This document shows positions 1-64,000 of a stretch of 64,000 nucleotides of DNA, piece after piece. The notes below the pieces were generated by a model. The model made no database searches. It was given only the letters and a program-made list of their open reading frames with translations, and had not been told where the DNA came from. This DNA is from Gammaproteobacteria bacterium. GTDB taxonomy: Bacteria > Pseudomonadota > Gammaproteobacteria > SpSt-1174. The translations under genes and the position numbers were made by a program. Position 1 is the first letter of the stretch. The number at the start of each line of letters is the position of its first letter. Where the stretch lies: NCBI GenBank assembly GCA_037388465.1, contig JARRKE010000006.1:2853-66852 (forward strand). Reading direction: 5' to 3'.

Positions 1-1
1 G

Positions 2-415
2 GAACTCGAAATCACCGAAAGCGTCATCATGCGTGACGACAAGGAGGCCATGCTGCGGTTCAAGGCGCTGCACGAGATGGGTGTGCGTATCGCCATCGAC
101 GATTTCGGTACCGGCTATTCCTCGTTGAGTTACCTGAAACGCTTCCCGATCAATACCCTGAAGGTGGACCGCAGTTTCATCCGCGACCTGACCATCGACC
201 CGGACGATGCCACCATCGTACAGGCGATCACCGCGATGGCCGGTTCTCTGGGGCTGGACGTGGTCGCCGAAGGGGTCGAGCAGGAGGAACAGCTGGAATT
301 CCTGCGCGGCGAGCACTGCAGGCTGGCCCAGGGCTACCTCATCAGCCGGCCGGTAGACGCATCCGCCATTGAAGCCCAGCTGTTGAACGGATTGGACGAA
401 AGACAACCCGGCTAG
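2..415 (+). CDS. EAL-domain c-di-GMP phosphodiesterase, C-terminal part (5' end lies outside the window)
   Basis: The frame is open from base 2. Motifs ELEITES, DDFGTGYSSLSYLKRFP, LKVDRSF and EGVE are typical of EAL domains. Confidence 0.85.
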   Translation, partial: ELEITESVIMRDDKEAMLRFKALHEMGVRIAIDDFGTGYSSLSYLKRFPINTLKVDRSFIRDLTIDPDDATIVQAITAMAGSLGLDVVAEGVEQEEQLEFLRGEHCRLAQGYLISRPVDASAIEAQLLNGLDERQPG

Positions 416-502
416 CGGTCACGTTAGCAACACCAATCTTGCTGTGCGCATGCGCTAGACTTGTGGCATGCACTGCAAGGCCTTCAACCCGCGTAACCAC
501 CC

Positions 503-1372
503 ATGTCCCGTACGGCCCTGATTACCGTCGGTGAGCTGGCAGCCCATCTGCAGGATCCGGACTGGCGGATCATCGACTGCCGGTTCTCGCTGGCCGATAC
601 CGATGCGGGATATCGGGCCTATGCGGCGGGACACATCCCCGGGGCGATCTATGCCGATCTCGACCGTGACCTCTCGGGGCCGATCACCGAGTCGAGCGGA
701 CGCCACCCGCTGCCGGAGCGGGAACAGCTCCGGCAGCGATTGGGGGGCTGGGGCATCGCCGCGCAAACCCGGGTCGTGGTCTATGATGACGCCGGCGGCG
801 CCTTCGCCGCCCGTCTGTGGTGGCTGCTGCGCTGGATGGGGCACGAGGCGGTCGGCATCCTGGACGGCGGCTTTCCCGCCTGGCTGGCGGCGGACCGGCC
901 GGTCGACAGTGCCGAGCCCCATTACGCGCGCCGGGATTTCCCCGAGCGGCCGCCGCTGGCGCAGTGGTTGAGCGCCGAGCAGGTGCTGAGCGGGCTGGCG
1001 AGCGGCGATATGCTGCTGGTGGATGCGCGCGCCGCGCCGCGTTTCGAGGGAACCGAGGAGCCGCTGGACCCGGTGGCCGGCCATGTCCCCGGCGCGCTGA
1101 ACCGTCCCTATCAGGACAATCTTTCCGATGACGGCCGTTTCCTGCCGTCCCCGCAGTTGCGCGAACAGTTTCAGGCGCTGATCGCGGCGCACCCGCCGGC
1201 GCAGGTCGTCCATATGTGCGGTTCCGGCGTGACGGCCTGCCATAATCTGTTTGCCATGGAGCTGGCCGGCTTGTCCGGCGCCGGGCTTTATGCCGGTTCC
1301 TGGAGCGAATGGATACGCGATCCCGCCCGTCCGGTCGCCGGGCCCGGAGCAAAGGCCAACGTGTTGTCCTGA
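503..1372 (+). CDS. sseA: 3-mercaptopyruvate/thiosulfate sulfurtransferase (tandem rhodanese)
   Basis: 289 aa with a two-rhodanese layout. The active-site loop CGSGVTAC matches the CG[ST]GVT signature of MST-type enzymes. Confidence 0.85.
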   Translation: MSRTALITVGELAAHLQDPDWRIIDCRFSLADTDAGYRAYAAGHIPGAIYADLDRDLSGPITESSGRHPLPEREQLRQRLGGWGIAAQTRVVVYDDAGGAFAARLWWLLRWMGHEAVGILDGGFPAWLAADRPVDSAEPHYARRDFPERPPLAQWLSAEQVLSGLASGDMLLVDARAAPRFEGTEEPLDPVAGHVPGALNRPYQDNLSDDGRFLPSPQLREQFQALIAAHPPAQVVHMCGSGVTACHNLFAMELAGLSGAGLYAGSWSEWIRDPARPVAGPGAKANVLS

Positions 1373-1382
1373 GGAGTCGTCC

Positions 1383-1955
1383 ATGTCAAACGCAAATCAT
1401 CATCGATTCCACGTGCCGGGGAGGCGTCTGTCCCTGCTCGCGCTCGGCTGCGTGCTGTTGTTGAGCGCCTGCGCGAGTTGGAATCCGAACCGCGATGCCC
1501 GGGCCGAGGCCGAGGCGCGGACGACCGTCGATCGCTTTTTGCAGCGCGATCCGTCGCTGCGCAGCTTTTTCGACCAGGCCTATGCCTATGCGGTGTTCCC
1601 CAACGTCGGCAAAGGGGCCGCCACCGTGGGTGGCGCCTTCGGGCGCGGGCTGGTTTATCGCGGCGGGCAGGTGCTCGGCCGGACCACGTTGACCCAGCTG
1701 ACGGTCGGATTCCAGATCGGCGGCCAGGCCTACAGCGAGTTGATCTTTTTCCGCGACAAGGCATCCCTGGATCGCTTCCGCAGCGGTCAGCTGGAATTCG
1801 ACGCCCAGGCCTCGGCCGTGGTCGCCAAGGCCGGTGCCGCCGCCAACGCGCCCTACGAGCGCGGCGTGGCGGTATTCACGCTGCCCAAGGGCGGTTTCAT
1901 GTTCGAGGCCTCGATCGGCGGCCAGCGATTCACTTACCAGCCGATGGGGCAATAG
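1383..1955 (+). CDS. SYLF/Ysc84-like (DUF500) lipoprotein
   Basis: ATG at 1383 is followed by a signal peptide and lipobox LLSAC. The Gly-rich FQIGGQA...FDAQASAV repeats are typical of SYLF domains. The longer ORF start at 1251 overlaps sseA. Confidence 0.6.
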   Translation: MSNANHHRFHVPGRRLSLLALGCVLLLSACASWNPNRDARAEAEARTTVDRFLQRDPSLRSFFDQAYAYAVFPNVGKGAATVGGAFGRGLVYRGGQVLGRTTLTQLTVGFQIGGQAYSELIFFRDKASLDRFRSGQLEFDAQASAVVAKAGAAANAPYERGVAVFTLPKGGFMFEASIGGQRFTYQPMGQ

Positions 1956-1962
1956 GCGGCGC

Positions 1963-2736
1963 CTATTCGACGTAGATCATCTTGCGTGTCATGCCGCCGT
2001 CGACCACGAAGTCCTGGGCGGTGATGAATCCGGCCTGATCGGAGCACAGATACCAGGCCAGCGCCGCGATGTCTTCCGGACGTCCGACACGACCAACGGG
2101 ATGTTGGGCGTGATCGGCTTCGCTCAGCGCGGCAGGCTGACGCGAGGCGCGCTTCTGCCAGCCGGTAACGTCGATCCAGCCGGGGCTGATGCTGTTGACG
2201 CGCACCTCGGGGCCGAGGCTCATCGCCAGGGCGTGGGTGAGGGCGTAGATTCCGCCCTTGGACGCCGAGTAGGCCTCGGTATGCGGTTCCGACATGCGCG
2301 CCCGTGTGGAGCAGAGATTGACGATGGCGCCGCGGCTTTCACGCAACAGCGGCGCGGCATGTTTGCTGCACAGGAAGGTGCCGGTCAGATTGGTGCCGAT
2401 CACCCGGTTCCAGTCCGTCAGGCTCAGTTGTTCGATGGGTTTGTTGCAGGCGATGGCGGCGTTGTTGATCAGACAGTCGAGGCGGCCGAAGCGCTTGGCC
2501 GTCTGCCGCATCAATTCGATGACATCGGCATCGTGACCGATGTCCACGGTGAGGCCGAGTGCCTCGCCTTGTGATTGCAGCTGCCCCGTCGTTTCCCGGC
2601 AGGCATCGACATCGCGGTCGGCGATCACGATACGGTAGCCGCCGGACAAAAACCGCTCGGCGATCGCCCGCCCGATGCCCTGCCCGCCGCCGGTGACGAT
2701 GCAAACCGGTGCGGCCGCTTGTGAGGCTTGTGACAT
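1963..2736 (-). CDS. Short-chain dehydrogenase/reductase (SDR)
   Basis: TGGGQGIGRAIA cofactor motif and YSASKGG (YxxxK) catalytic motif. Start chosen at MSQASQ (ATG 2736). Confidence 0.85.
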   Translation of the reverse strand: MSQASQAAAPVCIVTGGGQGIGRAIAERFLSGGYRIVIADRDVDACRETTGQLQSQGEALGLTVDIGHDADVIELMRQTAKRFGRLDCLINNAAIACNKPIEQLSLTDWNRVIGTNLTGTFLCSKHAAPLLRESRGAIVNLCSTRARMSEPHTEAYSASKGGIYALTHALAMSLGPEVRVNSISPGWIDVTGWQKRASRQPAALSEADHAQHPVGRVGRPEDIAALAWYLCSDQAGFITAQDFVVDGGMTRKMIYVE

Positions 2737-2868
2737 GTGGTGTTGAATGTGTTTTCGCTGAACAGGCATGAATTCTAGCTGCCGGCTGCGACATATGGCA
2801 GATGGTGCGCACCCGGGTGCGGCCGGTGCCGGATGGACGATCGACGATACGGGAATCCGAAAACGCTC

Positions 2869-3501
2869 ATGGTTGATTGGACGGAGTTCGTGAAATTCAT
2901 TGTCGCGCTGGTCGCCATGGTGGATCCCATCGGCAGTCTGCCGATCTTCATGGGCATGACCCGGCATCTGAGCGGCGCCGAGACCCGTCAGGCGAGCCGG
3001 CTGGCGGCGATTACCGTGGCAACGGTGCTCATCCTGGCGCTGATCGGCGGCGACAGCGTACTGCGTTTTTTCGGTATCTCGTTCGCCTCCTTTCGCGTGG
3101 CCGGCGGCATCATCCTGTTGCTGGTCGCCTTTGCCATGCTCAATGCCCGTCCCAGTCCGGTGAGGCAGACCGAGGCGGAAATGCAGGATGCGGAAGGCAA
3201 GCAGTCGGTGGGGGTGGTGCCGTTGGGCATCCCCCTGTTGGCGGGGCCGGGCGCGATCGCGACGGTAATCCTGTATGCGCCCCGCCCGGTGTCAGTGCAG
3301 CACGACGCGTGGCTGGCGGGTGGCATTCTGTTGGTGGCGCTGCTGATCTGGGTGTGTTTCAGCTCGGCGCCGTGGCTGATGCGGATGCTGGGCAACACCG
3401 GTATCAATATCTCGACCCGTATCATGGGCCTGATCATCGCCGCCATCGGCGTCGAATTCATGGCCGGCGGTCTGCGGCAGCTGTTCCCGGGGCTGGGCTG
3501 A
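2869..3501 (+). CDS. MarC/UPF0056 family inner-membrane protein
   Basis: The FIVALVAMVDPIGSLPIF N-terminus and multiple hydrophobic helices fit the family. Start chosen at MVDW. Confidence 0.75.
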   Translation: MVDWTEFVKFIVALVAMVDPIGSLPIFMGMTRHLSGAETRQASRLAAITVATVLILALIGGDSVLRFFGISFASFRVAGGIILLLVAFAMLNARPSPVRQTEAEMQDAEGKQSVGVVPLGIPLLAGPGAIATVILYAPRPVSVQHDAWLAGGILLVALLIWVCFSSAPWLMRMLGNTGINISTRIMGLIIAAIGVEFMAGGLRQLFPGLG

Positions 3502-3549
3502 ACCGGGGCATCCGTATCCAACCAATGACCCCGATAAAATAGGAGCGAG

Positions 3550-4071
3550 ATGATCATGTCGTTACGCACAATCATCGCGAGTCTGTTGCCGGCGCTGTTT
3601 GCGGGTACGCTGGCATTCGCACCAGCGGGCGTGCAGGCGGCCGATCTGATCTCGGTGCGCAAGCTTACGCTGCAAATGGCCGGTGAGCTCGCCCGGCAGG
3701 CCGTGCAGGCCTGCGCCAAGGCCGGCTATCAGGTGACCGCGGTGGTGGTGGACCGGGAGGGCATTCCGCAGGTCATGATGCGGAACACGCTCGCACCGCG
3801 GTTTACGATTCAGATCGCCCGGGACAAGGCCAATGCGGTCATTCTCTCCGGCGTCAGTTCCGGCGCGTTTCGGACCAACCGCGCCGATATCCGCATGGAA
3901 ATGGACCATGTACACGGCGTGTTGGTGCTGCAGGGCGGGGTGCCGATTCGTGCGGCGGGCTCGCTGGTGGGTGCCCTGGGGGTGAGCGGGGCGCCCGGTG
4001 GCGACAAGGACGAGGCCTGCGCCCGCCAGGCCGTGGATGCCCTGCGGGATCGGCTGGAGTTCGCCAATTAA
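3550..4071 (+). CDS. GlcG/HbpS-family (DUF336) haem-binding protein, secreted
   Basis: Signal peptide ending AQA. The AVVVDREG...IARDKANAV...GGVPI...GALGVSGAPGGDKDEAC pattern fits the GlcG family. Confidence 0.75.
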   Translation: MIMSLRTIIASLLPALFAGTLAFAPAGVQAADLISVRKLTLQMAGELARQAVQACAKAGYQVTAVVVDREGIPQVMMRNTLAPRFTIQIARDKANAVILSGVSSGAFRTNRADIRMEMDHVHGVLVLQGGVPIRAAGSLVGALGVSGAPGGDKDEACARQAVDALRDRLEFAN

Positions 4072-4169
4072 CCTGCCGGTCGGGATAGAACCTGCTGGCC
4101 GTTTGTCCAACGTGCATGCCGGCACGGACCGGCATGCCAATCGTTTCAGCCCGGGAGGAGGAGGCGCAT

Positions 4170-4841
4170 ATGACTACACCCAAATCGGTCTTGATGGTGC
4201 TCACCAACCATGACCACATCGACGACGAGCACCCGACGGGGCTCTGGTTCGAGGAATTCGCGGTGCCCTACGCGCGGTTTTGCGATCAGGGATATCACGT
4301 GACGGTGGCCAGCCCGCGGGGCGGGACGGTGCCGATCGATCCCCGCAGCATGCCGGACGATGCTGAGTCGTCCGCGAATCGCGAGGCCCTGGAGGCCCTG
4401 CGGGATACGCAGGCGCTGGACGAGCTGGATATCGAACAGTTCGATGCCGTCTTTTTCCCAGGCGGTCACGGCACCATGTACGACATGCCCGGTAACGCGG
4501 CCGTGGCGCAACTGGTGGGCCGCTTCGCGGACGAGGACAAGGTGGTCGCGGCGGTTTGCCACGGCCCCGCCGCGCTGCTCGACGCACAGCGGGCCGACGG
4601 TACGCCGGTGGTGAAGGGGCATCGGATCGCGGCCTTCACCAATGCCGAGGAGGCGGCGGTGGAGCTGGACGGCCTGATGCCGTTTTTACTCGAGTCCCGC
4701 CTGCGGGAGCTGGGTGCCGACGTGGATGCGGCCGCCCCGTGGCGCGATCACGTCATCGTGGATGGACGTCTCGTTACGGGACAGAATCCGCAGTCCAGCG
4801 GCAGCGCGGCCGATGCGGTGATCCGGCTGCTGTCTGCTTAG
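4170..4841 (+). CDS. DJ-1/PfpI-type (class I glutamine amidotransferase-like) protein
   Basis: GGAGGAGG lies upstream of ATG 4170. The AAVCHGPAAL nucleophile-elbow motif is present. Confidence 0.8.
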   Translation: MTTPKSVLMVLTNHDHIDDEHPTGLWFEEFAVPYARFCDQGYHVTVASPRGGTVPIDPRSMPDDAESSANREALEALRDTQALDELDIEQFDAVFFPGGHGTMYDMPGNAAVAQLVGRFADEDKVVAAVCHGPAALLDAQRADGTPVVKGHRIAAFTNAEEAAVELDGLMPFLLESRLRELGADVDAAAPWRDHVIVDGRLVTGQNPQSSGSAADAVIRLLSA

Positions 4842-5383
4842 TTCCCGGGGGCGGGGGCCTGCAGGGTGGCGACGCCACCGAGGGCCGCATGGATTTCCTG
4901 CAGGGTGGGCGGTTCGGCATTCGCCGGTTCCGCTTGCGCCCCATTGCAGGTTACGCGCATGACATTGGGCTGCTTGGCCGATTTCAGGCGCATTTCCACC
5001 TTGTAGAAGATGAAGGACGGCCCTTCGCTGTCCAGGCCGCTGAGTCTGCGGCTGGCGACCATGACCGGCTTGCGCATGACCACCTCGCCGGTATCCTGAA
5101 TCACCCGGGTGACGGTGAAGCTGTCCGGCATGATGCTGCGCGGCTTTCCGCTCAGGGTGCGTATCTCGAAGCTGCAGCTGGTGCGGTAGAGGTCCAGGTT
5201 TCCGTAGCGCACCACCTTGCCGTCCTGGACAAAGACGCGGGTCGCGTCCGGCGGGACGGTCAGGGGCCGGTGCAGGACGATCCGGCTGCCCACGGCGGGC
5301 AGCGCATAGCGATTGTCGGCACCCTGCATGCTCTGGCAGCCGGCCAGCAGCGTCAGCGTCAAAATCGGTAACAGATGTTTCAT
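4838..5383 (-). CDS. Lipoprotein of unknown function
   Basis: MKHLLPILTLTLLAGC is a signal peptide plus lipobox. Third-position GC is high. Confidence 0.6.
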   Translation of the reverse strand: MKHLLPILTLTLLAGCQSMQGADNRYALPAVGSRIVLHRPLTVPPDATRVFVQDGKVVRYGNLDLYRTSCSFEIRTLSGKPRSIMPDSFTVTRVIQDTGEVVMRKPVMVASRRLSGLDSEGPSFIFYKVEMRLKSAKQPNVMRVTCNGAQAEPANAEPPTLQEIHAALGGVATLQAPAPGN

Positions 5384-5449
5384 CGCCGGCCTCACGGGGC
5401 GTGGATTAAAGGGCAGGACCGTACGGCACTGAGATGCGGCCAGCTTAGT

Positions 5450-5746
5450 CTAGTGGGGACGGTGCAACAAGGGCATGTCGCCCCGATGCAACATGTGCCG
5501 GATCAGTGTGGCGCGCCCCGGTTCACGCTGTTCGAGAGCGTCCGCGCACACCGACTCGACATGGGCCGACTCGGAAAGCAGGACTTCCAGTTCCATCAGG
5601 TCGACCTTGGGTTCAGTAAGGTCGTCCAGCGACGGCGTGTCCTGCCCGTGCACCTCCCAGAACATGCGTGGATGCCAGAAATGGTTGCGTACATCCGGGT
5701 TCTGGAAGAGCGCAACACAGCGTTGATTGAGTTCGCGAGCGTCCAT
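5450..5746 (-). CDS. Hypothetical protein (98 aa)
   Basis: Open frame with genome-like codon bias. I recognise no motif. Confidence 0.35.
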   Translation of the reverse strand: MDARELNQRCVALFQNPDVRNHFWHPRMFWEVHGQDTPSLDDLTEPKVDLMELEVLLSESAHVESVCADALEQREPGRATLIRHMLHRGDMPLLHRPH

Positions 5747-5900
5747 AATGCGTCCTCCGGATTATTGCTGGCTCATCCGTAAAGCATAGTTCAGCGCGAC
5801 CGACTTTCAATTTCCCCTCCCACTGTTCAGCTTTCGAGCAGCCTTGGATATACTCCATAAAAAAACAAAGGCTTAATACCAGCGGGGTAGCAGTCTCAAT

Positions 5901-6449
5901 ATGGCCGGCCAGGGTGATGATCCATCCGCGGGGAAACCGCCGAATTTCCCCTTTCGCGATGCAGAGGGTGTGTTGGTGACAGAAGAGCGCAGAAAACGAG
6001 AACGACGCAAATGGGGTAAGACGCCGGAGTACCCCTTTCGCGATTCGGACGGGAATCTGGTGACGCACAACCGGCGTCGGATCATCGACCGCCGTTCGAG
6101 CGACGTCGATCTCCGGGAGTCACTGGGTGAGCATCTCCGGCTCAAGTACCAGGACAAGGAGTTCGTCGTCTCGTTCGACGCCCCACCGTTCACGGTTGGC
6201 CGTTCCAAAGAGGCCGATCTGCAGATCGACGAGAGTTTTGTCTCGCGCCTGCATGCGACCATCGAATGCCGTCACGGCGAATTCTTTCTCAAGGATCAGA
6301 GCCGCAACGGCACCTTGATCAAGGGCGAGGACGGCGGCGTGACCCGTCTGGCCAAATCGGAAACCGTGCTGCAGGGCGAAGGCGTGATCAGTTTCGGCGA
6401 GCGGTTCGAGCACAACGAAGGGCACTTGGTCGAATACAGGCTGGGCTGA
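5901..6449 (+). CDS. FHA-domain protein with two N-terminal Arg-rich repeats
   Basis: The C-terminal FHA signature reads GR...SRLHA...NGT. The N-terminus has duplicated [FY]PFRDxxGxLVTxxRR..RR motifs. Confidence 0.8.
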   Translation: MAGQGDDPSAGKPPNFPFRDAEGVLVTEERRKRERRKWGKTPEYPFRDSDGNLVTHNRRRIIDRRSSDVDLRESLGEHLRLKYQDKEFVVSFDAPPFTVGRSKEADLQIDESFVSRLHATIECRHGEFFLKDQSRNGTLIKGEDGGVTRLAKSETVLQGEGVISFGERFEHNEGHLVEYRLG

Positions 6450-6455
6450 CCGGTT

Positions 6456-6968
6456 TCAGTCTCTTCGCAAGAATCCACTGGGCTGGCCCTGCCCATCGAT
6501 CAGACCGTGGTCGTACAGCCATGCCCTGGCGTCCTCTGCGTCGCGCTCGAACCAGGCGCGGGCGTTGCCCAACCGAAAGCTGTATCCCCAGCTGTCCATA
6601 TCCCGCATCGTCCGCCCGGCGCTGTAATGGGGCAGCCGGTCCGCGAGCAGGATTTGCAGATAGCAGACGCCGTTCTCCTCCTGCGGCTCGCCGCCGGCGT
6701 CGGTGTCCAGCGCGCGGCGTCGCGCCCGGTCCATGCACAGGTAGTGACAGCCCTCATGCAGTGCGGAATGGACGGGCGTGTCGGCGCGGACGTAGAGGGC
6801 ATCGCCCCGCAGCCCGGCCTCGGGCGGTCCCCAGTAGCTGCCGGGGATCTCGCCGGAAACCTCCTCTACCCGCAGCCCGTAGGGCGCGAACAGCGCCCGT
6901 AGCGGGGACAGGCCGATGTCGCCGACGAGGACGACATCGGGGGCTGGAGCGGGCTCAGCGTATGGCAT
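6456..6968 (-). CDS. Hypothetical protein with an HExxH motif
   Basis: 170 aa. HEGCH is the only motif I recognise. It overlaps the stop of the upstream rhodanese gene by 14 nt, which suggests an operon. Confidence 0.5.
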   Translation of the reverse strand: MPYAEPAPAPDVVLVGDIGLSPLRALFAPYGLRVEEVSGEIPGSYWGPPEAGLRGDALYVRADTPVHSALHEGCHYLCMDRARRRALDTDAGGEPQEENGVCYLQILLADRLPHYSAGRTMRDMDSWGYSFRLGNARAWFERDAEDARAWLYDHGLIDGQGQPSGFLRRD

Positions 6969-7761
6969 TGAGCATGCTGTCGTAATACGCCTTCGCGCCG
7001 CCCTGCATGAAGTAGTAGCCGGTCAGCCCTTCCTCCTGCAGAAAGTATTGCAGCCAGCGGACCTGGTGGCCGGTGGCGTCGTATACCAGCAGGGTCTTGT
7101 TGCCGCGTTTTGCTTGCTCGACGTACTGTTTGAGCTGGTCGTTGTCCAGCGGCACGTTGTGCTGTATGGCGGGGAAGAACTCCAGGCCTTCGCGCTGATA
7201 ACGGTCGCGGATATCCAGCACGATGGCGTTGCCGGTGTGTGCGCGCTTGGCGAATTCCTCTGGGTCGAGCTCGTGCGCCGCCAGCTGCTTCTTGCTGATC
7301 AGTTTGTCGGGATCGAGGGGGGATTTGCCCAGCAGTACCGACAGGTCGGGGTGGGCGTGCGCCCAGTCGAAGATGCCGGCATCGAACGCGAAGACGTTGT
7401 CGACCCCGGCGAGACGCGCACGTTTGGTGCCCTTGTAGGACTTCATGCAGGTATGCCCGTTGCAGTAGAACACGATCGGGGTGTCCGGCTCGGCCTTGCG
7501 CAAGGCGATGATCTGTTGTTCGAAGTCCTTCGAGGTCAGCGGGATGTTCTTGGCGCCCTTGATATGCAGCGTGTTGTACTCGTAGTCCGAGCGGACGTCG
7601 ACGATTGCGGCCTTGTCGTACGTCTTGTGCAGGTTCTCAAGGGTGATGGTTTTATCCAGTGGGTAGAGCCTCCTGCCCGGGAAATCCTCCTCTGCTGCGT
7701 TAGCCTGCGTGATAAACAAAAAGACGATAAAAACACTCAACCATTTCGTGATGGCTTGCAT
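6955..7761 (-). CDS. Periplasmic tandem-rhodanese protein
   Basis: Signal peptide MQAITKWLSVFIVFLFITQANA. There are two rhodanese-like halves. The first carries a Cys loop (YCNGHTCMKS) and the second lacks Cys. Confidence 0.7.
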   Translation of the reverse strand: MQAITKWLSVFIVFLFITQANAAEEDFPGRRLYPLDKTITLENLHKTYDKAAIVDVRSDYEYNTLHIKGAKNIPLTSKDFEQQIIALRKAEPDTPIVFYCNGHTCMKSYKGTKRARLAGVDNVFAFDAGIFDWAHAHPDLSVLLGKSPLDPDKLISKKQLAAHELDPEEFAKRAHTGNAIVLDIRDRYQREGLEFFPAIQHNVPLDNDQLKQYVEQAKRGNKTLLVYDATGHQVRWLQYFLQEEGLTGYYFMQGGAKAYYDSMLNAIR

Positions 7762-7823
7762 AGTTATGGTATTTCCAATGGCAGTTACGACGGGAGCCAG
7801 CGTAAGCCGGCCCCCGTCGAAGT

Positions 7824-8054
7824 TCAAGCTGCTTTGTCGCTTGATCTCGCCGTTGGAGGGAGTGCCGCCATCAGGTGTTCGATCATTTGTGCACGGGTTG
7901 CTTCATCCAGGTCGTCGACCTGGGTGCTCCAGCGAAAACCGAATTCCCGGGCCGTACGGCTCAGGGCCTCGTGGTGGTAGCGAAGTGCGGGGTATTTGCG
8001 TTTGGCGCTGAGATGGATCTTGACGTTCACGATGTCGGCTTCACAAAAACACAT
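7824..8054 (-). CDS. Hypothetical small protein (76 aa)
   Basis: A near-perfect SD (AAGGAGGTGA) lies 9 nt upstream of ATG 8054. Codon bias looks coding. It is the first gene of the rhodanese operon. Confidence 0.55.
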   Translation of the reverse strand: MCFCEADIVNVKIHLSAKRKYPALRYHHEALSRTAREFGFRWSTQVDDLDEATRAQMIEHLMAALPPTARSSDKAA

Positions 8055-8099
8055 ACCAGATCACCTCCTTGCATGATGGACTGCCTGAATCTGGGGGTC

Positions 8100-8290
8100 T
8101 AGGTCATGTATATGTGATTTTCAAGCGGCATATTATTAATTTATTAAATATAAGCTGTATTTTTTCCATAAAAAACACGCCAATTTTACAAAAAATCAGT
8201 GTATTAGTAGATTTTATTTTTAAATGTTATCTGGGTTTTCGGTGTGTATAATCGGGCATGAAATCAGGTAAATGTGATTAGTTAATAATT
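8100..8290. promoter_or_regulatory. AT-rich divergent promoter region (contains TATAAT at 8247..8252 on the + strand)
   Basis: This is a conspicuous AT-rich island in otherwise GC-rich DNA. It lies between divergent genes. TGTGTATAAT sits ~60 nt upstream of the cytochrome c ATG. Confidence 0.4.
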
Positions 8291-8315
8291 GCAAAAAATA
8301 GATAAGGAGGATGGT

Positions 8316-8645
8316 ATGAGGTCATACAGGCTGCTTGCGGCGACGCTGTGCCTGCTCATGCTGCCCGCGGGAGGGGCATGGGCTGCCGGCGATCCGGTCG
8401 CGGGCAAACAGAAGGCGGCGTTGTGTCTGGGCTGTCACGGGGTGAAAACCTACTTCAATGTCTATCCCACTTACCACGTGCCGAAACTCGGTGGCCAGCA
8501 TGCGCAATACATCATTGCTGCGCTCGAGGAGTACAAGTCCGGCCAGCGGTCTCATGGGACCATGCATGCCCAGGCCTCCAGCCTGAGCAAGCAGGACATG
8601 GAAGACATCGCGGCCTTTTTCGCCAGCTACAAACAACGCAAATGA
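8316..8645 (+). CDS. Monohaem class I c-type cytochrome (c4/c553-like), secreted
   Basis: AAGGAGG precedes the ATG. Signal peptide present. Haem motif CLGCHG with a downstream Met ligand region (GTMHA). Confidence 0.85.
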   Translation: MRSYRLLAATLCLLMLPAGGAWAAGDPVAGKQKAALCLGCHGVKTYFNVYPTYHVPKLGGQHAQYIIAALEEYKSGQRSHGTMHAQASSLSKQDMEDIAAFFASYKQRK

Positions 8646-8661
8646 GCGAGCGGGGGAAATA

Positions 8662-9018
8662 ATGAAGAACAAGTCTCTGATTATGACCGCCGCCCTGAGT
8701 TTTATCCTGGCCGTACCCGCGGTGCATGCCGCCGGTGACCCGGTTGCCGGCAAGCAGAAGGCGCAGATGTGCGTGGCCTGCCACGGCAAGGGCGGGCATT
8801 CGACCAACCCGGCCTATCCGGTGCTGGCGGGGCAGTACGAGGATTACCTGTTGCGTGCCCTCAAGGAATACAAGTCCGGTGCGCGCAAGAATCCGATCAT
8901 GACCAGCATGGTGGCGAGCCTGACCGACCAGGATATGGAGAACCTTGCGGCCTATTTCTCCAGCCAGAAGGCGTTGGTAACGCCGGCGATCGAGGATTTC
9001 TCACCCAAGAACTTCTAA
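8662..9018 (+). CDS. Monohaem class I c-type cytochrome, paralogue of the preceding gene
   Basis: Signal peptide present. AAGDPVAGKQKAQMCVACHG is nearly identical to the neighbour's AAGDPVAGKQKAALCLGCHG. Confidence 0.85.
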   Translation: MKNKSLIMTAALSFILAVPAVHAAGDPVAGKQKAQMCVACHGKGGHSTNPAYPVLAGQYEDYLLRALKEYKSGARKNPIMTSMVASLTDQDMENLAAYFSSQKALVTPAIEDFSPKNF

Positions 9019-9416
9019 AAAGCAACGGGACTTGCGGTTGCGAACCTGAGCGCGCCCTTGGGGGAGCTTTTTTTGTTGTGGAGTGCGGTCAGGTGTTTGC
9101 GCCGGTGTTGCTCGGTGGGTATCCGGGTTTCCAGGTAAAAACGCGCCTGTTCGCGGGCGGCGACCCCGGGCGCGCCCGCCTGGGCGACGACCTCGGCCTT
9201 GAGCGCGGCCAGGATGACGGCCGCCGCCTGCCGCTTGTCGAGCTCGGTAATGCGCTGCCAGACGGCGGGAAAGAAATACAGGCGGATCAGGTCGGGGCGG
9301 GTGAGTAGCAGCATCTTGACCACGTTGCGCAGTTTCTGGTCAGTTTCCGACCAGCTCTCGACCAGGTCGGAGGCGATCAGCTTGTGGATTTCCTCTTTGC
9401 CCTTGGCGGTTATCAT
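9015..9416 (-). CDS. Hypothetical protein
   Basis: Open frame with high third-position GC. The start is uncertain (9416 or 9437). Confidence 0.45.
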   Translation of the reverse strand: MITAKGKEEIHKLIASDLVESWSETDQKLRNVVKMLLLTRPDLIRLYFFPAVWQRITELDKRQAAAVILAALKAEVVAQAGAPGVAAREQARFYLETRIPTEQHRRKHLTALHNKKSSPKGALRFATASPVAF

Positions 9417-9497
9417 GCGCGGCGCGTGGTGCCTCAAAGGACATCACTATATCATTTGGGGTTCAAGCCCGAGATGCGAAGACCGATAGGACGAATC

Positions 9498-9887
9498 ATG
9501 AAGATCCAAGGAGCCAAGCTGATCGAGTTGATGCGCGGATGTCTGACCGAGATGTCCAACTCGCTCAAGGCCATGCGCCAGGATACCGAGTCCAAGCCGG
9601 ATGCCGCCTATGCGGTTCCGCGCAATGGCGTGCTGTTCAGCCTGGATATGAATATTGCCGTGATCCACATGCTCGGCTTGCGTCTGCACCGCGCGCAGGA
9701 AGAAGGTGAGGTCGAACTCAACGACGGAGAACGCGTGGTCATCGGCATGTCGGCAACCTTCATGGGAGACGAGGTCGCGGCCCTGATCGACGACGCCCTG
9801 GAGGGGCATGCCGTGGACGAGGCGCGTTTGGAGGCGATCCTGAGTGCGGGGACGCACCCGACGGACGGCTCCAGCGCCGTCCACTGA
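9498..9887 (+). CDS. Hypothetical protein (129 aa)
   Basis: ATG at 9498. Coding-like codon bias. No recognised motif. Confidence 0.45.
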   Translation: MKIQGAKLIELMRGCLTEMSNSLKAMRQDTESKPDAAYAVPRNGVLFSLDMNIAVIHMLGLRLHRAQEEGEVELNDGERVVIGMSATFMGDEVAALIDDALEGHAVDEARLEAILSAGTHPTDGSSAVH

Positions 9888-9895
9888 ATGGGTGT

Positions 9896-10129
9896 TCAGT
9901 TCGCCTCTTCCGGCGTCAGAGTGGCGCGGATGCTGAGCGCGTGAATGGCGCCGCTGTCGATCTGGGGCCGGACGGTGGCGTAAACCAGCTGGTGCCGCTT
10001 GATGGTGGTGAGGCCGGTAAATTGCGGACTGACCACTCGGGCCTCGTATTTCCCGCCTTCGCCGGTGACCTCGACCTCGGCGTTTTCGAGGCCTGCCTCG
10101 ATCAGTGTCTTGATTTCCTCAGGATTCAT
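9896..10129 (-). CDS. ibaG: BolA-family protein (IbaG/YrbA-like)
   Basis: 77 aa. The ...RHQLVY...IHALSI... pattern is characteristic of BolA/IbaG. Confidence 0.8.
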   Translation of the reverse strand: MNPEEIKTLIEAGLENAEVEVTGEGGKYEARVVSPQFTGLTTIKRHQLVYATVRPQIDSGAIHALSIRATLTPEEAN

Positions 10130-10190
10130 TGCGGATAGCCGGTTTGTTGTTGGGGCGGCCGCGCAGCATACCGCAGACCCACCTGGTCGG

Positions 10191-11075
10191 TCAGCCGTGA
10201 GGCGGTAATTCGTCGCTCAGGACCACGCGGTGGTCGCCGCCTTCCGTCAGTCCCAGATAATGCATAATCGCCGGCATGTGCTTTTCCAGCACTTGCTGCA
10301 TGTACGGCGAATGCAGGTGGGCGTAATCGATGCCCTCGATCCATCCATAGATGGAATCCTTCAGGTTGTCGACGTCGTTGACGTTGCCGTGGATGTCATG
10401 CACCAGGCGCCGATACTCGGGCAGGGTCGGGCTGACGTCGAGCTCGTCGAAGATCGTCTTGAGTGCGCCGAGCATACCCGCCGCATTTTCCGCCAGGCCC
10501 AGATCATGCGGCGTGACGACCGTCGCCTCGCTCGCCGGCGTGTCGACCCACAGCTTGAAGCTCAACGTCTGCAGCGTGTGATAGAGCGGCTCTTCGGAGA
10601 TCAGGATGACCAGGATATTTTGCGGATGCGCGCGCAGGGTCACGTCCCGGTAGCTCCACACGCCGGTGCCGATGAAATCGGCCAAACGCAGGTGATGGCG
10701 GAACTCGGCGAGTTGCAGTTGGTCCAGGATGAGTGCCACGCGATCACCTTCGCTCAAGGCGCAGGCCTCGCTCAGGGTGCGGTCGAGCTCGCTGACCGGC
10801 TGCTCACCGAGGGGTTCCTCCGTTTCGCGCGGAGGAAGAATACGCACCGGTTCGGGCATGTCCGCCTGCGGTATGAATTCGTGATATAGCACGTGCGGAT
10901 ATTCCAGCGCCTGAGCCAGGGCGTGTGCAAAGGCCGTTTTGCGCCGTCCGGGCGCTCCGCCGAGCGCGAGTGCGCGAACGTGTTCGATGGGGGCCGAAAG
11001 CAGGCAGCGTACAGCGTAGCTGTAATCGTGGTTGGATACGAAACCGTATTGTGCGAGGCGTGGCTTGAGGTCCAT
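10191..11075 (-). CDS. Conserved hypothetical protein with a degenerate P-loop (AAA-like)
   Basis: GGAPGRRKTAFAHALA resembles the GPPGTGKT Walker A of AAA+ proteins. The start could be 11075 or 11111. Confidence 0.5.
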   Translation of the reverse strand: MDLKPRLAQYGFVSNHDYSYAVRCLLSAPIEHVRALALGGAPGRRKTAFAHALAQALEYPHVLYHEFIPQADMPEPVRILPPRETEEPLGEQPVSELDRTLSEACALSEGDRVALILDQLQLAEFRHHLRLADFIGTGVWSYRDVTLRAHPQNILVILISEEPLYHTLQTLSFKLWVDTPASEATVVTPHDLGLAENAAGMLGALKTIFDELDVSPTLPEYRRLVHDIHGNVNDVDNLKDSIYGWIEGIDYAHLHSPYMQQVLEKHMPAIMHYLGLTEGGDHRVVLSDELPPHG

Positions 11076-11089
11076 GGGCGTTTCCGGGG

Positions 11090-11596
11090 TCACCAACGGA
11101 ATTTGTCCCACAGTTCCGGATGGGCCCAGAAACGTGGGTTGAGCCAGTCGGGCGTGCGCTTGTAGGTGGATACGTCGTAGCGGTACAGGACTTGTGTTTC
11201 GCTGCGTCCCACTTCGCTCAGGCCGAAGGCGATGAGATCGCGTGCCGGCCAGCGGTCGGTGGCGGCATCGACGAGGATGTAGAGCCGGCGGGCGTAGATG
11301 TCGCGCAGGCTCGAAATCAGGTGCTCACCCTCGCTGCGTGGCAGTTGCTCCAATGCACCGGCGAGTACCGCGCAGTCCCACCGCTGCGTGTCGCTCGCGG
11401 CGGTCAGTCCGTCTTCGGGCGCGACCTGCCGGCATTCCGTGATTTCAAGCGCCGTGTCCAGGCATGCGCCTAACGCGGCATGCGCCGGAGAGGCGAGCAG
11501 CAACAGCCGGTCGTGCGCGCCCTGTCCGACGTCTGTGGCCAGGGCCCTGCAAAGTGGTTGATCATCGCTGTACATGATTTCCGAGTATGGATGCAA
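11090..11596 (-). CDS. Conserved hypothetical protein
   Basis: 168 aa with coding-like bias. It abuts the downstream gene, which suggests an operon. C-terminal ...NPRFWAHPELWDKFRW. Confidence 0.5.
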   Translation of the reverse strand: MHPYSEIMYSDDQPLCRALATDVGQGAHDRLLLLASPAHAALGACLDTALEITECRQVAPEDGLTAASDTQRWDCAVLAGALEQLPRSEGEHLISSLRDIYARRLYILVDAATDRWPARDLIAFGLSEVGRSETQVLYRYDVSTYKRTPDWLNPRFWAHPELWDKFRW

Positions 11597-11662
11597 GAGC
11601 GGCAGTGCTGCAAATGGATGATTTATAATTTACAGGCCTACACATATGGGGGTTTTTTGATT

Positions 11663-12151
11663 ATGAGCAACCGCGAAGCCGTATTGATGGACTTCCTCAA
11701 CAACAACTACATGTGCAAGACCCTGACCGATAAGGAGATCGAGACCTTTCTCGAATTCACCGAGGTGGTCGAGGCGCACAAAGGGGATGTCATCGCCGAG
11801 ATCGGTGAAGTGGGCCAGGCGTTGTACTTCGTCGTCAAGGGTGAGGTTGCGCTGATTCACGACGACGGTTCGCAGGAGGTCGAAATGACGCGCGTGCTCG
11901 AGGGGGAGCTGATGGGCGAGATGTCCTTCTTCGACCGCAAGCCGCGCATGCTGCGCATGCGTGCGCTGCGCGACAGGACGCTCATGCTGCGTCTGACGCG
12001 CGCCATGTACAAACGGCTGCGGGTGGAGCAGCCCTACATCGCGGTGAACCTGCTCGAATACACCATCATCAGTCTGGATCACTATTTCCGTCGCCTGAGC
12101 CAGGACGTGGCGCATTACACCCACCTCCTTTACGCCCCCGGCAAGAAATAG
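11663..12151 (+). CDS. Stand-alone cyclic-nucleotide-binding domain protein
   Basis: The GDVI...G..G.ALYFVVKGEV...GELMGEMSFFD..PR.LRMRA pattern fits a cNMP-binding beta-barrel with a phosphate-binding cassette. Confidence 0.8.
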   Translation: MSNREAVLMDFLNNNYMCKTLTDKEIETFLEFTEVVEAHKGDVIAEIGEVGQALYFVVKGEVALIHDDGSQEVEMTRVLEGELMGEMSFFDRKPRMLRMRALRDRTLMLRLTRAMYKRLRVEQPYIAVNLLEYTIISLDHYFRRLSQDVAHYTHLLYAPGKK

Positions 12152-12161
12152 CCTGCGCGCT

Positions 12162-13280
12162 TCAGCTCCCGGGCTGGTCGGCGAGGAGTGCGAGCAGCGC
12201 CTCGCCGGCCACCTGCCGCCGCCAGCCCTGCAGGACGCGCAGGTCCCGCCGGCCTCTCACCAGAGACTCGATTTCTGCGCGGTTCGCGATCAGCGGCGCG
12301 GAGATTGACTGCTGGGTGGCGATTTCGCGCAGGCGCTGTTGCAGCGTCTTGATCTGCGCGCGCTCCTCGGCGCTGGGCGGTCCGGTGTCGATCGCGGGCG
12401 GCAGCGCATCCTCCTCCAACTGCAGCCCCGCGCGAATCGCCGCCAGCACGGTATCGGCGTAACGCCGCAAAAAGCCCGGTGAGAGTTCCGGGACGGCCTC
12501 CAGGGCGTGGTGATCCTCGGGCTTCAGAAAGCACAGCTTGAGCAGGTGTTCGTCGCGCAGGATCCAGCCGCGCGGCTTGTCGCGGTGCATGGCTTCCTGT
12601 TCGCGCCACGCCGCAAGCCCCTGCAGGATCGCCAGGCCGCGGGGATCGAGTGCACCCGCACCGCGCACGTTGCGCCATGCCTCCTCGCTGTTGGTGGTGA
12701 AGCGTTCCGGCCGGTGCAGGGCGGCCATGTCCTCTTCCAGCCATGTCAGCCGGTGTGCCTGTTCCAGCTCGTGCCGCAGGCGCGGGTAGATCGTGCCCAG
12801 GTGGCGCACGTCATCGGCGGCATAGGTCAGCTGATCGGCGCTCAGCGGCCTTGCCGACCAGTCGGTACGGCTTTGGGATTTGTCGAGTTCGATGCCCAGC
12901 AGGGTCTCGACCAGCCGCGCATAGCCCATCTGTTCCCCCAGGCCGAGCAGGCCGGCGGCATATTGGGAGTCGAAGACGGGGGTCGGGATCAGCCCCGATT
13001 CCTGGTAAACGAGTTCGATGTCCTGATAGCCCGCGTGCAGGATCTTGGTGCTGCGGGCGTCGCCCAGCAGTTCCCACAGCGGCGACAGGTCCGCAATGGC
13101 GAGCGGATCGATGCAGGCGATGCGGGTGTCATTCGCGACCTGAATCAGACAGAGCTGAGCGCGGTAGGTGCGTTCGCGTAGAAACTCGGTGTCGATCGCC
13201 AGCCAGTCGGAACCGGCAAGCTCATGGCAGAACGTGCCAAGCGACTGCGGTGTGTCGATGAAGGCGGGCCGGGACTTCAC
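12162..13280 (-). CDS. rnd: Ribonuclease D
   Basis: 372 aa. DEDD exonuclease motifs (AIDTEF...) and an HRDC-type C-terminus. The size matches E. coli Rnd. Confidence 0.9.
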   Translation of the reverse strand: MKSRPAFIDTPQSLGTFCHELAGSDWLAIDTEFLRERTYRAQLCLIQVANDTRIACIDPLAIADLSPLWELLGDARSTKILHAGYQDIELVYQESGLIPTPVFDSQYAAGLLGLGEQMGYARLVETLLGIELDKSQSRTDWSARPLSADQLTYAADDVRHLGTIYPRLRHELEQAHRLTWLEEDMAALHRPERFTTNSEEAWRNVRGAGALDPRGLAILQGLAAWREQEAMHRDKPRGWILRDEHLLKLCFLKPEDHHALEAVPELSPGFLRRYADTVLAAIRAGLQLEEDALPPAIDTGPPSAEERAQIKTLQQRLREIATQQSISAPLIANRAEIESLVRGRRDLRVLQGWRRQVAGEALLALLADQPGS

Positions 13281-13579
13281 GCCTTGGTGTCATCTTCGCG
13301 GGATTCGAAGGCGGCCAGCTGTTCGGGGCTCGCTTCGCGCAGATAGCGCTGTTTCCATTCCTCGTACGGCATGCCGTAGACGATCTCGCGGGTCTGCGCC
13401 TTGTCCACCTCGACGCCCTGGGCTGCGGCCTCTTCGCCGTACCAGCGCGACAGGCAGTTGCGGCAGAAGCCGGCCAGGTTCATCAGGTCGATGTTCTGGA
13501 CGTCGGTGCGTTCCTGCAGATGGGCGACCAGGCGACGGAAAACGGCGGCCTCGATCGCGGTGCGGTCTGTGTCGTTCAT
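13277..13579 (-). CDS. DUF1244-family small protein
   Basis: 100 aa starting at MNDTD (ATG 13579). Contains a ...GFCRNCLSRWY... motif. It overlaps the rnd start by 4 nt. Confidence 0.65.
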   Translation of the reverse strand: MNDTDRTAIEAAVFRRLVAHLQERTDVQNIDLMNLAGFCRNCLSRWYGEEAAAQGVEVDKAQTREIVYGMPYEEWKQRYLREASPEQLAAFESREDDTKA

Positions 13580-13619
13580 GATTCTGCTCCTGTGGGGCGA
13601 GGGCCCCATTCTAGCGGAC

Positions 13620-14105
13620 TCAGGCCAGGTGGCAGCGACGCCGGATCTGGCGCAGCAGCAGGAACAGCCACGGCCACAGCAGCATACTGGAGATGAGCGG
13701 GGCCCAATAAAGCCAGGTGCCCGGGGCCATGCCGGTAATGCCATCGACCCACAGGCTCAGCAGGCGGGTGATGGCCAGCATGGCGCCGACCGTGATGGCC
13801 TGCTGCCAGAGCGGAAATACGCGAATACGCTGATGCAGGCGAATACTGACGTAGGCCAGGATCGCGAAGGCCATCGCATGCTGGCCCAGCAGGGTGCCGG
13901 TCAGCACGTCCATAAACAGTCCGGTGATCCACCCCGCGCCGACCCCGAACCGGTTGGGCAGCGCCATGGTCCAGTAAATAAGCGCCATGGCGGCCCAGTC
14001 GGGGCGAAAGGCGATCGCCCAGGTCGGGAGGGGGATGATGGTCAGCATATAGGCCGCCACCAGTGAGAGCGGAATCACCCAGGGACGGCAAAAGGCGTTA
14101 TCCAT
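13620..14105 (-). CDS. mreD: Rod shape-determining protein MreD
   Basis: 161-aa polytopic membrane protein directly downstream of mreC, overlapping it by 8 nt. Confidence 0.85.
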   Translation of the reverse strand: MDNAFCRPWVIPLSLVAAYMLTIIPLPTWAIAFRPDWAAMALIYWTMALPNRFGVGAGWITGLFMDVLTGTLLGQHAMAFAILAYVSIRLHQRIRVFPLWQQAITVGAMLAITRLLSLWVDGITGMAPGTWLYWAPLISSMLLWPWLFLLLRQIRRRCHLA

Positions 14106-15024
14106 GCCGCCGTTTCCCGGTTTTGTGCGTTGAGGCGCCGTGCTCTTTCTTTGTGGCCGGAGGACTCTTTTTGTCGGTTGCTCCGGGCCGTTCATGGTGC
14201 TCGTTGGCCGGCCAGACCAGCAGGACCTCCCGGGAGCGTTCCAGGTGGGCCAGCGGACGGACCTCGATCTGGGCAAAGGCCTCGGCGGGGTCGCGGTCGA
14301 TCTTGACCACCTCGCCGACCGGATAGTCGGGCGGGTAGCGCCCGCCCAGCCCGGAGGTGCTGACGATGTCGCCCACACGGATGTCCGCGCTGTTGGGCAG
14401 GCTGCGCAATTCCAGGCGTTGCGGGTTGCCGGTGCCTACCGCGAGGCTGCGCAGCCCGTTGCGGTTGACCTGGACGGGGACGGCCTGGCTGGGGTCGGAG
14501 ATCAGCGTTACCCGTGCGGTGTTGTAGTTGACGTCGGTGACCTGACCCATGACGCCGCGTGCATCGAGCAGCGGCTGGCCGAGATAGACGCCGTCATGGC
14601 TGCCTTTGTTGATGAGGATCTCCTGGCGGAACGGCGCCATGTCGGCCGACAGCAGTTCGGCGACGGTGAAGTGTGCCTTCACGTGTGAGGAGGCGTGCAG
14701 CAGCTGGCGCAGGCGGTCGTTTTCCTCTTCCAGTGCGGCCAGGCGCTGCAGGTGCGCGTCGTCGAGCAGCGCCTCGCGGCGCAACTTGCGGTTTTCGCCG
14801 ACCAGGGTGTTGTGGGTGACGAGCTGCTCGGCCAGCCAGTCGCCGATGCGAAACGGCAGGTCGACGACGTACTGGACCGGATAGACGAGCAGATTGAGCC
14901 CCTTGCGCAGGGCGTCGACGTGATGGAAGCGCTGGTCAGCCGTCATCAGTGCCAGCGACAGCAGCACGAACAGCAGCAGCTTGATGTGCAGGGAAGGGCC
15001 GTGGAAGAAGAGGGACTTCTTAAT
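14098..15024 (-). CDS. mreC: Rod shape-determining protein MreC (probable ATT start)
   Basis: Homology to E. coli MreC (GPSLxIxL, TM helix, coiled coil) extends upstream of the track's GTG at 14967. Between that GTG and the in-frame stop the only start-like codon is ATT (15024..15022), 5 nt after GAGGAGGAA. Confidence 0.85.
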   Translation of the reverse strand: MKKSLFFHGPSLHIKLLLFVLLSLALMTADQRFHHVDALRKGLNLLVYPVQYVVDLPFRIGDWLAEQLVTHNTLVGENRKLRREALLDDAHLQRLAALEEENDRLRQLLHASSHVKAHFTVAELLSADMAPFRQEILINKGSHDGVYLGQPLLDARGVMGQVTDVNYNTARVTLISDPSQAVPVQVNRNGLRSLAVGTGNPQRLELRSLPNSADIRVGDIVSTSGLGGRYPPDYPVGEVVKIDRDPAEAFAQIEVRPLAHLERSREVLLVWPANEHHERPGATDKKSPPATKKEHGASTHKTGKRRHG

Positions 15025-15054
15025 GGTTTCCTCCTCGACGACGGCGGATGGGGT

Positions 15055-16257
<1,203 letters not shown>

Positions 16258-16300
16258 TTAGCCGGCCTTTCACGAAGCCCGTAAAACCTTAGGAGTCGCC

Positions 16301-16588
16301 ATGTCGATTGCCAATCAAGAGGTAAGCAAGATCGCCCATCTGGCCCGGCTGGGGATCGACGAGCAGGATACGCCGGCCTATGCCCAGAGCCTGTCGGCCA
16401 TCCTGGAGCTGGTCGAGCAGATGAATCAGGTGGACACCGCCGACGTGGAGCCGATGGCCCATCCCCAGGATGCGGTGCAGCGCCTGCGCGACGATGAGGT
16501 GCGCGAGACGGACCAACGCGAACACTTCCAGGGCATCGCCCCGCTGACCGAAGCGGGCCTGTACCTGGTCCCCAAAGTGATCGAGTGA
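16301..16588 (+). CDS. gatC: Glu/Asp-tRNA amidotransferase subunit C
   Basis: 95 aa, the first gene of a gatCAB arrangement. The ...IAHLARL...MNQVDT... pattern is present. Confidence 0.9.
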   Translation: MSIANQEVSKIAHLARLGIDEQDTPAYAQSLSAILELVEQMNQVDTADVEPMAHPQDAVQRLRDDEVRETDQREHFQGIAPLTEAGLYLVPKVIE

Positions 16589-16638
16589 ACGCCCGCCCCG
16601 CGTGCACACATTTGTTCTGATCCCGAATTCAAACCGCC

Positions 16639-18093
16639 ATGCACAACAAGACCCTCTCAGAACTCGGAGCCGAGCTGCGTGCCGGCAAGGTCTCCAGCGT
16701 TGAGCTCACCGAGCATTTTCTCGCCCGGATCAAGGCCCACGACGCCAAGCTGAACAGTTTCATCAGCGTGACCGAAGCGCAGGCCCTGGACGCCGCGCGC
16801 GCCGCGGATCAGCGCATCGCCAGCGGCGAGGCCGGTCCGCTGACCGGCGTCCCGATCGTCCACAAGGACATCTTCTGCACCGAGGGCGTGAAGACCTCCT
16901 GCGGTTCGCGCATGCTGGACAACTTCGTCGCCCCCTACGACGCCACCGTGGTGTCGCGTCTGCAGGGCGCGGGTACGGTCATGCTCGGCAAGGCCAACAT
17001 GGACGAATTCGCCATGGGGTCGAGTAACGAGACCAGCCATTACGGGCCGGTACGCAATCCCTGGGACAACGAGCGCGTGCCGGGCGGTTCCTCCGGCGGT
17101 TCGGCGGCGGCGGTGGCCGCGCGCCTGGCGCCGGGTGCGACCGGTACCGATACCGGCGGTTCGATTCGCCAGCCGGCCGCATTGTGCGGCATCACCGGCC
17201 TCAAACCGACCTACGGCCGGGTTTCGCGCTGGGGCATGATCGCCTTCGCCTCGTCGCTGGATCAGGGCGGTCCGCTGGCCCAGACCGCGGAGGACTGCGC
17301 CCTGATGCTGGGCGCCATGGCCGGCTTCGATGAGCGCGACTCCACCAGCATCGACCGCGAGGTGCCGGACTACACGGCGCACCTGGGCGACGACCTCAAG
17401 GGCCTGAAGATCGGCCTGCCCAAGGAATACTTCGGCGCGGGTCTCGATGCCGCCGTGAGCGGCGTGATCGAGGCGGCGCTCGAGGAGTATCGCAAGCTGG
17501 GCGCCGAACTGGTCGAGATCTCCCTGCCCAATTCCGGGCTGGCGGTGCCCGCTTATTACGTGGTGGCGCCGGCGGAGTGTTCCTCCAACCTGTCGCGGTT
17601 CGACGGCGTGCGTTTCGGTTACCGCTGCGAGGAGCCCAAGGATCTGCTGGATCTGTATACCCGTTCGCGCGGCGAAGGCTTCGGCGCTGAGGTCAAGCGG
17701 CGCATCATGGTCGGTACCTACGCCCTGTCGGCCGGCTATTACGACGCCTATTACCTGAAGGCGCAGAAGGTGCGCCGCCTGATTGCGGACGACTTCAAGC
17801 GGGCCTTCGAACAGGTCGACGTGATCATGGGGCCGACCTCGCCGACCGTGGCGTTCCGCATCGGCGAGAAGGCGGACGATCCGGTGACCATGTACCTGTC
17901 CGACATCTACACCATCGCGGTCAACCTGGCCGGCCTGCCGGGAATGTCCGTTCCCGCCGGTTTCGCCGACGGGTTGCCGGTCGGGCTGCAGATCATCGGT
18001 GACTACTTCGGCGAGTCACGGTTGCTGAACGTGGCGCATCGCTTCCAGCAGGTCACCGATTGGCATCAGCGGATCCCGCAAGAATTCGCGTGA
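16639..18093 (+). CDS. gatA: Glu/Asp-tRNA amidotransferase subunit A
   Basis: 484 aa with the amidase signature [13 protein letters not shown]. Confidence 0.95.
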
Positions 18094-18179
18094 GGGGTGA
18101 GAGGGGATGCGTGAGGGGGTGGTCACCCCTTTCCTCTCTTCACATCTCACTGCTTACGTACAACCGAGGGTTTTGATAA

Positions 18180-19616
18180 ATGGAATGGGAAACAGTCATC
18201 GGGCTTGAAATCCACGCCCAGCTGGCCACCCGCAGCAAGATCTTCTCCGCGGCGTCCACGGCCTACGGGGCGGCCCCCAACACCCAGGCCTGCGCGGTCG
18301 ATCTCGGCCTGCCCGGCGTGTTGCCGGTGCTGAACCACGAGGCGGTGAACATGGCCATCCGTTTCGGTCTGGCCATCGGCGCGACCGTCGCGCCGCGCTC
18401 CGTGTTCGCGCGCAAGAACTACTTCTACCCGGATCTGCCCAAGGGCTACCAGATCAGCCAGTACGAACTGCCCGTCGTGGGGCAGGGCAAACTGGAGATC
18501 GAGCCGGAGGACGGCGAGACCAAGGTCATCGGCGTGACCCGCGCCCACCTCGAGGAGGATGCCGGCAAGTCGCTGCACGAGGATTTCCACGGCTACACCG
18601 GGATCGACCTGAACCGGGCCGGCACGCCGCTGCTGGAGATCGTGTCCGAACCGGACATGCGTTCGGCCAAGGAAGCGGTGGCCTACATGAAGAAGATGCA
18701 CACCCTGGTGCGCTACCTGGAGATCTGCGACGGCAACATGCAGGAAGGCTCGTTCCGCTGCGATGCCAACGTGTCCGTCCGGCCCAAGGGTCAGCACGAG
18801 TTCGGTACCCGCACGGAGATCAAGAACCTCAACTCCTTCCGTTTCGTGGAGCGCGCCATCAACTTCGAGGTCGAGCGCCAGATCGACCTGATCGAGGGCG
18901 GCGGTTCCGTGGTGCAGGAGACCCGGCTGTACGACCCGGACAAGGGCGAGACGCGTCCGATGCGCACCAAGGAAGAGGCCAACGATTACCGTTACTTCCC
19001 CGACCCCGACCTGCTGCCGCTGGTGGTGAGCAGCGACGACATCGAGCGGGTGCGTGCGACGCTGCCGGAATTGCCGGATGAGAAAAAGCACCGCTTCATG
19101 ACCCACTACGGCCTGTCCGCCTACGATGCCGGCGTGCTGACGGCGAGCCGCGAGCTGGCCGAATACTACGAGACGGCGGTCGAGCAGGCCGGCGGTGCCG
19201 CCAAGCCGGTCGCCAACTGGGTGATGGGCGATCTGGCCGCCTTCCTCAACAAGGAAGGACTCGATGTGGCCGACAGCAAGGTTAGCGCTGCGCAGCTCGC
19301 GGGGCTGGTGGCGCGCATCGAAGATCAGACCATCTCCGGCAAGATTGCCAAAGAGGTGTTCGAGGCGATGTGGGCCGGCGAGGGCGATGCCGACGCCGTT
19401 ATCGAAAAGCGCGGTCTCAAGCAGATCACCGATACCGGGGCCATCGAGGCGGTGATCGACGAGGTGATTACCGCCAACCCGGCCCAGGTCGAACAGTATC
19501 GTGGCGGCAAGGACAAGCTGCTCGGCTTCTTTGTCGGACAGGTGATGAAGGTATCCAAAGGCAAGGCCAATCCGGCACAGGTCAACGACCTGCTGAAGAA
19601 GAAACTCAGTTCGTGA
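18180..19616 (+). CDS. gatB: Glu/Asp-tRNA amidotransferase subunit B
   Basis: 478 aa. [16 protein letters not shown]-terminus and a YqeY-like C-terminus. Confidence 0.95.
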
Positions 19617-19682
19617 GGAGATGGGGTGAGGCGCAGATGTCGTCTCACCCCTTGCTCCTCACTGACGCCTTCTCGCGAAATC

Positions 19683-20555
19683 ATGACCGAACGTGATGCT
19701 CTGCACCGTTTCCTGATCGAGCGCACCAACGTGCGCGGGGAGTGGGTGCATCTGGACGCCAGCTGGCGCGCCCTGCTCGAACGCGTGGACTATCCGCCGA
19801 TTGTGCGTAACCTGCTCGGGCAGGCCTTGGCCGCCGTGGCCCTGCTGGCGGCGACCATCAAGTTCGACGGGTCGCTGACCCTGCAGCTGAACGGTGACGG
19901 ACCGCTTCATCTCATGGTGGTGCAGGCGACGGGACAGCGTACCGTGCGCGGTCTGGCGCACTGGCGCGACGAGGTGCCGGAAGGGCGGCTGGAGCAACAG
20001 TTCGGTCAGGGGCGATTGGCCATTACCATCGATCCCGGTGCCGGCAGCGAACGTTATCAGGGCATCGTGGAGATCGCCGGCGAGAACATGGCGGAGCTGA
20101 TCACCACGTATTTCGAACGCTCCGAACAGCTGCCCACCCGTTTGTGGCTCACGGCGGATGAACGTACCGCAGCCGGCCTGTTGCTGCAGGCGCTGCCGAG
20201 CGAGACGCGCGATCCCGATGCCTGGAACCGGGCGGTGATGCTGGCGGATACCCTGGAGGACCAGGAGCTGCTGACCCTGGACGCGCCGGTGGTGCTGCAT
20301 CGCCTGTATCACGAGGAGGACGTGCGCATGTTCGACCGCGAGCCGGTGGCGTTTCGCTGCGGTTGCTCGCGCGAACGGGTGGCCGAGGTGCTGCGGGCGA
20401 TGGGGCCCGAAGAATCCGCTTCGCTACTCGAAGAACAGGGCAGCATCGAGGTGGATTGCGAGTTCTGCGGCGCCCACTATCACTTCGATCATGTGGACGT
20501 CGAAGCCTTGTTCACGGAGCGGCCGGTGCTGCCGGGCTCGCGTACGGAACACTGA
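19683..20555 (+). CDS. hslO: Redox-regulated chaperone Hsp33
   Basis: C-terminal zinc centre CGCS...CEFCG. Start chosen at MTERD (ATG 19683). Confidence 0.9.
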   Translation: MTERDALHRFLIERTNVRGEWVHLDASWRALLERVDYPPIVRNLLGQALAAVALLAATIKFDGSLTLQLNGDGPLHLMVVQATGQRTVRGLAHWRDEVPEGRLEQQFGQGRLAITIDPGAGSERYQGIVEIAGENMAELITTYFERSEQLPTRLWLTADERTAAGLLLQALPSETRDPDAWNRAVMLADTLEDQELLTLDAPVVLHRLYHEEDVRMFDREPVAFRCGCSRERVAEVLRAMGPEESASLLEEQGSIEVDCEFCGAHYHFDHVDVEALFTERPVLPGSRTEH

Positions 20556-20561
20556 ATCGGC

Positions 20562-21317
20562 TCAGGCAGAGCCCTGGCCGCAGACCGGACACTGCGGGTC
20601 CTTACGCAGTTTCAGTACGCGCCATTCGCCGCGCAGGCCGTCCCACACCTGCAGCCGTCCCGTCAGGGTGGGCAGCCCCGTCAGCAGCTTGAGCGTTTCC
20701 ATGGCCTGCAGGCTGCCGATGACACCCACTACCGGCGCCAACACGCCATTCTCGCTGCAGGTTTCCTCCACGCCGCCGGCCTCGCTGTAAAGGCAGCGGT
20801 AGCAGGGGCTGTCGGGGCGTGAGCCATGGAACACGCTTACCTGCCCCTCCATCCGCACCGCGGCGCCGTAGACCATAGGTCGGTCCTGATGCACGCAGGC
20901 GGCATTGAGCAGAAAGCGGGTTTCGAAGTTGTCGCTGCAGTCCACCACCACATTGGCCGCCGCCACTTCGTTTTCCAGACGATCCCCGGTCAGGCGTCCG
21001 GCAATCTCGGTGATGCGGACTTCCGGATTCAGCGCCTGCAGCGTTTGCCCGGCGGAGCTGACCTTGGGCTGTCCGATGTCCGCTGTGGCATGGGCGATCT
21101 GCCGGGCCAGGTTCGACAGTTCGACCTTGTCGTCGTCCGACAGCACCAGATGTCCGACGCCGGCAGCGGCCAGATACATCGCGACCGGCGAGCCCAGCCC
21201 GCCCAGGCCGATGATCAATACACGCGCGTCGAGCAGCCGCTGCTGTCCTTCGGTACCGATCTCCGGCAACAGGATCTGGCGGCTGTAACGCAGCAGTTGG
21301 GGATCGTCGAGTGACAT
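20562..21317 (-). CDS. moeB: Molybdopterin-synthase adenylyltransferase (ThiF/MoeB family)
   Basis: RYSRQILL...GLGGLGS nucleotide loop, plus CxxC...CPVCG zinc motifs. Confidence 0.85.
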   Translation of the reverse strand: MSLDDPQLLRYSRQILLPEIGTEGQQRLLDARVLIIGLGGLGSPVAMYLAAAGVGHLVLSDDDKVELSNLARQIAHATADIGQPKVSSAGQTLQALNPEVRITEIAGRLTGDRLENEVAAANVVVDCSDNFETRFLLNAACVHQDRPMVYGAAVRMEGQVSVFHGSRPDSPCYRCLYSEAGGVEETCSENGVLAPVVGVIGSLQAMETLKLLTGLPTLTGRLQVWDGLRGEWRVLKLRKDPQCPVCGQGSA

Positions 21318-21334
21318 GTCGGTCGTGTCCGGGG

Positions 21335-21350
21335 TGGCATTGTAACTGCA
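21335..21350 (+). promoter_or_regulatory. Candidate sigma-54 (-24/-12) promoter upstream of the cyclase-FHA gene
   Basis: TGGCATtgtaaCTGCA has the exact GG-N10-GC spacing. It lies 58-82 nt before the candidate start codons. Confidence 0.35.
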
Positions 21351-21407
21351 TGAGTTATGGCACTTTCATGCTATTCTGTGCAAATTAGGTAGTGTTATTC
21401 AAAAAAG

Positions 21408-22337
21408 TTGAGCCAAGCGATCAGCTCGTACATGTCCGAGGAAAATTTCGAAGCCACCATCATGTTTGTCGACGTTGTCGACAGCACGAGTCTGTATGAA
21501 ACGCTGGGGGATCAGGATGCGCAAGCGGTGATCGCCAAATGCCTGCGCATGGCGGAGACTAATATTCGTATGAGTCGCGGTGAGACCATCAAGGTTTCAG
21601 GCGATGAGGTTATGGCCCTGTTCACCAGCGAAGAAGCCGCGGTTCGTGCAGCGCTGAAGAATCTCGATACCATTCCGCAGGCCGATATGGGGCATGGCGT
21701 GCATGTCGAATTGCATACCGGGCTGTATCACGGCCCCGTGATTCGTGCCGAGGGCGATGTGTACGGCGATGCGGTGAATGTCGCCGCCCGGCTGACGTCT
21801 ATGTCGCAGCCTGGTCAAATTCTGACCACGCGTCAGACCGCAGAAAGTCTGCGTGCCGACCTGAGGGAGCGCACGCGCAAGCTTTACGACACCACGGTCA
21901 AGGGTCGCGAGCAGCCGCTGGAGGTGTATGAGGTACTGGGCGTCAGTGAGGGTGATCCCACCGGTATTCTGGCGCCCGAAACCGATTATATGGCGGCACG
22001 CCAAGTGTTGAAGTTGCGCTGCGGCGAAAAGCTGATCGAGATCCCGCCGTTCCGCAAGGAGTTCATCCTGGGGCGCGATGAAAGCTGTGATCTGATACCT
22101 CGCGACACGACGTTCGTGTCACGCAAGCATGCGCGCATTGCCTACCGGCGTGACAAGTTCGTGTTGCAGGATCACAGCACCAACGGCACCTACATCAAGT
22201 CACAGGACGGCAACGTGGTCCACCTCCATCAGGAGGCCTTGCCGTTGACCGGGCGCGGAAAGATCAGCCTGGGCAAGATCATCACCCCGAACGACAAGTT
22301 GCTGATCGAGTTTTCGGTGGAAGAGCGCAAGATCTGA
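21408..22337 (+). CDS. Class III nucleotidyl cyclase fused to a C-terminal FHA domain
   Basis: Cyclase motifs FVDVVDST, KVSGDEVMALF and GDAVNVAARL. FHA motifs GR...SRKHA...NGT. The track start is TTG 21408, and ATG 21432 (MSEENFE) is an alternative. Confidence 0.85.
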   Translation: MSQAISSYMSEENFEATIMFVDVVDSTSLYETLGDQDAQAVIAKCLRMAETNIRMSRGETIKVSGDEVMALFTSEEAAVRAALKNLDTIPQADMGHGVHVELHTGLYHGPVIRAEGDVYGDAVNVAARLTSMSQPGQILTTRQTAESLRADLRERTRKLYDTTVKGREQPLEVYEVLGVSEGDPTGILAPETDYMAARQVLKLRCGEKLIEIPPFRKEFILGRDESCDLIPRDTTFVSRKHARIAYRRDKFVLQDHSTNGTYIKSQDGNVVHLHQEALPLTGRGKISLGKIITPNDKLLIEFSVEERKI

Positions 22338-22353
22338 GAACGCCGCGCGAGGC

Positions 22354-23445
22354 TTAATCGAAGGACGGTGCCGGTTCCCCCGATGTCGAATAGCCGGCCG
22401 GCTTGCGGAAGGATGATTTGTCGATGGCCTGGAGATAGGCCTCCTCTTCGGAAATCTGGCTCGAATCGAGCAGTCTGCGCAATGCGGAATCCATGGTGAC
22501 CATGCCCTGCAGGGCGCTGCTCTGCATGATCGATTCGAGCTGTTCCGACTTGCCTTCGCGAATCAGGTTTGCCACCGCCGGGGTATTGATCAGTACCTCG
22601 ACGGCCGCTGCGCGTCCCTGCCCGTCCGCCTTGCGTACCAGTTGCTGGGAGACGATGCCCCGCAGCGAGGTGGACAGCATGGCGCGCACCTGGGACTGCT
22701 TGTTGGCCGGGAAGGTGTTGATGATGCGGTCGACGGTGGTGGGCGCACGGTTGGTGTGCAGCGTGCCCATGACCAGGATGCCCGTTTCCGCTGCGGTAAC
22801 CGCCAGGCTGATGGTGTCCAGGTCACGCATTTCACCCACCAGAATGACGTCCGGATCCTCACGCAGCGCGGAGCGCAAGGCGTTGGCAAAGCTTTTGGTA
22901 TGCAGCCCGAGCTGGCGTTGGGAGATCAGGCAGCGCTTGCGCGGGTGCACGAATTCGATCGGGTCCTCGATGGTGATGATGTGGCCGCTGCGGTTTTCGT
23001 TGATCTCGTTCACCATTGCGGCCAGCGTCGTCGACTTGCCCGAACCGGTCTTGCCGGTAACCAGAACCATGCCCTGTTTGTGGGTGCACAGAGAGGTCAG
23101 CACCGGTGGCAGATTGAGTTCGCTCAGCGTGCTGCTGCGGGTGGGAATGGCGCGAAACACGGCGCCGAGCCCGTTGATCTGCCGAAAGGCGTTGACACGG
23201 AAACGGGAGACGTTTTCGATCTCGTAGGCGAAGTCCGCCCCGTCTTCGCGCTCGAAAATGGCGCGGGAGTGAGGTGGAATGATCTCATTCAGGAACTCCG
23301 TCACCTTGTCGTTGGAAAGCGGCGTATCGTCGATAACGGTGAGCTCACCATAAATACGTGCGCGCAGTGGATCGCCGGCGATCACGTGCAGGTCGGATCC
23401 GCGACGTTCGATCAGGCTCGTCAGTATGTTGTCGATTTCTTTCAT
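22354..23445 (-). CDS. PilT/PilU-family hexameric ATPase (paralogue 2)
   Basis: Walker A GKTGSGKST, Walker B DPDVILVGEMRD, His box GTLHT and a PilT-like AVANLIREGK motif. Confidence 0.85.
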   Translation of the reverse strand: MKEIDNILTSLIERRGSDLHVIAGDPLRARIYGELTVIDDTPLSNDKVTEFLNEIIPPHSRAIFEREDGADFAYEIENVSRFRVNAFRQINGLGAVFRAIPTRSSTLSELNLPPVLTSLCTHKQGMVLVTGKTGSGKSTTLAAMVNEINENRSGHIITIEDPIEFVHPRKRCLISQRQLGLHTKSFANALRSALREDPDVILVGEMRDLDTISLAVTAAETGILVMGTLHTNRAPTTVDRIINTFPANKQSQVRAMLSTSLRGIVSQQLVRKADGQGRAAAVEVLINTPAVANLIREGKSEQLESIMQSSALQGMVTMDSALRRLLDSSQISEEEAYLQAIDKSSFRKPAGYSTSGEPAPSFD

Positions 23446-23485
23446 GGAGCGATTCGTGGAGTGGAGTGAGCGCGATGAGCAAACC

Positions 23486-24586
23486 TCATTTGCTGCTCCC
23501 TGCTAGGCTGACCTGCGGCAAAAGATTGGTATCGGTGACGTAACGCTGGAACTGTTTCTTGTCGGTGGCGAAGTGGTAGGCCGCATCCGGATCGATTTCC
23601 TTGTTCTCGATGGCTTCGAGCAGGGCCTGATCCATGAGCTGCATGCCCTGTTCGCGGCCGGTCTGCAACTGCGAAGGGATCTGATGGGTCTTGTCCGTCA
23701 TGATCATCTTGGAAATGGCGCGGGTCATGACCATGACCTCGACGATCGCCTTGCGGGCGCGGCCGTCGGGGGTCTTGACCAGCACCTGGGTGATCACCCC
23801 ATGCAGGTTCTGGGAGAGGAAGGTCTTGCCCTGCTCGCGCTCTTCCGGCGGCAGGGAGTCGATGATGCGGTCCAGTGACTTGGTCGCGCTCGTGGTGTGC
23901 ATGGTGCCGAGAACCAGATGGCCGGTTTCGGCGGCGACCATGGCCATGCGGATGGAATCCGAGTCGCGCATCTCACCCACCAGGATAACGTCCGGATCCT
24001 CGCGCATCGCGGAACGGATCCCGTTGGCGAAGGTGTCGACGTGGGTACCGACCTCGCGCTGGATGACCTGTGACTTTTTGCTCTTGTGCACGAACTCGAT
24101 CGGGTCTTCGAGGCTGATGATGTTCAGCGAGCGCGAATCATTGAGGTGGTCGATGATTGAAGCGAGGGTGGTGGACTTACCGGTACCGGTGGAGCCGGTC
24201 ACCAGCACCATGCCCTGGTGATGGTCGGCGAGTCGTGTGACGACAGGCGGCAGTCCGAGTTCGTTGAGCGGTTTGATATGCGAGGGAATGTGCCGGAAGG
24301 TTGCGCCGATCCCGCCCAGCTTGCGAAACACGTTGGTGCGGAATCGGCCGATGTCGTTGGCGATGTAGGAGAAATCCAGGTCTTCGCCTTCCTTCAGGCG
24401 CGCCTTCTGTGCGGGAGTGAGTATCTCCTGGACGTACATTTCCAGTTCGCGTTCCCCGAGGTCACGGAATTTGATCGGCAGGATATCGCCGTTCATGCGC
24501 AGCATGGGCGGGACGCCGACGGCAAGATGCAGGTCGGAACAACCCTGCTCCCTGCCCAGTTTTAAGAATGCATCGATTCTCGCCAT
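23486..24586 (-). CDS. PilT-family hexameric ATPase (divergent paralogue 1)
   Basis: Walker A GSTGTGKST, Walker B DPDVILVGEMRD and His box GTMHT. The PilT AIRNLIRE position reads AISKMIMTD. Confidence 0.85.
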   Translation of the reverse strand: MARIDAFLKLGREQGCSDLHLAVGVPPMLRMNGDILPIKFRDLGERELEMYVQEILTPAQKARLKEGEDLDFSYIANDIGRFRTNVFRKLGGIGATFRHIPSHIKPLNELGLPPVVTRLADHHQGMVLVTGSTGTGKSTTLASIIDHLNDSRSLNIISLEDPIEFVHKSKKSQVIQREVGTHVDTFANGIRSAMREDPDVILVGEMRDSDSIRMAMVAAETGHLVLGTMHTTSATKSLDRIIDSLPPEEREQGKTFLSQNLHGVITQVLVKTPDGRARKAIVEVMVMTRAISKMIMTDKTHQIPSQLQTGREQGMQLMDQALLEAIENKEIDPDAAYHFATDKKQFQRYVTDTNLLPQVSLAGSSK

Positions 24587-24592
24587 ATGACC

Positions 24593-26980
24593 TCAGTGCA
24601 GAAGCGTGGACAGGGTTTGCGACACCTGCTCCATGTTTTGATAGCGTTTGGTCTTGTCGACCGCCATCATCTTGGCGACCACCGCACTCAATGTACGGCT
24701 GACCTCGGGGTTGACCTCGTGCAGTGGTTGCGCCTTGCCCTGAACGTGCTGGTACATCAGGGACATGTTGTCCTCGCCGTCATAGGGTGAATGGCCGGAC
24801 AACATTTCGTAAAGAATACACCCCAGGCTGTAAATGTCACTCTGGGCGTCGACGGGCTTGCCGAGCACCTGTTCGGGTGCCATGTAGCGCGGCGTACCGA
24901 CCACGATACCGGTCTTGGTGAGACGCGTGTCGCCGACGTCGTGTGCGGCGGCGATGCCGAAATCCACCACCTTCACTTCTTCCTTGTCGTTGATCAGCAC
25001 GTTGTTGGGTTTAAGGTCGCGATGGATCACGCCCTGCGCATGCGCGGCTGACATGCCGTCGGCGATGTCCTTGGCGATCTTGAGGGCGCGCTCGATCGGC
25101 AGGGGTTTTTTCTCCGCCATTTCCTGACCCAGTGCATGCGACGGGAAGTACTCCATCGACAGGGCGAACAGGCCCGCGGCGGTGGTGAAGTCGTGGATGC
25201 GGATGACGTTGGGATGGGTGATGCGGCGTGCGAAACGCAGCTCGCGGGTAAAGCGTTTGATCATGTCCTGATCGGCCGCCATGGCGGGGTGCAGAATCTT
25301 GAGCACCAATTGCTCACGGACCATGGTGTCCTCAACCAGCAATACGGTGCCGAACGCCCCTTTACCGACCTGTTGGATGTAGCGGTAGCGGTTGTCGATC
25401 AGGTCGCCTTCGCGCAGGCGGCTCACGTCGAGCAGTTTGTTGTCCGGGGTTTCCTCGCTGGCCTTGCGATAGGTGCTGACGAGGCCGGCATCCGGTTGAA
25501 GTTTGGGCTGCGCCTCTGCGCTTCCCAACGGGCGATCCTGGAATTCGGTCTTGTTGAAGTGTTTCTCGAGGTCGCGAATGACCTGGTCGGCGGCGTCCTG
25601 AACCTCTTCTTCGGCCTTGCGGGTATGCTTGCTCAGGGCGGTGATCACCTTTTCCATGTTGCGCGAGTCGGTGATCTCCTTGAGGGTGTAGACCGCCTCG
25701 ATCTGGATATTGGGTACCGGCTGTTTGAGCTGGTCGATCACCGCCGGGATGATCTTTTCGTCGCCCAGCGTGGCCAGGGCGCGCAGCACGACCGGCGCGG
25801 CTTCCTGGTCCTTTTTCAGCATCTGCACCAGGGACGGCACCGCGGCCTTGTTGCCGATGGCGGCCAGGGCGTCCACGGCGCGTTCGCGCACCCACCAGTC
25901 CTCGTCGTCCAGGGCGCGCAGCAGATAGGAAAGCGAGCGTTCGTCGCGGGTGGCGTTGAGAATCTCGATGGCGGAACGGCGGATGTATTCGTCCTTGTCG
26001 CGGATCAGCTCGACCACGGCCTCGACCACGCGTTTGCCACCGATCTTGGCGAGCGCGTCGGCCGCGCGCGCCCGCACCCACCAGTCGGCATCGCGGGCGG
26101 ATTCCAGCAGGTCCTTGACGTCGCGGGCGCTGCCTATTTCATTGAGCACTTCCACCGCGCCGCGGCGGACGTATTCGGATTCGTCCTTGAGCAACGGGAC
26201 GAGGTACTTGATGGTCTGCGGGTCGCGTAGCTTGATCATCGCGTCGACCGCCTTGTTCTGGACGTTGATGTCCGCGTCGCGCATCAGCTTGGCCAGCTGA
26301 CTCACGTCCATGGTCAGGTCCATGCCGGAGAGGGTGTCGAGCGCCGCCTGTTTGACCAGCGGGTTTTTGTCCGACAGCAATCCCTGCAGCGCGGTGCGGA
26401 CCTGCGGTGTATTGAAGCGGGCCAGCAGGCGCACGATGTTGACGCGAATGCTCTGGTCGGTTCCCGACAACCGGTTCAGCAGTTCGGGGATCATCGATTC
26501 GTCCACGATCTCACTGATGAGGTTGAACAGGGCCTTGCGGTCGTTGGCCTCGAGGGTATAGGCCTGTTTGAGGAGGTTGTTCTTGTCGAGCGTCTTGCCG
26601 CTGGCCGACAGCGCCTTGATCAGCCCGGATTTGCTGACGCTGGATTCGGAGAACAGGGGGACCAGCTCATTGGGGTTATACGCGGACGGCCGTCGCTGCA
26701 GGACCTCGACGATCCGGTTCACCACGGTCGGGTTGGGGTTGGCCAGCCCGGTGGCGATGGGGTGCACCGTCTTGTGGTCGAGCATGCGGGCCAGCAGTGC
26801 GATGATCTGTTCCGCCTCCTCCCCGCTGGCCTGGGCCAGGGCGTCAATGAGCCTTGGCACGGAGCTTTCGGCCCAGCGCCGCAGCTTATCGACGTCTTGA
26901 TTGCCAACAGACTGGAGCTGGCCGGGGGCCAGCAGCTTACCCAGCAAGCGGTCAACCTGAATGTTTCGTATCAGGCTCAC
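24593..26980 (-). CDS. Cytoplasmic Ser/Thr protein kinase with a long N-terminal HEAT-repeat array
   Basis: The C-terminal Hanks kinase has GKGAFGTV, VLK, HRDLKPNNVLI, DFG and GTPRYMAPE. About 520 aa of repeated ...D.D..VR..A..AL..IG... HEAT/PBS-lyase-like units precede it. No TM segment. Confidence 0.9.
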   Translation of the reverse strand: MSLIRNIQVDRLLGKLLAPGQLQSVGNQDVDKLRRWAESSVPRLIDALAQASGEEAEQIIALLARMLDHKTVHPIATGLANPNPTVVNRIVEVLQRRPSAYNPNELVPLFSESSVSKSGLIKALSASGKTLDKNNLLKQAYTLEANDRKALFNLISEIVDESMIPELLNRLSGTDQSIRVNIVRLLARFNTPQVRTALQGLLSDKNPLVKQAALDTLSGMDLTMDVSQLAKLMRDADINVQNKAVDAMIKLRDPQTIKYLVPLLKDESEYVRRGAVEVLNEIGSARDVKDLLESARDADWWVRARAADALAKIGGKRVVEAVVELIRDKDEYIRRSAIEILNATRDERSLSYLLRALDDEDWWVRERAVDALAAIGNKAAVPSLVQMLKKDQEAAPVVLRALATLGDEKIIPAVIDQLKQPVPNIQIEAVYTLKEITDSRNMEKVITALSKHTRKAEEEVQDAADQVIRDLEKHFNKTEFQDRPLGSAEAQPKLQPDAGLVSTYRKASEETPDNKLLDVSRLREGDLIDNRYRYIQQVGKGAFGTVLLVEDTMVREQLVLKILHPAMAADQDMIKRFTRELRFARRITHPNVIRIHDFTTAAGLFALSMEYFPSHALGQEMAEKKPLPIERALKIAKDIADGMSAAHAQGVIHRDLKPNNVLINDKEEVKVVDFGIAAAHDVGDTRLTKTGIVVGTPRYMAPEQVLGKPVDAQSDIYSLGCILYEMLSGHSPYDGEDNMSLMYQHVQGKAQPLHEVNPEVSRTLSAVVAKMMAVDKTKRYQNMEQVSQTLSTLLH

Positions 26981-26994
26981 GGCGCCCCCGGGTT

Positions 26995-27480
26995 TTAATC
27001 TCCGCTAGACGGTTCGTCGAGCGGGGTGATTCTGACGATATAGCTCTTGTGTATCAGCACGACCTGATTATTAGCGGTATAGAGCCGCAGAAAACGATGA
27101 TCGAGAATATTGATGTAGTCATAGAGGCGTTGATGATTCGGCGGCAGAAATTCGCGAATCTCACCCTTGATCAGGCTGCCGTCCATCAACTGCGCCCGGC
27201 AACTGATCACGGTCATCCCCGGGGATTCCGGCGGCGGTTCCTCTTCGAATTCGGCACGCACGATGGAGTTTTTGTTGTAAAAACGGAATTCGTCCTCCGC
27301 CGTGACATGCATGACCAAAAATGGTGCATCGTTGTTGAGCACCTCGATGGGGTCTTCCGCACCCTCGTGGTAGTCGCTGCGTTCCTGCAGGAATATATGG
27401 CCGACGACCGCCCCTTCGGGGTGAATCCATAGCCGCACGGGCTTGCGCAGCTTAGGTATTTTTAGTGCGCTATCTTCCAT
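26995..27480 (-). CDS. Hypothetical protein with an internal duplication (first gene of the kinase operon)
   Basis: 161 aa. Both halves share FLxxxxTAxxx...K.xIVR (PFLVMHVTAEDEFRFYNKNSIVRAEF and RFLRLYTANNQVVLIHKSYIVRITP). There is a 14-nt gap to the kinase gene. Confidence 0.6.
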   Translation of the reverse strand: MEDSALKIPKLRKPVRLWIHPEGAVVGHIFLQERSDYHEGAEDPIEVLNNDAPFLVMHVTAEDEFRFYNKNSIVRAEFEEEPPPESPGMTVISCRAQLMDGSLIKGEIREFLPPNHQRLYDYINILDHRFLRLYTANNQVVLIHKSYIVRITPLDEPSSGD

Positions 27481-27555
27481 AAAAGATCATCGTCTTTGAG
27501 GTGATTGGTGGTCGTGTGACAGCCCTCGGGAACACGCTGCGCCCCCGATTAAGTC

Positions 27556-27584
27556 ATTTAAACAATGCCTTGAATTTATTGCAA
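27556..27584 (-). promoter_or_regulatory. Candidate sigma-70 promoter for the kinase/PilT operon
   Basis: The minus strand reads TTGCAA, a 17-nt spacer, then TTAAAT. It lies ~70 nt upstream of ATG 27480, in an AT-rich spacer. Confidence 0.3.
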
Positions 27585-27626
27585 TAAAAAAGAATACCGC
27601 GAAAATCACGGCATCGGGGGGATTTT

Positions 27627-28040
27627 CTAAAGATAGTGTCGCCAAATGGGCGGGCGGCCGTCGCGGCAACCGTGATCGCGATTGCGATAGTAATTGGCGA
27701 ACACCTTGCGCGCGCAATTGCGCTGGCAGGGCTGATTGTCGATACCCAGGTTCCCGCGTTCGATCTCTTCGGTATAGTCGCAGAGTGCCCGCTTGAGTTT
27801 GTAGAGCAGATTGTTGTTGATGTGGAAACCGATTTCGATCAACGCGTCTTCGATCTCGCGCAGGGTGAGTCGGGTCAGATCGTAGGAAATGGCGATGCGC
27901 TCCGCATCCAGGAGATGGGTCTGCAGCACGCCGTCCACGTCGCTGAGCAACAGCAGCGCCGATTGCGCCTGATTCGGGTCGGGGTGCGGTCCCCGGAACC
28001 CGATTTCACGATGCTTGATGAATTTATCCTCATCCCCCAT
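27627..28040 (-). CDS. Hypothetical protein with a Cys/Arg-rich C-terminus
   Basis: 137 aa with coding-like bias. The central region looks like a small alpha/beta domain. The C-terminus carries C..(x)..CQRNC...HGC. Confidence 0.5.
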   Translation of the reverse strand: MGDEDKFIKHREIGFRGPHPDPNQAQSALLLLSDVDGVLQTHLLDAERIAISYDLTRLTLREIEDALIEIGFHINNNLLYKLKRALCDYTEEIERGNLGIDNQPCQRNCARKVFANYYRNRDHGCRDGRPPIWRHYL

Positions 28041-28127
28041 ACGGTCAATCGTAGTCGGAGACGGGGAGAAATCAACTCTCCGGGCGATGCGGCGGAGTGG
28101 CCTCGACCGGGGTCGTAACGCCCGCGT

Positions 28128-28976
28128 TCACGAGGCCTGGCCCAGGGTGACGCGTCCCCGGTCTTCCAGATCGGTCAGCGTGTCTACGTGCCGGTAGCCC
28201 CGGGAGGTCAGCAGGGCACGCACCGCGCCGCCCTGGTCCTGTCCATGTTCCAGCAACAGCCAGCCCCCGGGCTTGAGGCAGGTGGCGGCCTGCCCGGCAA
28301 TGCAGGTCAGGTCATCCAGTCCCTCGGGGCCGCTGATCAGTGCGTCACGCGGCTCGTAGCGTAGGTCTCCCTGTTCCAGATGCGGGTCGTGGGCGGCGAT
28401 GTAGGGTGGATTGGCCACGATCAGATCCAGGCTGTGCGCCGCGACCGGGGCCAGCCACGCCGTCTGGATGAACAGGACATTGCGTATCTCGAGGCGACGG
28501 GCGTTGGTGCAGGCCTGGCGGATGGCACCCGCGCTGCGGTCGATCGCGATGAGCAGGCCGGTCGGCCGTTCGTGGGCCAGTGCCAGCGCGACGGCGCCGG
28601 AACCGGTGCCCAGGTCGGCGATTTTCAGGGGCGAGCCGGCGGGCAGGTGCGCCAGGGCCGCTTCCACCAACAGTTCGGTATCGGGGCGGGGGATGAGCAC
28701 GTCGGGGGAAACGGCGAGGTCCAGGGACCAGAATTCCCGTTGGCCGGTCAGGTAGGCCACCGGCTCCCCGGCCGCCCGGCGCGCGAGCAGGGATTCGAAG
28801 TCAGCCAACTGTTCGGCGTCGGGGCGGAACTCGGGCCAGGCGATCAACCAGCTGCGGGGATGCAGCAGGGCGTGCGCGAGCAGCACCTCGGCGTCCAGGC
28901 GCGGGCTGGGGCTGGTGGCGAGCCGCGCCGTCGCCGCCTTGAGCAGTTCGGACACGGTGGGGCTGTCGTCGGACAT
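28128..28976 (-). CDS. prmC: Release-factor glutamine N5-methyltransferase
   Basis: DLGTGSGAVALA SAM motif and the NPPY motif. It is located after prfA. Confidence 0.9.
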   Translation of the reverse strand: MSDDSPTVSELLKAATARLATSPSPRLDAEVLLAHALLHPRSWLIAWPEFRPDAEQLADFESLLARRAAGEPVAYLTGQREFWSLDLAVSPDVLIPRPDTELLVEAALAHLPAGSPLKIADLGTGSGAVALALAHERPTGLLIAIDRSAGAIRQACTNARRLEIRNVLFIQTAWLAPVAAHSLDLIVANPPYIAAHDPHLEQGDLRYEPRDALISGPEGLDDLTCIAGQAATCLKPGGWLLLEHGQDQGGAVRALLTSRGYRHVDTLTDLEDRGRVTLGQAS

Positions 28977-28992
28977 GCGGTCGGCGGCCGGT

Positions 28993-30075
28993 TCATTCGC
29001 CGAGTTCGGCGAGCAGGTCGGCCTGATATTCCTGGATCAGCGGATCGATGACGGGGTCGAGATCACCGGCCATCACCTCGTCGAGTTTGTACAGGGTGAG
29101 ATTGATGCGGTGGTCGGTGACCCGGCCCTGCGGGAAGTTGTAGGTGCGGATGCGTTCCGAGCGGTCGCCGCTGCCGACCAGGTCCTTGCGGGTGGAGGCC
29201 TGGGCCTGGCGCTGCTGCGCGCGTTCCTGTTCCAGCAGGCGCGAGGCCAGCAGGCTCATGGCGCGCGCGCGGTTCTTGTGCTGCGAGCGCTCGTCCTGGC
29301 ATTCCACCACGATGCCGGAGGGCAGGTGGGTGAGGCGCACGGCAGAGTCGGTGCGGTTGACGTGCTGGCCGCCGGCGCCGGAGGCACGGTAGGTGTCGAC
29401 GCGCAGGTCGGCCGGGTTGATGTCCACCGATTCGATTTCCTCCACCTCGGGCAGCACCGCCACCGTGGCGGCCGAGGTGTGGATGCGTCCCTGGGATTCG
29501 GTCTCCGGCACGCGCTGCACGCGGTGCGCGCCGGACTCGAACTTGAGACGCGAGTAGGCGCCCTGGCCCTTGATGCGCACGACGATCTCCTTGTAGCCGC
29601 CGTGTTCACCCTCGTGTTCGCTCAGCACCTCGGTCTGCCAGCCGAGCCGTTCGGCATAGCGGGCATACATGCGGTAGAGATCGCCGGCGAACAGAGCGGC
29701 CTCGTCGCCGCCGGTGCCGGCACGGATCTCCAGAAAGACGTTGCCCTCGTCGTGCGGATCCCTGGGGATCAGCAGCAGTTGCAGCGTGTGCTCCTGGGTT
29801 TCCAGCCGGCTGTTGGCCTCTTCCAGTTCCTCGCGGGCGAGTTCGCGCAGTTCGGCTTCGCTTTCGCCCAGCATCTCGCGGGCATGGGCGATCGCCTCGA
29901 CGGTCTGCTGATATTGCCGGTAGCCGGTGACCACCGGCTCCAGCTGGCTGTATTCCTTGGACAGGGCGCGAAAGCGGTCGCTGTCGCCGATCACGTCCGG
30001 GTCGGCGAGCAGGGCGGCAATCTCGGCATGCCGCTCGCACAGGGCGGCAAGCTTTTGTTCCAGCGAGGCCTTCAT
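28993..30075 (-). CDS. prfA: Peptide chain release factor 1
   Basis: 360 aa starting at MKASLEQKL (ATG 30075). GGQ motif (SGAGGQHVN) and PET tripeptide. The 717-aa track ORF is an upstream open-frame extension. Confidence 0.95.
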
Positions 30076-31355
30076 CAGGGTTTGTCGGCGTCGTCGGGGC
30101 CGTCGGAGATGCCCAGCAGCACCTGGGCGGCGTCGAGCAGTTCGTCGCGTCCTTCCCGGGCCGCCATGTTCAGGGCCTGGGTGGGATTGTGCAGCAGCTT
30201 GTTGGTGAGGGTATGGGCCAGATATTCCAGCGCGGCCTGCGGGTCCTTGTGCTGGGCCAGCATGCGTTGCGCCTTCTCCAGCACCTCGTTCTGTACGGCG
30301 TGGGCGTGTTCGCGGTAGTCGCGAATGGTGTGTACGGCGTCCTGCACGCGCAGCCAGCCCATGAATTCCTCGACCTGGATGTCGATGATCTCTTCGGCCT
30401 GGTGGGCGGCCTCCTGGCGCGAGCGCTGGTTGCTCTCGATGACGCTTTCCAGGTCGTCCACCGAGTACAGGTAGACGTCCTGCAGTTCGTTGACCTCGGG
30501 TTCGATGTCGCGCGGTACCGCGATGTCGACCATCAGCATGGGGCGGTGCTTGCGGATCTTGAGCGCGCGCTCCACCGCACCCTTGCCCAGCACGGGCAGC
30601 GGCGAAGCGGTGGAGGAGATCACGATATCCGCCTCGGGCAGGCGTTCGGCAATGTCGGTGAGGGCGATGCCCTCGCCCTCCAGGCCTTCGGCCAGGACCT
30701 GGGCGCGTTCGATACTGCGGTTGGCGATGATCAGCCGGCCGATGCCCTGGCCGTGCAGGTGGCGGGCCGCCAGTTCGATGGTCTCGCCCGCGCCGATCAT
30801 CAGGGCGGTTTGTTCGCGCAGGTCCGCGAAGATCTGTTTGGCCAGGTTCACCGCGGCGAAGGCCACGGATACCGGGCTGGCGCCGATGGCGGTTTCGGTG
30901 CGTACCTGTTTGGCGGCGGCGAAGGCGTGCTGGAACAATCGCCCCAGTTGCCGGCCCAGGGTGCCGGCGTGGTGCGCGCTGCGATAGGCATCCTTGAGCT
31001 GGCCCAGGATCTGCGGCTCGCCGAGCACCATCGAGTCCAGGCCGCTGGCCACCCGCAGGGTGTGACGCACCGCCTCCTGGTCGAGATGCCGGTACATGTA
31101 GGGCAGGAAGTCGGCCATGGGGAACTGGTGGACGCGCCCCAGCCATTCGAGGATTTCCTCCTCCTGCTCGGCCGTATGCAGCAGGGTGTAGATTTCGGTG
31201 CGGTTGCAGGTGGACAGGATGGCCGCTTCCTCGACCCCCGTTGCGATCAGCATGTCGCGCAGCGCCTGCTCCAGGGTTTCACCGGAAAACACCATGCGCT
31301 CGCGCACCGCGACGGGTGCGCTGCGATGGTTGATCCCTAGGGTGAACAGAGACAT
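30075..31355 (-). CDS. hemA: Glutamyl-tRNA reductase
   Basis: [19 protein letters not shown]...STCNRTE motif. Its stop overlaps the prfA ATG (TGATG). Confidence 0.95.
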
Positions 31356-31546
31356 GGGCGTAATTCTAAGACGCGCGGCCAGGTAAACAGTAAATTTTCG
31401 GCGATGGCCCTTTGGAATACAAGCTGAGGGCGAGGCACGGTTGATTGTTAGAAGCAGGGCGGGGGGTTATTAGTTCCCGATATCCCGGGGACAGCCCGGC
31501 CTGATTCAAGGTATAGTGAGAAAATGAATTTCTTAGGGATGATCGC

Positions 31547-33271
31547 ATGCGATTCCGTGCGCTGATCGCGATTCTCGGCCTGACCGGGCTGGTCGGCGGC
31601 TGTGCCACCACGCCCACTCCCCCCACCACGATGCCGCCGTCCGCGGAGACCGCCGCGCCCGCCGAGGTGGTGCGCTCGGATCAGCGTGCCGATGTTTTGT
31701 ACAACATCCTGGCCGGCGAAATGGCCGGTCAGACGGGGCAGATCGATCAGGCGCTGGAGTATTACCTCAAGGCGGCCGACTCCAGCGGTGATCCGGTGCT
31801 GGCCGAACGCGCCACGCGCATCGCGATCTTCGCCCGGCACGAACAGGAGGCGCTGCGGGCCGCCCGGCGCTGGGCCGAGTTGGCGCCGGACAATCTGCAG
31901 GCGCAGCAGACGGTGGCCGTATTGCTGGTGCGGACGGGCAAGACCCACGAGGCGCTGTCCTGGTTCGAAAAAATCCTCAACACGCCGGGGCAGTCCGAAA
32001 AGGACGGTTATGCCCTGATCTACGAACTGCTGAGCAACGAAAAGGACAGTGCCAACGCATCGGTGGCCGCCACCGAGCTCGCGGCGGCGCATCCCAAATC
32101 CGCCTACGCACAGCTCATGGCGGCGCGGGTGCAACTGGACGCCGGCGCGGACCAGGATGCCCTGAAGCACGTGCAGGCGGCGCTCGACCTGAAGCCGGAC
32201 CTGCTCGATGCCCTCATCCTGCGCGCCCGGATCTACGTCGAGCTGGGACAGGTCGATCGCGGCATCCGCGAACTCAAGGCGCTGGTCCAGCGCCATCCCC
32301 GCGATTTTCACGTGCGGGTGAGCTACGCGCGGGTGCTGCTGTCCGCCAAGCGGTATACCGCGGCGGAGCGGGAGTTCGCCGAGGCGCTGAAGATGCGTCC
32401 CAAGGACGGCAACCTGCTGCTGACGCTCGGGCTGTTGAACATGGAGCGCAAGCATTACAAGTTGGCCGAGGGCTATCTCAAGCGTCTGGTGCGCGTGGGC
32501 GACAGCCACGTTACCGTCGCGACCTATTATCTGGGACGCATCGCCGAAAAGCAGGGTAAAGCAGAACAGGCCATCGCCTATTACTACAAGGTGGTGGACG
32601 GCAAGTACTTCCTGGACGCGCAGCTGCGCATCGCGGGGCTGCTGGCCAAGCTCGGGCGCATCGAGCAGGCCCGCGCCACCCTGGCACGGCTGCGCTCGCT
32701 GAGCGCCAATTCCGAGATCCAGGTCCGCCTGTATCTCGCGGAGGGCCAGTTGCTGCGCGAGGCAGGCGACTATCAGGCCGGCATGGAGCTGTTCGACGAG
32801 GCGCTCAGGCAGTTTCCCGACAACAACGATCTGCTGTATGCGCGTGCGCTGATGGCGGAAAAACTGGGGCGCATCGACTGGCTGGAACGCGACCTGCGCA
32901 GCATCCTCAAGCGCGAGCCCGACAACGCCACCGCTCTGAATGCACTGGGCTACACCCTGGCCGACCGTACCGACCGCTACCGGGAGGCGTACAAGTACAT
33001 CAGCCGTGCTCTGGAACTGCGCCCCAACGACCCGGCCATTCTCGACAGCATGGGCTGGGTGCAGTACCGGCTCGGACACCTCGAAAAAGCGGAAAAGGAC
33101 CTGCGCAAGGCCTACGGCATGTTCGACAATCCCGAGGTGGCCGCACATCTGGTCGAGGTCCTGCACGCACAAGGCAAACGCACGGAAGCGCGCAAGCTGC
33201 TCAATCAGGCCCTGGCCAAAACCCCTGACGACCACGATCTGCGCCGACTCAAAAAAGCGCTCGGTTTGTGA
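31547..33271 (+). CDS. TPR-repeat lipoprotein (conserved partner upstream of lolB)
   Basis: Lipobox LVGGC and many TPR units. It occupies the same position as the TPR gene upstream of lolB-ispE-prs in Pseudomonas. Confidence 0.8.
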   Translation: MRFRALIAILGLTGLVGGCATTPTPPTTMPPSAETAAPAEVVRSDQRADVLYNILAGEMAGQTGQIDQALEYYLKAADSSGDPVLAERATRIAIFARHEQEALRAARRWAELAPDNLQAQQTVAVLLVRTGKTHEALSWFEKILNTPGQSEKDGYALIYELLSNEKDSANASVAATELAAAHPKSAYAQLMAARVQLDAGADQDALKHVQAALDLKPDLLDALILRARIYVELGQVDRGIRELKALVQRHPRDFHVRVSYARVLLSAKRYTAAEREFAEALKMRPKDGNLLLTLGLLNMERKHYKLAEGYLKRLVRVGDSHVTVATYYLGRIAEKQGKAEQAIAYYYKVVDGKYFLDAQLRIAGLLAKLGRIEQARATLARLRSLSANSEIQVRLYLAEGQLLREAGDYQAGMELFDEALRQFPDNNDLLYARALMAEKLGRIDWLERDLRSILKREPDNATALNALGYTLADRTDRYREAYKYISRALELRPNDPAILDSMGWVQYRLGHLEKAEKDLRKAYGMFDNPEVAAHLVEVLHAQGKRTEARKLLNQALAKTPDDHDLRRLKKALGL

Positions 33272-33870
33272 TGCGTTTCGCGTGGCTTCTCCTGGCCCTG
33301 ATGCTGGGCGGCTGTGCCAGTCTGCCGCCCGACAGGGCCGTGCAGCATGCCGACTGGACCATGCGCGTCGCCCACCTGCAGAGCGCCGCGGACTGGCGCC
33401 TCGACGGGCGCGTCGCCGTACGGGTGGACGGCAAGGGCTGGCAGGCGAGTCTGCGCTGGCAGCAGCGACCGGCCGGCTACGAGATCGATATCTACGGGCC
33501 GCTGGGACGCATTCTCGCCCGCCTGCGCGGTAATCCCCGGACCGTCGTGCTGCAGACCGCCCGCGGCGAGCGCTATCAGGCTGCCGATCCCGAACGGCTT
33601 ATGAATCAGGCCCTGGGCTGGCAGTTGCCGGTGCAGGGCATGCGCTACTGGCTGCTGGGCGTGCCGGTGCCGGGCGAGGCGACCGAGGGGCTGGCGCTGG
33701 ATGCCGACGGACGCGCCCAGACCTTCCGGCAGGCAGGGTGGACAGTCACATACGATAATTACCTGGGCGGTCCCGCCGACCGGTCCCTGCCGCAGCGCGT
33801 GACGCTGGTGCGCCCGGGGGTGCGGGTCAGGCTGGTGGTCGATTCCTGGGACCTGGGCCATGCCGGCTGA
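33268..33870 (+). CDS. lolB: Outer-membrane lipoprotein receptor LolB
   Basis: Lipobox LGGC, 200 aa. It sits in lolB-ispE-prs synteny with an ATGA overlap to the TPR gene. Confidence 0.85.
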   Translation: MMRFAWLLLALMLGGCASLPPDRAVQHADWTMRVAHLQSAADWRLDGRVAVRVDGKGWQASLRWQQRPAGYEIDIYGPLGRILARLRGNPRTVVLQTARGERYQAADPERLMNQALGWQLPVQGMRYWLLGVPVPGEATEGLALDADGRAQTFRQAGWTVTYDNYLGGPADRSLPQRVTLVRPGVRVRLVVDSWDLGHAG

Positions 33871-34708
33871 CGCCGCCTGGCCGGCGCCGGCCAAGCTGAA
33901 CCTCTTCTTGCACATCGTCGGGCGTCGCGACGACGGCTATCACCTGCTGCAGACGGTTTTCCAGTTCCTGGACCGGGGCGACAGCCTGTTCTTTACCCCG
34001 CGTGCGGACGGTGCGATCAGGCGCAGCGAGGGGCCGGCTGATGTGCCGCAGGATCAGGACCTCTGCGTGCGCGCGGCCCGTGCCCTGCAGGCGGCCGCCG
34101 GCGTGACGCAGGGCGTGGACATCCGCCTGGAAAAGCACCTGCCCATGGGCGGGGGGCTGGGCGGCGGCAGCTCCGATGCCGCCACCACGCTGGTGGCGCT
34201 CAACCGCCTGTGGCGCTGTGGCCTGTCGCCGGAGGCTTTGGCGCAAATCGGACTGACCCTGGGGGCCGACGTGCCGGTCTTCGTGCACGGCCAGGCCGCC
34301 TGGGCGGAAGGGGTGGGTGAACGGCTTACGCCGGTCCAATTGCCCGAGCCCTGGTACGTGGTGCTCTGCCCGCCGGTGCACGTCGCGACCGGGGCGTTAT
34401 TCCAAGCCCCGGAATTGACACGCAATTGCCCGCCGCTCACAATACGCGACTTTTCGTCGGGGGCGGGCGACAACGTCTTCGAGCCGGTCGTGCGGGCGCG
34501 CTATCCTGAAGTCGACGCCGCACTGAACGCGCTCGGGACCCATGCGCCGACACGCCTGACGGGCAGTGGCGGTTGTTTGTTCGCAGCCTTCCCCGACCGG
34601 GATGCTGCGCAGGCCGCACATGAGGCGCTGGCGGGGCGCTGGCCCGGATTTGTGGCGCGCGGGCGCAACCGTTCCATACTCCTGGACAGGTTGTCCGAGG
34701 AAGATTGA
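33860..34708 (+). CDS. ispE: 4-diphosphocytidyl-2-C-methyl-D-erythritol kinase
   Basis: APAKLNLFLHI... and the GHMP kinase motif PMGGGLGGGSSDAA. Confidence 0.95.
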   Translation: MPADAAWPAPAKLNLFLHIVGRRDDGYHLLQTVFQFLDRGDSLFFTPRADGAIRRSEGPADVPQDQDLCVRAARALQAAAGVTQGVDIRLEKHLPMGGGLGGGSSDAATTLVALNRLWRCGLSPEALAQIGLTLGADVPVFVHGQAAWAEGVGERLTPVQLPEPWYVVLCPPVHVATGALFQAPELTRNCPPLTIRDFSSGAGDNVFEPVVRARYPEVDAALNALGTHAPTRLTGSGGCLFAAFPDRDAAQAAHEALAGRWPGFVARGRNRSILLDRLSEED

Positions 34709-34724
34709 GCGCTCAACACTCTAC

Positions 34725-34799
34725 TGGGCCGTCGCCAAGCGGTAAGGCAACGGGTTTTGATCCCGTCATTCCCAGGTTCGAATCCTGGCGGCCCAGCCA
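34725..34799 (+). tRNA. tRNA-Gln (anticodon UUG)
   Basis: 75 nt. The 7-bp acceptor stem pairs TGGGCCG with CGGCCCA. The anticodon loop is TTTTGAT. TPsiC arm GGTTCGAATCC and an encoded CCA are present. Confidence 0.9.
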
Positions 34800-34824
34800 T
34801 ATTCGTTAAGCAGCGGGAAAAGTG

Positions 34825-35784
34825 ATGGTGTCCGAAAGCAGCCGCATGATGGTATTCGCCGGGAATGCGAACCTCCAGCTCGCCCAGGATGTAGTTGCGC
34901 ATCTCAATATCCCGCTGGGCAAGGCGCTGGTCAGCGAGTTCAGCGATGGCGAGATCCAGGTGGAAATCCTGGAGAACGTGCGGGGCCGGGACGTCTTCCT
35001 GGTCCAGCCGACCTGTGTGCCGACCAACCACAACATCATGGAACTGCTGATCATGGTGGATGCGCTGCGCCGCGCTTCGGCTGCGCGCATCACGGCCGTG
35101 ATCCCCTATTTCGGCTATGCCCGGCAGGACCGCCGGGTGCGTTCCGCCCGGGTGCCGATTTCGGCCAAGGTGGTCGCGAATCTGCTGACCAGCATCGGCG
35201 TGAACCGGGTGCTCACCGTCGATCTGCATGCGGACCAGGTGCAGGGCTTTTTCGACATCCCGGTCGATAACGTCTATGCCTCGCCGGTCCTGCTGGGCGA
35301 CATCTGGCGGCAGAAGCATCCGAACCTGATCGTGGTGTCGCCGGACGTCGGCGGCGTGGTGCGCGCCCGCGCGCTCGCCAAGCGCCTGGACGACGCCGAA
35401 CTGGCCATTATCGACAAGCGCCGCCCCAAGCCCAACGAGGCGCGGGTGATGCACATCATCGGTGAGGTGGAAGGCAAGACCTGCATCATCATCGATGACC
35501 TGGTGGATACCGCCGGCACCCTGTGCCAGGCCGCCAAGGCGCTCAAGGAGCACGGCGCGGCGCGGGTGGTGGCGTATGCCACGCACGCGGTATTGTCCGG
35601 GCCGGCGATCAAGAATATCGACTCGTCCTCGCTCGACGAGCTGGTGGTGACCGACACCATTCCGCTGCGTCCCGAGGCGGCCGCCTGCGATCGCATCCGC
35701 CAGTTGAGCGTGGCCGGCATGCTGGCCGAGACCATCCGGCGCGTGAATCGCGAGGAGTCGGTCAGCACCTTGTTTATGGACTAG
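34825..35784 (+). CDS. prs: Ribose-phosphate pyrophosphokinase
   Basis: [13 protein letters not shown]..., HADQVQGFF and the PRPP-binding DDLVDTAGT loop. The start is ambiguous (34822, 34825 or 34846). Confidence 0.95.
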
Positions 35785-35922
35785 CCGCGAGGCGCGGCCG
35801 GTCACAACGGATTCGGGTATGGACCTGCGGGGCCATAGTCGGGAAATGCCTCCCCTGGTCGCGGGGGAGGCGGGTCGTCCTGTGAGGCGGCCGTTTTATC
35901 AACCCTTAGGAGCAGTAAAAAC

Positions 35923-36576
35923 ATGAGCAATGAATTCATCATCAACGCCCAGCCGCGTGACGACCAGGGGAAAGGTGCGAGCCGCCGCCTGCGTCGCGAA
36001 GGGCTCGTGCCCGGCATCCTGTACGGCGCCGGCAAGGAACCCACGCCGATCGCCGTCGCGCAGAACGAGCTGGCCCACCAGCTGGAAAACGACGCCTTTT
36101 ACTCGCACATTCTGACGGTGAAGATCGGCAAGGCCACCGAAAAGGCCGTGCTGCGCGATCTGCAGCGCCATCCCTCGCATCCGACCATCCTGCACTTCGA
36201 CCTGCAGCGCGTGAGCGAGGATTCGGCCGTGCGCGTGCACGTTCCTCTGCACTTCATCAACGAGGATAAGGCCCCCGGCGTCAAGCAGCAGGGCGGTGTG
36301 GTCTCCCACCATCTGGTGGAGGTCGAGATCGCCTCTCTGCCCAAGGACCTGCCGGAGTCCATCGAGGTCGATCTCGGCGGTCTCAACGTCGGCGATGCGA
36401 TCCATCTGTCCGAGCTCAAGCTGCCCAAGGGCGTGGAGATCGTGGAGCTGAGCCATGGCGATGAACACGACAACGCCGTGGTCTCCATTCATCATGCACG
36501 CGTGACGGCGGCCGAAGAGCCCGAGGCGGGCGAAGCCGCAGCCGAGGGTGAGGAGCCCGCCGGCGAGTCCGAATAA
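35923..36576 (+). CDS. rplY: 50S ribosomal protein L25 / general stress protein Ctc
   Basis: 217 aa. The ...[15 protein letters not shown]... N-terminus and an acidic C-terminal tail are present. Confidence 0.9.
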
Positions 36577-36593
36577 GCAGGCAGGCGCCTGCC

Positions 36594-37169
36594 ATGACAC
36601 AGGCCTTGCAGCTCATCGCGGGGCTGGGTAATCCCGGCCCCGAATACGACCAGACCCGGCATAACGCCGGGTTCTGGTTTTTGGACGAGCTGGCGCGTCG
36701 CCACGGCGGACACTTTCGCACCGAGGCCCGTTTCACCGGCGAGGTCTGCCGGGTGGTCATCGACGGCCATCAGGTCTGGCTGCTCAAGCCCATGACCTAC
36801 ATGAATCGCAGCGGCCAGTCGCTGCGCCATTTCGCCGCCTTCTACAAAATCCCCCCCGAACAAATCCTGGTTGCGCACGACGAGATCGATCTGCCGCCGG
36901 GGACGACCCGCTTCAAGCGGGGCGGCGGCCACGGCGGGCACAACGGTCTGCGCGACATCATCGCGCAGCTGGGCAAGGAGTTCTGGCGTTTGCGGCTGGG
37001 CGTCGGCCACCCCGGGCATCGCGAGCAGGTGGTGGACTACGTGCTCTCGCGTCCCAGCAAGGCGGACCGGGAGTTGATCGAAGCCGACATCGCGCGCGCC
37101 GCCGATCTGGTGGACGGCATGATCCGCGGCGATTTCGAGCGCGCCATGCACAGCCTGCACACGGCCTGA
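36594..37169 (+). CDS. pth: Peptidyl-tRNA hydrolase
   Basis: LIAGLGNPGPEYDQTRHNAGF and GHGGHNGLRDI motifs. Confidence 0.95.
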   Translation: MTQALQLIAGLGNPGPEYDQTRHNAGFWFLDELARRHGGHFRTEARFTGEVCRVVIDGHQVWLLKPMTYMNRSGQSLRHFAAFYKIPPEQILVAHDEIDLPPGTTRFKRGGGHGGHNGLRDIIAQLGKEFWRLRLGVGHPGHREQVVDYVLSRPSKADRELIEADIARAADLVDGMIRGDFERAMHSLHTA

Positions 37170-37211
37170 ACCTTTATCTTCGATTTCGTTTCCTGACGGA
37201 CGGCAACACTC

Positions 37212-38303
37212 ATGGGATTTACATGCGGTATCGTCGGTTTGCCCAATGTGGGCAAGTCCACCCTGTTCAACGCGCTGACCCGCGCCGGCATCCAGGCCGA
37301 GAACTACCCGTTCTGTACCATCGAACCGAACGTCGGCGTGGTGCCCGTGCCCGACCCGCGCCTCGACCGGCTCGCCGAGATCGTGCATCCCGAGCGGGTG
37401 CTGCCCACCACCATGGAGTTCGTCGATATCGCCGGCCTGGTGGCCGGGGCCTCCAAGGGTGAAGGGCTGGGCAACCAGTTCCTGGCCCATATCCGGGAAA
37501 CGGATGCCATCGCGCATGTGGTGCGCTGTTTCGAAAGCGGCGACGTGGTGCACGTCGCCGGCAAGGTCGACCCGATCTCGGACATCGAGACCATCGACAC
37601 CGAACTGGTGCTGGCCGATCTTGAGACGGCCGAAAAGGCGCTCAACCGCGTCAGCCGCGGCGCCAAGTCGGGCGACAAGGAACTGCTGGTTCAGAAGGCC
37701 CTGATCGAGCGGCTGGTCGAGCATCTCGGCGCCGGCAGGCCGGCGCGCAGTTTTGCGATCGACAAGGAACAGGCGCCGCTGCTGCGCGAGCTGCACCTCA
37801 TCACCCGCAAGCCGCTCATGTACATCGCCAACGTGGCCGAGGACGGTTTCGAGAACAATCCCTACCTGGATGCCGTGCGCGCCCGTGCCGCCGAGGAGGG
37901 CGCGGAAGTGGTGCCGGTATGCGCCGCCATCGAGGCCGAGATCAGCGAACTGGACGACGCCGACAAGGGCGAGTTCCTCGAATCCATGGGGCTGGATGAA
38001 CCGGGCCTGAACCGCGTGATCCGCGCGGGCTACCACCTGCTGCATCTGCAGACCTTCTTCACCGCCGGCAAGAAGGAGGTGCGCGCCTGGACCATCCGCC
38101 AGGGGGCGACCGCGCCGCAGGCGGCCGGGCGCATCCATACCGATTTCGAAAAGGGCTTCATCCGCGCCGAGGTCATCGCCTACGAGGACTTCGTCGCCCA
38201 CGGTGGCGAACAGGGCGCCAAGGATGCCGGGCGCTGGCGCCTGGAGGGCAAGGACTACGTCATGCATGAGGGTGACGTGGTGCACTTCCGGTTCAACGTT
38301 TAA
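37212..38303 (+). CDS. ychF: Ribosome-binding ATPase YchF
   Basis: [19 protein letters not shown]-loop, 363 aa, TGS-like C-terminus. Confidence 0.95.
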
Positions 38304-38445
38304 CAGGCTGTTTTTGTCTACTCATGCGGCCCGATGGGGCGTCAAAATCAGGCTCAAAATGCTCGTTTACACATCAAGTAAACTGCGCTTCCTCGCCCGA
38401 TTTTTCCTTCTCTCGCACTCGCCTGAGCGACAACAACAACCTGTT
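38302..38445. repeat. ~145-nt element bounded by 17-nt imperfect terminal inverted repeats
   Basis: AACAGGCTGTTTTTGTC (38302..38318) pairs with GACAACAACAACCTGTT (38429..38445), matching 15 of 17 as a reverse complement. The interior has nested arms AAAATCAGGC/GCCCGATTTT and GTTTAC/GTAAAC. Confidence 0.6.
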
Positions 38446-38517
38446 AGGCCCATGGTGGCGGGGTGCAAATTGACGCTGGCGCGCGGTTACGGTATCTTTC
38501 GCGCCCTTCAGCAGCGT

Positions 38518-38594
38518 GGCTATGTAGCTCAGCTGGTTAGAGCACATCACTCATAATGATGGGGTCCCCTGTTCGAATCAGGGCATAGCCACCA
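38518..38594 (+). tRNA. tRNA-Met (elongator type, anticodon CAU)
   Basis: 77 nt. It is nearly identical in pattern to E. coli metT (GGCTAxGTAGCTCAG..GGTTAGAGCACATCACTCATAATGATGGGGTC...). No GGG/CCC initiator anticodon stem. CCA is encoded. Confidence 0.9.
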
Positions 38595-38746
38595 CCTTTT
38601 TTCCCTCTCCCCAACCCCCGCGAATCGAGGCGTCGGGCCGTGGCATATCGGTCCGGGAAGCGGTATTGCGGGCGGATTCAAGGCGCGTATCGCACCCGAT
38701 CAAGAGACGTTGTTGGCCGCGGAACGGCCGTGACGACCGTGTGCGC

Positions 38747-39028
38747 TCAGTCGGCGTCTTTCTCGTCGCGCGTGCGGCGGCGCGGGGTGGTCTTTGGATC
38801 GGCGGTGATGGGGCGGTAGATCTCGACCCGGTCGCCGGGTTTCACCTCGGCGTCCAGCTTGGCGACCTTGCCGAAGATCCCCACCTTCTGGGCGTCGAGA
38901 TCGATTTCCGGGAAGCGCTCGAGCAGGCCGGAGCGCTGGATCACCTCCGCCACCGTGGTGCCCTCGGGCACCTCCACCGGCAGCCAGACCTGTTGTTCGG
39001 CAGCGCCATAGGCAATGCTTACCTGCAT
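38747..39028 (-). CDS. rnfH: RnfH-family ubiquitin-like protein
   Basis: 93 aa. The ...GIFGKVAKLD..L..GDRVEIYRPI pattern is present, and it lies downstream of rnfE. Confidence 0.85.
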   Translation of the reverse strand: MQVSIAYGAAEQQVWLPVEVPEGTTVAEVIQRSGLLERFPEIDLDAQKVGIFGKVAKLDAEVKPGDRVEIYRPITADPKTTPRRRTRDEKDAD

Positions 39029-39086
39029 GGAAGTCTCCTTGAGCGCTTCAAACCCATGGGTATCACCCTATGCCGGAATGGCTGTC

Positions 39087-39779
39087 TCAGGCCTGGCTCG
39101 TGGAGCAGTGGGATTCCACGTCGGGGATGCTCGCCACCGCCGTGCGCTGCAGGCGTGCATCCAGGATGCGTTTGCCCGCCAGCAAAAAGCCCAGCACGAT
39201 AAAACCGCCGGGCGGCAGGATCAGCAGCAGAAATCCCCGATAGTCGGGGATCACGGTGATATCCAGGAATGCGAAGCTGTTGCCCAACAGGGTTTCGGCG
39301 TGGGAAAACAGCGTGCCGGAACCGAGGATCTCGCGCACCGCGCCGAGGACGACCAGCGCGAAGGTGAAGCCGAGACCCATCATCAGGCCGTCGGCGGCCG
39401 AGGCCAGCACCTTGTTGCGCGAAGCGAAGGATTCCGCGCGTCCCAGGATGGCGCAGTTGGTGACGATGAGCGGGATGAACAGGCCGAGCACCTTGTGCAG
39501 TTCGTGCAGCCAGGCGTTCATGGCCATGTCCACCAGGGTGACGATGCCGGCGATCAGAAGCACGAACACGGCGATGCGGATCTCGTCGGTGATGATGCGC
39601 CGGAAGCTGGAAACCACGGCACCGGAGGCGACCAGTACGGCCGTGGTGGCCAGCCCCATGCCCAGTCCGTTGGTCGCGGTGCTGGTGACCGCCAGCGTGG
39701 GACAAAGCGCCAGCATCTGACCGAATACGACGTTCTTGTCCCACAGGCCGTCGCGCGTGATCTGTCGGTAACTGGTCAT
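39087..39779 (-). CDS. rnfE: Rnf electron-transport complex subunit E
   Basis: [23 protein letters not shown]... polytopic membrane protein. Its position in the operon also fits. Confidence 0.9.
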
Positions 39780-40438
39780 GGGGTTTCTCCTTTTTCAGGC
39801 GCCTTGGCGGCGCCGTTCAGCAATTGATCCCGGTGCCGGGCGAAGAATTCCAGTCCGCCGTGCACCGCCTTGACCACGGCGCGCGGGGTGATGGTGGCGC
39901 CGCTGAACTGGTCGAAGCGTCCGCCGTCCTTTTTCACGTGCCAGTCCTTCTCCGGGGTATTGGCGAGGGACAGGCCGTCGAAACTGAGAATCCACTTGGT
40001 CTTGCTGAGCTCGATCTTGTCGCCCAGCCCGGGCGTTTCCGACAGGGAGATGACGCGCACGCCCAGGAGCTTGCCGTCGCGGTCGACGCCCAGCATCAGG
40101 TCGATGGGTCCGCCGTAACCCTGGCCGATCACCTGGAATGCGACGGCGGTGGTTTTGCCGTCCTTGGTGGCCAGGAAGACGCGTACCGGATGCCCCGGCG
40201 GGTTGGCGACATGCACGGTGTTATCGAGCATGTCGTTGTCGTGGATATCGCCCGGGATCACTTCCTGCAGCGAGGCGCGCATATCCTCGGCGTGGCGGTT
40301 GCGGATCTCCATGACCGTGATCCGGTTGGCGATTACCAGCGCGGCGCTGGCCACCAGGGCCACCGCGCCGAGCATGATGCCGTGAAAGACGAGCCGGTCG
40401 CGCCACGGCCGCTTGGTCTGCTGCGTCGCGTCACTCAT
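39776..40438 (-). CDS. rnfG: Rnf complex subunit G (FMN-binding)
   Basis: N-terminal TM helix and the FMN attachment motif [10 protein letters not shown]. Start chosen at MSDATQ (ATG 40438). Confidence 0.9.
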
Positions 40439-41525
40439 CGGACGTCTCGTTCCGGGGCGCCGGCGGCCGCAGCGGTTCGCCGCGGCGGGTGCGTCCGTAG
40501 ACGCGCGGGCGCAGGTAGTGGTCGATGAGCGGCGTGACCGCATTCATGAGCAGCACGGCGAAGGCCACACCCTCCGGATAACCGCCCCAGGTGCGGATGA
40601 CCCAGGTCAGGGCGCCGCAGCCGGCGCCGAACAGCAACTGGCCGCGGGGGCTGCTGGGCGAGGTCACCGGATCGGTGGCGATGAAGAACGCGCCGAGCAG
40701 GGCGCCGCCCGACAACAGGTGAAACAGTACGCCGCCGTAGCGTTCCGGGTCGATCCAGTGGAACAGACCGCTCAGTGCGGCGATGGCCGCGAGCATGGCC
40801 AGCGGTATCTGCCAGGTGATGATGCGCTGCTGGAGCAGCACCAGCCCGCCGAGCACGACCAGCAGGGCGGAGGTTTCGCCCAGGCTGCCGTTGGTGTCGC
40901 CCAGCAGCGACGCCGTCGGCGCGAAGTGCCCGGTCAGGGATTGGGACAGGGTGTGGCCCTGGGTGAATCCGGTTTTGACATAGCCCAGCACGGTGGCGCT
41001 GGTCATGCCGTCGATATGCGGTGCGGTCCCGAAGGTGATCGACAGGGCGGTGAGAAAGTCAGGCGAGTCGGCGGCGAACAGCGGATGCGGCTGCGCCCAG
41101 GTGGTCATCTCCAGGGGAAACGAGATCAGCAGCGCCACCCGGGCCAGCATGGCGGGATTGAACAGGTTCTGCCCGATGCCGCCGAACACCTGCTTGCCGA
41201 TGAGGATGGCGAACGCGCCGCCCAGCGCGCCGATCCACCACGGCGCCCAGGGCGGCAGGGTGAGGGCCAGCAGCCAGGCGGTGAGCAGGGCGGAACCGTC
41301 GAACAGCGAGCTGCGCACCGGCTTGCCCATCAACCACAGGGACAGGGTCTCGCTGAGCAGCGCCGCGGCAATGGTGACCATTAGCAGATTCAGGGCCGGC
41401 CAGCCGAACAGGTAGAGGCCGAGGCCGGCCGCCGGCGAAGAGGCCAGCAGCACCAGGGCCATGGTACGGGGCACGCTGCTGGGTGCGCGGACGTGCGGTC
41501 CGCCGATGACTTCGGTCTGCGCCAT
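40431..41525 (-). CDS. rnfD: Rnf complex subunit D
   Basis: 364-aa polytopic protein with the ...GYVKTGFTQ.../...ATDPVTSP motifs typical of RnfD/NqrB. Confidence 0.9.
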   Translation of the reverse strand: MAQTEVIGGPHVRAPSSVPRTMALVLLASSPAAGLGLYLFGWPALNLLMVTIAAALLSETLSLWLMGKPVRSSLFDGSALLTAWLLALTLPPWAPWWIGALGGAFAILIGKQVFGGIGQNLFNPAMLARVALLISFPLEMTTWAQPHPLFAADSPDFLTALSITFGTAPHIDGMTSATVLGYVKTGFTQGHTLSQSLTGHFAPTASLLGDTNGSLGETSALLVVLGGLVLLQQRIITWQIPLAMLAAIAALSGLFHWIDPERYGGVLFHLLSGGALLGAFFIATDPVTSPSSPRGQLLFGAGCGALTWVIRTWGGYPEGVAFAVLLMNAVTPLIDHYLRPRVYGRTRRGEPLRPPAPRNETSDE

Positions 41526-42979
41526 TAACCGGACTCCGTGGATTCGGCAGCTTCGCTGCGCCGGCGCTGCTGGTTCGCCTTTTGCTGCTTGGCCGCTTCC
41601 AGGCGGGCGTTGCGCTCGGCCGCCAGGCGGCGGGTTTCCTCGGTCTTGCGCTGTTCCTCACGCTGGTTCGCGAGGGCACCCTTGGCGAAGTTGAAGTACT
41701 GCACCAGCGGAATGTTCGAGGGGCAGACGTAAGAGCAGGAACCGCAGGAGATGCAGTCGCCCAGCCCGTAGCTCACGGCGCCGTCGATGTCCCCGCTGCG
41801 CACCCGGGACGCCATCTCCAGGGGCATGAGACCGCAGGGGCAGGCGGCCACGCAGCGGGCGCAGCGGATACAGGGGCGCACCTCGCCCGCGTTGATCTCT
41901 TTGGCGGTCAGGGCAATGATGCCGTTGGTGCCCTTGACCACGGGCACCTGCGCATGGGGCAGGACCATGCCCATCATGGGCCCGCCAGCCAGCAGCCTGG
42001 CCGGTTCTTCCTTCAGCCCGCAGGCTTCCAGCAGGTCGCTGACCAGAGTGCCCAGCGGCACCTCCAGGTTGCGTGGCGTGTCCACCGCGCCGCCGCCGAC
42101 GGTGACGATGCGCGAGATCAGCGCCTGATCACGGCGCAGGGCATTCCGGACCGCGTGGGCCGTGGCGACGTTGTGCACCACGATGCCGACATCGGCGCTG
42201 AGCTTGCCGGCCGGCACCTCCAGGCCGGTCAGCGCCTGGATCATCTGCTTTTCCGAACCCATGGGGTAGCGGGTGGGCACGGCGGTGACGTGCACGTCCG
42301 GGCAGGCGGCCGCGGCGGCGGTCATGGCCGCGATCGCATAGGGTTTGTTGTCTTCGATGGCGATGCGCGCGGTGTGCGCATGCAGTGCGCGCATCATGAT
42401 GCGCACGCCGTCGATGATCTCCCGCGGACGTTCCTGCATCAGCCGGTCGTCGCAGGTGAGATAGGGTTCGCACTCGCCGCCGTTGATCACCAGGGTGTGT
42501 ACGGTGTTGCGGCTGCCCAGGTTGAGTTTTACCGCTGCGGGAAAGGCGGCGCCGCCCATGCCGACGATGCCGGCGGCACCGACACGCGCCGCGATCTCCT
42601 CCGGCGTCATGGCAAAGGCGTCGCTGTCGTAGCTGCGCTCCGCCCAGCGCTCCTCGCCGTCCGGTTCCAGGATGACGGTACGTACCGGCAGGCCGGACGG
42701 GTGCGGTGCGGTGAACGGCTCGATGGCGACCACGGTGCCGGACGTGGACGCGTGCACCGGCGCCGAAACCGCCCCCGCGCTGCGTGCCAGGAGCTGGCCC
42801 TTGAGCACGTAGTCGCCGGGTTTGACCAGCGGTTCGGCAGGCGCCCCGATATGCTGCTGCACCGGCAGGTACAGGCGCGCCGGCAGCGGCAGCGGTTCGA
42901 TCTCGCGGTCGGTCGTGGACTGTTTGTGGCCTTCGGGGTGGACCCCGCCGCGAAAGCGCAGACGACGCAGGCGCAACAT
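41525..42979 (-). CDS. rnfC: Rnf complex subunit C
   Basis: RFRGGVHP N-terminus, a NADH/FMN-binding core, two CxxCxxCxxxCP ferredoxin motifs and a Lys/Arg/Glu-rich tail. Confidence 0.95.
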   Translation of the reverse strand: MLRLRRLRFRGGVHPEGHKQSTTDREIEPLPLPARLYLPVQQHIGAPAEPLVKPGDYVLKGQLLARSAGAVSAPVHASTSGTVVAIEPFTAPHPSGLPVRTVILEPDGEERWAERSYDSDAFAMTPEEIAARVGAAGIVGMGGAAFPAAVKLNLGSRNTVHTLVINGGECEPYLTCDDRLMQERPREIIDGVRIMMRALHAHTARIAIEDNKPYAIAAMTAAAAACPDVHVTAVPTRYPMGSEKQMIQALTGLEVPAGKLSADVGIVVHNVATAHAVRNALRRDQALISRIVTVGGGAVDTPRNLEVPLGTLVSDLLEACGLKEEPARLLAGGPMMGMVLPHAQVPVVKGTNGIIALTAKEINAGEVRPCIRCARCVAACPCGLMPLEMASRVRSGDIDGAVSYGLGDCISCGSCSYVCPSNIPLVQYFNFAKGALANQREEQRKTEETRRLAAERNARLEAAKQQKANQQRRRSEAAESTESG

Positions 42980-42989
42980 GGCGGTCGAC

Positions 42990-43520
42990 TCAGGCGGCCA
43001 GCGCGGGTTTCGGCCAGCGCCAAGTCTGCAGCGTGGCAGCGACGGGCTGCAACTGCAGGCATTCGGTGGGGCAGACCTCGACGCATTTGCCGCAGGCCGT
43101 GCACGCCCGCTGAATCACCACGTGGATCTGCTTGGGTGCGCCGACGATGGCGTCGGTGGGGCAGACCTTGAAGCAGCGCGTGCAGCCGATACAGGTACCC
43201 TCGCTGACCCGCGCCAGCTGGGGCGGGCCGTCGCTCATGCCGGAAAGGTCGGCCTCAACGCCCAGCTTGGCGGCCAGGGATTCGGCCAGCGAACGGCCGC
43301 CCGGGGGGCACAGCGTCACCGGCGCTTCGCCGTTCGCCAGCGCCTGGGCGGCACCGGTGCAACCCGGGAACCCGCACTGGCCGCACTGGGAGCCGGGCAG
43401 CATGGCCTCGATTTCCTCGACCAGCGGATTCGCCTCCACCTTGAGGTAGTGGGAGGCCAGCCCGAGCGCGTAGCCGAGCACCAGGCCAAGGATGGTAAGA
43501 GCGGCGATGGCTGAAAACAT
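42990..43520 (-). CDS. rnfB: Rnf complex subunit B
   Basis: N-terminal TM helix, CGQCGFPGC motif and two 4Fe-4S CxxCxxCxxxCP motifs. Confidence 0.95.
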   Translation of the reverse strand: MFSAIAALTILGLVLGYALGLASHYLKVEANPLVEEIEAMLPGSQCGQCGFPGCTGAAQALANGEAPVTLCPPGGRSLAESLAAKLGVEADLSGMSDGPPQLARVSEGTCIGCTRCFKVCPTDAIVGAPKQIHVVIQRACTACGKCVEVCPTECLQLQPVAATLQTWRWPKPALAA

Positions 43521-43538
43521 CTCTTTAATCCTCCTGAT

Positions 43539-44117
43539 TCAGTGCACCAGGCCGGCGAAGCCCATGAAGGCCAACGACAGCAGGCCGGCGACGATGAAGG
43601 CGATGGGGGCGCCCGCAAACGCCGCCGGCACGTTGGCCAGCGCGAGGCGTTGACGCATCCCGGCGAAAATGACCATGACGATCGTGAAACCCAGTGCCGA
43701 GCCGAAGCCGTAGATCACGCTCTGCATGAACGAGTACTTGTCCTGCACGGTCAGCAGGGCCACGCCCAGCACCGCGCAGTTGGTGGTGATCAGGGGCAGA
43801 AAGATGCCCAGCAGCTGGTAGAGCATGGGGCTCGTCTTGCGGATGACCATTTCGGTGAACTGGACCACCGCGGCGATGACGAGGATGAAGGACAGGATGC
43901 GCAGATAACCGATGTCGAGGGGTTCCAGCACGTAGTGTTCGAGAATCCAGCTGGCCACCGACGCCATGGTCAGCACGAAGGTGGTGGCCAAGCCCATGCT
44001 CAAGGCCGTGTCGATCTTGTTCGACACCCCCATGAAGGGGCACAGGCCCAGGAACTTCACCAGGACGACGTTGTTGACCAGGGCCGTCGCCAGCAGCATC
44101 ACCAAGTACTGTGTCAT
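43539..44117 (-). CDS. rnfA: Rnf complex subunit A
   Basis: 192 aa. [18 protein letters not shown]... polytopic protein, first gene of the operon. Confidence 0.95.
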
Positions 44118-44146
44118 GTATGCGTCACCTCTCCTGCCAGAGGATT

Positions 44147-44162
44147 TGCATCAACCGTGCCA
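44147..44162 (-). promoter_or_regulatory. Sigma-54 promoter of the rnf operon
   Basis: The minus strand reads TGGCACggttgATGCA with correct GG-N10-GC spacing. It lies ~30 nt upstream of the rnfA ATG. Confidence 0.7.
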
Positions 44163-44182
44163 CGACTGGGGAAAAGCGCTGA

Positions 44183-46042
<1,860 letters not shown>

Positions 46043-46046
46043 GGCG

Positions 46047-47624
<1,578 letters not shown>

Positions 47625-47630
47625 TCCCCC

Positions 47631-47646
47631 TGTCGGCTTCGCCACA
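47631..47646. promoter_or_regulatory. NifA UAS 1 upstream of nifB
   Basis: TGTcggcttcgccACA (TGT-N10-ACA). Confidence 0.65.
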
Positions 47647-47663
47647 AGCGCCCGTTCCCGGGC

Positions 47664-47679
47664 TGTGGCGTTCGCGACA
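47664..47679. promoter_or_regulatory. NifA UAS 2 upstream of nifB
   Basis: TGTggcgttcgcgACA (TGT-N10-ACA). Confidence 0.65.
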
Positions 47680-47742
47680 AAGCCGTGTTTCAGCTACGCC
47701 AAAAACCACCTATCGTTATGAAATAAAAGGATTTTCCAAATC

Positions 47743-47758
47743 AGGCACGGCGCTTGCA
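47743..47758 (+). promoter_or_regulatory. Sigma-54 promoter of the nifB operon
   Basis: aGGCACggcgcTTGCA with correct spacing, ~67 nt before the nifB ATG. Confidence 0.7.
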
Positions 47759-47824
47759 CATGTCTCTATCAAGCAACATGCATGGCTTCCCCACGAAGAC
47801 CGGACAGAGACTTGAGGAGCGGAC

Positions 47825-49333
47825 ATGGAACTGAAAGTGCTTGGCCAGGCTGAACCCGAGGCACCCAAGGGCGGTTGTTCCGCAGGATCCTGCGGCAGCA
47901 CCGACGATCAGCTGTCTCACCTGCCGGAAGACATCCGGGAAAAGGTTCACAACCATCCCTGTTATTCCGAAGAGGCGCATCACTACTTCGCCCGCATGCA
48001 CGTGGCGGTGGCGCCGGCCTGCAACATCCAGTGCCACTACTGCAACCGCAAGTACGACTGCGCCAACGAATCGCGTCCCGGCGTGGTGTCCGAGCTGCTG
48101 ACGCCCGATCAGGCGGTGAAGAAGACCATGGCGGTGGCCGCCAACATTCCCCAGATGACCGTGCTGGGCATTGCCGGCCCCGGCGATCCGCTGGCCAACC
48201 CGGAGCGCACCTTCGCGACCTTCCGCGCGCTGTCCGAGCAGGCACCCGACATCAAGCTGTGCGTGTCCACCAACGGCCTGGCCCTGCCCGCGTCCGTCGA
48301 CGAGCTGGCCAAGCACAACATCGATCACGTCACCATCACCATCAACTGCGTGGACCCCGAGGTGGGCGCCAAGATCTATCCGTGGATCTTCTGGAACAAT
48401 CGCCGCATCAAGGGCAAGAAGGGCGCCAAGATCCTCATCGAGCAGCAGCAGAAAGGCCTGGAGATGCTGGTCGAGCGCGGCATCCTGGTGAAGGTCAACT
48501 CGGTGATGATCCCCGGCGTCAACGACGAGCATCTCAAGGAGGTCAGCCGGATCGTCAAGCAGAAGGGCGCCTTCCTGCACAACGTCATGCCGCTGATCGC
48601 CGAGGCGGAGCACGGCACCTTCTACGGCGTCATGGGTCAGCGCGGTCCCAAGTCCTCCGAACTGCAGGCCCTGCAGGACGACTGCGCCGGCGACATGAAC
48701 ATGATGCGCCACTGCCGCCAGTGCCGCGCCGACGCCGTCGGTCTGCTGGGCGAGGATCGCGGTGCCGAATTCACCATGGACAAGATCGAGGATATGGAGA
48801 TCGACTACACCGCCGCGATGGAAAAGCGCGCCCAGGTGCACGCCGCCATCGAACAGGAACTGGCGGCCAAGCAGGCGAAGCCCCAGGCCCCCGCGCTGGT
48901 GCCGCTGGAATCCCTGGGCGGCGGCAGCAAGCCGCGCCCCGTGCTGATGGCGGTGGCCACCACCGGCGGCGGCGTCATCAACCAGCATTTCGGCCATGCG
49001 CGTGAATTCCTGGTGTACGAGGCATCGGCCGAAGGCGTGCGCTTCATCGGTCATCGCAAGGTCGACCTGTACTGCAGCGGCGGCGATACCTGCGGCGACG
49101 GCGAGTCGGTGCTCGGCGGCATCATCAATACCCTCGAGGGCTGCGAGGCGGTGCTGTGCGCCAAGATCGGCTACGAGCCCTGGGAGATGCTGGAAGAGGC
49201 CGGCATCCAACCCAACGGCGAGCATGCTATGGAGCCTATCGAGGACGCGGTGATGGCCGTCTACAGCGAAATGCTCGAGATGGGCAAGCTGGATGCGAAG
49301 ACGGATGACCAGGAGACGCAGGCGACTGCCTGA
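47825..49333 (+). CDS. nifB: FeMo-cofactor biosynthesis radical-SAM protein NifB (with a NifX-like C-terminal domain)
   Basis: The HPCYSEEAHHYFARMHVAVAPACNIQCHYCNRKYDC radical-SAM motif is present. The C-terminal ...VAVATTGGGVINQHFGHA... segment is a NifX/NifY-type domain. Confidence 0.95.
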   Translation: MELKVLGQAEPEAPKGGCSAGSCGSTDDQLSHLPEDIREKVHNHPCYSEEAHHYFARMHVAVAPACNIQCHYCNRKYDCANESRPGVVSELLTPDQAVKKTMAVAANIPQMTVLGIAGPGDPLANPERTFATFRALSEQAPDIKLCVSTNGLALPASVDELAKHNIDHVTITINCVDPEVGAKIYPWIFWNNRRIKGKKGAKILIEQQQKGLEMLVERGILVKVNSVMIPGVNDEHLKEVSRIVKQKGAFLHNVMPLIAEAEHGTFYGVMGQRGPKSSELQALQDDCAGDMNMMRHCRQCRADAVGLLGEDRGAEFTMDKIEDMEIDYTAAMEKRAQVHAAIEQELAAKQAKPQAPALVPLESLGGGSKPRPVLMAVATTGGGVINQHFGHAREFLVYEASAEGVRFIGHRKVDLYCSGGDTCGDGESVLGGIINTLEGCEAVLCAKIGYEPWEMLEEAGIQPNGEHAMEPIEDAVMAVYSEMLEMGKLDAKTDDQETQATA

Positions 49334-49347
49334 AGGAGTACCCGGTT

Positions 49348-49626
49348 ATGGCACTGAAAATTATCGAGAGTTGTGTGAACTGTTGGGCCTGCGAACCGCT
49401 GTGTCCCAACCAGGCCATCTATGAGGCGAAGCCGCATTTTCTGATCGACGCCAAGAAATGCACGGAGTGCGAGGGCGAGTTTGCCGACGCCCAGTGCGCC
49501 AGCATCTGTCCCATCGAGGGCGCGATCCTCGATGCCCTGGACGAGGCGCTGAATCCGCCCGGCTCCCTGACGGGCATCCCGCCCGAGCGCATGGCCGAGG
49601 CCATGGCCGAACTGCAGGCCCATTGA
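49348..49626 (+). CDS. fdxN: 2[4Fe-4S] ferredoxin, nif-associated (FdxN-like)
   Basis: CVNCWACEPLCP and CTECEGEFADAQCASICP (C-x2-C-x8-C-x3-CP) motifs. It lies directly after nifB, as in Azotobacter. Confidence 0.85.
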   Translation: MALKIIESCVNCWACEPLCPNQAIYEAKPHFLIDAKKCTECEGEFADAQCASICPIEGAILDALDEALNPPGSLTGIPPERMAEAMAELQAH

Positions 49627-49644
49627 TCGACCGGAGGAATCATC

Positions 49645-49962
49645 ATGGCAAAGTTCAGCGTTTCGATGTCGCAGCCGCACGCGCCGGAAGTGGCGTTCGT
49701 CCCCGAACTGCGCCTCTGGCCGCGACTGCATGATGCGGCGGGTTCCGCCTGGGCGCGTCTGATGAACGGTGGGCGCAGGACCCTGGTGCGCTGCGTGTCG
49801 TTGGTGAACGATTGTGACGAGATGGTTCCGGTCGAACTGGGCCGGGTGCCGCGCCGCGTGTGGCGCCGCCACAGCGCCTATCTGGTCTACGACATGGAGG
49901 TACGGGCCGCGGCCGCCAGGCGGATCGCCGGCAACCGGTCGGATGCGCAACCGAACGCCTGA
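49645..49962 (+). CDS. Hypothetical protein embedded in the nifB operon (105 aa)
   Basis: GGAGGAATCATC precedes the ATG. Third-position GC is high. It is tightly packed between fdxN and nifO. No motif recognised. Confidence 0.5.
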   Translation: MAKFSVSMSQPHAPEVAFVPELRLWPRLHDAAGSAWARLMNGGRRTLVRCVSLVNDCDEMVPVELGRVPRRVWRRHSAYLVYDMEVRAAAARRIAGNRSDAQPNA

Positions 49963-49968
49963 CGCGCG

Positions 49969-50403
49969 ATGGCCGTCGTCGTCTTCTATGCCAAGCCAGG
50001 CTGCGTGAACAACAGCCGCCAGCACCGGTTGCTGGTGGAGATGGGGCATCAAGTAGTGGTGCGAGATCTGCTCGACGAGGTGTGGACGCCGGCGCGTCTG
50101 CAACGGTTTTTCGCCGGCCTGCCCGTCGCCGAATGGTTCAACACGAGCGCGCCGCGCGTGCGCTCGGGCGAGGTTAGGCCCGAAGACCTGGAGCCGGACC
50201 ATGCGTTGGCGCTGATGGTACGGGAGCCGTTGCTGATTCGCCGTCCGCTCATGGAAAAGGGCGGTGAGACACGGGTCGGCTTCGAACCTGAACAGGTGAA
50301 GGCATGGCTTGGTCTGGACATGGCAAACGACGGGGATTTGGAAACCTGCCCACGGTTTTCCACCGCCAAGCATGTGGCGTGCGGTGGACAGGAGGCGCCA
50401 TGA
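49969..50403 (+). CDS. nifO: ArsC/Spx-family protein NifO
   Basis: VVFYAKPGCVNNSRQ..L N-terminus of the ArsC fold. It occupies the position between fdxN and nifQ, as in A. vinelandii. Confidence 0.75.
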   Translation: MAVVVFYAKPGCVNNSRQHRLLVEMGHQVVVRDLLDEVWTPARLQRFFAGLPVAEWFNTSAPRVRSGEVRPEDLEPDHALALMVREPLLIRRPLMEKGGETRVGFEPEQVKAWLGLDMANDGDLETCPRFSTAKHVACGGQEAP

Positions 50404-50975
50404 ACCGGGCCATGAGCGATACCGATGCGGTGCACGCCGCCCACGCCTACCTGATGTCCTTTGCGCAAGGCCGGGCCAACGACGATGCACTCGCCTGCAT
50501 GCTGGCCAGCAATGCTCAGGGGCACGGTGCGCTGCCGTTGCGGTTGGGCCTGTCTGCGGCGGATCACGCGCACATGATCGACCGGCATTTCCCGGGTGCG
50601 TGCTGGTCCACCCCGCAACACGATACGCACAAACCCGACCCGCAGCGCGAAGAGGAACGCGGCGAGCTGCGGCGCTTGCTGCTTGTTAACTGCGCCGGCA
50701 GCGACGAGTCAGAACGTTGGATCGCCGACATCGTCACCGCCGCCTGCATGGGCGGAGACCATCTGTGGCAGGACCTCGGGCTGTGGGCGCGTACCGATCT
50801 CACCGAGCTGATGCGCAACAATTTCCCGGCGCTGGCGGCGCGCAACGACCGGGACATGAAGTGGAAAAAGTTTTTATATAAACAGCTCTGCGTGCAGGAA
50901 GGCATCTACACCTGCCGTTCGCCATCCTGCGAGGTGTGCCCGGACTACCATGCCTGTTTCGGCCCCGAGGACTGA
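50400..50975 (+). CDS. nifQ: Molybdenum-donor protein NifQ
   Basis: C-terminal C-x4-C-x2-C-x5-C motif (CRSPSCEVCPDYHAC). ATGA overlap with the nifO stop. Confidence 0.85.
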   Translation: MNRAMSDTDAVHAAHAYLMSFAQGRANDDALACMLASNAQGHGALPLRLGLSAADHAHMIDRHFPGACWSTPQHDTHKPDPQREEERGELRRLLLVNCAGSDESERWIADIVTAACMGGDHLWQDLGLWARTDLTELMRNNFPALAARNDRDMKWKKFLYKQLCVQEGIYTCRSPSCEVCPDYHACFGPED

Positions 50976-51873
50976 AAGCGCGGACAAGGCGGTTCAGGCA
51001 CGCGCGCTCGGTGCCTATCTCGGACTGGCGGTGGGTGATGCCCTGGGTGCGACCGTGGAGTTCATGACGCCCACCGAGATCCGTGTGCAGTACGGCACGC
51101 ATGATCGTATCCGCGGCGGCGGCTGGCTGGGACTGAAACCCGGCCAGGTCACCGACGACACCACCATGGCGCTCGCGTTGGGAAAATCCATTCTCGCGAC
51201 AGGTGGCGTGGATGCCGCGGCCGCCGCCGAGGCGTTCAGCGACTGGATGGCCGCCAAGCCGGTGGATATCGGCAACACGGTGCGCCGCGGCATCGTCCAT
51301 TATCGACATACCGGCAACACCGAAACGCTACCGAGCGAGCACGATGCCGGCAACGGCGCCTGCATGCGCGTGCTGCCCGTGGCGCTCGCCACGCTGGGGC
51401 GATCACGGGAGACGGTACGCGTGGCCGTGCGTGCCCAGGCGCACGTAACCCATAACAACCCGTTGTCGGATGCCGCCAGCGAAACGGTGGTGGCCATGGT
51501 GCAGTCGGCATTGACGGGCGCGGACAAGCGCCAGTTGCTGCACGGGCCGGCGGCGGGGTTGGTGGAGGCGTTTCCGCTGTTCGCCTTTCGCGGCCGGCGG
51601 CGGGACAATCCCAGCGGCTACATCGTCGAAACCCTGCAGGCGGTGTTGCAGGCCCTGTTCGATACCGACGACTTTCAAAGTTGCCTGATCGATGTGGTCA
51701 ACCGCGGCGGCGACGCCGATACCACCGGCGCCATCGCCGGCATGATCGCGGGCGCCCTGTACGGGCCCGACGCCATTCCGCGGGTCTGGCTGACAAAACT
51801 CGTGCCGGACATCGAGCGTGCCTGCCGTGGCCAGGCCGCGGCATTGGTCGGGCTGGCCGCCAGCAGCTATTGA
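50950..51873 (+). CDS. draG: ADP-ribosyl-[dinitrogen reductase] glycohydrolase DraG
   Basis: ARALGAYLGLAVGDALGATVEFMTP...GGGWL.LKPGQVTDDT...VDIGNT.RRGI...GNGA.MR..P...NRGGDADTTGAIAGM tracks R. rubrum DraG. It overlaps the nifQ 3' end by 26 nt. Confidence 0.9.
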   Translation: MPVSAPRTESADKAVQARALGAYLGLAVGDALGATVEFMTPTEIRVQYGTHDRIRGGGWLGLKPGQVTDDTTMALALGKSILATGGVDAAAAAEAFSDWMAAKPVDIGNTVRRGIVHYRHTGNTETLPSEHDAGNGACMRVLPVALATLGRSRETVRVAVRAQAHVTHNNPLSDAASETVVAMVQSALTGADKRQLLHGPAAGLVEAFPLFAFRGRRRDNPSGYIVETLQAVLQALFDTDDFQSCLIDVVNRGGDADTTGAIAGMIAGALYGPDAIPRVWLTKLVPDIERACRGQAAALVGLAASSY

Positions 51874-51907
51874 AATAAACCGTACGGATTTACCGGCGCG
51901 CGAAAAC

Positions 51908-51939
51908 GCCGCCGGCGTACGGCCCGGCGGCATTTTTTT
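51908..51939 (+). terminator. Rho-independent terminator shared by the convergent draG and SIR2-like genes
   Basis: GCCGCCGG (51908..15) pairs with CCGGCGGC (51924..31) and is followed by ATTTTTTTA. An A-run lies upstream. Confidence 0.75.
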
Positions 51940-51962
51940 ACTGTCTGTAACCCGATGGCGCG

Positions 51963-52844
51963 TCAGCAACCCACCAGCGTCGCATCGGCGGCGAGTTCGG
52001 CCAGTTCCTCGGCGCCGTCTGCACGCAGCAGCGCGTCCGCGCCGGCCTCGATGATTTCGATACCCTGGCGGGCGCAGTAACGCCGCTCCTTGGCGGTGGG
52101 TTCCGGGATCAGCGCCCAACCGCGCGGCTCGCCGGCATCGTAGGTGATGTCCGCCATGACCATGCGTTCCGTATCGCGGGTCAGGCGCAGACCGATGAAC
52201 AGATACTGTTTCGCCTGGCGATAGGACTTGAGAAACGAAGGGATCGCAAAGCCGCCCATCAGCTCGGTGATGTAATCCACGTAATCGGCATCGGAGGCGA
52301 TGAAGTTGGGTTCCGGCCGCGGCGTGCCCATGGGTTTGAACAGCACCGGCAGGCTGGTGTCGACGGCATCCAGTTTTATCTCGTGGTAGGCATTGCCATC
52401 CCACTGAAACAGCTTGAAGCGATATTCAGTGCCGCCGATGCGCGCGACGCCCACGACCAGGGTGTGGGGCGTATCGGCATAGGTGTCCTGCAGCTGCGTG
52501 TCGCGGTTGATGTCGATCACGTACGGCGGCTTGATGCCGGCCAGCCATGTGTGCACGGCCGAGCGGCTCCATGTCTGTTTTTCGTAAAGGTCGGTGAAAA
52601 AGCGGGTGACGTAGTTGCGCCCCGCCTTGAGTTCCAGGTGCATGGCGGCGCGCGGGAATTCGTACATCAGTCGCGGCGCCATGGGCTTGCCCTTGTTCAT
52701 GGCCAGGATCAGGCTGTCGCTGTCGGCGGGTACGGGATCTCCGGCGTCGTTGCGTGCGCCGTTCAGCGCGCCCGCGCCGAGGTAGGGGACGATGCGACCC
52801 GCGCGTACACCCTGGATCAATTCGGTCAGTTGAGCTTGGGACAT
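51963..52844 (-). CDS. SIR2-like (SIR2_2-type) NAD-binding-fold protein, possibly lacking the catalytic His
   Basis: 293 aa. GGAG lies 9 nt before ATG 52844. RIVPYLGAGAL, VIDINRD and FIASDADYVDY blocks resemble the GAGxS, TTNYD and DY blocks of SIR2_2 domains. The K[LI]HG position reads KPMG. Confidence 0.6.
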   Translation of the reverse strand: MSQAQLTELIQGVRAGRIVPYLGAGALNGARNDAGDPVPADSDSLILAMNKGKPMAPRLMYEFPRAAMHLELKAGRNYVTRFFTDLYEKQTWSRSAVHTWLAGIKPPYVIDINRDTQLQDTYADTPHTLVVGVARIGGTEYRFKLFQWDGNAYHEIKLDAVDTSLPVLFKPMGTPRPEPNFIASDADYVDYITELMGGFAIPSFLKSYRQAKQYLFIGLRLTRDTERMVMADITYDAGEPRGWALIPEPTAKERRYCARQGIEIIEAGADALLRADGAEELAELAADATLVGC

Positions 52845-52880
52845 GAGGCATGCTCCTTCACAGTGGATATGTGAAGCGCG

Positions 52881-52896
52881 TGCAAGAACCGGTCCA
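52881..52896 (-). promoter_or_regulatory. Candidate sigma-54 promoter of the SIR2-like gene
   Basis: The minus strand reads TGGACCggttcTTGCA with exact GG-N10-GC spacing, ~37 nt before the ATG. Confidence 0.5.
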
Positions 52897-52972
52897 GGGT
52901 ATGAATAACCGTAAAACCGCGTGATTGCGTGCGGTGGCCGGGGTGGTTGTCGAACACGGGCAAGGCATTGTC

Positions 52973-52988
52973 TGTCGCAAACGCGACA
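52973..52988. promoter_or_regulatory. NifA UAS-like palindrome upstream of the SIR2-like gene
   Basis: TGTCGCAAACGCGACA is a perfect TGT-N10-ACA and a 6-bp inverted repeat. It lies ~80 nt upstream of the -24 element and 9 nt after the draT stop. Confidence 0.5.
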
Positions 52989-52996
52989 AACGGCAT

Positions 52997-53830
52997 TCAG
53001 ACCGGCTCGATCTCGTACAGCCCGCCGAGCACCAGGTGTTCGTCCTCCCCGCCGAGGATGCCGGGCAGCAGGCCGGCGTAGTAGAACACCTTGGCCAGCG
53101 GCACCCGCACATTGATTACGGTGTCGCCGAATTCGTCCGCCCGTTCCGGGTCGGCGGTGAAAGAGTTGAGGTTGTTCAGCAGCACCACGCCGCCGCTCGT
53201 GCTGCGGCTCAGCCAGTCGTGTTCGCCGATGTCGTTGGTGCCGCGGTAAAGCGCGACCCAGCGGCGTTCGGGCTGTTGGCGCGCAAGTTCGTACTGGCAA
53301 TAGGTGTAGAGCAGGTCGAGTTGAGTTTCCAGGGCGTTGGTGTTGTAGGTGCCCAGCGCGCGTTCCTGCAGGTAATGCGTATCGTTGTCTCCGACGTCGC
53401 GACCCAGCGGGCCGCGGTGATAACGCGCCAGCAGACCGAAGCGCGATTCCACCCAGCCTTTCAGTACCGCGCCTTCGCGCCCCTCCGAGTCGAACATCCA
53501 GCCGCGCAGGATGCGCAGGTAGTTCGCCTTTGGTCGTGCATGGCCGGTGTCCGGCGTCAGCCCCGCGTCTTCCAGCGCCTCGAGACGAAAATGCACCGTC
53601 ATGTAGTCCATGTAGTGCTGCGCACGCGGCGCCGGTTCGGGCAAAGCATCCAATTGTTCGAACAGGTCGCGGTGCAGCTCGGCGATGCCATCGATGCTCA
53701 GTCGTGCCGGGTGGTGCTGAAAGGTGAGACTGCCGAGGACCTGGGCCGGCAGGTTGCAGTGGTTGATGGGCAGCCGCGCATCGGCGGGAAGTGTGGGCGC
53801 TGGCGGGCGTTCGAAACGGGGTGCGGTCAT
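52997..53830 (-). CDS. draT: NAD+--dinitrogen-reductase ADP-D-ribosyltransferase DraT
   Basis: YLRILRGWMFDSEGREGAVLKGWVESRFG, ETQLDLLY, LYRGTND and LNNLNSFT track R. rubrum DraT. Confidence 0.9.
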   Translation of the reverse strand: MTAPRFERPPAPTLPADARLPINHCNLPAQVLGSLTFQHHPARLSIDGIAELHRDLFEQLDALPEPAPRAQHYMDYMTVHFRLEALEDAGLTPDTGHARPKANYLRILRGWMFDSEGREGAVLKGWVESRFGLLARYHRGPLGRDVGDNDTHYLQERALGTYNTNALETQLDLLYTYCQYELARQQPERRWVALYRGTNDIGEHDWLSRSTSGGVVLLNNLNSFTADPERADEFGDTVINVRVPLAKVFYYAGLLPGILGGEDEHLVLGGLYEIEPV

Positions 53831-53845
53831 GTAGTCATCCGTACA
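53830..53845. promoter_or_regulatory. NifA UAS upstream of nifH (overlaps the draT start codon)
   Basis: TGTagtcatccgtACA lies ~100 nt upstream of the nifH -24 element. An AT-rich tract (53897..53918) lies between them. Confidence 0.65.
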
Positions 53846-53943
53846 GCAATGCCGTGTTTGTCGTAGATGCGACCAAGTTCCCGGCGGGGCATCTCTGTTA
53901 AAAAATATAGTTAAAACATGCCGTTATGGCAATGTTTCGATGG

Positions 53944-53959
53944 TGGCACGCTCCTTGCT
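53944..53959 (+). promoter_or_regulatory. Sigma-54 promoter of nifHDK
   Basis: TGGCACgctccTTGCT is a consensus -24/-12 element, 48 nt before the nifH ATG. Confidence 0.85.
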
Positions 53960-53994
53960 CAAACGGGGTTGACCTCAACCCATTATCCCATTGA

Positions 53995-54900
<906 letters not shown>

Positions 54901-54907
54901 CCTGGAA

Positions 54908-54958
54908 GTCGGACCGGCGGTCCCGCCGTGCGCGGCAGGGTCGCCGGCCCACTCCGAC
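54908..54958 (+). other. Extended GC-rich stem-loop in the nifH-nifD spacer
   Basis: Outer arms GTCGGA/TCCGAC and inner arms CCGGCG/CGCCGG, with further CCGC/GCGG pairing. No T-tract. Confidence 0.55.
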
Positions 54959-55018
54959 ATTCGACTTGTTTAACGCTCCGTCCACAGATTGGTGGCGGCG
55001 AAAACAGGAGATACGAAG

Positions 55019-56506
55019 ATGGCAGCAATGACCAGAGAAGAGACCGAAGCCCTCATTCAGGAGGTGCTCGAGGTCTATCCCGAGGAGGCGAAAAAGGACC
55101 GCGCCAAACACCTGGCCGTCAACGACCAGTCCGTGGAACAGTCCAAGAAGTGCATCACCTCCAACAAGAAATCCCTGCCCGGCGTGATGACCATCCGTGG
55201 TTGTGCCTACGCCGGCTCCAAGGGTGTGGTGTGGGGTCCCGTGAAGGACATGATCCACATCTCTCACGGCCCCGTCGGCTGCGGGCAGTACAGCCGCGCC
55301 GGACGCCGTAACTATTACATCGGCACCACCGGTGTGAACACCTTCGTCACCATGAACTTCACCTCGGACTTCCAGGAGAAGGACATCGTGTTCGGCGGCG
55401 ACAAGAAACTGGACAAGATGATCACCGAGATCGACCAGCTCTTCCCGCTGAACAAGGGCGTCACCATCCAGTCGGAATGCCCGATCGGTCTGATCGGCGA
55501 CGACATCGAGGCGGTGGCGAAGAAAAAGAACAAGGAAATCGGCAAGACCGTGGTTCCTGTTCGCTGCGAAGGATTCCGCGGCGTGTCTCAGTCCCTGGGG
55601 CATCACATCGCCAACGACTCGGTCCGTGACTGGGTGCTGGGTGCACGCGACGAAGACGACAGCTTCGAGAGCACGCCTTACGACGTGGCGGTTATCGGTG
55701 ACTACAACATCGGTGGTGACGCCTGGGCCTCCCGCACCCTGCTCGAAGAGATGGGGCTGCGCGTGGTCGCCCAGTGGTCCGGCGACGGTACGCTGTCCGA
55801 GATCGAGCTGACCCCCAAGGTCAAGCTCAACCTGGTGCACTGCTATCGCTCCATGAACTACATCTCGCGCCACATGGAAGAGAAGTACGGCATTCCGTGG
55901 ATGGAATACAACTTCTTCGGTCCGACCAAGATCGCCGAGAGCCTGCGCAAGATCGCCTCGTTCTTCGACGACAAGATCAAGGAAGGCGCCGAGCGCGTGA
56001 TCGAGAAGTACCAGGCCGAGTACGAGGCGGTAATCGCCAAGTATCGCCCGCGCCTGGAAGGCAAGCGGGTCATGCTGTACGTCGGCGGTCTGCGTCCGCG
56101 CCACACCATCGGCGCCTACGAGGACCTGGGCATGGAAGTGGTCGGTACCGGCTACGAGTTCGGTCACAACGACGACTACGACCGCACCGTCAAGGAAATG
56201 GGCAATGCCACGCTCCTGTACGACGACGTCACGGGTTACGAGTTCGAGGAATTCGTCAAACGCGTGAAGCCGGACCTGATCGGTTCGGGCATCAAGGAGA
56301 AGTACATCTTCCAGAAGATGGGCATCCCCTTCCGTCAGATGCACTCCTGGGATTACTCGGGTCCGTACCACGGCTACGACGGCTTCGCCATCTTCGCCCG
56401 CGACATGGACATGACCCTGAACAATCCTTGTTGGAATGCCATCCAGGCGCCCTGGAAAAAGGCCGCCGAGGAGGAAGAGGGTCAGCAGGCGGCTGCCGGA
56501 GCGTGA
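55019..56506 (+). CDS. nifD: Mo-nitrogenase MoFe protein alpha chain NifD
   Basis: AGGAG precedes ATG 55019. The ...[31 protein letters not shown]... and ...HCYRSMNY... ligand contexts are present. Confidence 0.97.
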
Positions 56507-56512
56507 TCAATC

Positions 56513-56545
56513 GCGGGTCGGGCCGAGCTCAGACGCCCGGCCCGC
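56513..56545 (+). other. GC-rich stem-loop in the nifD-nifK spacer
   Basis: GCGGGTCGGGC pairs with GCCCGGCCCGC (11 bp including one G-U). A weak ACGG/CCGT hairpin plus TTTTATT follows. Confidence 0.55.
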
Positions 56546-56627
56546 GAAACGGCAAACGAAAAACCGTTTTATTCATTGAACCCATAGACCGTCAGTCCAC
56601 GGATTAGTGGCGCGGCAGGAGGTTACC

Positions 56628-58199
56628 ATGAGTCAGGAAGTCGAGAACATCAAGCCAAGTTATCCCTTGTTCCGTGACGAGGATTACAAGGAGAACCTGG
56701 CCCGCAAGAAAGAGCAGTACGAGGAGTGTCATCCGCAGGACAAGATCCGCGAGGTCTTCGAGTGGACGACCACCAAGGAATACCAAGAGCTGAACTTCCA
56801 GCGCGAGGCATTGACCGTCAATCCGGCCAAGGCCTGCCAGCCGCTGGGTGCGGTGCTCTGCGCCCTGGGTTTCGAAAAGACCATGCCTTACGTGCACGGC
56901 AGCCAGGGCTGCGTGGCGTACTTCCGCACCTACTTCAACCGCCACTTCAAGGAGCCGATCTCCTGCGTGTCCGACTCCATGACGGAAGACGCGGCGGTGT
57001 TCGGCGGCCAGAAGAACATGTTCGCCGGCCTGGAAAACGCCAAGGCGCTGTACAAGCCCGAGATGATCGCGGTGAGCACCACCTGCATGGCCGAGGTGAT
57101 CGGCGACGACCTCAACGCCTTCATCGGTAACGCCAAGAAGGCCGGCAGCGTGCCGGAAGACTATCCCACGCCGTTCGCGCACACCCCGTCGTTCGTCGGC
57201 AGCCATGTCACCGGCTGGGACAACATGATGGAAGGCATCATGCGCTACTTCACCCTCAACTACATGGAGGGCAAGGAGGTCGGCAGCAACGGCAAGCTCA
57301 ACATCGTGCCGGGCTTCGAGACCTACCTGGGCAACTTCCGGGTGATCAAGCGCATGCTGTCCGAGATGGACGTGAACTACACCATGCTCTCCGATCCCGA
57401 GGAGGTGCTCGACACGCCGGCCGACGGCGAATACCGCATGTATGCGGGCGGCACCACCCTGGACGAGATCAAGGACGCGCCCAACGCCATCGACACGATG
57501 TTCCTGCAACCGTGGCAGTCCGACAAATCCACCAAGTTCGTCAAGAACACCTGGCAGCACGAAGCGGCCAAGCTCGAGATCCCCATGGGTCTGGAATGGA
57601 CCGACCAGTTCCTGATGAAGGTCTCCGAACTTACCGGCAAGCCCATCGCTGCCTCGCTGGAGAAGGAACGCGGCCGTCTGGTGGACATGATGACCGACTC
57701 CCATGCCTGGCTGCACGGCAAGCGTTACGCGCTGTGGGGCGACCCGGACTTCGTCATGGGCATGACCAAGTTCCTGCTGGAGCTCGGCGCCGAACCGGTG
57801 CACATCCTGTGCAACAACGCCAACAAGCGTTGGAAGAAGGCCATGGACAAGATCCTGGAGGACTCGCCCTACGGGCAGAACTCCACGGTCCACATCGGCA
57901 AGGACCTGTGGCACATGCGTTCGCTGGTGTTCACCGACAAGCCGGACTTCATGATCGGCAACTCGTACGGCAAGTTCATCCAGCGTGACACCATCACCAA
58001 GGGCAAGGAGTTCGAGGTGCCGTTGATCCGCATCGGCTTCCCGATCTTCGATCGTCATCACCTGCACCGGGATACGACCCTGGGTTACGAGGGCGCCATG
58101 CATGTCCTCAAGATCCTGGTCAACGCTGTCCTCGAACGACTGGACGAGGAAACCCGCGGTATGGGTACCACGGACTACAACTACGATCTGATTCGCTGA
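56628..58199 (+). CDS. nifK: Mo-nitrogenase MoFe protein beta chain NifK
   Basis: AGGAGG precedes ATG 56628. 523 aa. The ...NPAKACQPLGAV...HGSQGCVAY... P-cluster ligand context is present. Confidence 0.97.
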   Translation: MSQEVENIKPSYPLFRDEDYKENLARKKEQYEECHPQDKIREVFEWTTTKEYQELNFQREALTVNPAKACQPLGAVLCALGFEKTMPYVHGSQGCVAYFRTYFNRHFKEPISCVSDSMTEDAAVFGGQKNMFAGLENAKALYKPEMIAVSTTCMAEVIGDDLNAFIGNAKKAGSVPEDYPTPFAHTPSFVGSHVTGWDNMMEGIMRYFTLNYMEGKEVGSNGKLNIVPGFETYLGNFRVIKRMLSEMDVNYTMLSDPEEVLDTPADGEYRMYAGGTTLDEIKDAPNAIDTMFLQPWQSDKSTKFVKNTWQHEAAKLEIPMGLEWTDQFLMKVSELTGKPIAASLEKERGRLVDMMTDSHAWLHGKRYALWGDPDFVMGMTKFLLELGAEPVHILCNNANKRWKKAMDKILEDSPYGQNSTVHIGKDLWHMRSLVFTDKPDFMIGNSYGKFIQRDTITKGKEFEVPLIRIGFPIFDRHHLHRDTTLGYEGAMHVLKILVNAVLERLDEETRGMGTTDYNYDLIR

Positions 58200-58205
58200 T
58201 CGATC

Positions 58206-58233
58206 GGGCGCGGGCGGATTGCCGCCCGCGCCC
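58206..58233 (+). other. Perfect 12-bp GC hairpin immediately after nifK
   Basis: GGGCGCGGGCGG, loop attg, then CCGCCCGCGCCC. No T-tract. It lies 7 nt after the nifK stop and 25 nt before the nifT ATG. Confidence 0.75.
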
Positions 58234-58257
58234 AAGTGGTCCGAGAGGAGACCCAAG

Positions 58258-58470
58258 ATGCCGAAAGTGATGATCCGACGTGATGAGACCGGCGCCCTGA
58301 GCTTCTACGTCGCCAAGAAGGATCTGGAGGAGGCCGTGGTCTCCCTGGAGCACGACAGCCCCGAGAAGTGGGGCGGCGAGGTGGAGCTTGCAGACGGTTC
58401 CCGCTACGAGCTGGAACTGCTCGACGAGGCTCCGCGACTGCCGGTCACTTTGCGCGCCAAGCGTCTTTGA
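58258..58470 (+). CDS. nifT: NifT/FixU protein
   Basis: 70 aa. MPKVMIRRDE.G.LSFYVAKKDLEE.V pattern, positioned after nifK. Confidence 0.85.
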   Translation: MPKVMIRRDETGALSFYVAKKDLEEAVVSLEHDSPEKWGGEVELADGSRYELELLDEAPRLPVTLRAKRL

Positions 58471-58494
58471 GTAACGAACATAGGAGTATCAATC

Positions 58495-58695
58495 ATGGCC
58501 ATGTACATCGTAGCTGACGAATGCATTTCATGCGGTGACTGTGAGCCGGAGTGCCCGACCAACTCGATCAGCGAAGGCAAGATCGTGTTCGAGATCGACG
58601 CCGCCAGCTGCACCGAGTGCGAAGGCGATTTCGACACTCCCAAGTGCGTCGAGCTCTGCCCCATCGACAACTGCATTCTGCCGCTGGCTTCCTGA
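58495..58695 (+). CDS. 2[4Fe-4S] ferredoxin
   Basis: CISCGDCEPECP and CTECEGDFDTPKCVELCP motifs. 66 aa. Confidence 0.85.
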   Translation: MAMYIVADECISCGDCEPECPTNSISEGKIVFEIDAASCTECEGDFDTPKCVELCPIDNCILPLAS

Positions 58696-58704
58696 GGTGG
58701 CGTC

Positions 58705-59427
58705 ATGAGTGCCCAGCCGTTAACACGTGAGGTGGCGTTGCGTATCGGTCTGGCGGCCAAAGTGCTGCCGGGCGTCGATGCGCGGCGTCTGGTACAGGTG
58801 CTCAATGACAAGATTGGACAGCCGCTGACGGAACAGCGGTTGTCCAAGATTACGGTGACGCACCTGAAAACCGGTTTCGCCAGCCTGGACGGCGAAGAGG
58901 ACGGGGAAGACACCGGCATCGGCATGGAGTATCTGAAGCTGGCGGTGCGTTACCTGTGGGGCGAGGAGGTCGCCGGCCCGGACCTGCCGGCCACCCGACC
59001 CTACAGCGAGGGCGACATGCCCGGCTCGATCCGGGTTGCCGTTGCCTCGGGCGGCGGCGAGAACGTTGACGGCCACTTCGGTTCCTGCCCGTACTTCATG
59101 GTCTATCAGGTCAGCCCGGATGAAGTGCGTCTGATCGACGTGCGCGCGACCGACGAGGCCGAAACCGCCGACGACAGGAACGCATTCCGTGCCGGTTTGA
59201 TCGGCGACTGCCACGTGGCCTACATGCAGTCGGTGGGCGGTCCCGCCGCGGCCAAGATCGTGCGCGCCGGCATCCATCCCATCAAGCTGGCCGAAGGCGG
59301 CAACGCCATCGAGGTGCTGACCGAGCTGCAGTCGGTGATGGCCGGCACGCCGCCGCCGTGGCTGGCGAAGATCATCGGCATCCCGGCCGAGCAGCGGGTG
59401 CGTTTCGCCTCCGGGGAGGCGGGATGA
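58705..59427 (+). CDS. nifY: NifY/NafY-family FeMo-cofactor insertion chaperone
   Basis: An N-terminal NafY-type domain plus a NifX/NifY core (IRVAVASGGGENVDGHFGSCPYFMVYQV...). Positioned after nifT. Confidence 0.8.
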   Translation: MSAQPLTREVALRIGLAAKVLPGVDARRLVQVLNDKIGQPLTEQRLSKITVTHLKTGFASLDGEEDGEDTGIGMEYLKLAVRYLWGEEVAGPDLPATRPYSEGDMPGSIRVAVASGGGENVDGHFGSCPYFMVYQVSPDEVRLIDVRATDEAETADDRNAFRAGLIGDCHVAYMQSVGGPAAAKIVRAGIHPIKLAEGGNAIEVLTELQSVMAGTPPPWLAKIIGIPAEQRVRFASGEAG

Positions 59428-59699
59428 TCACGCCGGAACAGGTGGAGGGAATCGCCGACGGCCTGGCCGGCCAGGGCCTGGATGAATCCGCCGTATCCGC
59501 GCTGCGCGCGGCCTATCCGGATATTCACTTCACCTATTGTTCCGACGACGACATCGTCACCGGCAGTCCGGTGACGGCGCGGTCCGGTTTCAACGTCTAC
59601 CTCGTCGACGGTCGCGAGCACTGCCTGCAGCTTACCGGCGACTACGGTACCGCCACCGGTCTGGTGCTGGCCTATTGTGTAGACGAGGATGAAGACTGA
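59424..59699 (+). CDS. Small nif-cluster protein of unknown function (91 aa)
   Basis: ATGA overlap with the nifY stop. Coding-like bias. It corresponds positionally to the unnamed ORF after nifY in Azotobacter. Confidence 0.55.
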   Translation: MITPEQVEGIADGLAGQGLDESAVSALRAAYPDIHFTYCSDDDIVTGSPVTARSGFNVYLVDGREHCLQLTGDYGTATGLVLAYCVDEDED

Positions 59700-60486
59700 C
59701 TGTCCGGACCCTCTCATGGATACCGTTCCGCCGGACCCGTCATCCCTTCCCGACCGTACGCCCCGGGCCGACTGCAACGGCTGCGCCTATCAGGGCGTGC
59801 TGCTGTCGCGGCAGTTGTGCCGGCCGGGCGATGCCTGCGTGACGGTGGACAGCGGTCGGCAGATCGACCGCTTCTTTCGCGCCAATCCCGACCTCGCCGC
59901 CGGTTATCTGCATGACGCCTTCTGGGAGCGGCGCGCCATCGCCGTGCGCTATGCGCCGCAGGACCGTATCGCCGAGCTGGTCGACGATCCGGACGAGGCG
60001 GTGCGGCGCGCCGTCGCCTACCGCCTGCCGGTCGCACTGCTCGACAGGCTCGCCGGCGATTCGGACCGTGAGGTGCGTATCACCGTCGCCGACCGGCTGC
60101 CGGCGGATCAACTCGAATGCATGGTGCAGGACGACGACTACCTGGTGCGGACCTATGTGGCGCGCCGCCTGCCGGCGGGACGCCTGTTTCGCATGATTCG
60201 CGATCCCGACCGCCAGGTGCGCCAGGTGGTGGCCCAACGCCTGCCCGGGGTCAGCCTGATCTTCATGGCCGACGATCCGGAACCCGAGATCCGGCGCATC
60301 GTCGCCGGCCGCATCGGACCTGAGGCCGCCGCGTCCCTGCTCGACGATCCGGACTGGATCGTACGCCTCGCGGCGGTGGAGCGCGCCGCCCTGCCAGACC
60401 TGACGGCGGTGCTGAACGACCCCGAACCCGAGGTGCGTTCCGCGGCCCGCGAGCGCCTGATTCAGGCCGCCGCCAAATCCATCTGA
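59689..60486 (+). CDS. Leucine-rich-repeat-variant (LRV) protein with an N-terminal Cys cluster (4Fe-4S type)
   Basis: The N-terminus has CNGC...C.....C. It is followed by ~24-aa repeats of D(P/S)D.EVR..VA.RLP... form, as in the A. vinelandii LRV protein of the nif cluster. The start could be 59689 or 59716. Confidence 0.75.
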   Translation: MKTDCPDPLMDTVPPDPSSLPDRTPRADCNGCAYQGVLLSRQLCRPGDACVTVDSGRQIDRFFRANPDLAAGYLHDAFWERRAIAVRYAPQDRIAELVDDPDEAVRRAVAYRLPVALLDRLAGDSDREVRITVADRLPADQLECMVQDDDYLVRTYVARRLPAGRLFRMIRDPDRQVRQVVAQRLPGVSLIFMADDPEPEIRRIVAGRIGPEAAASLLDDPDWIVRLAAVERAALPDLTAVLNDPEPEVRSAARERLIQAAAKSI

Positions 60487-60520
60487 GTCTTGTCGTATCT
60501 GCGGCGTCGCAAACGACGCT

Positions 60521-60536
60521 TGTCGCATTCCCTACA
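60521..60536. promoter_or_regulatory. NifA UAS upstream of nifE
   Basis: TGTcgcattccctACA (TGT-N10-ACA). Confidence 0.6.
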
Positions 60537-60550
60537 TAGCGCGCTTCACT

Positions 60551-60563
60551 TAACTTATTGATT
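60551..60563 (-). promoter_or_regulatory. IHF-binding-site match between the UAS and the nifE promoter
   Basis: The minus strand reads AATCAATAAGTTA, which matches WATCAANNNNTTR. It lies within an AT-rich tract. Confidence 0.5.
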
Positions 60564-60581
60564 TAACGATAATAATGATCG

Positions 60582-60597
60582 TGGCACGCGGCTTGCA
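60582..60597 (+). promoter_or_regulatory. Sigma-54 promoter of nifENX
   Basis: TGGCACgcggcTTGCA is a perfect consensus, 40 nt before the nifE ATG. Confidence 0.85.
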
Positions 60598-60636
60598 ATC
60601 TCTCCTGTGACAGGAACCTGTGCACGGGGAGCGGAC

Positions 60637-62067
60637 ATGAAATCGAAAGACATCGCGGAACTGCTGGACGAGCCGGCCTGCGCCCACAACAAGAAGTCCA
60701 AGTCCGGCTGCGCCAAGCCCAAGCCCGGCGCCACCGCCGGCGGGTGCGCCTTCGACGGTGCGCAGATCGCGTTGTTGCCCATCGCCGACGTCGCCCATAT
60801 CGTGCACGGCCCCATCGCCTGTGCCGGCAGCTCCTGGGACAACCGTGGCACCCGTTCCTCCGGCCCGGATCTGTACCGTCTGGGTTTCACCACCGACCTC
60901 ACCGAGCAGGACGTGATCATGGGGCGCGGCGAGAAGCGCCTGTTCCATTCCATCAAGCAGGCGGTGGAGGACCACGGCCCCGCAGCGGTGTTCGTCTACA
61001 ACACCTGCGTGCCGGCGCTGGTAGGGGACGACATCGAGGCGGTGTGCAAGGCCGCCGAGGAGCGCTGGGGTGTGCCCGTGGTGCCCGTGGACGCGGCCGG
61101 TTTCTACGGCACCAAGAACCTGGGCAACCGCATCGCTGGCGAGGCCATGGTCAAGTACGTGGTGGGCTCGCGCGAGCCCGATGCGCTGCCGCCTGTGCCC
61201 AGGCCGGAAACGCTCACTGTGCACGACGTCAACCTGATCGGCGAATACAACATCGCCGGCGAATTCTGGCATGTGCTGCCGCTGCTCGACGAACTCGGCC
61301 TGCGCGTGCTGTGCACCCTGTCGGGCGATGCGCGTTATCGCGAAGTGCAGACCATGCACCGCGCCGAAGTGAACATGATGGTGTGCTCCAAGGCCATGAT
61401 CAACGTGGCGCGCAAGCTGCAGGAAGGCTACGGCACGCGGTGGTTCGAAGGCAGCTTCTACGGCATTACCGACACCTCGCAGGCGCTGCGCGATTTCGCG
61501 CGCATCATCGACGATCCGGATCTCAGCGCGCGTACCGAAGCGCTCATCGCCCGCGAGGAGGCGCGCATCCACGCCGAGCTCGAGCCCTGGCGCGAACGCC
61601 TGCGCGGCAAGCGCGTGCTGCTCTACACCGGCGGGGTGAAGTCCTGGTCGGTGATCTCCGCCCTGCAGGACCTCGGCATGGAAGTGGTCGCCACCGGCAC
61701 CAAGAAATCCACCGAAGAGGACAAGGCGCGCATCCGCGAACTGATGGGTGAGGACGCCAAGATGATCGAGGACGGCAGCCCCAAGGCGCTGCTGCAGATC
61801 GTGCGCGAATACCGCGCCGACATTCTCATCGCCGGCGGACGCAACATGTACACCGCGCTCAAGGCGCGCCTGCCGTTTCTGGATATCAACCAGGAACGCG
61901 AGTTCGGCTACGCCGGCTACCAGGGCATGCTGGAACTGGTGCGCCAGCTCGCCCTGACTCTGGAAAGCCCGGTGTGGGAGGCGGTACGCCGTCCCGCGCC
62001 ATGGGCCGTTGCGCAGGCCGAAGCCGGGGCGGCGACGCCGGCCGTTCCCGCAACGGCGGAGGCCTGA
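60637..62067 (+). CDS. nifE: FeMo-cofactor scaffold protein NifE
   Basis: ...[29 protein letters not shown]... is NifD-like. 476 aa. Start chosen at [10 protein letters not shown]. Confidence 0.95.
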
Positions 62068-62070
62068 GCC

Positions 62071-63453
62071 ATGGCCGAGATCGTCAAACGTAACAAGGCC
62101 CTGTCAGTCAGTCCGCTGAAGGCAAGCCAGCCGGTCGGTGCGGCACTGGCCTTTCTGGGCCTGTACAAGTCCATTCCCATGCTGCACGGCTCGCAGGGCT
62201 GCACCGCCTTCGGCAAGGTGTTTTTCGTGCGCCACTTCCGTGAGCCGATTCCTTTGCAGACCACGGCCATGGATCAGGTCAGCAGCGTCATGGGCGCCGA
62301 CGACAACATTGTCGAGGGCCTGAAGACGGTGTGCGAAAAGATGAAGCCCGCCGTGGTCGGCCTGCCCACCACGGGCCTGTCCGAGACCCAGGGCGCCGAC
62401 GTGGCCGGCGCCGTACGCAACTTCCGCACGCGTTATCCCGAGTTCGCCGAGGTGGCGGTGGTGCCGGTGACCACACCGGATTTCACCGGCTGCCTGGAAA
62501 GCGGCTATGCCGCCGCGGTGCAGGCCATGATCGACGTGATGGTGCCCGAGGCCGCCATCGCGAATACCCGGCCCGGTACCCGCCGACGTCAGGTGAACGT
62601 GCTGGCCGGCGCGGCGCTCACCCCCGGCGACATCGAGGCGCTCAAGGACATGATCGAGGCCTTCGGCCTGCGGCCGGTGGTGGTGCCGGATATTTCCGAA
62701 TCCATGGACGGCCATCTGGGCGAGGAGCAGTTCAGCCCGCTGACCACCGGCGGCACGCCGGTCTCCGAACTGGCCACCCTGGGTGAGGCCGCGGCCACCC
62801 TGGTGATCGGCGCGTCGCTAGACAAGGCCGCCGACCTGCTGCACAGCCGCACCGGCGTGCCGGACTACCGCTTCGATCATCTCATGGGACTGGACGCCGT
62901 GGACGTGCTGGTCTCGACCCTGACCCAGGTAAGCGGCAATCCGGTGCCCGATCGCCTGCTGCGCCAGCGCGCCCAGTTGCAGGACGCGATGCTGGACACC
63001 CATTTCATGCTAGGCCAAGTGCGCGTGGCCATGGCCGCCGACCCGGACCTGCTGCAGGGTTTCGGCGAATTGCTCGCCGGCATGGGCGCCGAACTGGTGG
63101 CCGCCGTGGCGCCGTCGCGGGCGCCGGTGCTGGGGCGCGTGCCCGCCGCGAGCGTCAAGCTGGGCGATCTCGAGGATCTGGAACACCTGGCGCGCGAGCA
63201 CGAGGCCGAACTGGTGATCGGCAACTCGCATGCCGCGGAGTCGGCCAGGCGCCTCGGCCTGCCGCTGCTGCGCGCCGGGTTCCCGCAGTACGACCTGGTG
63301 GGCGGTTACCAGCGCACCTGGATCGGCTATCGCGGTTCGCGTCAGCTGCTGTTCGATCTGGCCAACATGATGCTGGAAAGCGACCACCACGCCATCCAGC
63401 CCTATCACTCCATTTACGCACAAAAGCCGGCACGCGCCGCAGGAGGTGAGTAA
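62071..63453 (+). CDS. nifN: FeMo-cofactor scaffold protein NifN
   Basis: ...[21 protein letters not shown]...[11 protein letters not shown]... is NifK-like. 460 aa. It starts 3 nt after the nifE stop. Confidence 0.95.
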
Positions 63454-63456
63454 GCC

Positions 63457-63942
63457 ATGGGGGTTGAACGCCGCATGCGTATCGTCGACGGCGACGGACG
63501 GGACGGAGGCGCCGAGGTTTCGGTGCAGGTCGCCTTCGCCACCTCGGACATGAAGCACGTGGACCAGCACTTCGGTTCCGCGCAGAGCTTCGCCCTGTAC
63601 GCCGTCAATCCGGAGCGCACCAGCCTGCTGGAGGCTTCCCAGTTCGGCAAGCTGGCGCAGGACGGCAACGAGGACAAGCTGGCCGTCAAGATCGAGTCCC
63701 TGAAGGACTGCGCCGCCGTGTTCTGCCAGGCGGTGGGCGCCTCCGCGGTGCGCCAGTTGCTCACCCACGGCATCCAGCCGGTGAAGGTGACGCCCGGCGC
63801 GGAGATCGCCGGCTTGCTGTATTCGCTGCAGGAGCAGCTGAGGGAAGGCCCGTCCGCCTGGCTGGCGAAGGCCATCGAACGTCAAACCCAGCCTGACGCC
63901 GGACGTTTCGACGCCATGGAGTCGGAGGGCTGGGACGAGTAA
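63457..63942 (+). CDS. nifX: FeMo-cofactor carrier protein NifX
   Basis: VAFATSDMKHVDQHFGSAQSFALY... NifX/NifY core. The start may be 63457 or 63475. Confidence 0.9.
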   Translation: MGVERRMRIVDGDGRDGGAEVSVQVAFATSDMKHVDQHFGSAQSFALYAVNPERTSLLEASQFGKLAQDGNEDKLAVKIESLKDCAAVFCQAVGASAVRQLLTHGIQPVKVTPGAEIAGLLYSLQEQLREGPSAWLAKAIERQTQPDAGRFDAMESEGWDE

Positions 63943-63978
63943 TCAAGCAACGACTACGAACTGAGAGGAGTAAACGTT

Positions 63979-64000
63979 ATGAGTGAGGCCGCCGTCGTCA
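63979..64000 (+). CDS. Start of the next nif-cluster ORF (probably the NifX-associated protein), truncated by the window end
   Basis: GAGAGGAG lies 8 nt before ATG 63979. Only 7 codons (MSEAAVV) are visible. Confidence 0.35.

Follow-up and report, generated by a model that had tools for sequence, protein, structure and literature searches.

What turns PilT-type motors on or off, or shifts them from one task to another, is still an open question in type IV pilus biology. Within the 64-kb stretch of gammaproteobacterial DNA analyzed here (hereafter, the window), a compact minus-strand gene cluster encodes a small protein, a HEAT-repeat Ser/Thr kinase and two PilT-family ATPases, designated A1 and A2 (Table 1). 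The locus raises the question of whether such motors are controlled by a kinase of their own, or whether these ATPases serve a process unrelated to pili.

Table 1. Coordinates of the cassette genes and of the adjoining features in the window
Feature	Position	Strand	Remarks
DUF6812x2-type small protein gene	26995..27480	-	161 aa, first gene of operon
HEAT-repeat Ser/Thr kinase gene	24593..26980	-	795 aa
A1, PilT-family ATPase gene	23486..24586	-	366 aa
A2, PilT-family ATPase gene	22354..23445	-	363 aa
Cyclase-FHA gene	21408..22337	+	Pfam Guanylate_cyc and FHA; convergent
Sigma-70-like promoter candidate, weak	27556..27584	-	TTGCAA-17-TTAAAT, read from the sequence
Terminator-like hairpin and T-run	27593..27615	-	3' of upstream ORF 27627-28040 (orf137)

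Operon layout and the HEAT-repeat kinase

The coordinates and domain assignments of the four minus-strand genes given in a preliminary description of this DNA were borne out by the open reading frames and by Pfam and NCBIfam profiles, as were the intergenic gaps of 14, 6 and 40 nt. All four products are soluble (Kyte-Doolittle(19) maximum below 1.5). The proposed sigma-70 promoter fared less well: the TTGCAA-17-TTAAAT element is present, but it is no better than chance, since it matches 8 of the 12 consensus positions and falls under the threshold of the promoter scanner, whose matches in the cassette region equal the number expected from shuffled sequence. The terminator-like hairpin supports the view that the cassette is a separate transcription unit, and the kinase, A1 and A2 genes are predicted to be co-transcribed. 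The upstream orf137 was considered as a fifth gene and rejected; it has no family match, the hairpin lies between it and the operon, and no homologue adjoins any other cassette examined.

The 795-aa protein had been described as a soluble kinase with an N-terminal HEAT/PBS-lyase-like array, and the Pfam profiles agree (HEAT_2, 185 bits in five stretches; HEAT_PBS, 66 bits; Pkinase, 185 bits). Its first ~130 residues are poorly conserved, residues ~150–475 correspond to a PBS-type HEAT-like solenoid, and residues ~525–795 to the kinase domain. Taking tandem ~31-residue repeats that match HEAT_2 or HEAT_PBS as the mark of PBS-lyase-type HEAT-like arrays, the solenoid belongs to this type, and a PDB search with this part of the protein matched alphaRep (E 3.5e-65) and PBS-HEAT repeat proteins. 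By its motifs the protein likewise qualifies as a Hanks-type Ser/Thr kinase: the Gly loop (GkGAFGTV), the catalytic Lys (LKIL/LKFL), HRDLKP, DFG and APE are kept in 20 orthologues. These orthologues (785–810 aa, 45–54% identity) are annotated merely as 'HEAT repeat protein', 'PBS lyase' or 'Ser/Thr kinase'. Because every catalytic motif is kept in the 20 orthologues, phospho-regulation of the motors, or by them, is a reasonable reading of these sequences.

The kinase-A1-A2 trio and its two ATPase clades

The notion that the cassette is conserved as a unit holds for the kinase-A1-A2 trio and fails for the four-gene set, of which the small protein is limited to certain lineages. The conserved core has the order HEAT-repeat Hanks kinase, A1, A2: the kinase gene lies upstream of an A1-type gene in 25 of the 26 genome-derived loci with a judgeable upstream region, and A2 follows A1 in 26 of 26 genome-derived loci. 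The trio occurs in Ectothiorhodospira, Thioalkalivibrio, Acidihalobacter, Chromatiales, Steroidobacteraceae and Woeseiaceae, and no HEAT kinase was found at 58 generic PilT loci (52% identity or less). The median gap between A1 and A2 is 8 nt; in 19 of 22 loci the two genes overlap or lie no more than 20 nt apart. The gap between kinase and A1 is equally short, or the genes overlap, in 11 of 22. The genes flanking the trio vary by lineage, with at least four different contexts, and in many lineages it stands amid housekeeping genes (mrp-dcd and metG-rnf). Neither a cognate PP2C phosphatase nor a pilus gene adjoins the cassette in any annotated locus. At one locus (L021), A1 and A2 are present without the kinase. 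An apparent kinase-ATPase fusion at another (L020; 1242-aa ORF) was discarded as a frameshifted kinase, reflecting an assembly error or a pseudogene. Taken as a whole, the cassette in the window is best explained as a local copy of a signalling-motor module that is conserved among gammaproteobacteria and has so far gone uncharacterised.

Both ATPases pass the NCBIfam model for the PilT/PilU family (TIGR01420, pilT_fam; cut-off 319.1 bits), A1 with 416.4 bits and A2 with 461.9 bits. The motifs of this family are Walker A, the Asp box, an atypical Walker B (Dh4GE) and a His box whose two histidines are reportedly needed for function (PMC6762196). For A1, the preliminary description was right about intact Walker A, Walker B and His-box motifs and about AISKMIMTD in the place of AIRNLIRE; both histidines of the His box are present, and the Asp box is intact as well. 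The consensus of the A1 clade at this position is AIaKlI.t. The AIRNLIRE-like C-terminal motif reported for A2 (AVANLIREGK) is likewise there, and an AvaNLIRqGK-type motif, with N, L, I and R kept, is conserved throughout its clade. Walker A, the Asp box and Walker B are present in A2 too, as is the second His-box histidine. The first (H222) is replaced by Ile or Val in 24 of 24 sequences of the A2 clade (Ile in the window), while this position is His in 96 of 100 other PilT-like sequences. The preliminary description had overlooked this missing histidine. The A1 clade, for its part, has an invariant Asn155 and Leu245 where a near-universal His and Phe stand elsewhere, the lost His being 99% conserved in other sequences. 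The Walker A Lys, the Asp-box Glu and the Walker B Glu are invariant in both clades. Lacking the first His-box histidine, A2 may be a poor or regulatory ATPase. That A1 and A2 each lack a different near-universal histidine hints at an obligate partnership, which could inform our view of PilT-PilU cooperation.

Whether the ATPases simply cluster with ordinary PilT or PilU was examined by phylogeny, and in 200 bootstrap replicates neither did. The A1 clade is monophyletic in 200 of 200 replicates (internal identity 65–93%, mean 74%), and so is the A2 clade (200/200). Canonical PilT proteins would be recognized by grouping with characterised PilT at high identity, about 70% between gamma- and betaproteobacterial representatives; the P. 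aeruginosa protein (PaPilT) and a betaproteobacterial PilT, for comparison, are 73% identical. A1 and A2 share 46% and 50% identity with PaPilT, and 36% and 39% with PaPilU. A2 grouped with PaPilT in none of the 200 replicates, nor did A1 ever join the PilU pair of P. aeruginosa and V. cholerae (0/200); by these measures neither ATPase is a canonical PilT or a PilU. A1 and A2 are two separate paralogue clades confined to the kinase-cassette context.

Pfam annotation of the 64-kb window agrees with the earlier statement that it holds no pilin, PilB, PilC, PilMNOPQ or secretin gene. Little about a role outside pili follows from this absence, because a pilT gene seldom stands with other pilus genes, and canonical pilT-pilU loci (in P. 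aeruginosa, for example) lie apart from the remaining pil operons. Thioalkalivibrio strains express genes for type IV pilus synthesis (PMC8092127).

The small protein and the FHA-bearing cyclase

The internal duplication claimed for the 161-aa protein proved real. Comparison within the close family gives a weak signal (BLASTP E 0.001; hhalign P 6e-4), and an alignment of 102 family sequences a firm one (hhalign probability 98.5%, E 1.5e-15, 63 columns): the protein consists of a DUF6812-type domain duplicated in tandem (DUF6812x2). It is related to DUF6812 (PF20660) and is not a member by Pfam's own standard, scoring 23 bits against a gathering cut-off of 27.1 bits; precomputed DUF6812 matches, some of them faint, exist for a homologue (P0006) and for remote relatives. 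A full-length AF2 model was too poor for use (pLDDT 57), and that of the C-terminal half reached a pLDDT of 78.7. Searched with Foldseek against the PDB, the half model returned nearly exclusively Hfq among its top ~40 matches (probability ~1.0; TM 0.5–0.65; rmsd 1.9–3.7 Å; E only 0.05–0.3), and as modelled the DUF6812-type domains are probably Sm/Hfq-like β-barrels, a fold defined by a bent barrel of five strands.

Together with the trio, the small protein occurs only in the Ectothiorhodospira, Thioalkalivibrio and Acidihalobacter lineage and on metagenome contigs. The kinase gene comes after it wherever the sequence is long enough, and every metagenome locus with enough sequence has the full four-gene order. 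Profile HMMs of the close family and of the wider set of 102 sequences, run with filters off, found no such gene upstream of the trio in the Chromatiales, Steroidobacteraceae and Woeseiaceae loci, and none upstream of generic pilT loci. Among remote relatives, a REC-DUF6812x2 fusion gene lies directly upstream of a pilT pair (L134), and DUF6812x2 genes overlap a PilT-like ATPase gene at two further loci (L138 and L139); three of five sampled relatives have no adjoining ATPase. Given that genes of remote relatives immediately precede those of other PilT-like ATPases, the 161-aa protein is probably an adaptor for ATPases of this family, a binding that we infer from gene order. This would give a probable role to a family of unknown function comprising about 650 sequence clusters. 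One DUF6812 relative adjoins an NTase-HEPN pair.

The cyclase gene that faces the operon is convergent with it, 16 nt stop to stop, as described; it is not a constant neighbour, with no FHA-cyclase adjoining the cassette in any of 27 genome-derived loci. Its product is a class III nucleotidyl cyclase with a C-terminal FHA domain (45.7 bits in Pfam). FHA assignment was based on a profile match together with the phospho-Thr-binding residues GR, SxxH and NG, which appear in the translation as LGRD, SRKH and TNG. Cyclase genes flank the cassette in other arrangements in 4 of 44 metagenome loci (L103, L109, L132 and L118), three of them FHA-GAF-cyclase fusions; overall, the association is seen in about 5 of roughly 70 loci. 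Separate lineages are represented, with FHA-plus-cyclase genes of two architectures and a further cyclase gene cut by a contig end, so that its other domains are missing. The FHA-cyclase is a possible lineage-specific output of the kinase, outside the conserved core. A cNMP-binding protein is encoded 10 kb away in the window.

Possible functions and relationship to known systems

The conserved kinase-motor unit suggests that Ser/Thr phosphorylation controls these pilus-type motors or reads them out. From gene order and motifs, we see about an even chance that the HEAT-kinase/A1/A2 module is a signal-controlled pilus-motor system linked to such phosphorylation. The HEAT solenoid would dock on the motor proteins, and phosphorylation of Ser/Thr residues by the kinase would set their activity, assembly or localisation; alternatively, the nucleotide state of the motor might switch the kinase. 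Via its retained PilT-type AxxNLIRxGK helix, A2 would engage the platform of a type IV pilus whose genes lie elsewhere, A1 would act through A2, like PilU through PilT, and the net outcome would be pilus retraction under signal control. In the Ectothiorhodospira, Thioalkalivibrio and Acidihalobacter lineage, the tandem Sm-like DUF6812 protein would be added as a motor adaptor, and in a few lineages, including that of the window, an FHA-bearing cyclase might recognize the phospho-Thr mark and translate it into a cyclic-nucleotide signal. We regard as unlikely a state- or mechano-sensing circuit in which an A1/A2 motor, possibly heteromeric, reports load or nucleotide state to the kinase, FHA-cyclases read the phospho-Thr thus formed and produce a cyclic nucleotide, and DUF6812x2 proteins are general adaptors that take input from Ser/Thr kinases or two-component receivers. 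Were it true, the circuit would be a Hanks/FHA counterpart of Pil-Chp/CyaB surface sensing, and the DUF6812x2 proteins a previously unrecognised adaptor family for PilT-type ATPases.

It is possible, if somewhat doubtful, that the module is independent of pili, with PilT-like hexamers that drive or sense some other process (e.g., remodelling or translocation of a cytoplasmic or membrane client) or serve as a nucleotide-state switch for a kinase with a phospho-Thr/FHA/cyclase output. Identity to gammaproteobacterial PilT is no higher for the A1 and A2 clades (46–50%) than for the PilT of Aquifex (52%), each of the two clades lacks an otherwise near-universal histidine, A1 lacks AIRNLIRE, the trio stands among mrp-dcd and metG-rnf housekeeping genes in many lineages, and the FHA-cyclase neighbours suggest a signalling output. 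A pilus gene adjoins the cassette in none of the 7 Pfam-annotated loci, nor in the 64-kb window, but canonical pilT and pilU are also unlinked from pilus operons. Against a role outside pili speak, furthermore, the AIRNLIRE-like AvaNLIRqGK motif kept across the A2 clade, the pilus genes that relatives carry and express (PMC8092127), and the PilT paralogues of Geobacter and Myxococcus, which in the papers retrieved were investigated as pilus motors (PMC5065972, PMC13584747). We consider it very improbable that the kinase and ATPases act jointly in an anti-phage or conflict system, even though PADLOC kinase models (PD-T4-6, mad6) match the kinase domain with good scores, genomic contexts differ within the Ectothiorhodospiraceae and an NTase-HEPN pair neighbours one DUF6812 relative. 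The PADLOC-DB 2.0 matches concern a generic kinase domain only, the ATPases yield weak P-loop matches and the small protein none, and a single housekeeping position of the trio is kept across several orders; because conservation is very high (A1 mean 74%) and each locus has one copy, vertical inheritance fits and defence islands do not. Scarcely credible is an ordinary pilT-pilU pair standing by chance beside an unrelated kinase: while both ATPases pass the PilT/PilU family model and other bacteria often carry PilT-like genes in tandem, synteny and phylogeny already contradict this reading, given the kinase linkage in 25 of 26 loci across several families and contexts (0/58 at generic PilT loci), the tightly spaced or overlapping genes, and clades set apart from PilT and PilU in 200 of 200 replicates.

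A full-text literature search on PilT, kinases, HEAT, FHA, DUF6812 and phosphorylation found no description of the cassette, and a kinase linkage of PilT or PilU was reported neither there nor in a 2024 review of pilus-motor cofactors, which lists no Ser/Thr kinase. Known regulators of PilT-type motors are c-di-GMP receptors, PilZ/FimX, response regulators and cyanobacterial Hfq. A kinase hard-wired to its own motor pair would offer a three- or four-gene system for direct tests of phospho-control, and the module is spread among many environmental gammaproteobacteria, including cultured Thioalkalivibrio, Ectothiorhodospira and Acidihalobacter.

The Pil-Chp surface-sensing circuit of P. aeruginosa, a phospho-relay, connects pilus motor activity with the adenylate cyclase CyaB and runs from ChpA/PilG via CyaB and cAMP to Vfr (PMC11656802). 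The cyclase beside the motors and the cNMP-binding protein 10 kb away in the window recall this circuit. Its components are not homologous to the cassette proteins, however, a cassette-adjacent cyclase is found in a minority of loci only, and the cassette would use Hanks kinase and FHA chemistry where Pil-Chp is a His-Asp relay. Small β-barrel regulators that act on pilus ATPases are known from Synechocystis, where the Sm-fold protein Hfq binds PilB1 (PMC7690835), and from Xanthomonas PilZ/FimX-PilB, where a small soluble β-barrel protein on the ATPase controls pilus function (PMC11656802). The predicted Hfq-like C-terminal half of the 161-aa protein would fit this scheme, although the protein has no detectable sequence similarity to Hfq or PilZ and is a tandem DUF6812-type duplication whose ATPase binding is suggested by gene order.

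Extra PilT motors beside the canonical one, namely PilT1-4 of Geobacter, the Myxococcus paralogues and PilT2 of Neisseria, resemble A1 and A2 in being additional family motors with specialised or regulatory roles (PMC5065972, PMC13584747). They are not described as kinase-linked in the papers retrieved, and the A1 and A2 clades stand apart from the Geobacter PilT4 and Aquifex PilT references. The closest parallels are with the PilT/PilU pair, in which PilU is a PilT-dependent motor without AIRNLIRE (PMC6762196). Both pairs consist of tandem genes for ~360-aa PilT-family ASCE hexameric ATPases, one with an AIRNLIRE-type motif (here A2) and one without (here A1). They differ in that A1 and A2 are not orthologues of PilT and PilU and never group with them in 200 bootstraps, in the reversed gene order, which places the motif-less A1 first, and in the histidines lost from A2 (the first of the His box) and from A1 (99% conserved elsewhere). 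Like pilT and pilU, the genes for A1 and A2 stand away from those of the pilus machinery; their linkage to a Hanks kinase (25 of 26 loci) has no reported parallel for PilT or PilU in the literature searched.

Organization of the cassette and its surroundings

The four minus-strand genes of the preliminary description, with intergenic gaps of 14, 6 and 40 nt, were recovered as tightly packed ORFs whose domain content agrees with the Pfam and NCBIfam assignments. Five HEAT_2 stretches (185 bits) precede a C-terminal Pkinase domain (185 bits) in the 795-aa protein, and the two ATPases, A1 and A2, score 416 and 462 bits against TIGR01420, the NCBIfam model of the PilT/PilU family, both above its cut-off of 319 bits. 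The sole family match of the 161-aa small protein is to DUF6812 (23 bits, below the 27.1-bit cut-off), and no hydrophobic segment is present in any of the four proteins. The sigma-70 promoter considered plausible before did not hold up: the hexamers TTGCAA-17-TTAAAT are present but match 8 of 12 consensus positions, they were not reported by the promoter scanner, and the match count of the region equals the shuffle expectation. Instead, a terminator-like hairpin just after the upstream ORF suggests that the cassette is a transcription unit of its own. This hairpin parts the cassette from a 137-aa ORF with coding-like GC3, which has no match in Pfam, NCBIfam or PADLOC and no homologue adjoining any other cassette.

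Other genes of the window annotated by Pfam comprise mreBC, gatCAB, hslO, prmC-prfA-hemA, rnf and a nif/draTG cluster, and there are, as had been noted, no pilus genes among them. The host, a diazotroph related to Ectothiorhodospira and Thioalkalivibrio, has a large nitrogen-fixation cluster containing rnfHEDCBA (with a gap lacking annotation at the rnfG position), nifL/nifA-like regulators, nifB, nifQ, draG, draT, nifHDK, nifEN and nifX. At the opposite end of the window, an EAL-domain gene read from its earliest in-frame start codon yields just the last ~100 EAL residues, and the gene start therefore probably lies outside the window edge.

Features of the window and of comparison loci or contigs (L numbers)
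Sequence	Feature	Length	Position	Strand	Remark
Window	EAL-domain C-terminal fragment (c-di-GMP phosphodiesterase)		29-415	+	near window start
Window	Stand-alone FHA-domain protein	182 aa	5901-6449	+	~16 kb from kinase
Window	Cyclic-nucleotide-binding-domain protein	223 aa	11480-12151	+	~10 kb from FHA-cyclase
Window	Class III cyclase with C-terminal FHA domain		21408-22337		convergent with cassette
Window	A2	363 aa	22354-23445	-	ORF
Window	A1	366 aa	23486-24586	-	ORF
Window	HEAT-repeat kinase	795 aa	24593-26980	-	ORF
Window	Small protein	161 aa	26995-27480	-	ORF
Window	TTGCAA-17-TTAAAT		27584..27556		
Window	Terminator-like hairpin		27615..27593		
Window	ORF directly upstream of cassette	137 aa	27627-28040	-	
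Window	Nitrogen-fixation cluster		38747-63942		
L021	A1-A2 pair without kinase		4000-11116		
L025	Distant trio version		1-3501		
L087	ECF sigma factor gene and ~250-aa gene		14671-15983		
L088	ECF sigma factor gene and ~250-aa gene		8114-9399		
L103	FHA-GAF-cyclase gene	695 aa	424-2511		
L118	Cyclase gene	~86 residues	10751-11008		truncated by contig end
L134	REC-DUF6812x2 fusion, pilT and second PilT-like gene		1798-4321		
L138	DUF6812x2 and PilT-like ATPase genes		3061-4390		
L139	DUF6812x2 and PilT-like ATPase genes		1878-3204		

A conserved unit of one kinase and two motor ATPases

The HEAT-repeat Hanks kinase, A1 and A2 (the trio) form a conserved and probably co-transcribed unit. A1 homologues form two clearly distinct groups, the first 66-75% identical and the next best at most 52%. 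Among the genome-derived A1-type loci whose upstream region can be judged, 25 of 26 carry the HEAT kinase directly upstream of the A1-type gene on the same strand, and an A2-type gene follows directly downstream in all 26 genome-derived loci with room for it; 58 generic PilT loci all lack this kinase. A1 and A2 are separated by a median of 8 nt and by at most 20 nt in 19 of 22 loci, with several overlaps, and kinase and A1 are within 20 nt or overlap in 11/22. The hosts of these genome-derived loci are Ectothiorhodospira, Thioalkalivibrio sulfidiphilus, Acidihalobacter, Chromatiales/Chromatiaceae, Steroidobacteraceae and Woeseiaceae. The cassette is flanked by prmC and the cyclase gene in the window, and trios elsewhere by an ABC transporter and glnE, by nth-DUF1841 and doxX, or by mrp-dcd and metG-rnf; since the flanking genes vary, the trio genes travel as a unit. 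The proximity of the trio to rnf in the window may be ancestral, as the trio directly adjoins metG-rnf in other lineages. The sole A1-A2 pair found without the kinase, in a Steroidobacteraceae MAG, adjoins tig-clpP-clpX, and an apparent kinase-A1 fusion (L020) proved to be a frameshift. A distant version on a Candidatus Eisenbacteria contig comprises a kinase, its N-terminus cut by the contig end (46% identity in the kinase domain), and two PilT-like genes (52% and 48%); it joins A1 in 166 of 200 bootstraps.

Immediately downstream of A2, on the other strand and convergent with the cassette, Thioalkalivibrio sulfidiphilus and an Acidihalobacter contig (L087, L088) carry a gene for an ECF sigma factor and a ~250-aa gene without a family match, the latter possibly encoding an anti-sigma factor; the window contains no such pair.

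The glycine loop, catalytic Lys, HRD, DFG and APE motifs are all kept in 20 kinase orthologues. The annotation of orthologues 785-810 aa long does not go beyond 'HEAT repeat protein', 'PBS lyase' or 'Ser/Thr kinase'. Identity between orthologues is ~57% in the kinase domain and ~40% in the HEAT region, with hardly any conservation over the first ~130 residues. Built from a 31-residue PBS-type repeat and matching alphaRep binder proteins (E 3.5e-65), the HEAT region is predicted to be a protein-binding solenoid.

The ATPases were placed by neighbour joining of 150 PilT-like sequences, including P. aeruginosa PilT and PilU (PaPilT and PaPilU, checked against 3JVU and 9N32), V. cholerae-type PilU, Aquifex PilT and Geobacter PilT4. 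A1 and A2 form one clade each in 200 of 200 bootstraps, and they never group with one another, nor with PaPilT or PilU. A1 is 46% and A2 50% identical to PaPilT (36% and 39% to PaPilU); PaPilT itself shares 73% identity with one betaproteobacterial PilT and 52% with the Aquifex protein. Judged from these sequences, A1 and A2 are orthologues of neither PilT nor PilU and represent dedicated clades with intact catalytic motifs: the Walker A Lys, Asp-box Glu and Walker B Glu are invariant in both. The motif AIRNLIRE, a feature of PilT that PilU lacks (PMC6762196), is lost from the A1 clade (consensus AIaKlI.t), as had been read from the window, and kept in recognizable form by A2 (AVANLIREGK in the window, AvaNLIRqGK in the clade). 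The His-box histidines, a pair described as needed for function (PMC6762196), are both retained by A1; its residue 155, before the Asp box, is an invariant Asn where 99 of 100 other sequences have His, and an invariant Leu replaces the Phe of 97/100 others. In A2, all 24 of 24 clade members have Ile or Val at residue 222, the position of the first His-box histidine, vs His in 96/100 others. The loss of a different near-universal His from each ATPase is compatible with an obligate, possibly heteromeric A1/A2 partnership, which is speculation.

Accessory partners of the trio

The small protein is encoded directly upstream of the kinase in the window and in Ectothiorhodospira, Thioalkalivibrio and Acidihalobacter loci. 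In 32 of 37 metagenome loci with >400 nt downstream of its gene, the kinase follows; the other five have just 400-615 nt, which cover the unconserved kinase N-terminus only, and all metagenome loci with enough room show the full four-gene order. It was not found at trio loci of other lineages. Conservation as a unit therefore extends to the trio and not, as had been envisaged, to all four genes, and the small protein is accessory.

Searching 1.84 billion representative proteins with a profile yielded 650 clusters of the family (E <=0.001; mostly 150-165 aa, full-length matches), with receiver-domain fusions among its members. Its internal duplication, already seen in the window, is real, since the two halves align with an hhalign probability of 98.5% (E 1.5e-15; 102-sequence alignment). 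A model of the C-terminal half (pLDDT 78.7) matches nearly exclusively Hfq among its top ~40 PDB hits (probability ~1.0, TM 0.5-0.65); as the E-values are only 0.05-0.3, this half is called probably Sm-like. In two of five remote contexts inspected, a PilT-like ATPase gene lies directly downstream of the gene for the tandem-duplicated domain (DUF6812x2): in one, a fusion to a receiver domain precedes pilT and a second PilT-like gene (L134), and in the other (L138, L139) the DUF6812x2 gene overlaps by 14 nt the gene of an ATPase with a ~140-aa N-terminal extension. No Hanks kinase is encoded at these loci, and no ATPase was found near the gene in the remaining three contexts. In view of these ATPase-adjoining relatives and the Hfq-PilB1 precedent (PMC7690835), our best guess is an adaptor for PilT-family ATPases.

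The cyclase with its FHA domain is indeed a convergent neighbour in the window, but it adjoins the cassette in 0/27 genome-derived loci and is accessory, outside the core. In four metagenome loci the cassette does adjoin a class III cyclase gene, though arranged differently: in L103, L109 and L132 a 695-aa FHA-GAF-cyclase gene is divergent from the small-protein gene, and in L118 the cyclase gene is found two genes downstream of A2, past a retropepsin-like protease, with only its first ~86 residues on the contig and the remaining domains beyond its end. That an uncommon domain pairing adjoins the same cassette in two different domain orders argues that cyclase and cassette are functionally linked in some lineages; the FHA domain would then read phospho-Thr made by the cassette kinase. 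The window also encodes a stand-alone FHA protein, possibly a further phospho-Thr reader, and a cyclic-nucleotide-binding-domain protein, whose candidate ligand is the cyclase product.

Relation to known PilT-type motors

Since pilT genes are normally unlinked from pilus genes, the lack of pilus genes nearby does not discriminate. Pilus genes are expressed by Thioalkalivibrio strains (PMC8092127). A pilus-independent role of the trio is a serious rival, which we regard as the less probable reading. A defence role is unlikely. So is a coincidental adjacency of ATPases and kinase, whose order persists amid changing flanks.

For a kinase-coupled motor pair, the HEAT array would dock the motor ATPases, and the kinase would control the motors or the motors the kinase. 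By analogy with PilT/PilU, A2 would engage the pilus platform in trans and A1 would act through A2 (PMC6762196). Overall, the observations of the preliminary description are confirmed and its interpretation is partly supported. Nothing like this cassette was described in the literature searched or in a 2024 review of pilus-motor cofactors. We regard the trio as a PilT/PilU-type motor pair of a new and widespread form, firmly tied to a Hanks kinase, and infer its mechanism.

Follow-up and report, generated by a model that had tools for sequence, protein, structure and literature searches.

A probable PnfA-type nif gene with a degenerate SIR2 fold between draT and draG of a gammaproteobacterial nif cluster

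DraT uses NAD+, and a gene for a SIR2-like protein lying between draT and draG raises the question of whether it belongs to the DraT/DraG switch or to the nif regulon in general. Such a gene is present in the window, the 64,000-nucleotide stretch of DNA analysed in this study, and an earlier reading made from the sequence alone (hereafter, the sequence-only reading) had taken it to be apparently embedded in, and possibly tied in function to, the DraT/DraG system. Here, we report that the gene is probably a PnfA-type nif gene that encodes a degenerate SIR2 fold and forms part of the nif regulon at large, not of the DraT/DraG switch (probability about 0.7). Of the nif-linked genes that have no assigned biochemical function, those of the PnfA type are among the most conserved, and one published pnfA mutant loses three quarters of its nitrogenase activity.

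The gene, its promoter and its transcription unit

The open reading frame of 293 aa previously noted between draT and draG was confirmed, and its start codon, ATG at 52844, is supported because the homologs align from residue 1. The features of the locus, numbered from the first letter of the window, are as follows:

44231..46042: nifL
46047..47624, plus strand: nifA (TIGR01817, 705.8 bits), presumed to activate the pnfA-like promoter in trans
50950..51873, plus strand: draG (TIGR02662, 404 bits), convergent with the pnfA-like gene, context
51908..51931, no strand assigned: bidirectional intrinsic terminator with 8 G-C pairs, common to the convergent pnfA-like gene and draG
51963..52844, minus strand: pnfA-like CDS, 293 aa, 32.5 kDa, single SIR2_2 domain (ORF call, homolog alignment and model)
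51974..51966, minus strand: codons of the C-terminal V-G-C (sequence)
52331..52329, minus strand: codon of Met172, at the catalytic-His position (hhalign)
52508..52506, minus strand: codon of N113 (sequence)
52853..52856, minus strand: GGAG ribosome-binding site, 8 nt 5' of the pnfA-like ATG (sequence reading)
52881..52896, minus strand: sigma-54 (-24/-12) promoter TGGACCGGTTCTTGCA, GG-N10-GC spacing (sequence and cross-locus test)
52973..52988, no strand assigned: NifA upstream activator sequence (UAS) TGTCGCAAACGCGACA, TGTCGC-N4-GCGACA, that is TGT-N10-ACA (sequence and cross-locus test)
52997..53830, minus strand: draT (Pfam DRAT, 325.6 bits), upstream neighbour, context, outside the pnfA-like unit
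53932..53904, minus strand: candidate sigma-70-like promoter of draT

The neighbours of the pnfA-like gene in the window are nif and dra genes throughout. nifH starts at 54007 on the plus strand, giving the order nifH(+), draT(-), pnfA-like ORF(-), and draG is the final gene of the row nifB-fdx-orf-nitro_assoc-nifQ-draG. The GGAG had been placed 9 nt before the ATG; the motif is there, at a spacing of 8 nt.

The sigma-54 site, which had been read with exact GG-N10-GC spacing about 37 nt before the ATG, was confirmed, its end lying 36 nt before that codon. Measured from its start, the UAS lies 92 nt upstream of the beginning of the -24/-12 element and 9 nt past the draT stop codon. It had been described as a perfect TGT-N10-ACA palindrome; the site and its position stand, but TGTCGCAAACGCGACA consists of a 6-bp inverted repeat flanking a non-palindromic 4-nt core and is not a perfect palindrome over its 16 nt. 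A 16-mer identical to it is found upstream of the ortholog in two other loci, L037 and L058. Neither the sigma-54 nor the UAS pattern was enriched over shuffled sequences when counted within the window only (4 occurrences against 3.6 expected and 6 against 3.6, respectively), and the promoter was therefore tested by the position of the motifs across loci instead. TGG-N9-TGC preceded the ortholog by 40-100 nt in 53 of 78 loci (3.3% by chance), and TGT-N10-ACA lay 100-330 nt upstream in 65 of the 78 (7.6% by chance), while both motifs with proper spacing occurred in 44/78 loci against a chance value of 0.6%. This positional test is decisive. Together with the published experiments in P. stutzeri and Azoarcus, the motif pair supports the sequence-only reading in its claim that the gene has its own NifA-UAS and sigma-54 promoter, and such a dedicated promoter implies co-induction with nitrogenase.

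Transcription of the pnfA-like gene would accordingly be expected from its own NifA-activated sigma-54 promoter in the draT-pnfA spacer, rising with nitrogenase, and would end at the terminator common with draG. Because of this terminator the gene is monocistronic in the window, and draT is probably expressed separately from it. An Rfam scan of the spacer and of both strands at E<=0.1 identified no structured RNA.

A SIR2_2 fold without the catalytic histidine

Residues 149-265 of the protein matched Pfam SIR2_2 (PF13289) with 34.9 bits, above the gathering cut-off of 24.5, and the same domain was matched by 22/22 members of the alignment designated A2. Searched by sequence against the PDB, the family profile gave three chance matches only, and the fold was therefore tested by structure prediction and Foldseek. 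The AlphaFold model had a pLDDT of 85.4 and a pTM of 0.86, and its best Foldseek matches were KomC, DSR2, ThsA and AVAST5 (E 1e-9 to 1e-7, TM 0.58-0.63). The SIR2_2/ThsA-like fold anticipated by the sequence-only reading is thus borne out by both of the checks that it had proposed, a profile-HMM search and a structure prediction.

Comparison with canonical SIR2_2 proteins using hhalign (99.4% probability) also confirmed the pairing of RIVPYLGAGAL, VIDINRD and FIASDADYVDY with the SIR2_2 blocks. LGAGAL (L22-G23-A-G25) is paired with LGAGAS, the GxG loop being kept and the Ser of GAGxS replaced by Leu; IDINRD is paired with TTNYD, with N113-x-D115 kept; and DADY is paired with EDDY, with D187-Y188 kept. 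K170-P-M172-G173 is aligned with K-M-H-G, so that Gly173 is kept and Met172 takes the place of the catalytic His, as had been suspected when KPMG was read in place of K-[LI]-H-G. The G-[YS]-S-L motif has likewise lost its Ser, and with both serines changed NAD binding itself could be lost. Five pocket landmarks (G23, D115, G173, D187 and G218) are invariant even in comparison with the canonical SIR2_2 enzymes, which suggests that the pocket is still under selection.

Across the wider nif-linked clade, the catalytic-His position is occupied by M, L, A, T, Y or F, with H seen there occasionally only; the rhizobial subfamily has W or G where the Asn would be. H127 was considered as a stand-in catalytic His and rejected, as its invariance in the core clade does not extend to the wider nif-linked family. 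Even at E<=1 the protein gave no Pfam SIR2 (PF02146) match, PF13289 being the only domain reported, and a Zn-ribbon/Zn-binding Cys4 module is not present, the whole protein having two Cys (C257 and C293). The protein therefore has a sirtuin-like SIR2_2 fold without the catalytic His, and this loss argues against the deacetylase and NADase roles suggested in the literature.

Relatives, neighbourhood and probable membership of the PnfA family

Orthologs from Alpha-, Beta-, Gamma- and Zetaproteobacteria are 62-70% identical, the alignment designated A1 contains about 80 invariant positions, and at least 565 species genomes carry a PnfA-type gene. Conservation was compared with that of the neighbouring genes only qualitatively, because the loci had been chosen by similarity to the pnfA-like protein and the comparison is biased by that choice. 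A true enzyme whose chemistry is non-canonical would also account for the very high conservation. Distant representatives, looked up by cluster, had only the name 'SIR2 family protein' or hypothetical names, and a related subfamily is located at the end of the nifB operon on rhizobial symbiosis plasmids.

The gene has nif, rnf or dra genes beside it in 66 of 80 loci, and its position relative to draT could be scored in the 67 loci with enough upstream sequence. Of these, 32 have it after draT in the same orientation, and in 10 it is directly divergent from nifH, without draT. The gene is flanked by draT and draG in about 16 loci, the window included, and is separated from draT by other genes in 16 loci; further copies lie after nifQ/nifO (4 loci) or face nifE (3 loci), and some stand-alone copies still keep the NifA promoter. 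The neighbourhood census that the sequence-only reading had called for thus finds a recurrent draT adjacency, but not an obligate one. The conserved partner of the pnfA-like gene is the nif cluster, not draT/draG, and its draT/draG setting is incidental; the functional tie to DraT/DraG that had been proposed is not supported, given the loci beside nifH without draT and P. stutzeri A1501, in which the apparent ortholog pnfA is present and DraT and DraG are not (PMC2820453). The C-terminal xGC tail was also considered as a DraT-related feature and rejected, since it occurs in 13 loci with draT and 12 without, with no correlation. A hemerythrin gene and/or a small Cys-rich ORF follows downstream on the same strand in 48/80 loci, and the window gene has neither partner; the hemerythrin gene so often found next to the family points to an O2/NO-linked role.

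The window gene very probably belongs to the PnfA family of nif accessory genes specific to diazotrophs, together with pnfA (PST1325) and azo0536, an assignment made by locus position, size, annotation, promoter type and taxonomic spread, and not by direct alignment. The window protein has a size of 32.5 kDa against 31.7 kDa for PST1325, and PST_1325 is annotated as 'SIR2 family protein'. In a second search of 5.8 billion proteins, with a Pseudomonadales-type ortholog (L066) as query, the named P. stutzeri and A. vinelandii proteins were not among the best 120.

The family was named and genetically characterised in 2010 from pnfA of P. stutzeri A1501 (Yan et al., PMC2820453), the expression of which was nifA- and rpoN-dependent by qRT-PCR. 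In that study, a non-polar pnfA mutant had 23% of nitrogenase activity left at 0.5% O2 with unchanged nifH mRNA, was normal under strict anaerobiosis and lost activity during nitrate respiration, and could be complemented; the phenotype comes from one plasmid-integration mutant in a single study (PMC2820453). Homologs were reported in diazotrophs only, including Azoarcus, Dechloromonas and Halorhodospira (PMC2820453). In Azoarcus olearius BH72, azo0536 is under NifA control and carries sites for both RpoN and NifA (PMC3916325), and draT did not respond to N2 fixation whereas azo0536 and dcrH1 were induced, for which a secondary promoter was proposed (PMC8467165). ZMO1821, a SIR2-like protein of the nif island of Z. 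mobilis, accumulates under N2 fixation, and Nif proteins are acetylated in that organism (PMC8600466). The PnfA family and its NifA/RpoN control in P. stutzeri and Azoarcus were thus known already, and the window gene is very probably a further member. The earlier statement that no role had been described for a SIR2-family protein in DraT/DraG control holds, as the literature searched contained none, but the family itself has been described.

Possible functions and comparison with known systems

The product is a single SIR2_2 (DHS-like Rossmann) domain in which the dinucleotide-binding landmarks are kept and Met stands for the catalytic His. We tentatively propose that it may bind an NAD(H)/ADP-ribose-type ligand without turnover, serving as a post-transcriptional sensor or adaptor that keeps nitrogenase active during O2 or nitrate respiration. 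No sirtuin or NADase chemistry would take place on the bound ligand, and in many relatives the protein would act jointly with the co-transcribed hemerythrin and small Cys-rich protein. The adjacency to draT would represent a common slot divergent from nifH, with no sign of a role in ADP-ribosylation control.

One idea contained in the sequence-only reading was that of a dedicated DraT/DraG accessory, which senses or consumes NAD+ for DraT or binds ADP-ribosyl-NifH; it draws on the recurrent position after draT (32/67 loci) or between draT and draG (about 16), and on NAD+ being the substrate of DraT. This is highly improbable in view of the pnfA phenotype in A1501, which has no DraT/DraG, the 10 loci beside nifH without draT and the others beside nifQ, nifE or standing alone, the 16 loci with intervening genes, the regulation of azo0536 unlike that of draT in Azoarcus (PMC8467165), and the lack of correlation between the xGC tail and draT. 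A defence origin, with the gene as a chance passenger in the nif region encoding an anti-phage SIR2 NADase of the ThsA/DSR type, is suggested by the nearest solved structures, which are defence SIR2 proteins. However, the protein had no PADLOC match at E<=0.01, whereas the canonical outgroup proteins match ThsA and Dsr2; it carries neither a sensor nor a partner domain and lacks the catalytic His; and dozens of species share the nif synteny and the NifA promoter. The census of synteny and promoters effectively refutes this explanation, and neither profile matches nor neighbouring genes place the gene among the anti-phage SIR2 systems (Thoeris ThsA, DSR1/2, SIR2-HerA and pAgo-SIR2).

Active sirtuin chemistry, in the form of lysine deacylase or protein ADP-ribosyltransferase activity that modifies NifH, NifDK or NifA after translation, has been proposed for ZMO1821, and the proposal was repeated for Thalassolituus. 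It would agree with the SIR2_2 fold, the Asn113 and Asp115 kept in the clade of the window gene, the very strong sequence conservation, a pnfA mutation that affects nitrogenase activity and not nifH transcription (PMC2820453), and the acetylated Nif proteins of Z. mobilis (PMC8600466). We consider it unlikely, given the Met in place of the general-base His at a position variable in the nif-linked clade, the Asn also gone in the rhizobial subfamily, the missing PF02146 match and Zn-ribbon Cys, and a literature without biochemical evidence for any family member. The loss of catalytic residues and of the GAGxS serine would suit a structural or chaperone-like stabiliser of nitrogenase, which binds no nucleotide and works by protein-protein contacts only, like the O2 protection by the Shethna protein or CowN. 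High conservation over the whole surface, fitting a very conserved binding partner, the O2- and nitrate-dependent pnfA phenotype (PMC2820453) and the hemerythrin neighbour are consistent with such a protein, but the pocket landmarks invariant even against canonical SIR2_2 enzymes make it rather doubtful.

A more speculative form of the sensor proposal, to which we give a low probability, is that PnfA proteins are nif-specific SIR2 pseudoenzymes that retain the dinucleotide pocket in order to sense NAD+/NADH or an ADP-ribose-derived signal and inform nitrogenase of the state of respiration or redox, possibly through direct binding of NifH. The hemerythrin partner would report O2/NO in many species, and in draT-bearing species the pocket could also read ADP-ribosyl-Arg101 or local NAD+. 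If true, nitrogenase would be subject to a third level of post-translational control, one not recognised so far. The hemerythrin and Cys-rich proteins that are often encoded in the same operon provide a concrete O2/NO hypothesis, relevant to the engineering of nitrogenase into aerobic hosts. A deacetylase has been suggested twice in print (Z. mobilis and Thalassolituus), but the His is mostly missing in this family, and the Asn too in the rhizobial subfamily; the missing catalytic His therefore redirects experiments to ligand binding and partner proteins.

Among known systems, pnfA of A1501 resembles the window gene in its product of about 32 kDa, SIR2 annotation, location on the nifHDK-divergent side and -24/-12 plus TGT-N10-ACA promoter. 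It differs in facing nifH directly, where the window has draT in between, and in appearing to head an operon with PST1324-1322, whereas the window gene is monocistronic. The azo0536 gene likewise lies directly downstream of draT in a nif cluster with the same internal-promoter architecture, but has the hemerythrin gene dcrH1 (azo0535) as its downstream neighbour, while the window gene meets draG head-on at a common terminator. ZMO1821 and the Thalassolituus SIR2_2 proteins, likened here by description and not by sequence, are also SIR2-like proteins of a nif island or encoded beside nifH, ZMO1821 being up-regulated under N2 fixation in an organism without DraT/DraG (PMC8600466, PMC8594446, 10.64898/2026.08.28.747955); their authors assume a deacetylase, which is doubtful given the His missing from the PnfA family. 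The rhizobial 'SIR2 family protein' (for example R. etli p42d RHE_RS30545), about 300 aa long, is likewise a SIR2_2 protein linked to nif and can be aligned over its full length, but with 26-28% identity, Trp at the Asn and Tyr at the His position, and its gene closes the row nifA-nifB-fdx-nifZ-nifT and is not divergent from nifH; this subfamily is likely to be the 'second subfamily' of Yan et al. The defence SIR2 NADases (ThsA, DSR2, KomC/HAM-SIR2 and AVAST5) have the closest solved folds (TM about 0.6) and share the SIR2_2 landmarks, but they require Asn and His and carry sensor domains or partners, in contrast to the single-domain window protein without the His. Classical sirtuins (CobB and Sir2Tm) share the DHS-like Rossmann NAD-binding fold, and the window protein differs from them in lacking a PF02146 match, the Zn-binding Cys4 module and the catalytic His.

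Gene neighbourhood in the window

The window represents a nif region of the gammaproteobacterial type. It runs through rnf (minus strand) and then nifL, nifA, nifB, a ferredoxin gene, a 105-aa ORF, an ArsC-like 'nitrogenase-associated protein' gene, nifQ and draG (plus strand), followed by the pnfA-like ORF and draT (minus strand) and by nifHDKT, a nifY/X-like gene, a 265-aa ORF and nifENX (plus strand). The features around the pnfA-like ORF are as follows.

50950..51873, plus strand: draG, convergent with the ORF (TIGR02662, 404 bits)
51908..51931, both strands: terminator hairpin (8-bp G-C, T-runs on both strands) ending draG and the pnfA-like ORF
51963..52844, minus strand: pnfA-like ORF, 293 aa, ATG at 52844
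52896..52881, minus strand: sigma-54 -24/-12 promoter TGGACCGGTTCTTGCA, exact GG-N10-GC spacing, end 36 nt before the ATG
52973..52988: NifA upstream activator sequence (UAS) TGTCGCAAACGCGACA, fitting TGT-N10-ACA, start 92 nt upstream of the sigma-54 element
52997..53830, minus strand: draT, same strand as the ORF (Pfam DRAT, 325.6 bits)
54007: start of nifH, divergent from draT

GGAG lies 8 nt before the ATG, and alignment of homologs begins at residue 1. No Rfam family matched within 50900..54100. In public gene annotations the draT-pnfA spacer holds a 56-aa ORF without a Pfam family (about 52826-52996, minus strand; 2599-2769 in the related locus L082); this ORF overlaps the pnfA start and extends across both regulatory sites, UAS and sigma-54 promoter, and the call is probably spurious. 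In the nifH-draT spacer, a sigma-70-like promoter candidate directed at draT (TTGCCA-17-TATATT, 53904-53932, minus strand, 10/12 matches) is consistent with NifA-independent draT expression. The 105-aa ORF (49645-49962, plus strand, between the ferredoxin and ArsC-like genes) gave no match in Pfam, and the 265-aa ORF (59689-60486, plus strand, between the nifY/X-like gene and nifE) none in NCBIfam; the latter is kept in 18 related loci at 53-63% identity.

Fold and catalytic motifs

The sequence-only reading had proposed a SIR2_2/ThsA-like fold lacking the catalytic His, and both proposals were borne out. The protein scored 34.9 bits against Pfam SIR2_2 (curated cut-off 24.5), and no PDB chain was detectable by sequence similarity. 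An AlphaFold2 model built from 26 homologs was confident (pLDDT 85.4, pTM 0.86), with disorder only in the last 13 residues, and its Foldseek neighbours were the defence-type SIR2 domains KomC/HAM-SIR2, DSR2, ThsA and AVAST5 (E 1e-9 to 1e-7, TM 0.58-0.63). The nearest relatives with canonical motifs (TNYD and K-[MIL]-H-G) were four proteins at about 22% identity, and two of them, when scanned with PADLOC, matched the ThsA and Dsr2 models.

Profile alignment of the family with these four proteins using hhalign (99.4% probability) paired LGAGAL with LGAGAS, I-N113-R-D115 with T-N-Y-D, K170-P-M172-G173 with K-M-H-G, D-A-D187-Y188 with E-D-D-Y, and LFIGLRL with LFLGYSL. The earlier by-eye alignment was thus correct, and Met172 stands at the catalytic His position. 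More distant nif-linked relatives carry M, L, A, T, Y or F there and only occasionally H, and the rhizobial subfamily has W or G at the catalytic Asn position. P20, G23, R76, D115, G173, D187, G218 and R227, the pocket landmarks, are invariant even in comparison with the canonical enzymes. As judged from these alignments, loss of the canonical catalytic residues is systematic across the nif-linked SIR2_2 clade, which goes beyond the literature consulted for this report.

The disordered tail of the window protein ends in V-G-C (residues 291-293, window 51966-51974). Such an xGC-ending tail is shared by 83 of the 120 closest proteins and by 25 of 80 species loci; the Pseudomonadales, Oceanospirillales and Zoogloea types lack it, and its occurrence does not correlate with the presence of draT.

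Promoter conservation and genomic linkage

Both motifs of the proposed NifA-dependent promoter are present, and nifA itself lies within the window. Inside the window the motifs were no more frequent than expected by chance (4 found, 3.6 expected; 6 found, 3.6 expected), so positional conservation was tested across orthologous loci.

Promoter motifs in 78 orthologous loci whose upstream sequence covers 330 nt or more
TGG-N9-TGC, 40-100 nt before the start codon: 53/78 (chance 3.3%)
TGT-N10-ACA, 100-330 nt upstream: 65/78 (chance 7.6%)
Both motifs, 55-200 nt apart: 44/78 (chance 0.6%)

The commonest spacing between the sigma-54 site and the UAS was 66-80 nt. Variable positions of the motifs differ among loci, showing that the sites are conserved and not the entire spacer. 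A fourth exact TGG-N8-TTGCW match in the window (41571-41586, plus strand), at the junction of the minus-strand rnfC/rnfD ORFs and on the opposite strand, is most likely a chance match.

The ORF family is large and tight, with more than 4,700 database proteins and at least 565 species genomes, and only 44 clusters at 50% identity reaching E<=1e-30. It spans Gamma-, Beta-, Zeta- and Alphaproteobacteria and the Campylobacterales. In 66 of the 80 best loci, nif, rnf or dra genes (the query set) adjoin the gene.

Upstream neighbour in the 67 of 80 best loci with enough upstream sequence
draT on the same strand, directly adjacent: 16
draT on the same strand, other genes intervening: 16
nifH, divergent, adjacent, without draT: 10
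nifH, divergent, separated by a gap: 1
nifQ or nifO, same direction: 4
nifE, divergent: 3
No nif/rnf/dra query gene: 17

Members of the nifH-adjacent group include Pseudomaricurvus, Oceanobacter, Halieaceae and one Hyphomicrobiales MAG. In three Beggiatoa/Thiotrichaceae loci (L018:4091, L020:10001 and L035:9986) the gene, in the same orientation as nifQ, starts where nifQ ends or overlaps that end and lacks promoter motifs of its own, pointing to probable co-transcription with nifO and nifQ. Two loci of the last class were inspected (L031:10001-10861, from Thiothrix, and L027:10001-10873); both hold stand-alone copies amid housekeeping genes (cytochrome bc1, aminotransferase, PabB-like, PanE) and keep the sigma-54/TGT-N10-ACA pair at the usual distances. 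Belonging to the NifA regulon is thus the more constant trait and gene position the less constant one, and draT is simply one more gene that fills the place divergent from nifH.

Downstream of pnfA and on the same strand, 48 of 80 related loci (among them L013:10890-11315 and L028:10877-11116) carry a Cys-rich ORF of about 75 aa (33 loci; C-x6-C-x7-C-x2-C, without a Pfam match), an ORF of about 130-140 aa with a hemerythrin domain (34 loci; PF01814), or both. This suggests a NifA-driven operon of pnfA, Cys-protein and hemerythrin, whose wide distribution is a second point beyond the literature consulted; both ORFs are absent from the window. A second subfamily, annotated 'SIR2 family protein' and 26-28% identical, occurs on 72 plasmids, most of them symbiosis plasmids of rhizobia, with Trp for the catalytic Asn and Tyr for the His. 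In the R. etli CFN42 plasmid p42d (L081:6950-7888) it closes the nifA-nifB-fdx-nifZ-nifT row.

Published relatives and possible function

The gene had been assumed undescribed, and here the sequence-only reading failed: its family is known as pnfA (PMC2820453) and azo0536 (PMC3916325), and the window ORF is very probably a new, metagenomic member. Position, size (32.5 kDa), annotation, promoter and taxonomic spread, rather than direct alignment, make orthology very probable. PST1325 of P. stutzeri A1501, named pnfA by Yan et al. 2010, encodes a 31.7 kDa protein, is divergent from nifHDK and has a -24/-12 promoter and TGT-N10-ACA; qRT-PCR in wild type, nifA and rpoN mutants led the authors to conclude that its activation depends on NifA and sigma-54 (PMC2820453). 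Its expression rises 9.7-fold under N2 fixation and drops to 0.15 after ammonium shock (PMC2820453). Homologs were found in diazotrophs only (A. vinelandii 72%, Azoarcus BH72 55%, D. aromatica 54%, H. halophila 49%), with a second subfamily at about 20% identity (PMC2820453). PST_1325 is now annotated 'SIR2 family protein' (PMC11332353). At 0.5% O2, a non-polar pnfA mutant retained 23% of nitrogenase activity while its nifH mRNA was unchanged; it lost nitrate-supported fixation, was complementable, and showed no defect under strict anaerobiosis (PMC2820453). Our literature search found no biochemical follow-up of PnfA.

SIR2-like proteins beside nifH are also reported in Z. mobilis (ZMO1821, up under N2 fixation in an organism without DraT/DraG; PMC8600466, PMC8594446) and in 23 of 25 Thalassolituus genomes (10.64898/2026.08.28.747955). 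Their authors read both as putative deacetylases, an idea undercut by the loss of canonical catalytic residues.

For the ORF family, the SIR2_2 fold, the kept pocket landmarks, the lost His and a NifA/sigma-54 promoter conserved across species are established here; a post-transcriptional contribution to nitrogenase activity during O2 or nitrate respiration comes from published relatives only (PMC2820453). Our tentative reading, given roughly a one-in-three chance (about 0.35), is that the protein would bind NAD(H) or a ligand of the ADP-ribose type, with no sirtuin/NADase turnover, and would serve as a sensor or adaptor. In that role it would protect or sustain nitrogenase when conditions are respiratory or oxidative/nitrosative, jointly with hemerythrin where its gene is present. 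With the pocket landmarks kept, a nucleotide-free stabiliser is unlikely, and an enzyme of non-canonical type with Nif proteins as its targets, for a clade that has lost the canonical catalytic residues, is less probable still.

The sequence-only reading, sound in its observed details and on fold, missing His and regulation, had also tied the gene to DraT/DraG. The order draT, gene, draG does recur in about 16 loci; ten loci are nifH-adjacent without draT, others are nifQ- or nifE-linked or stand alone, and P. stutzeri A1501 has neither DraT nor DraG (PMC2820453), leaving a DraT/DraG accessory very improbable. Our literature search found no SIR2 protein linked to DraT/DraG control. A defence passenger, to which the structural neighbours might point, is extremely improbable, as the window protein matched none of the PADLOC defence models.

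The layout seen in the window has a described counterpart in Azoarcus BH72. There azo0536 lies downstream of draT, is NifA-regulated and is among eight genes with an RpoN site as well as a NifA site (PMC3916325). By RNA-seq, azo0536 and the following hemerythrin gene (dcrH1/azo0535) respond to N2 fixation and draT does not, from which the authors proposed a secondary promoter (PMC8467165). A secondary promoter after draT is the same architecture as that of the window.
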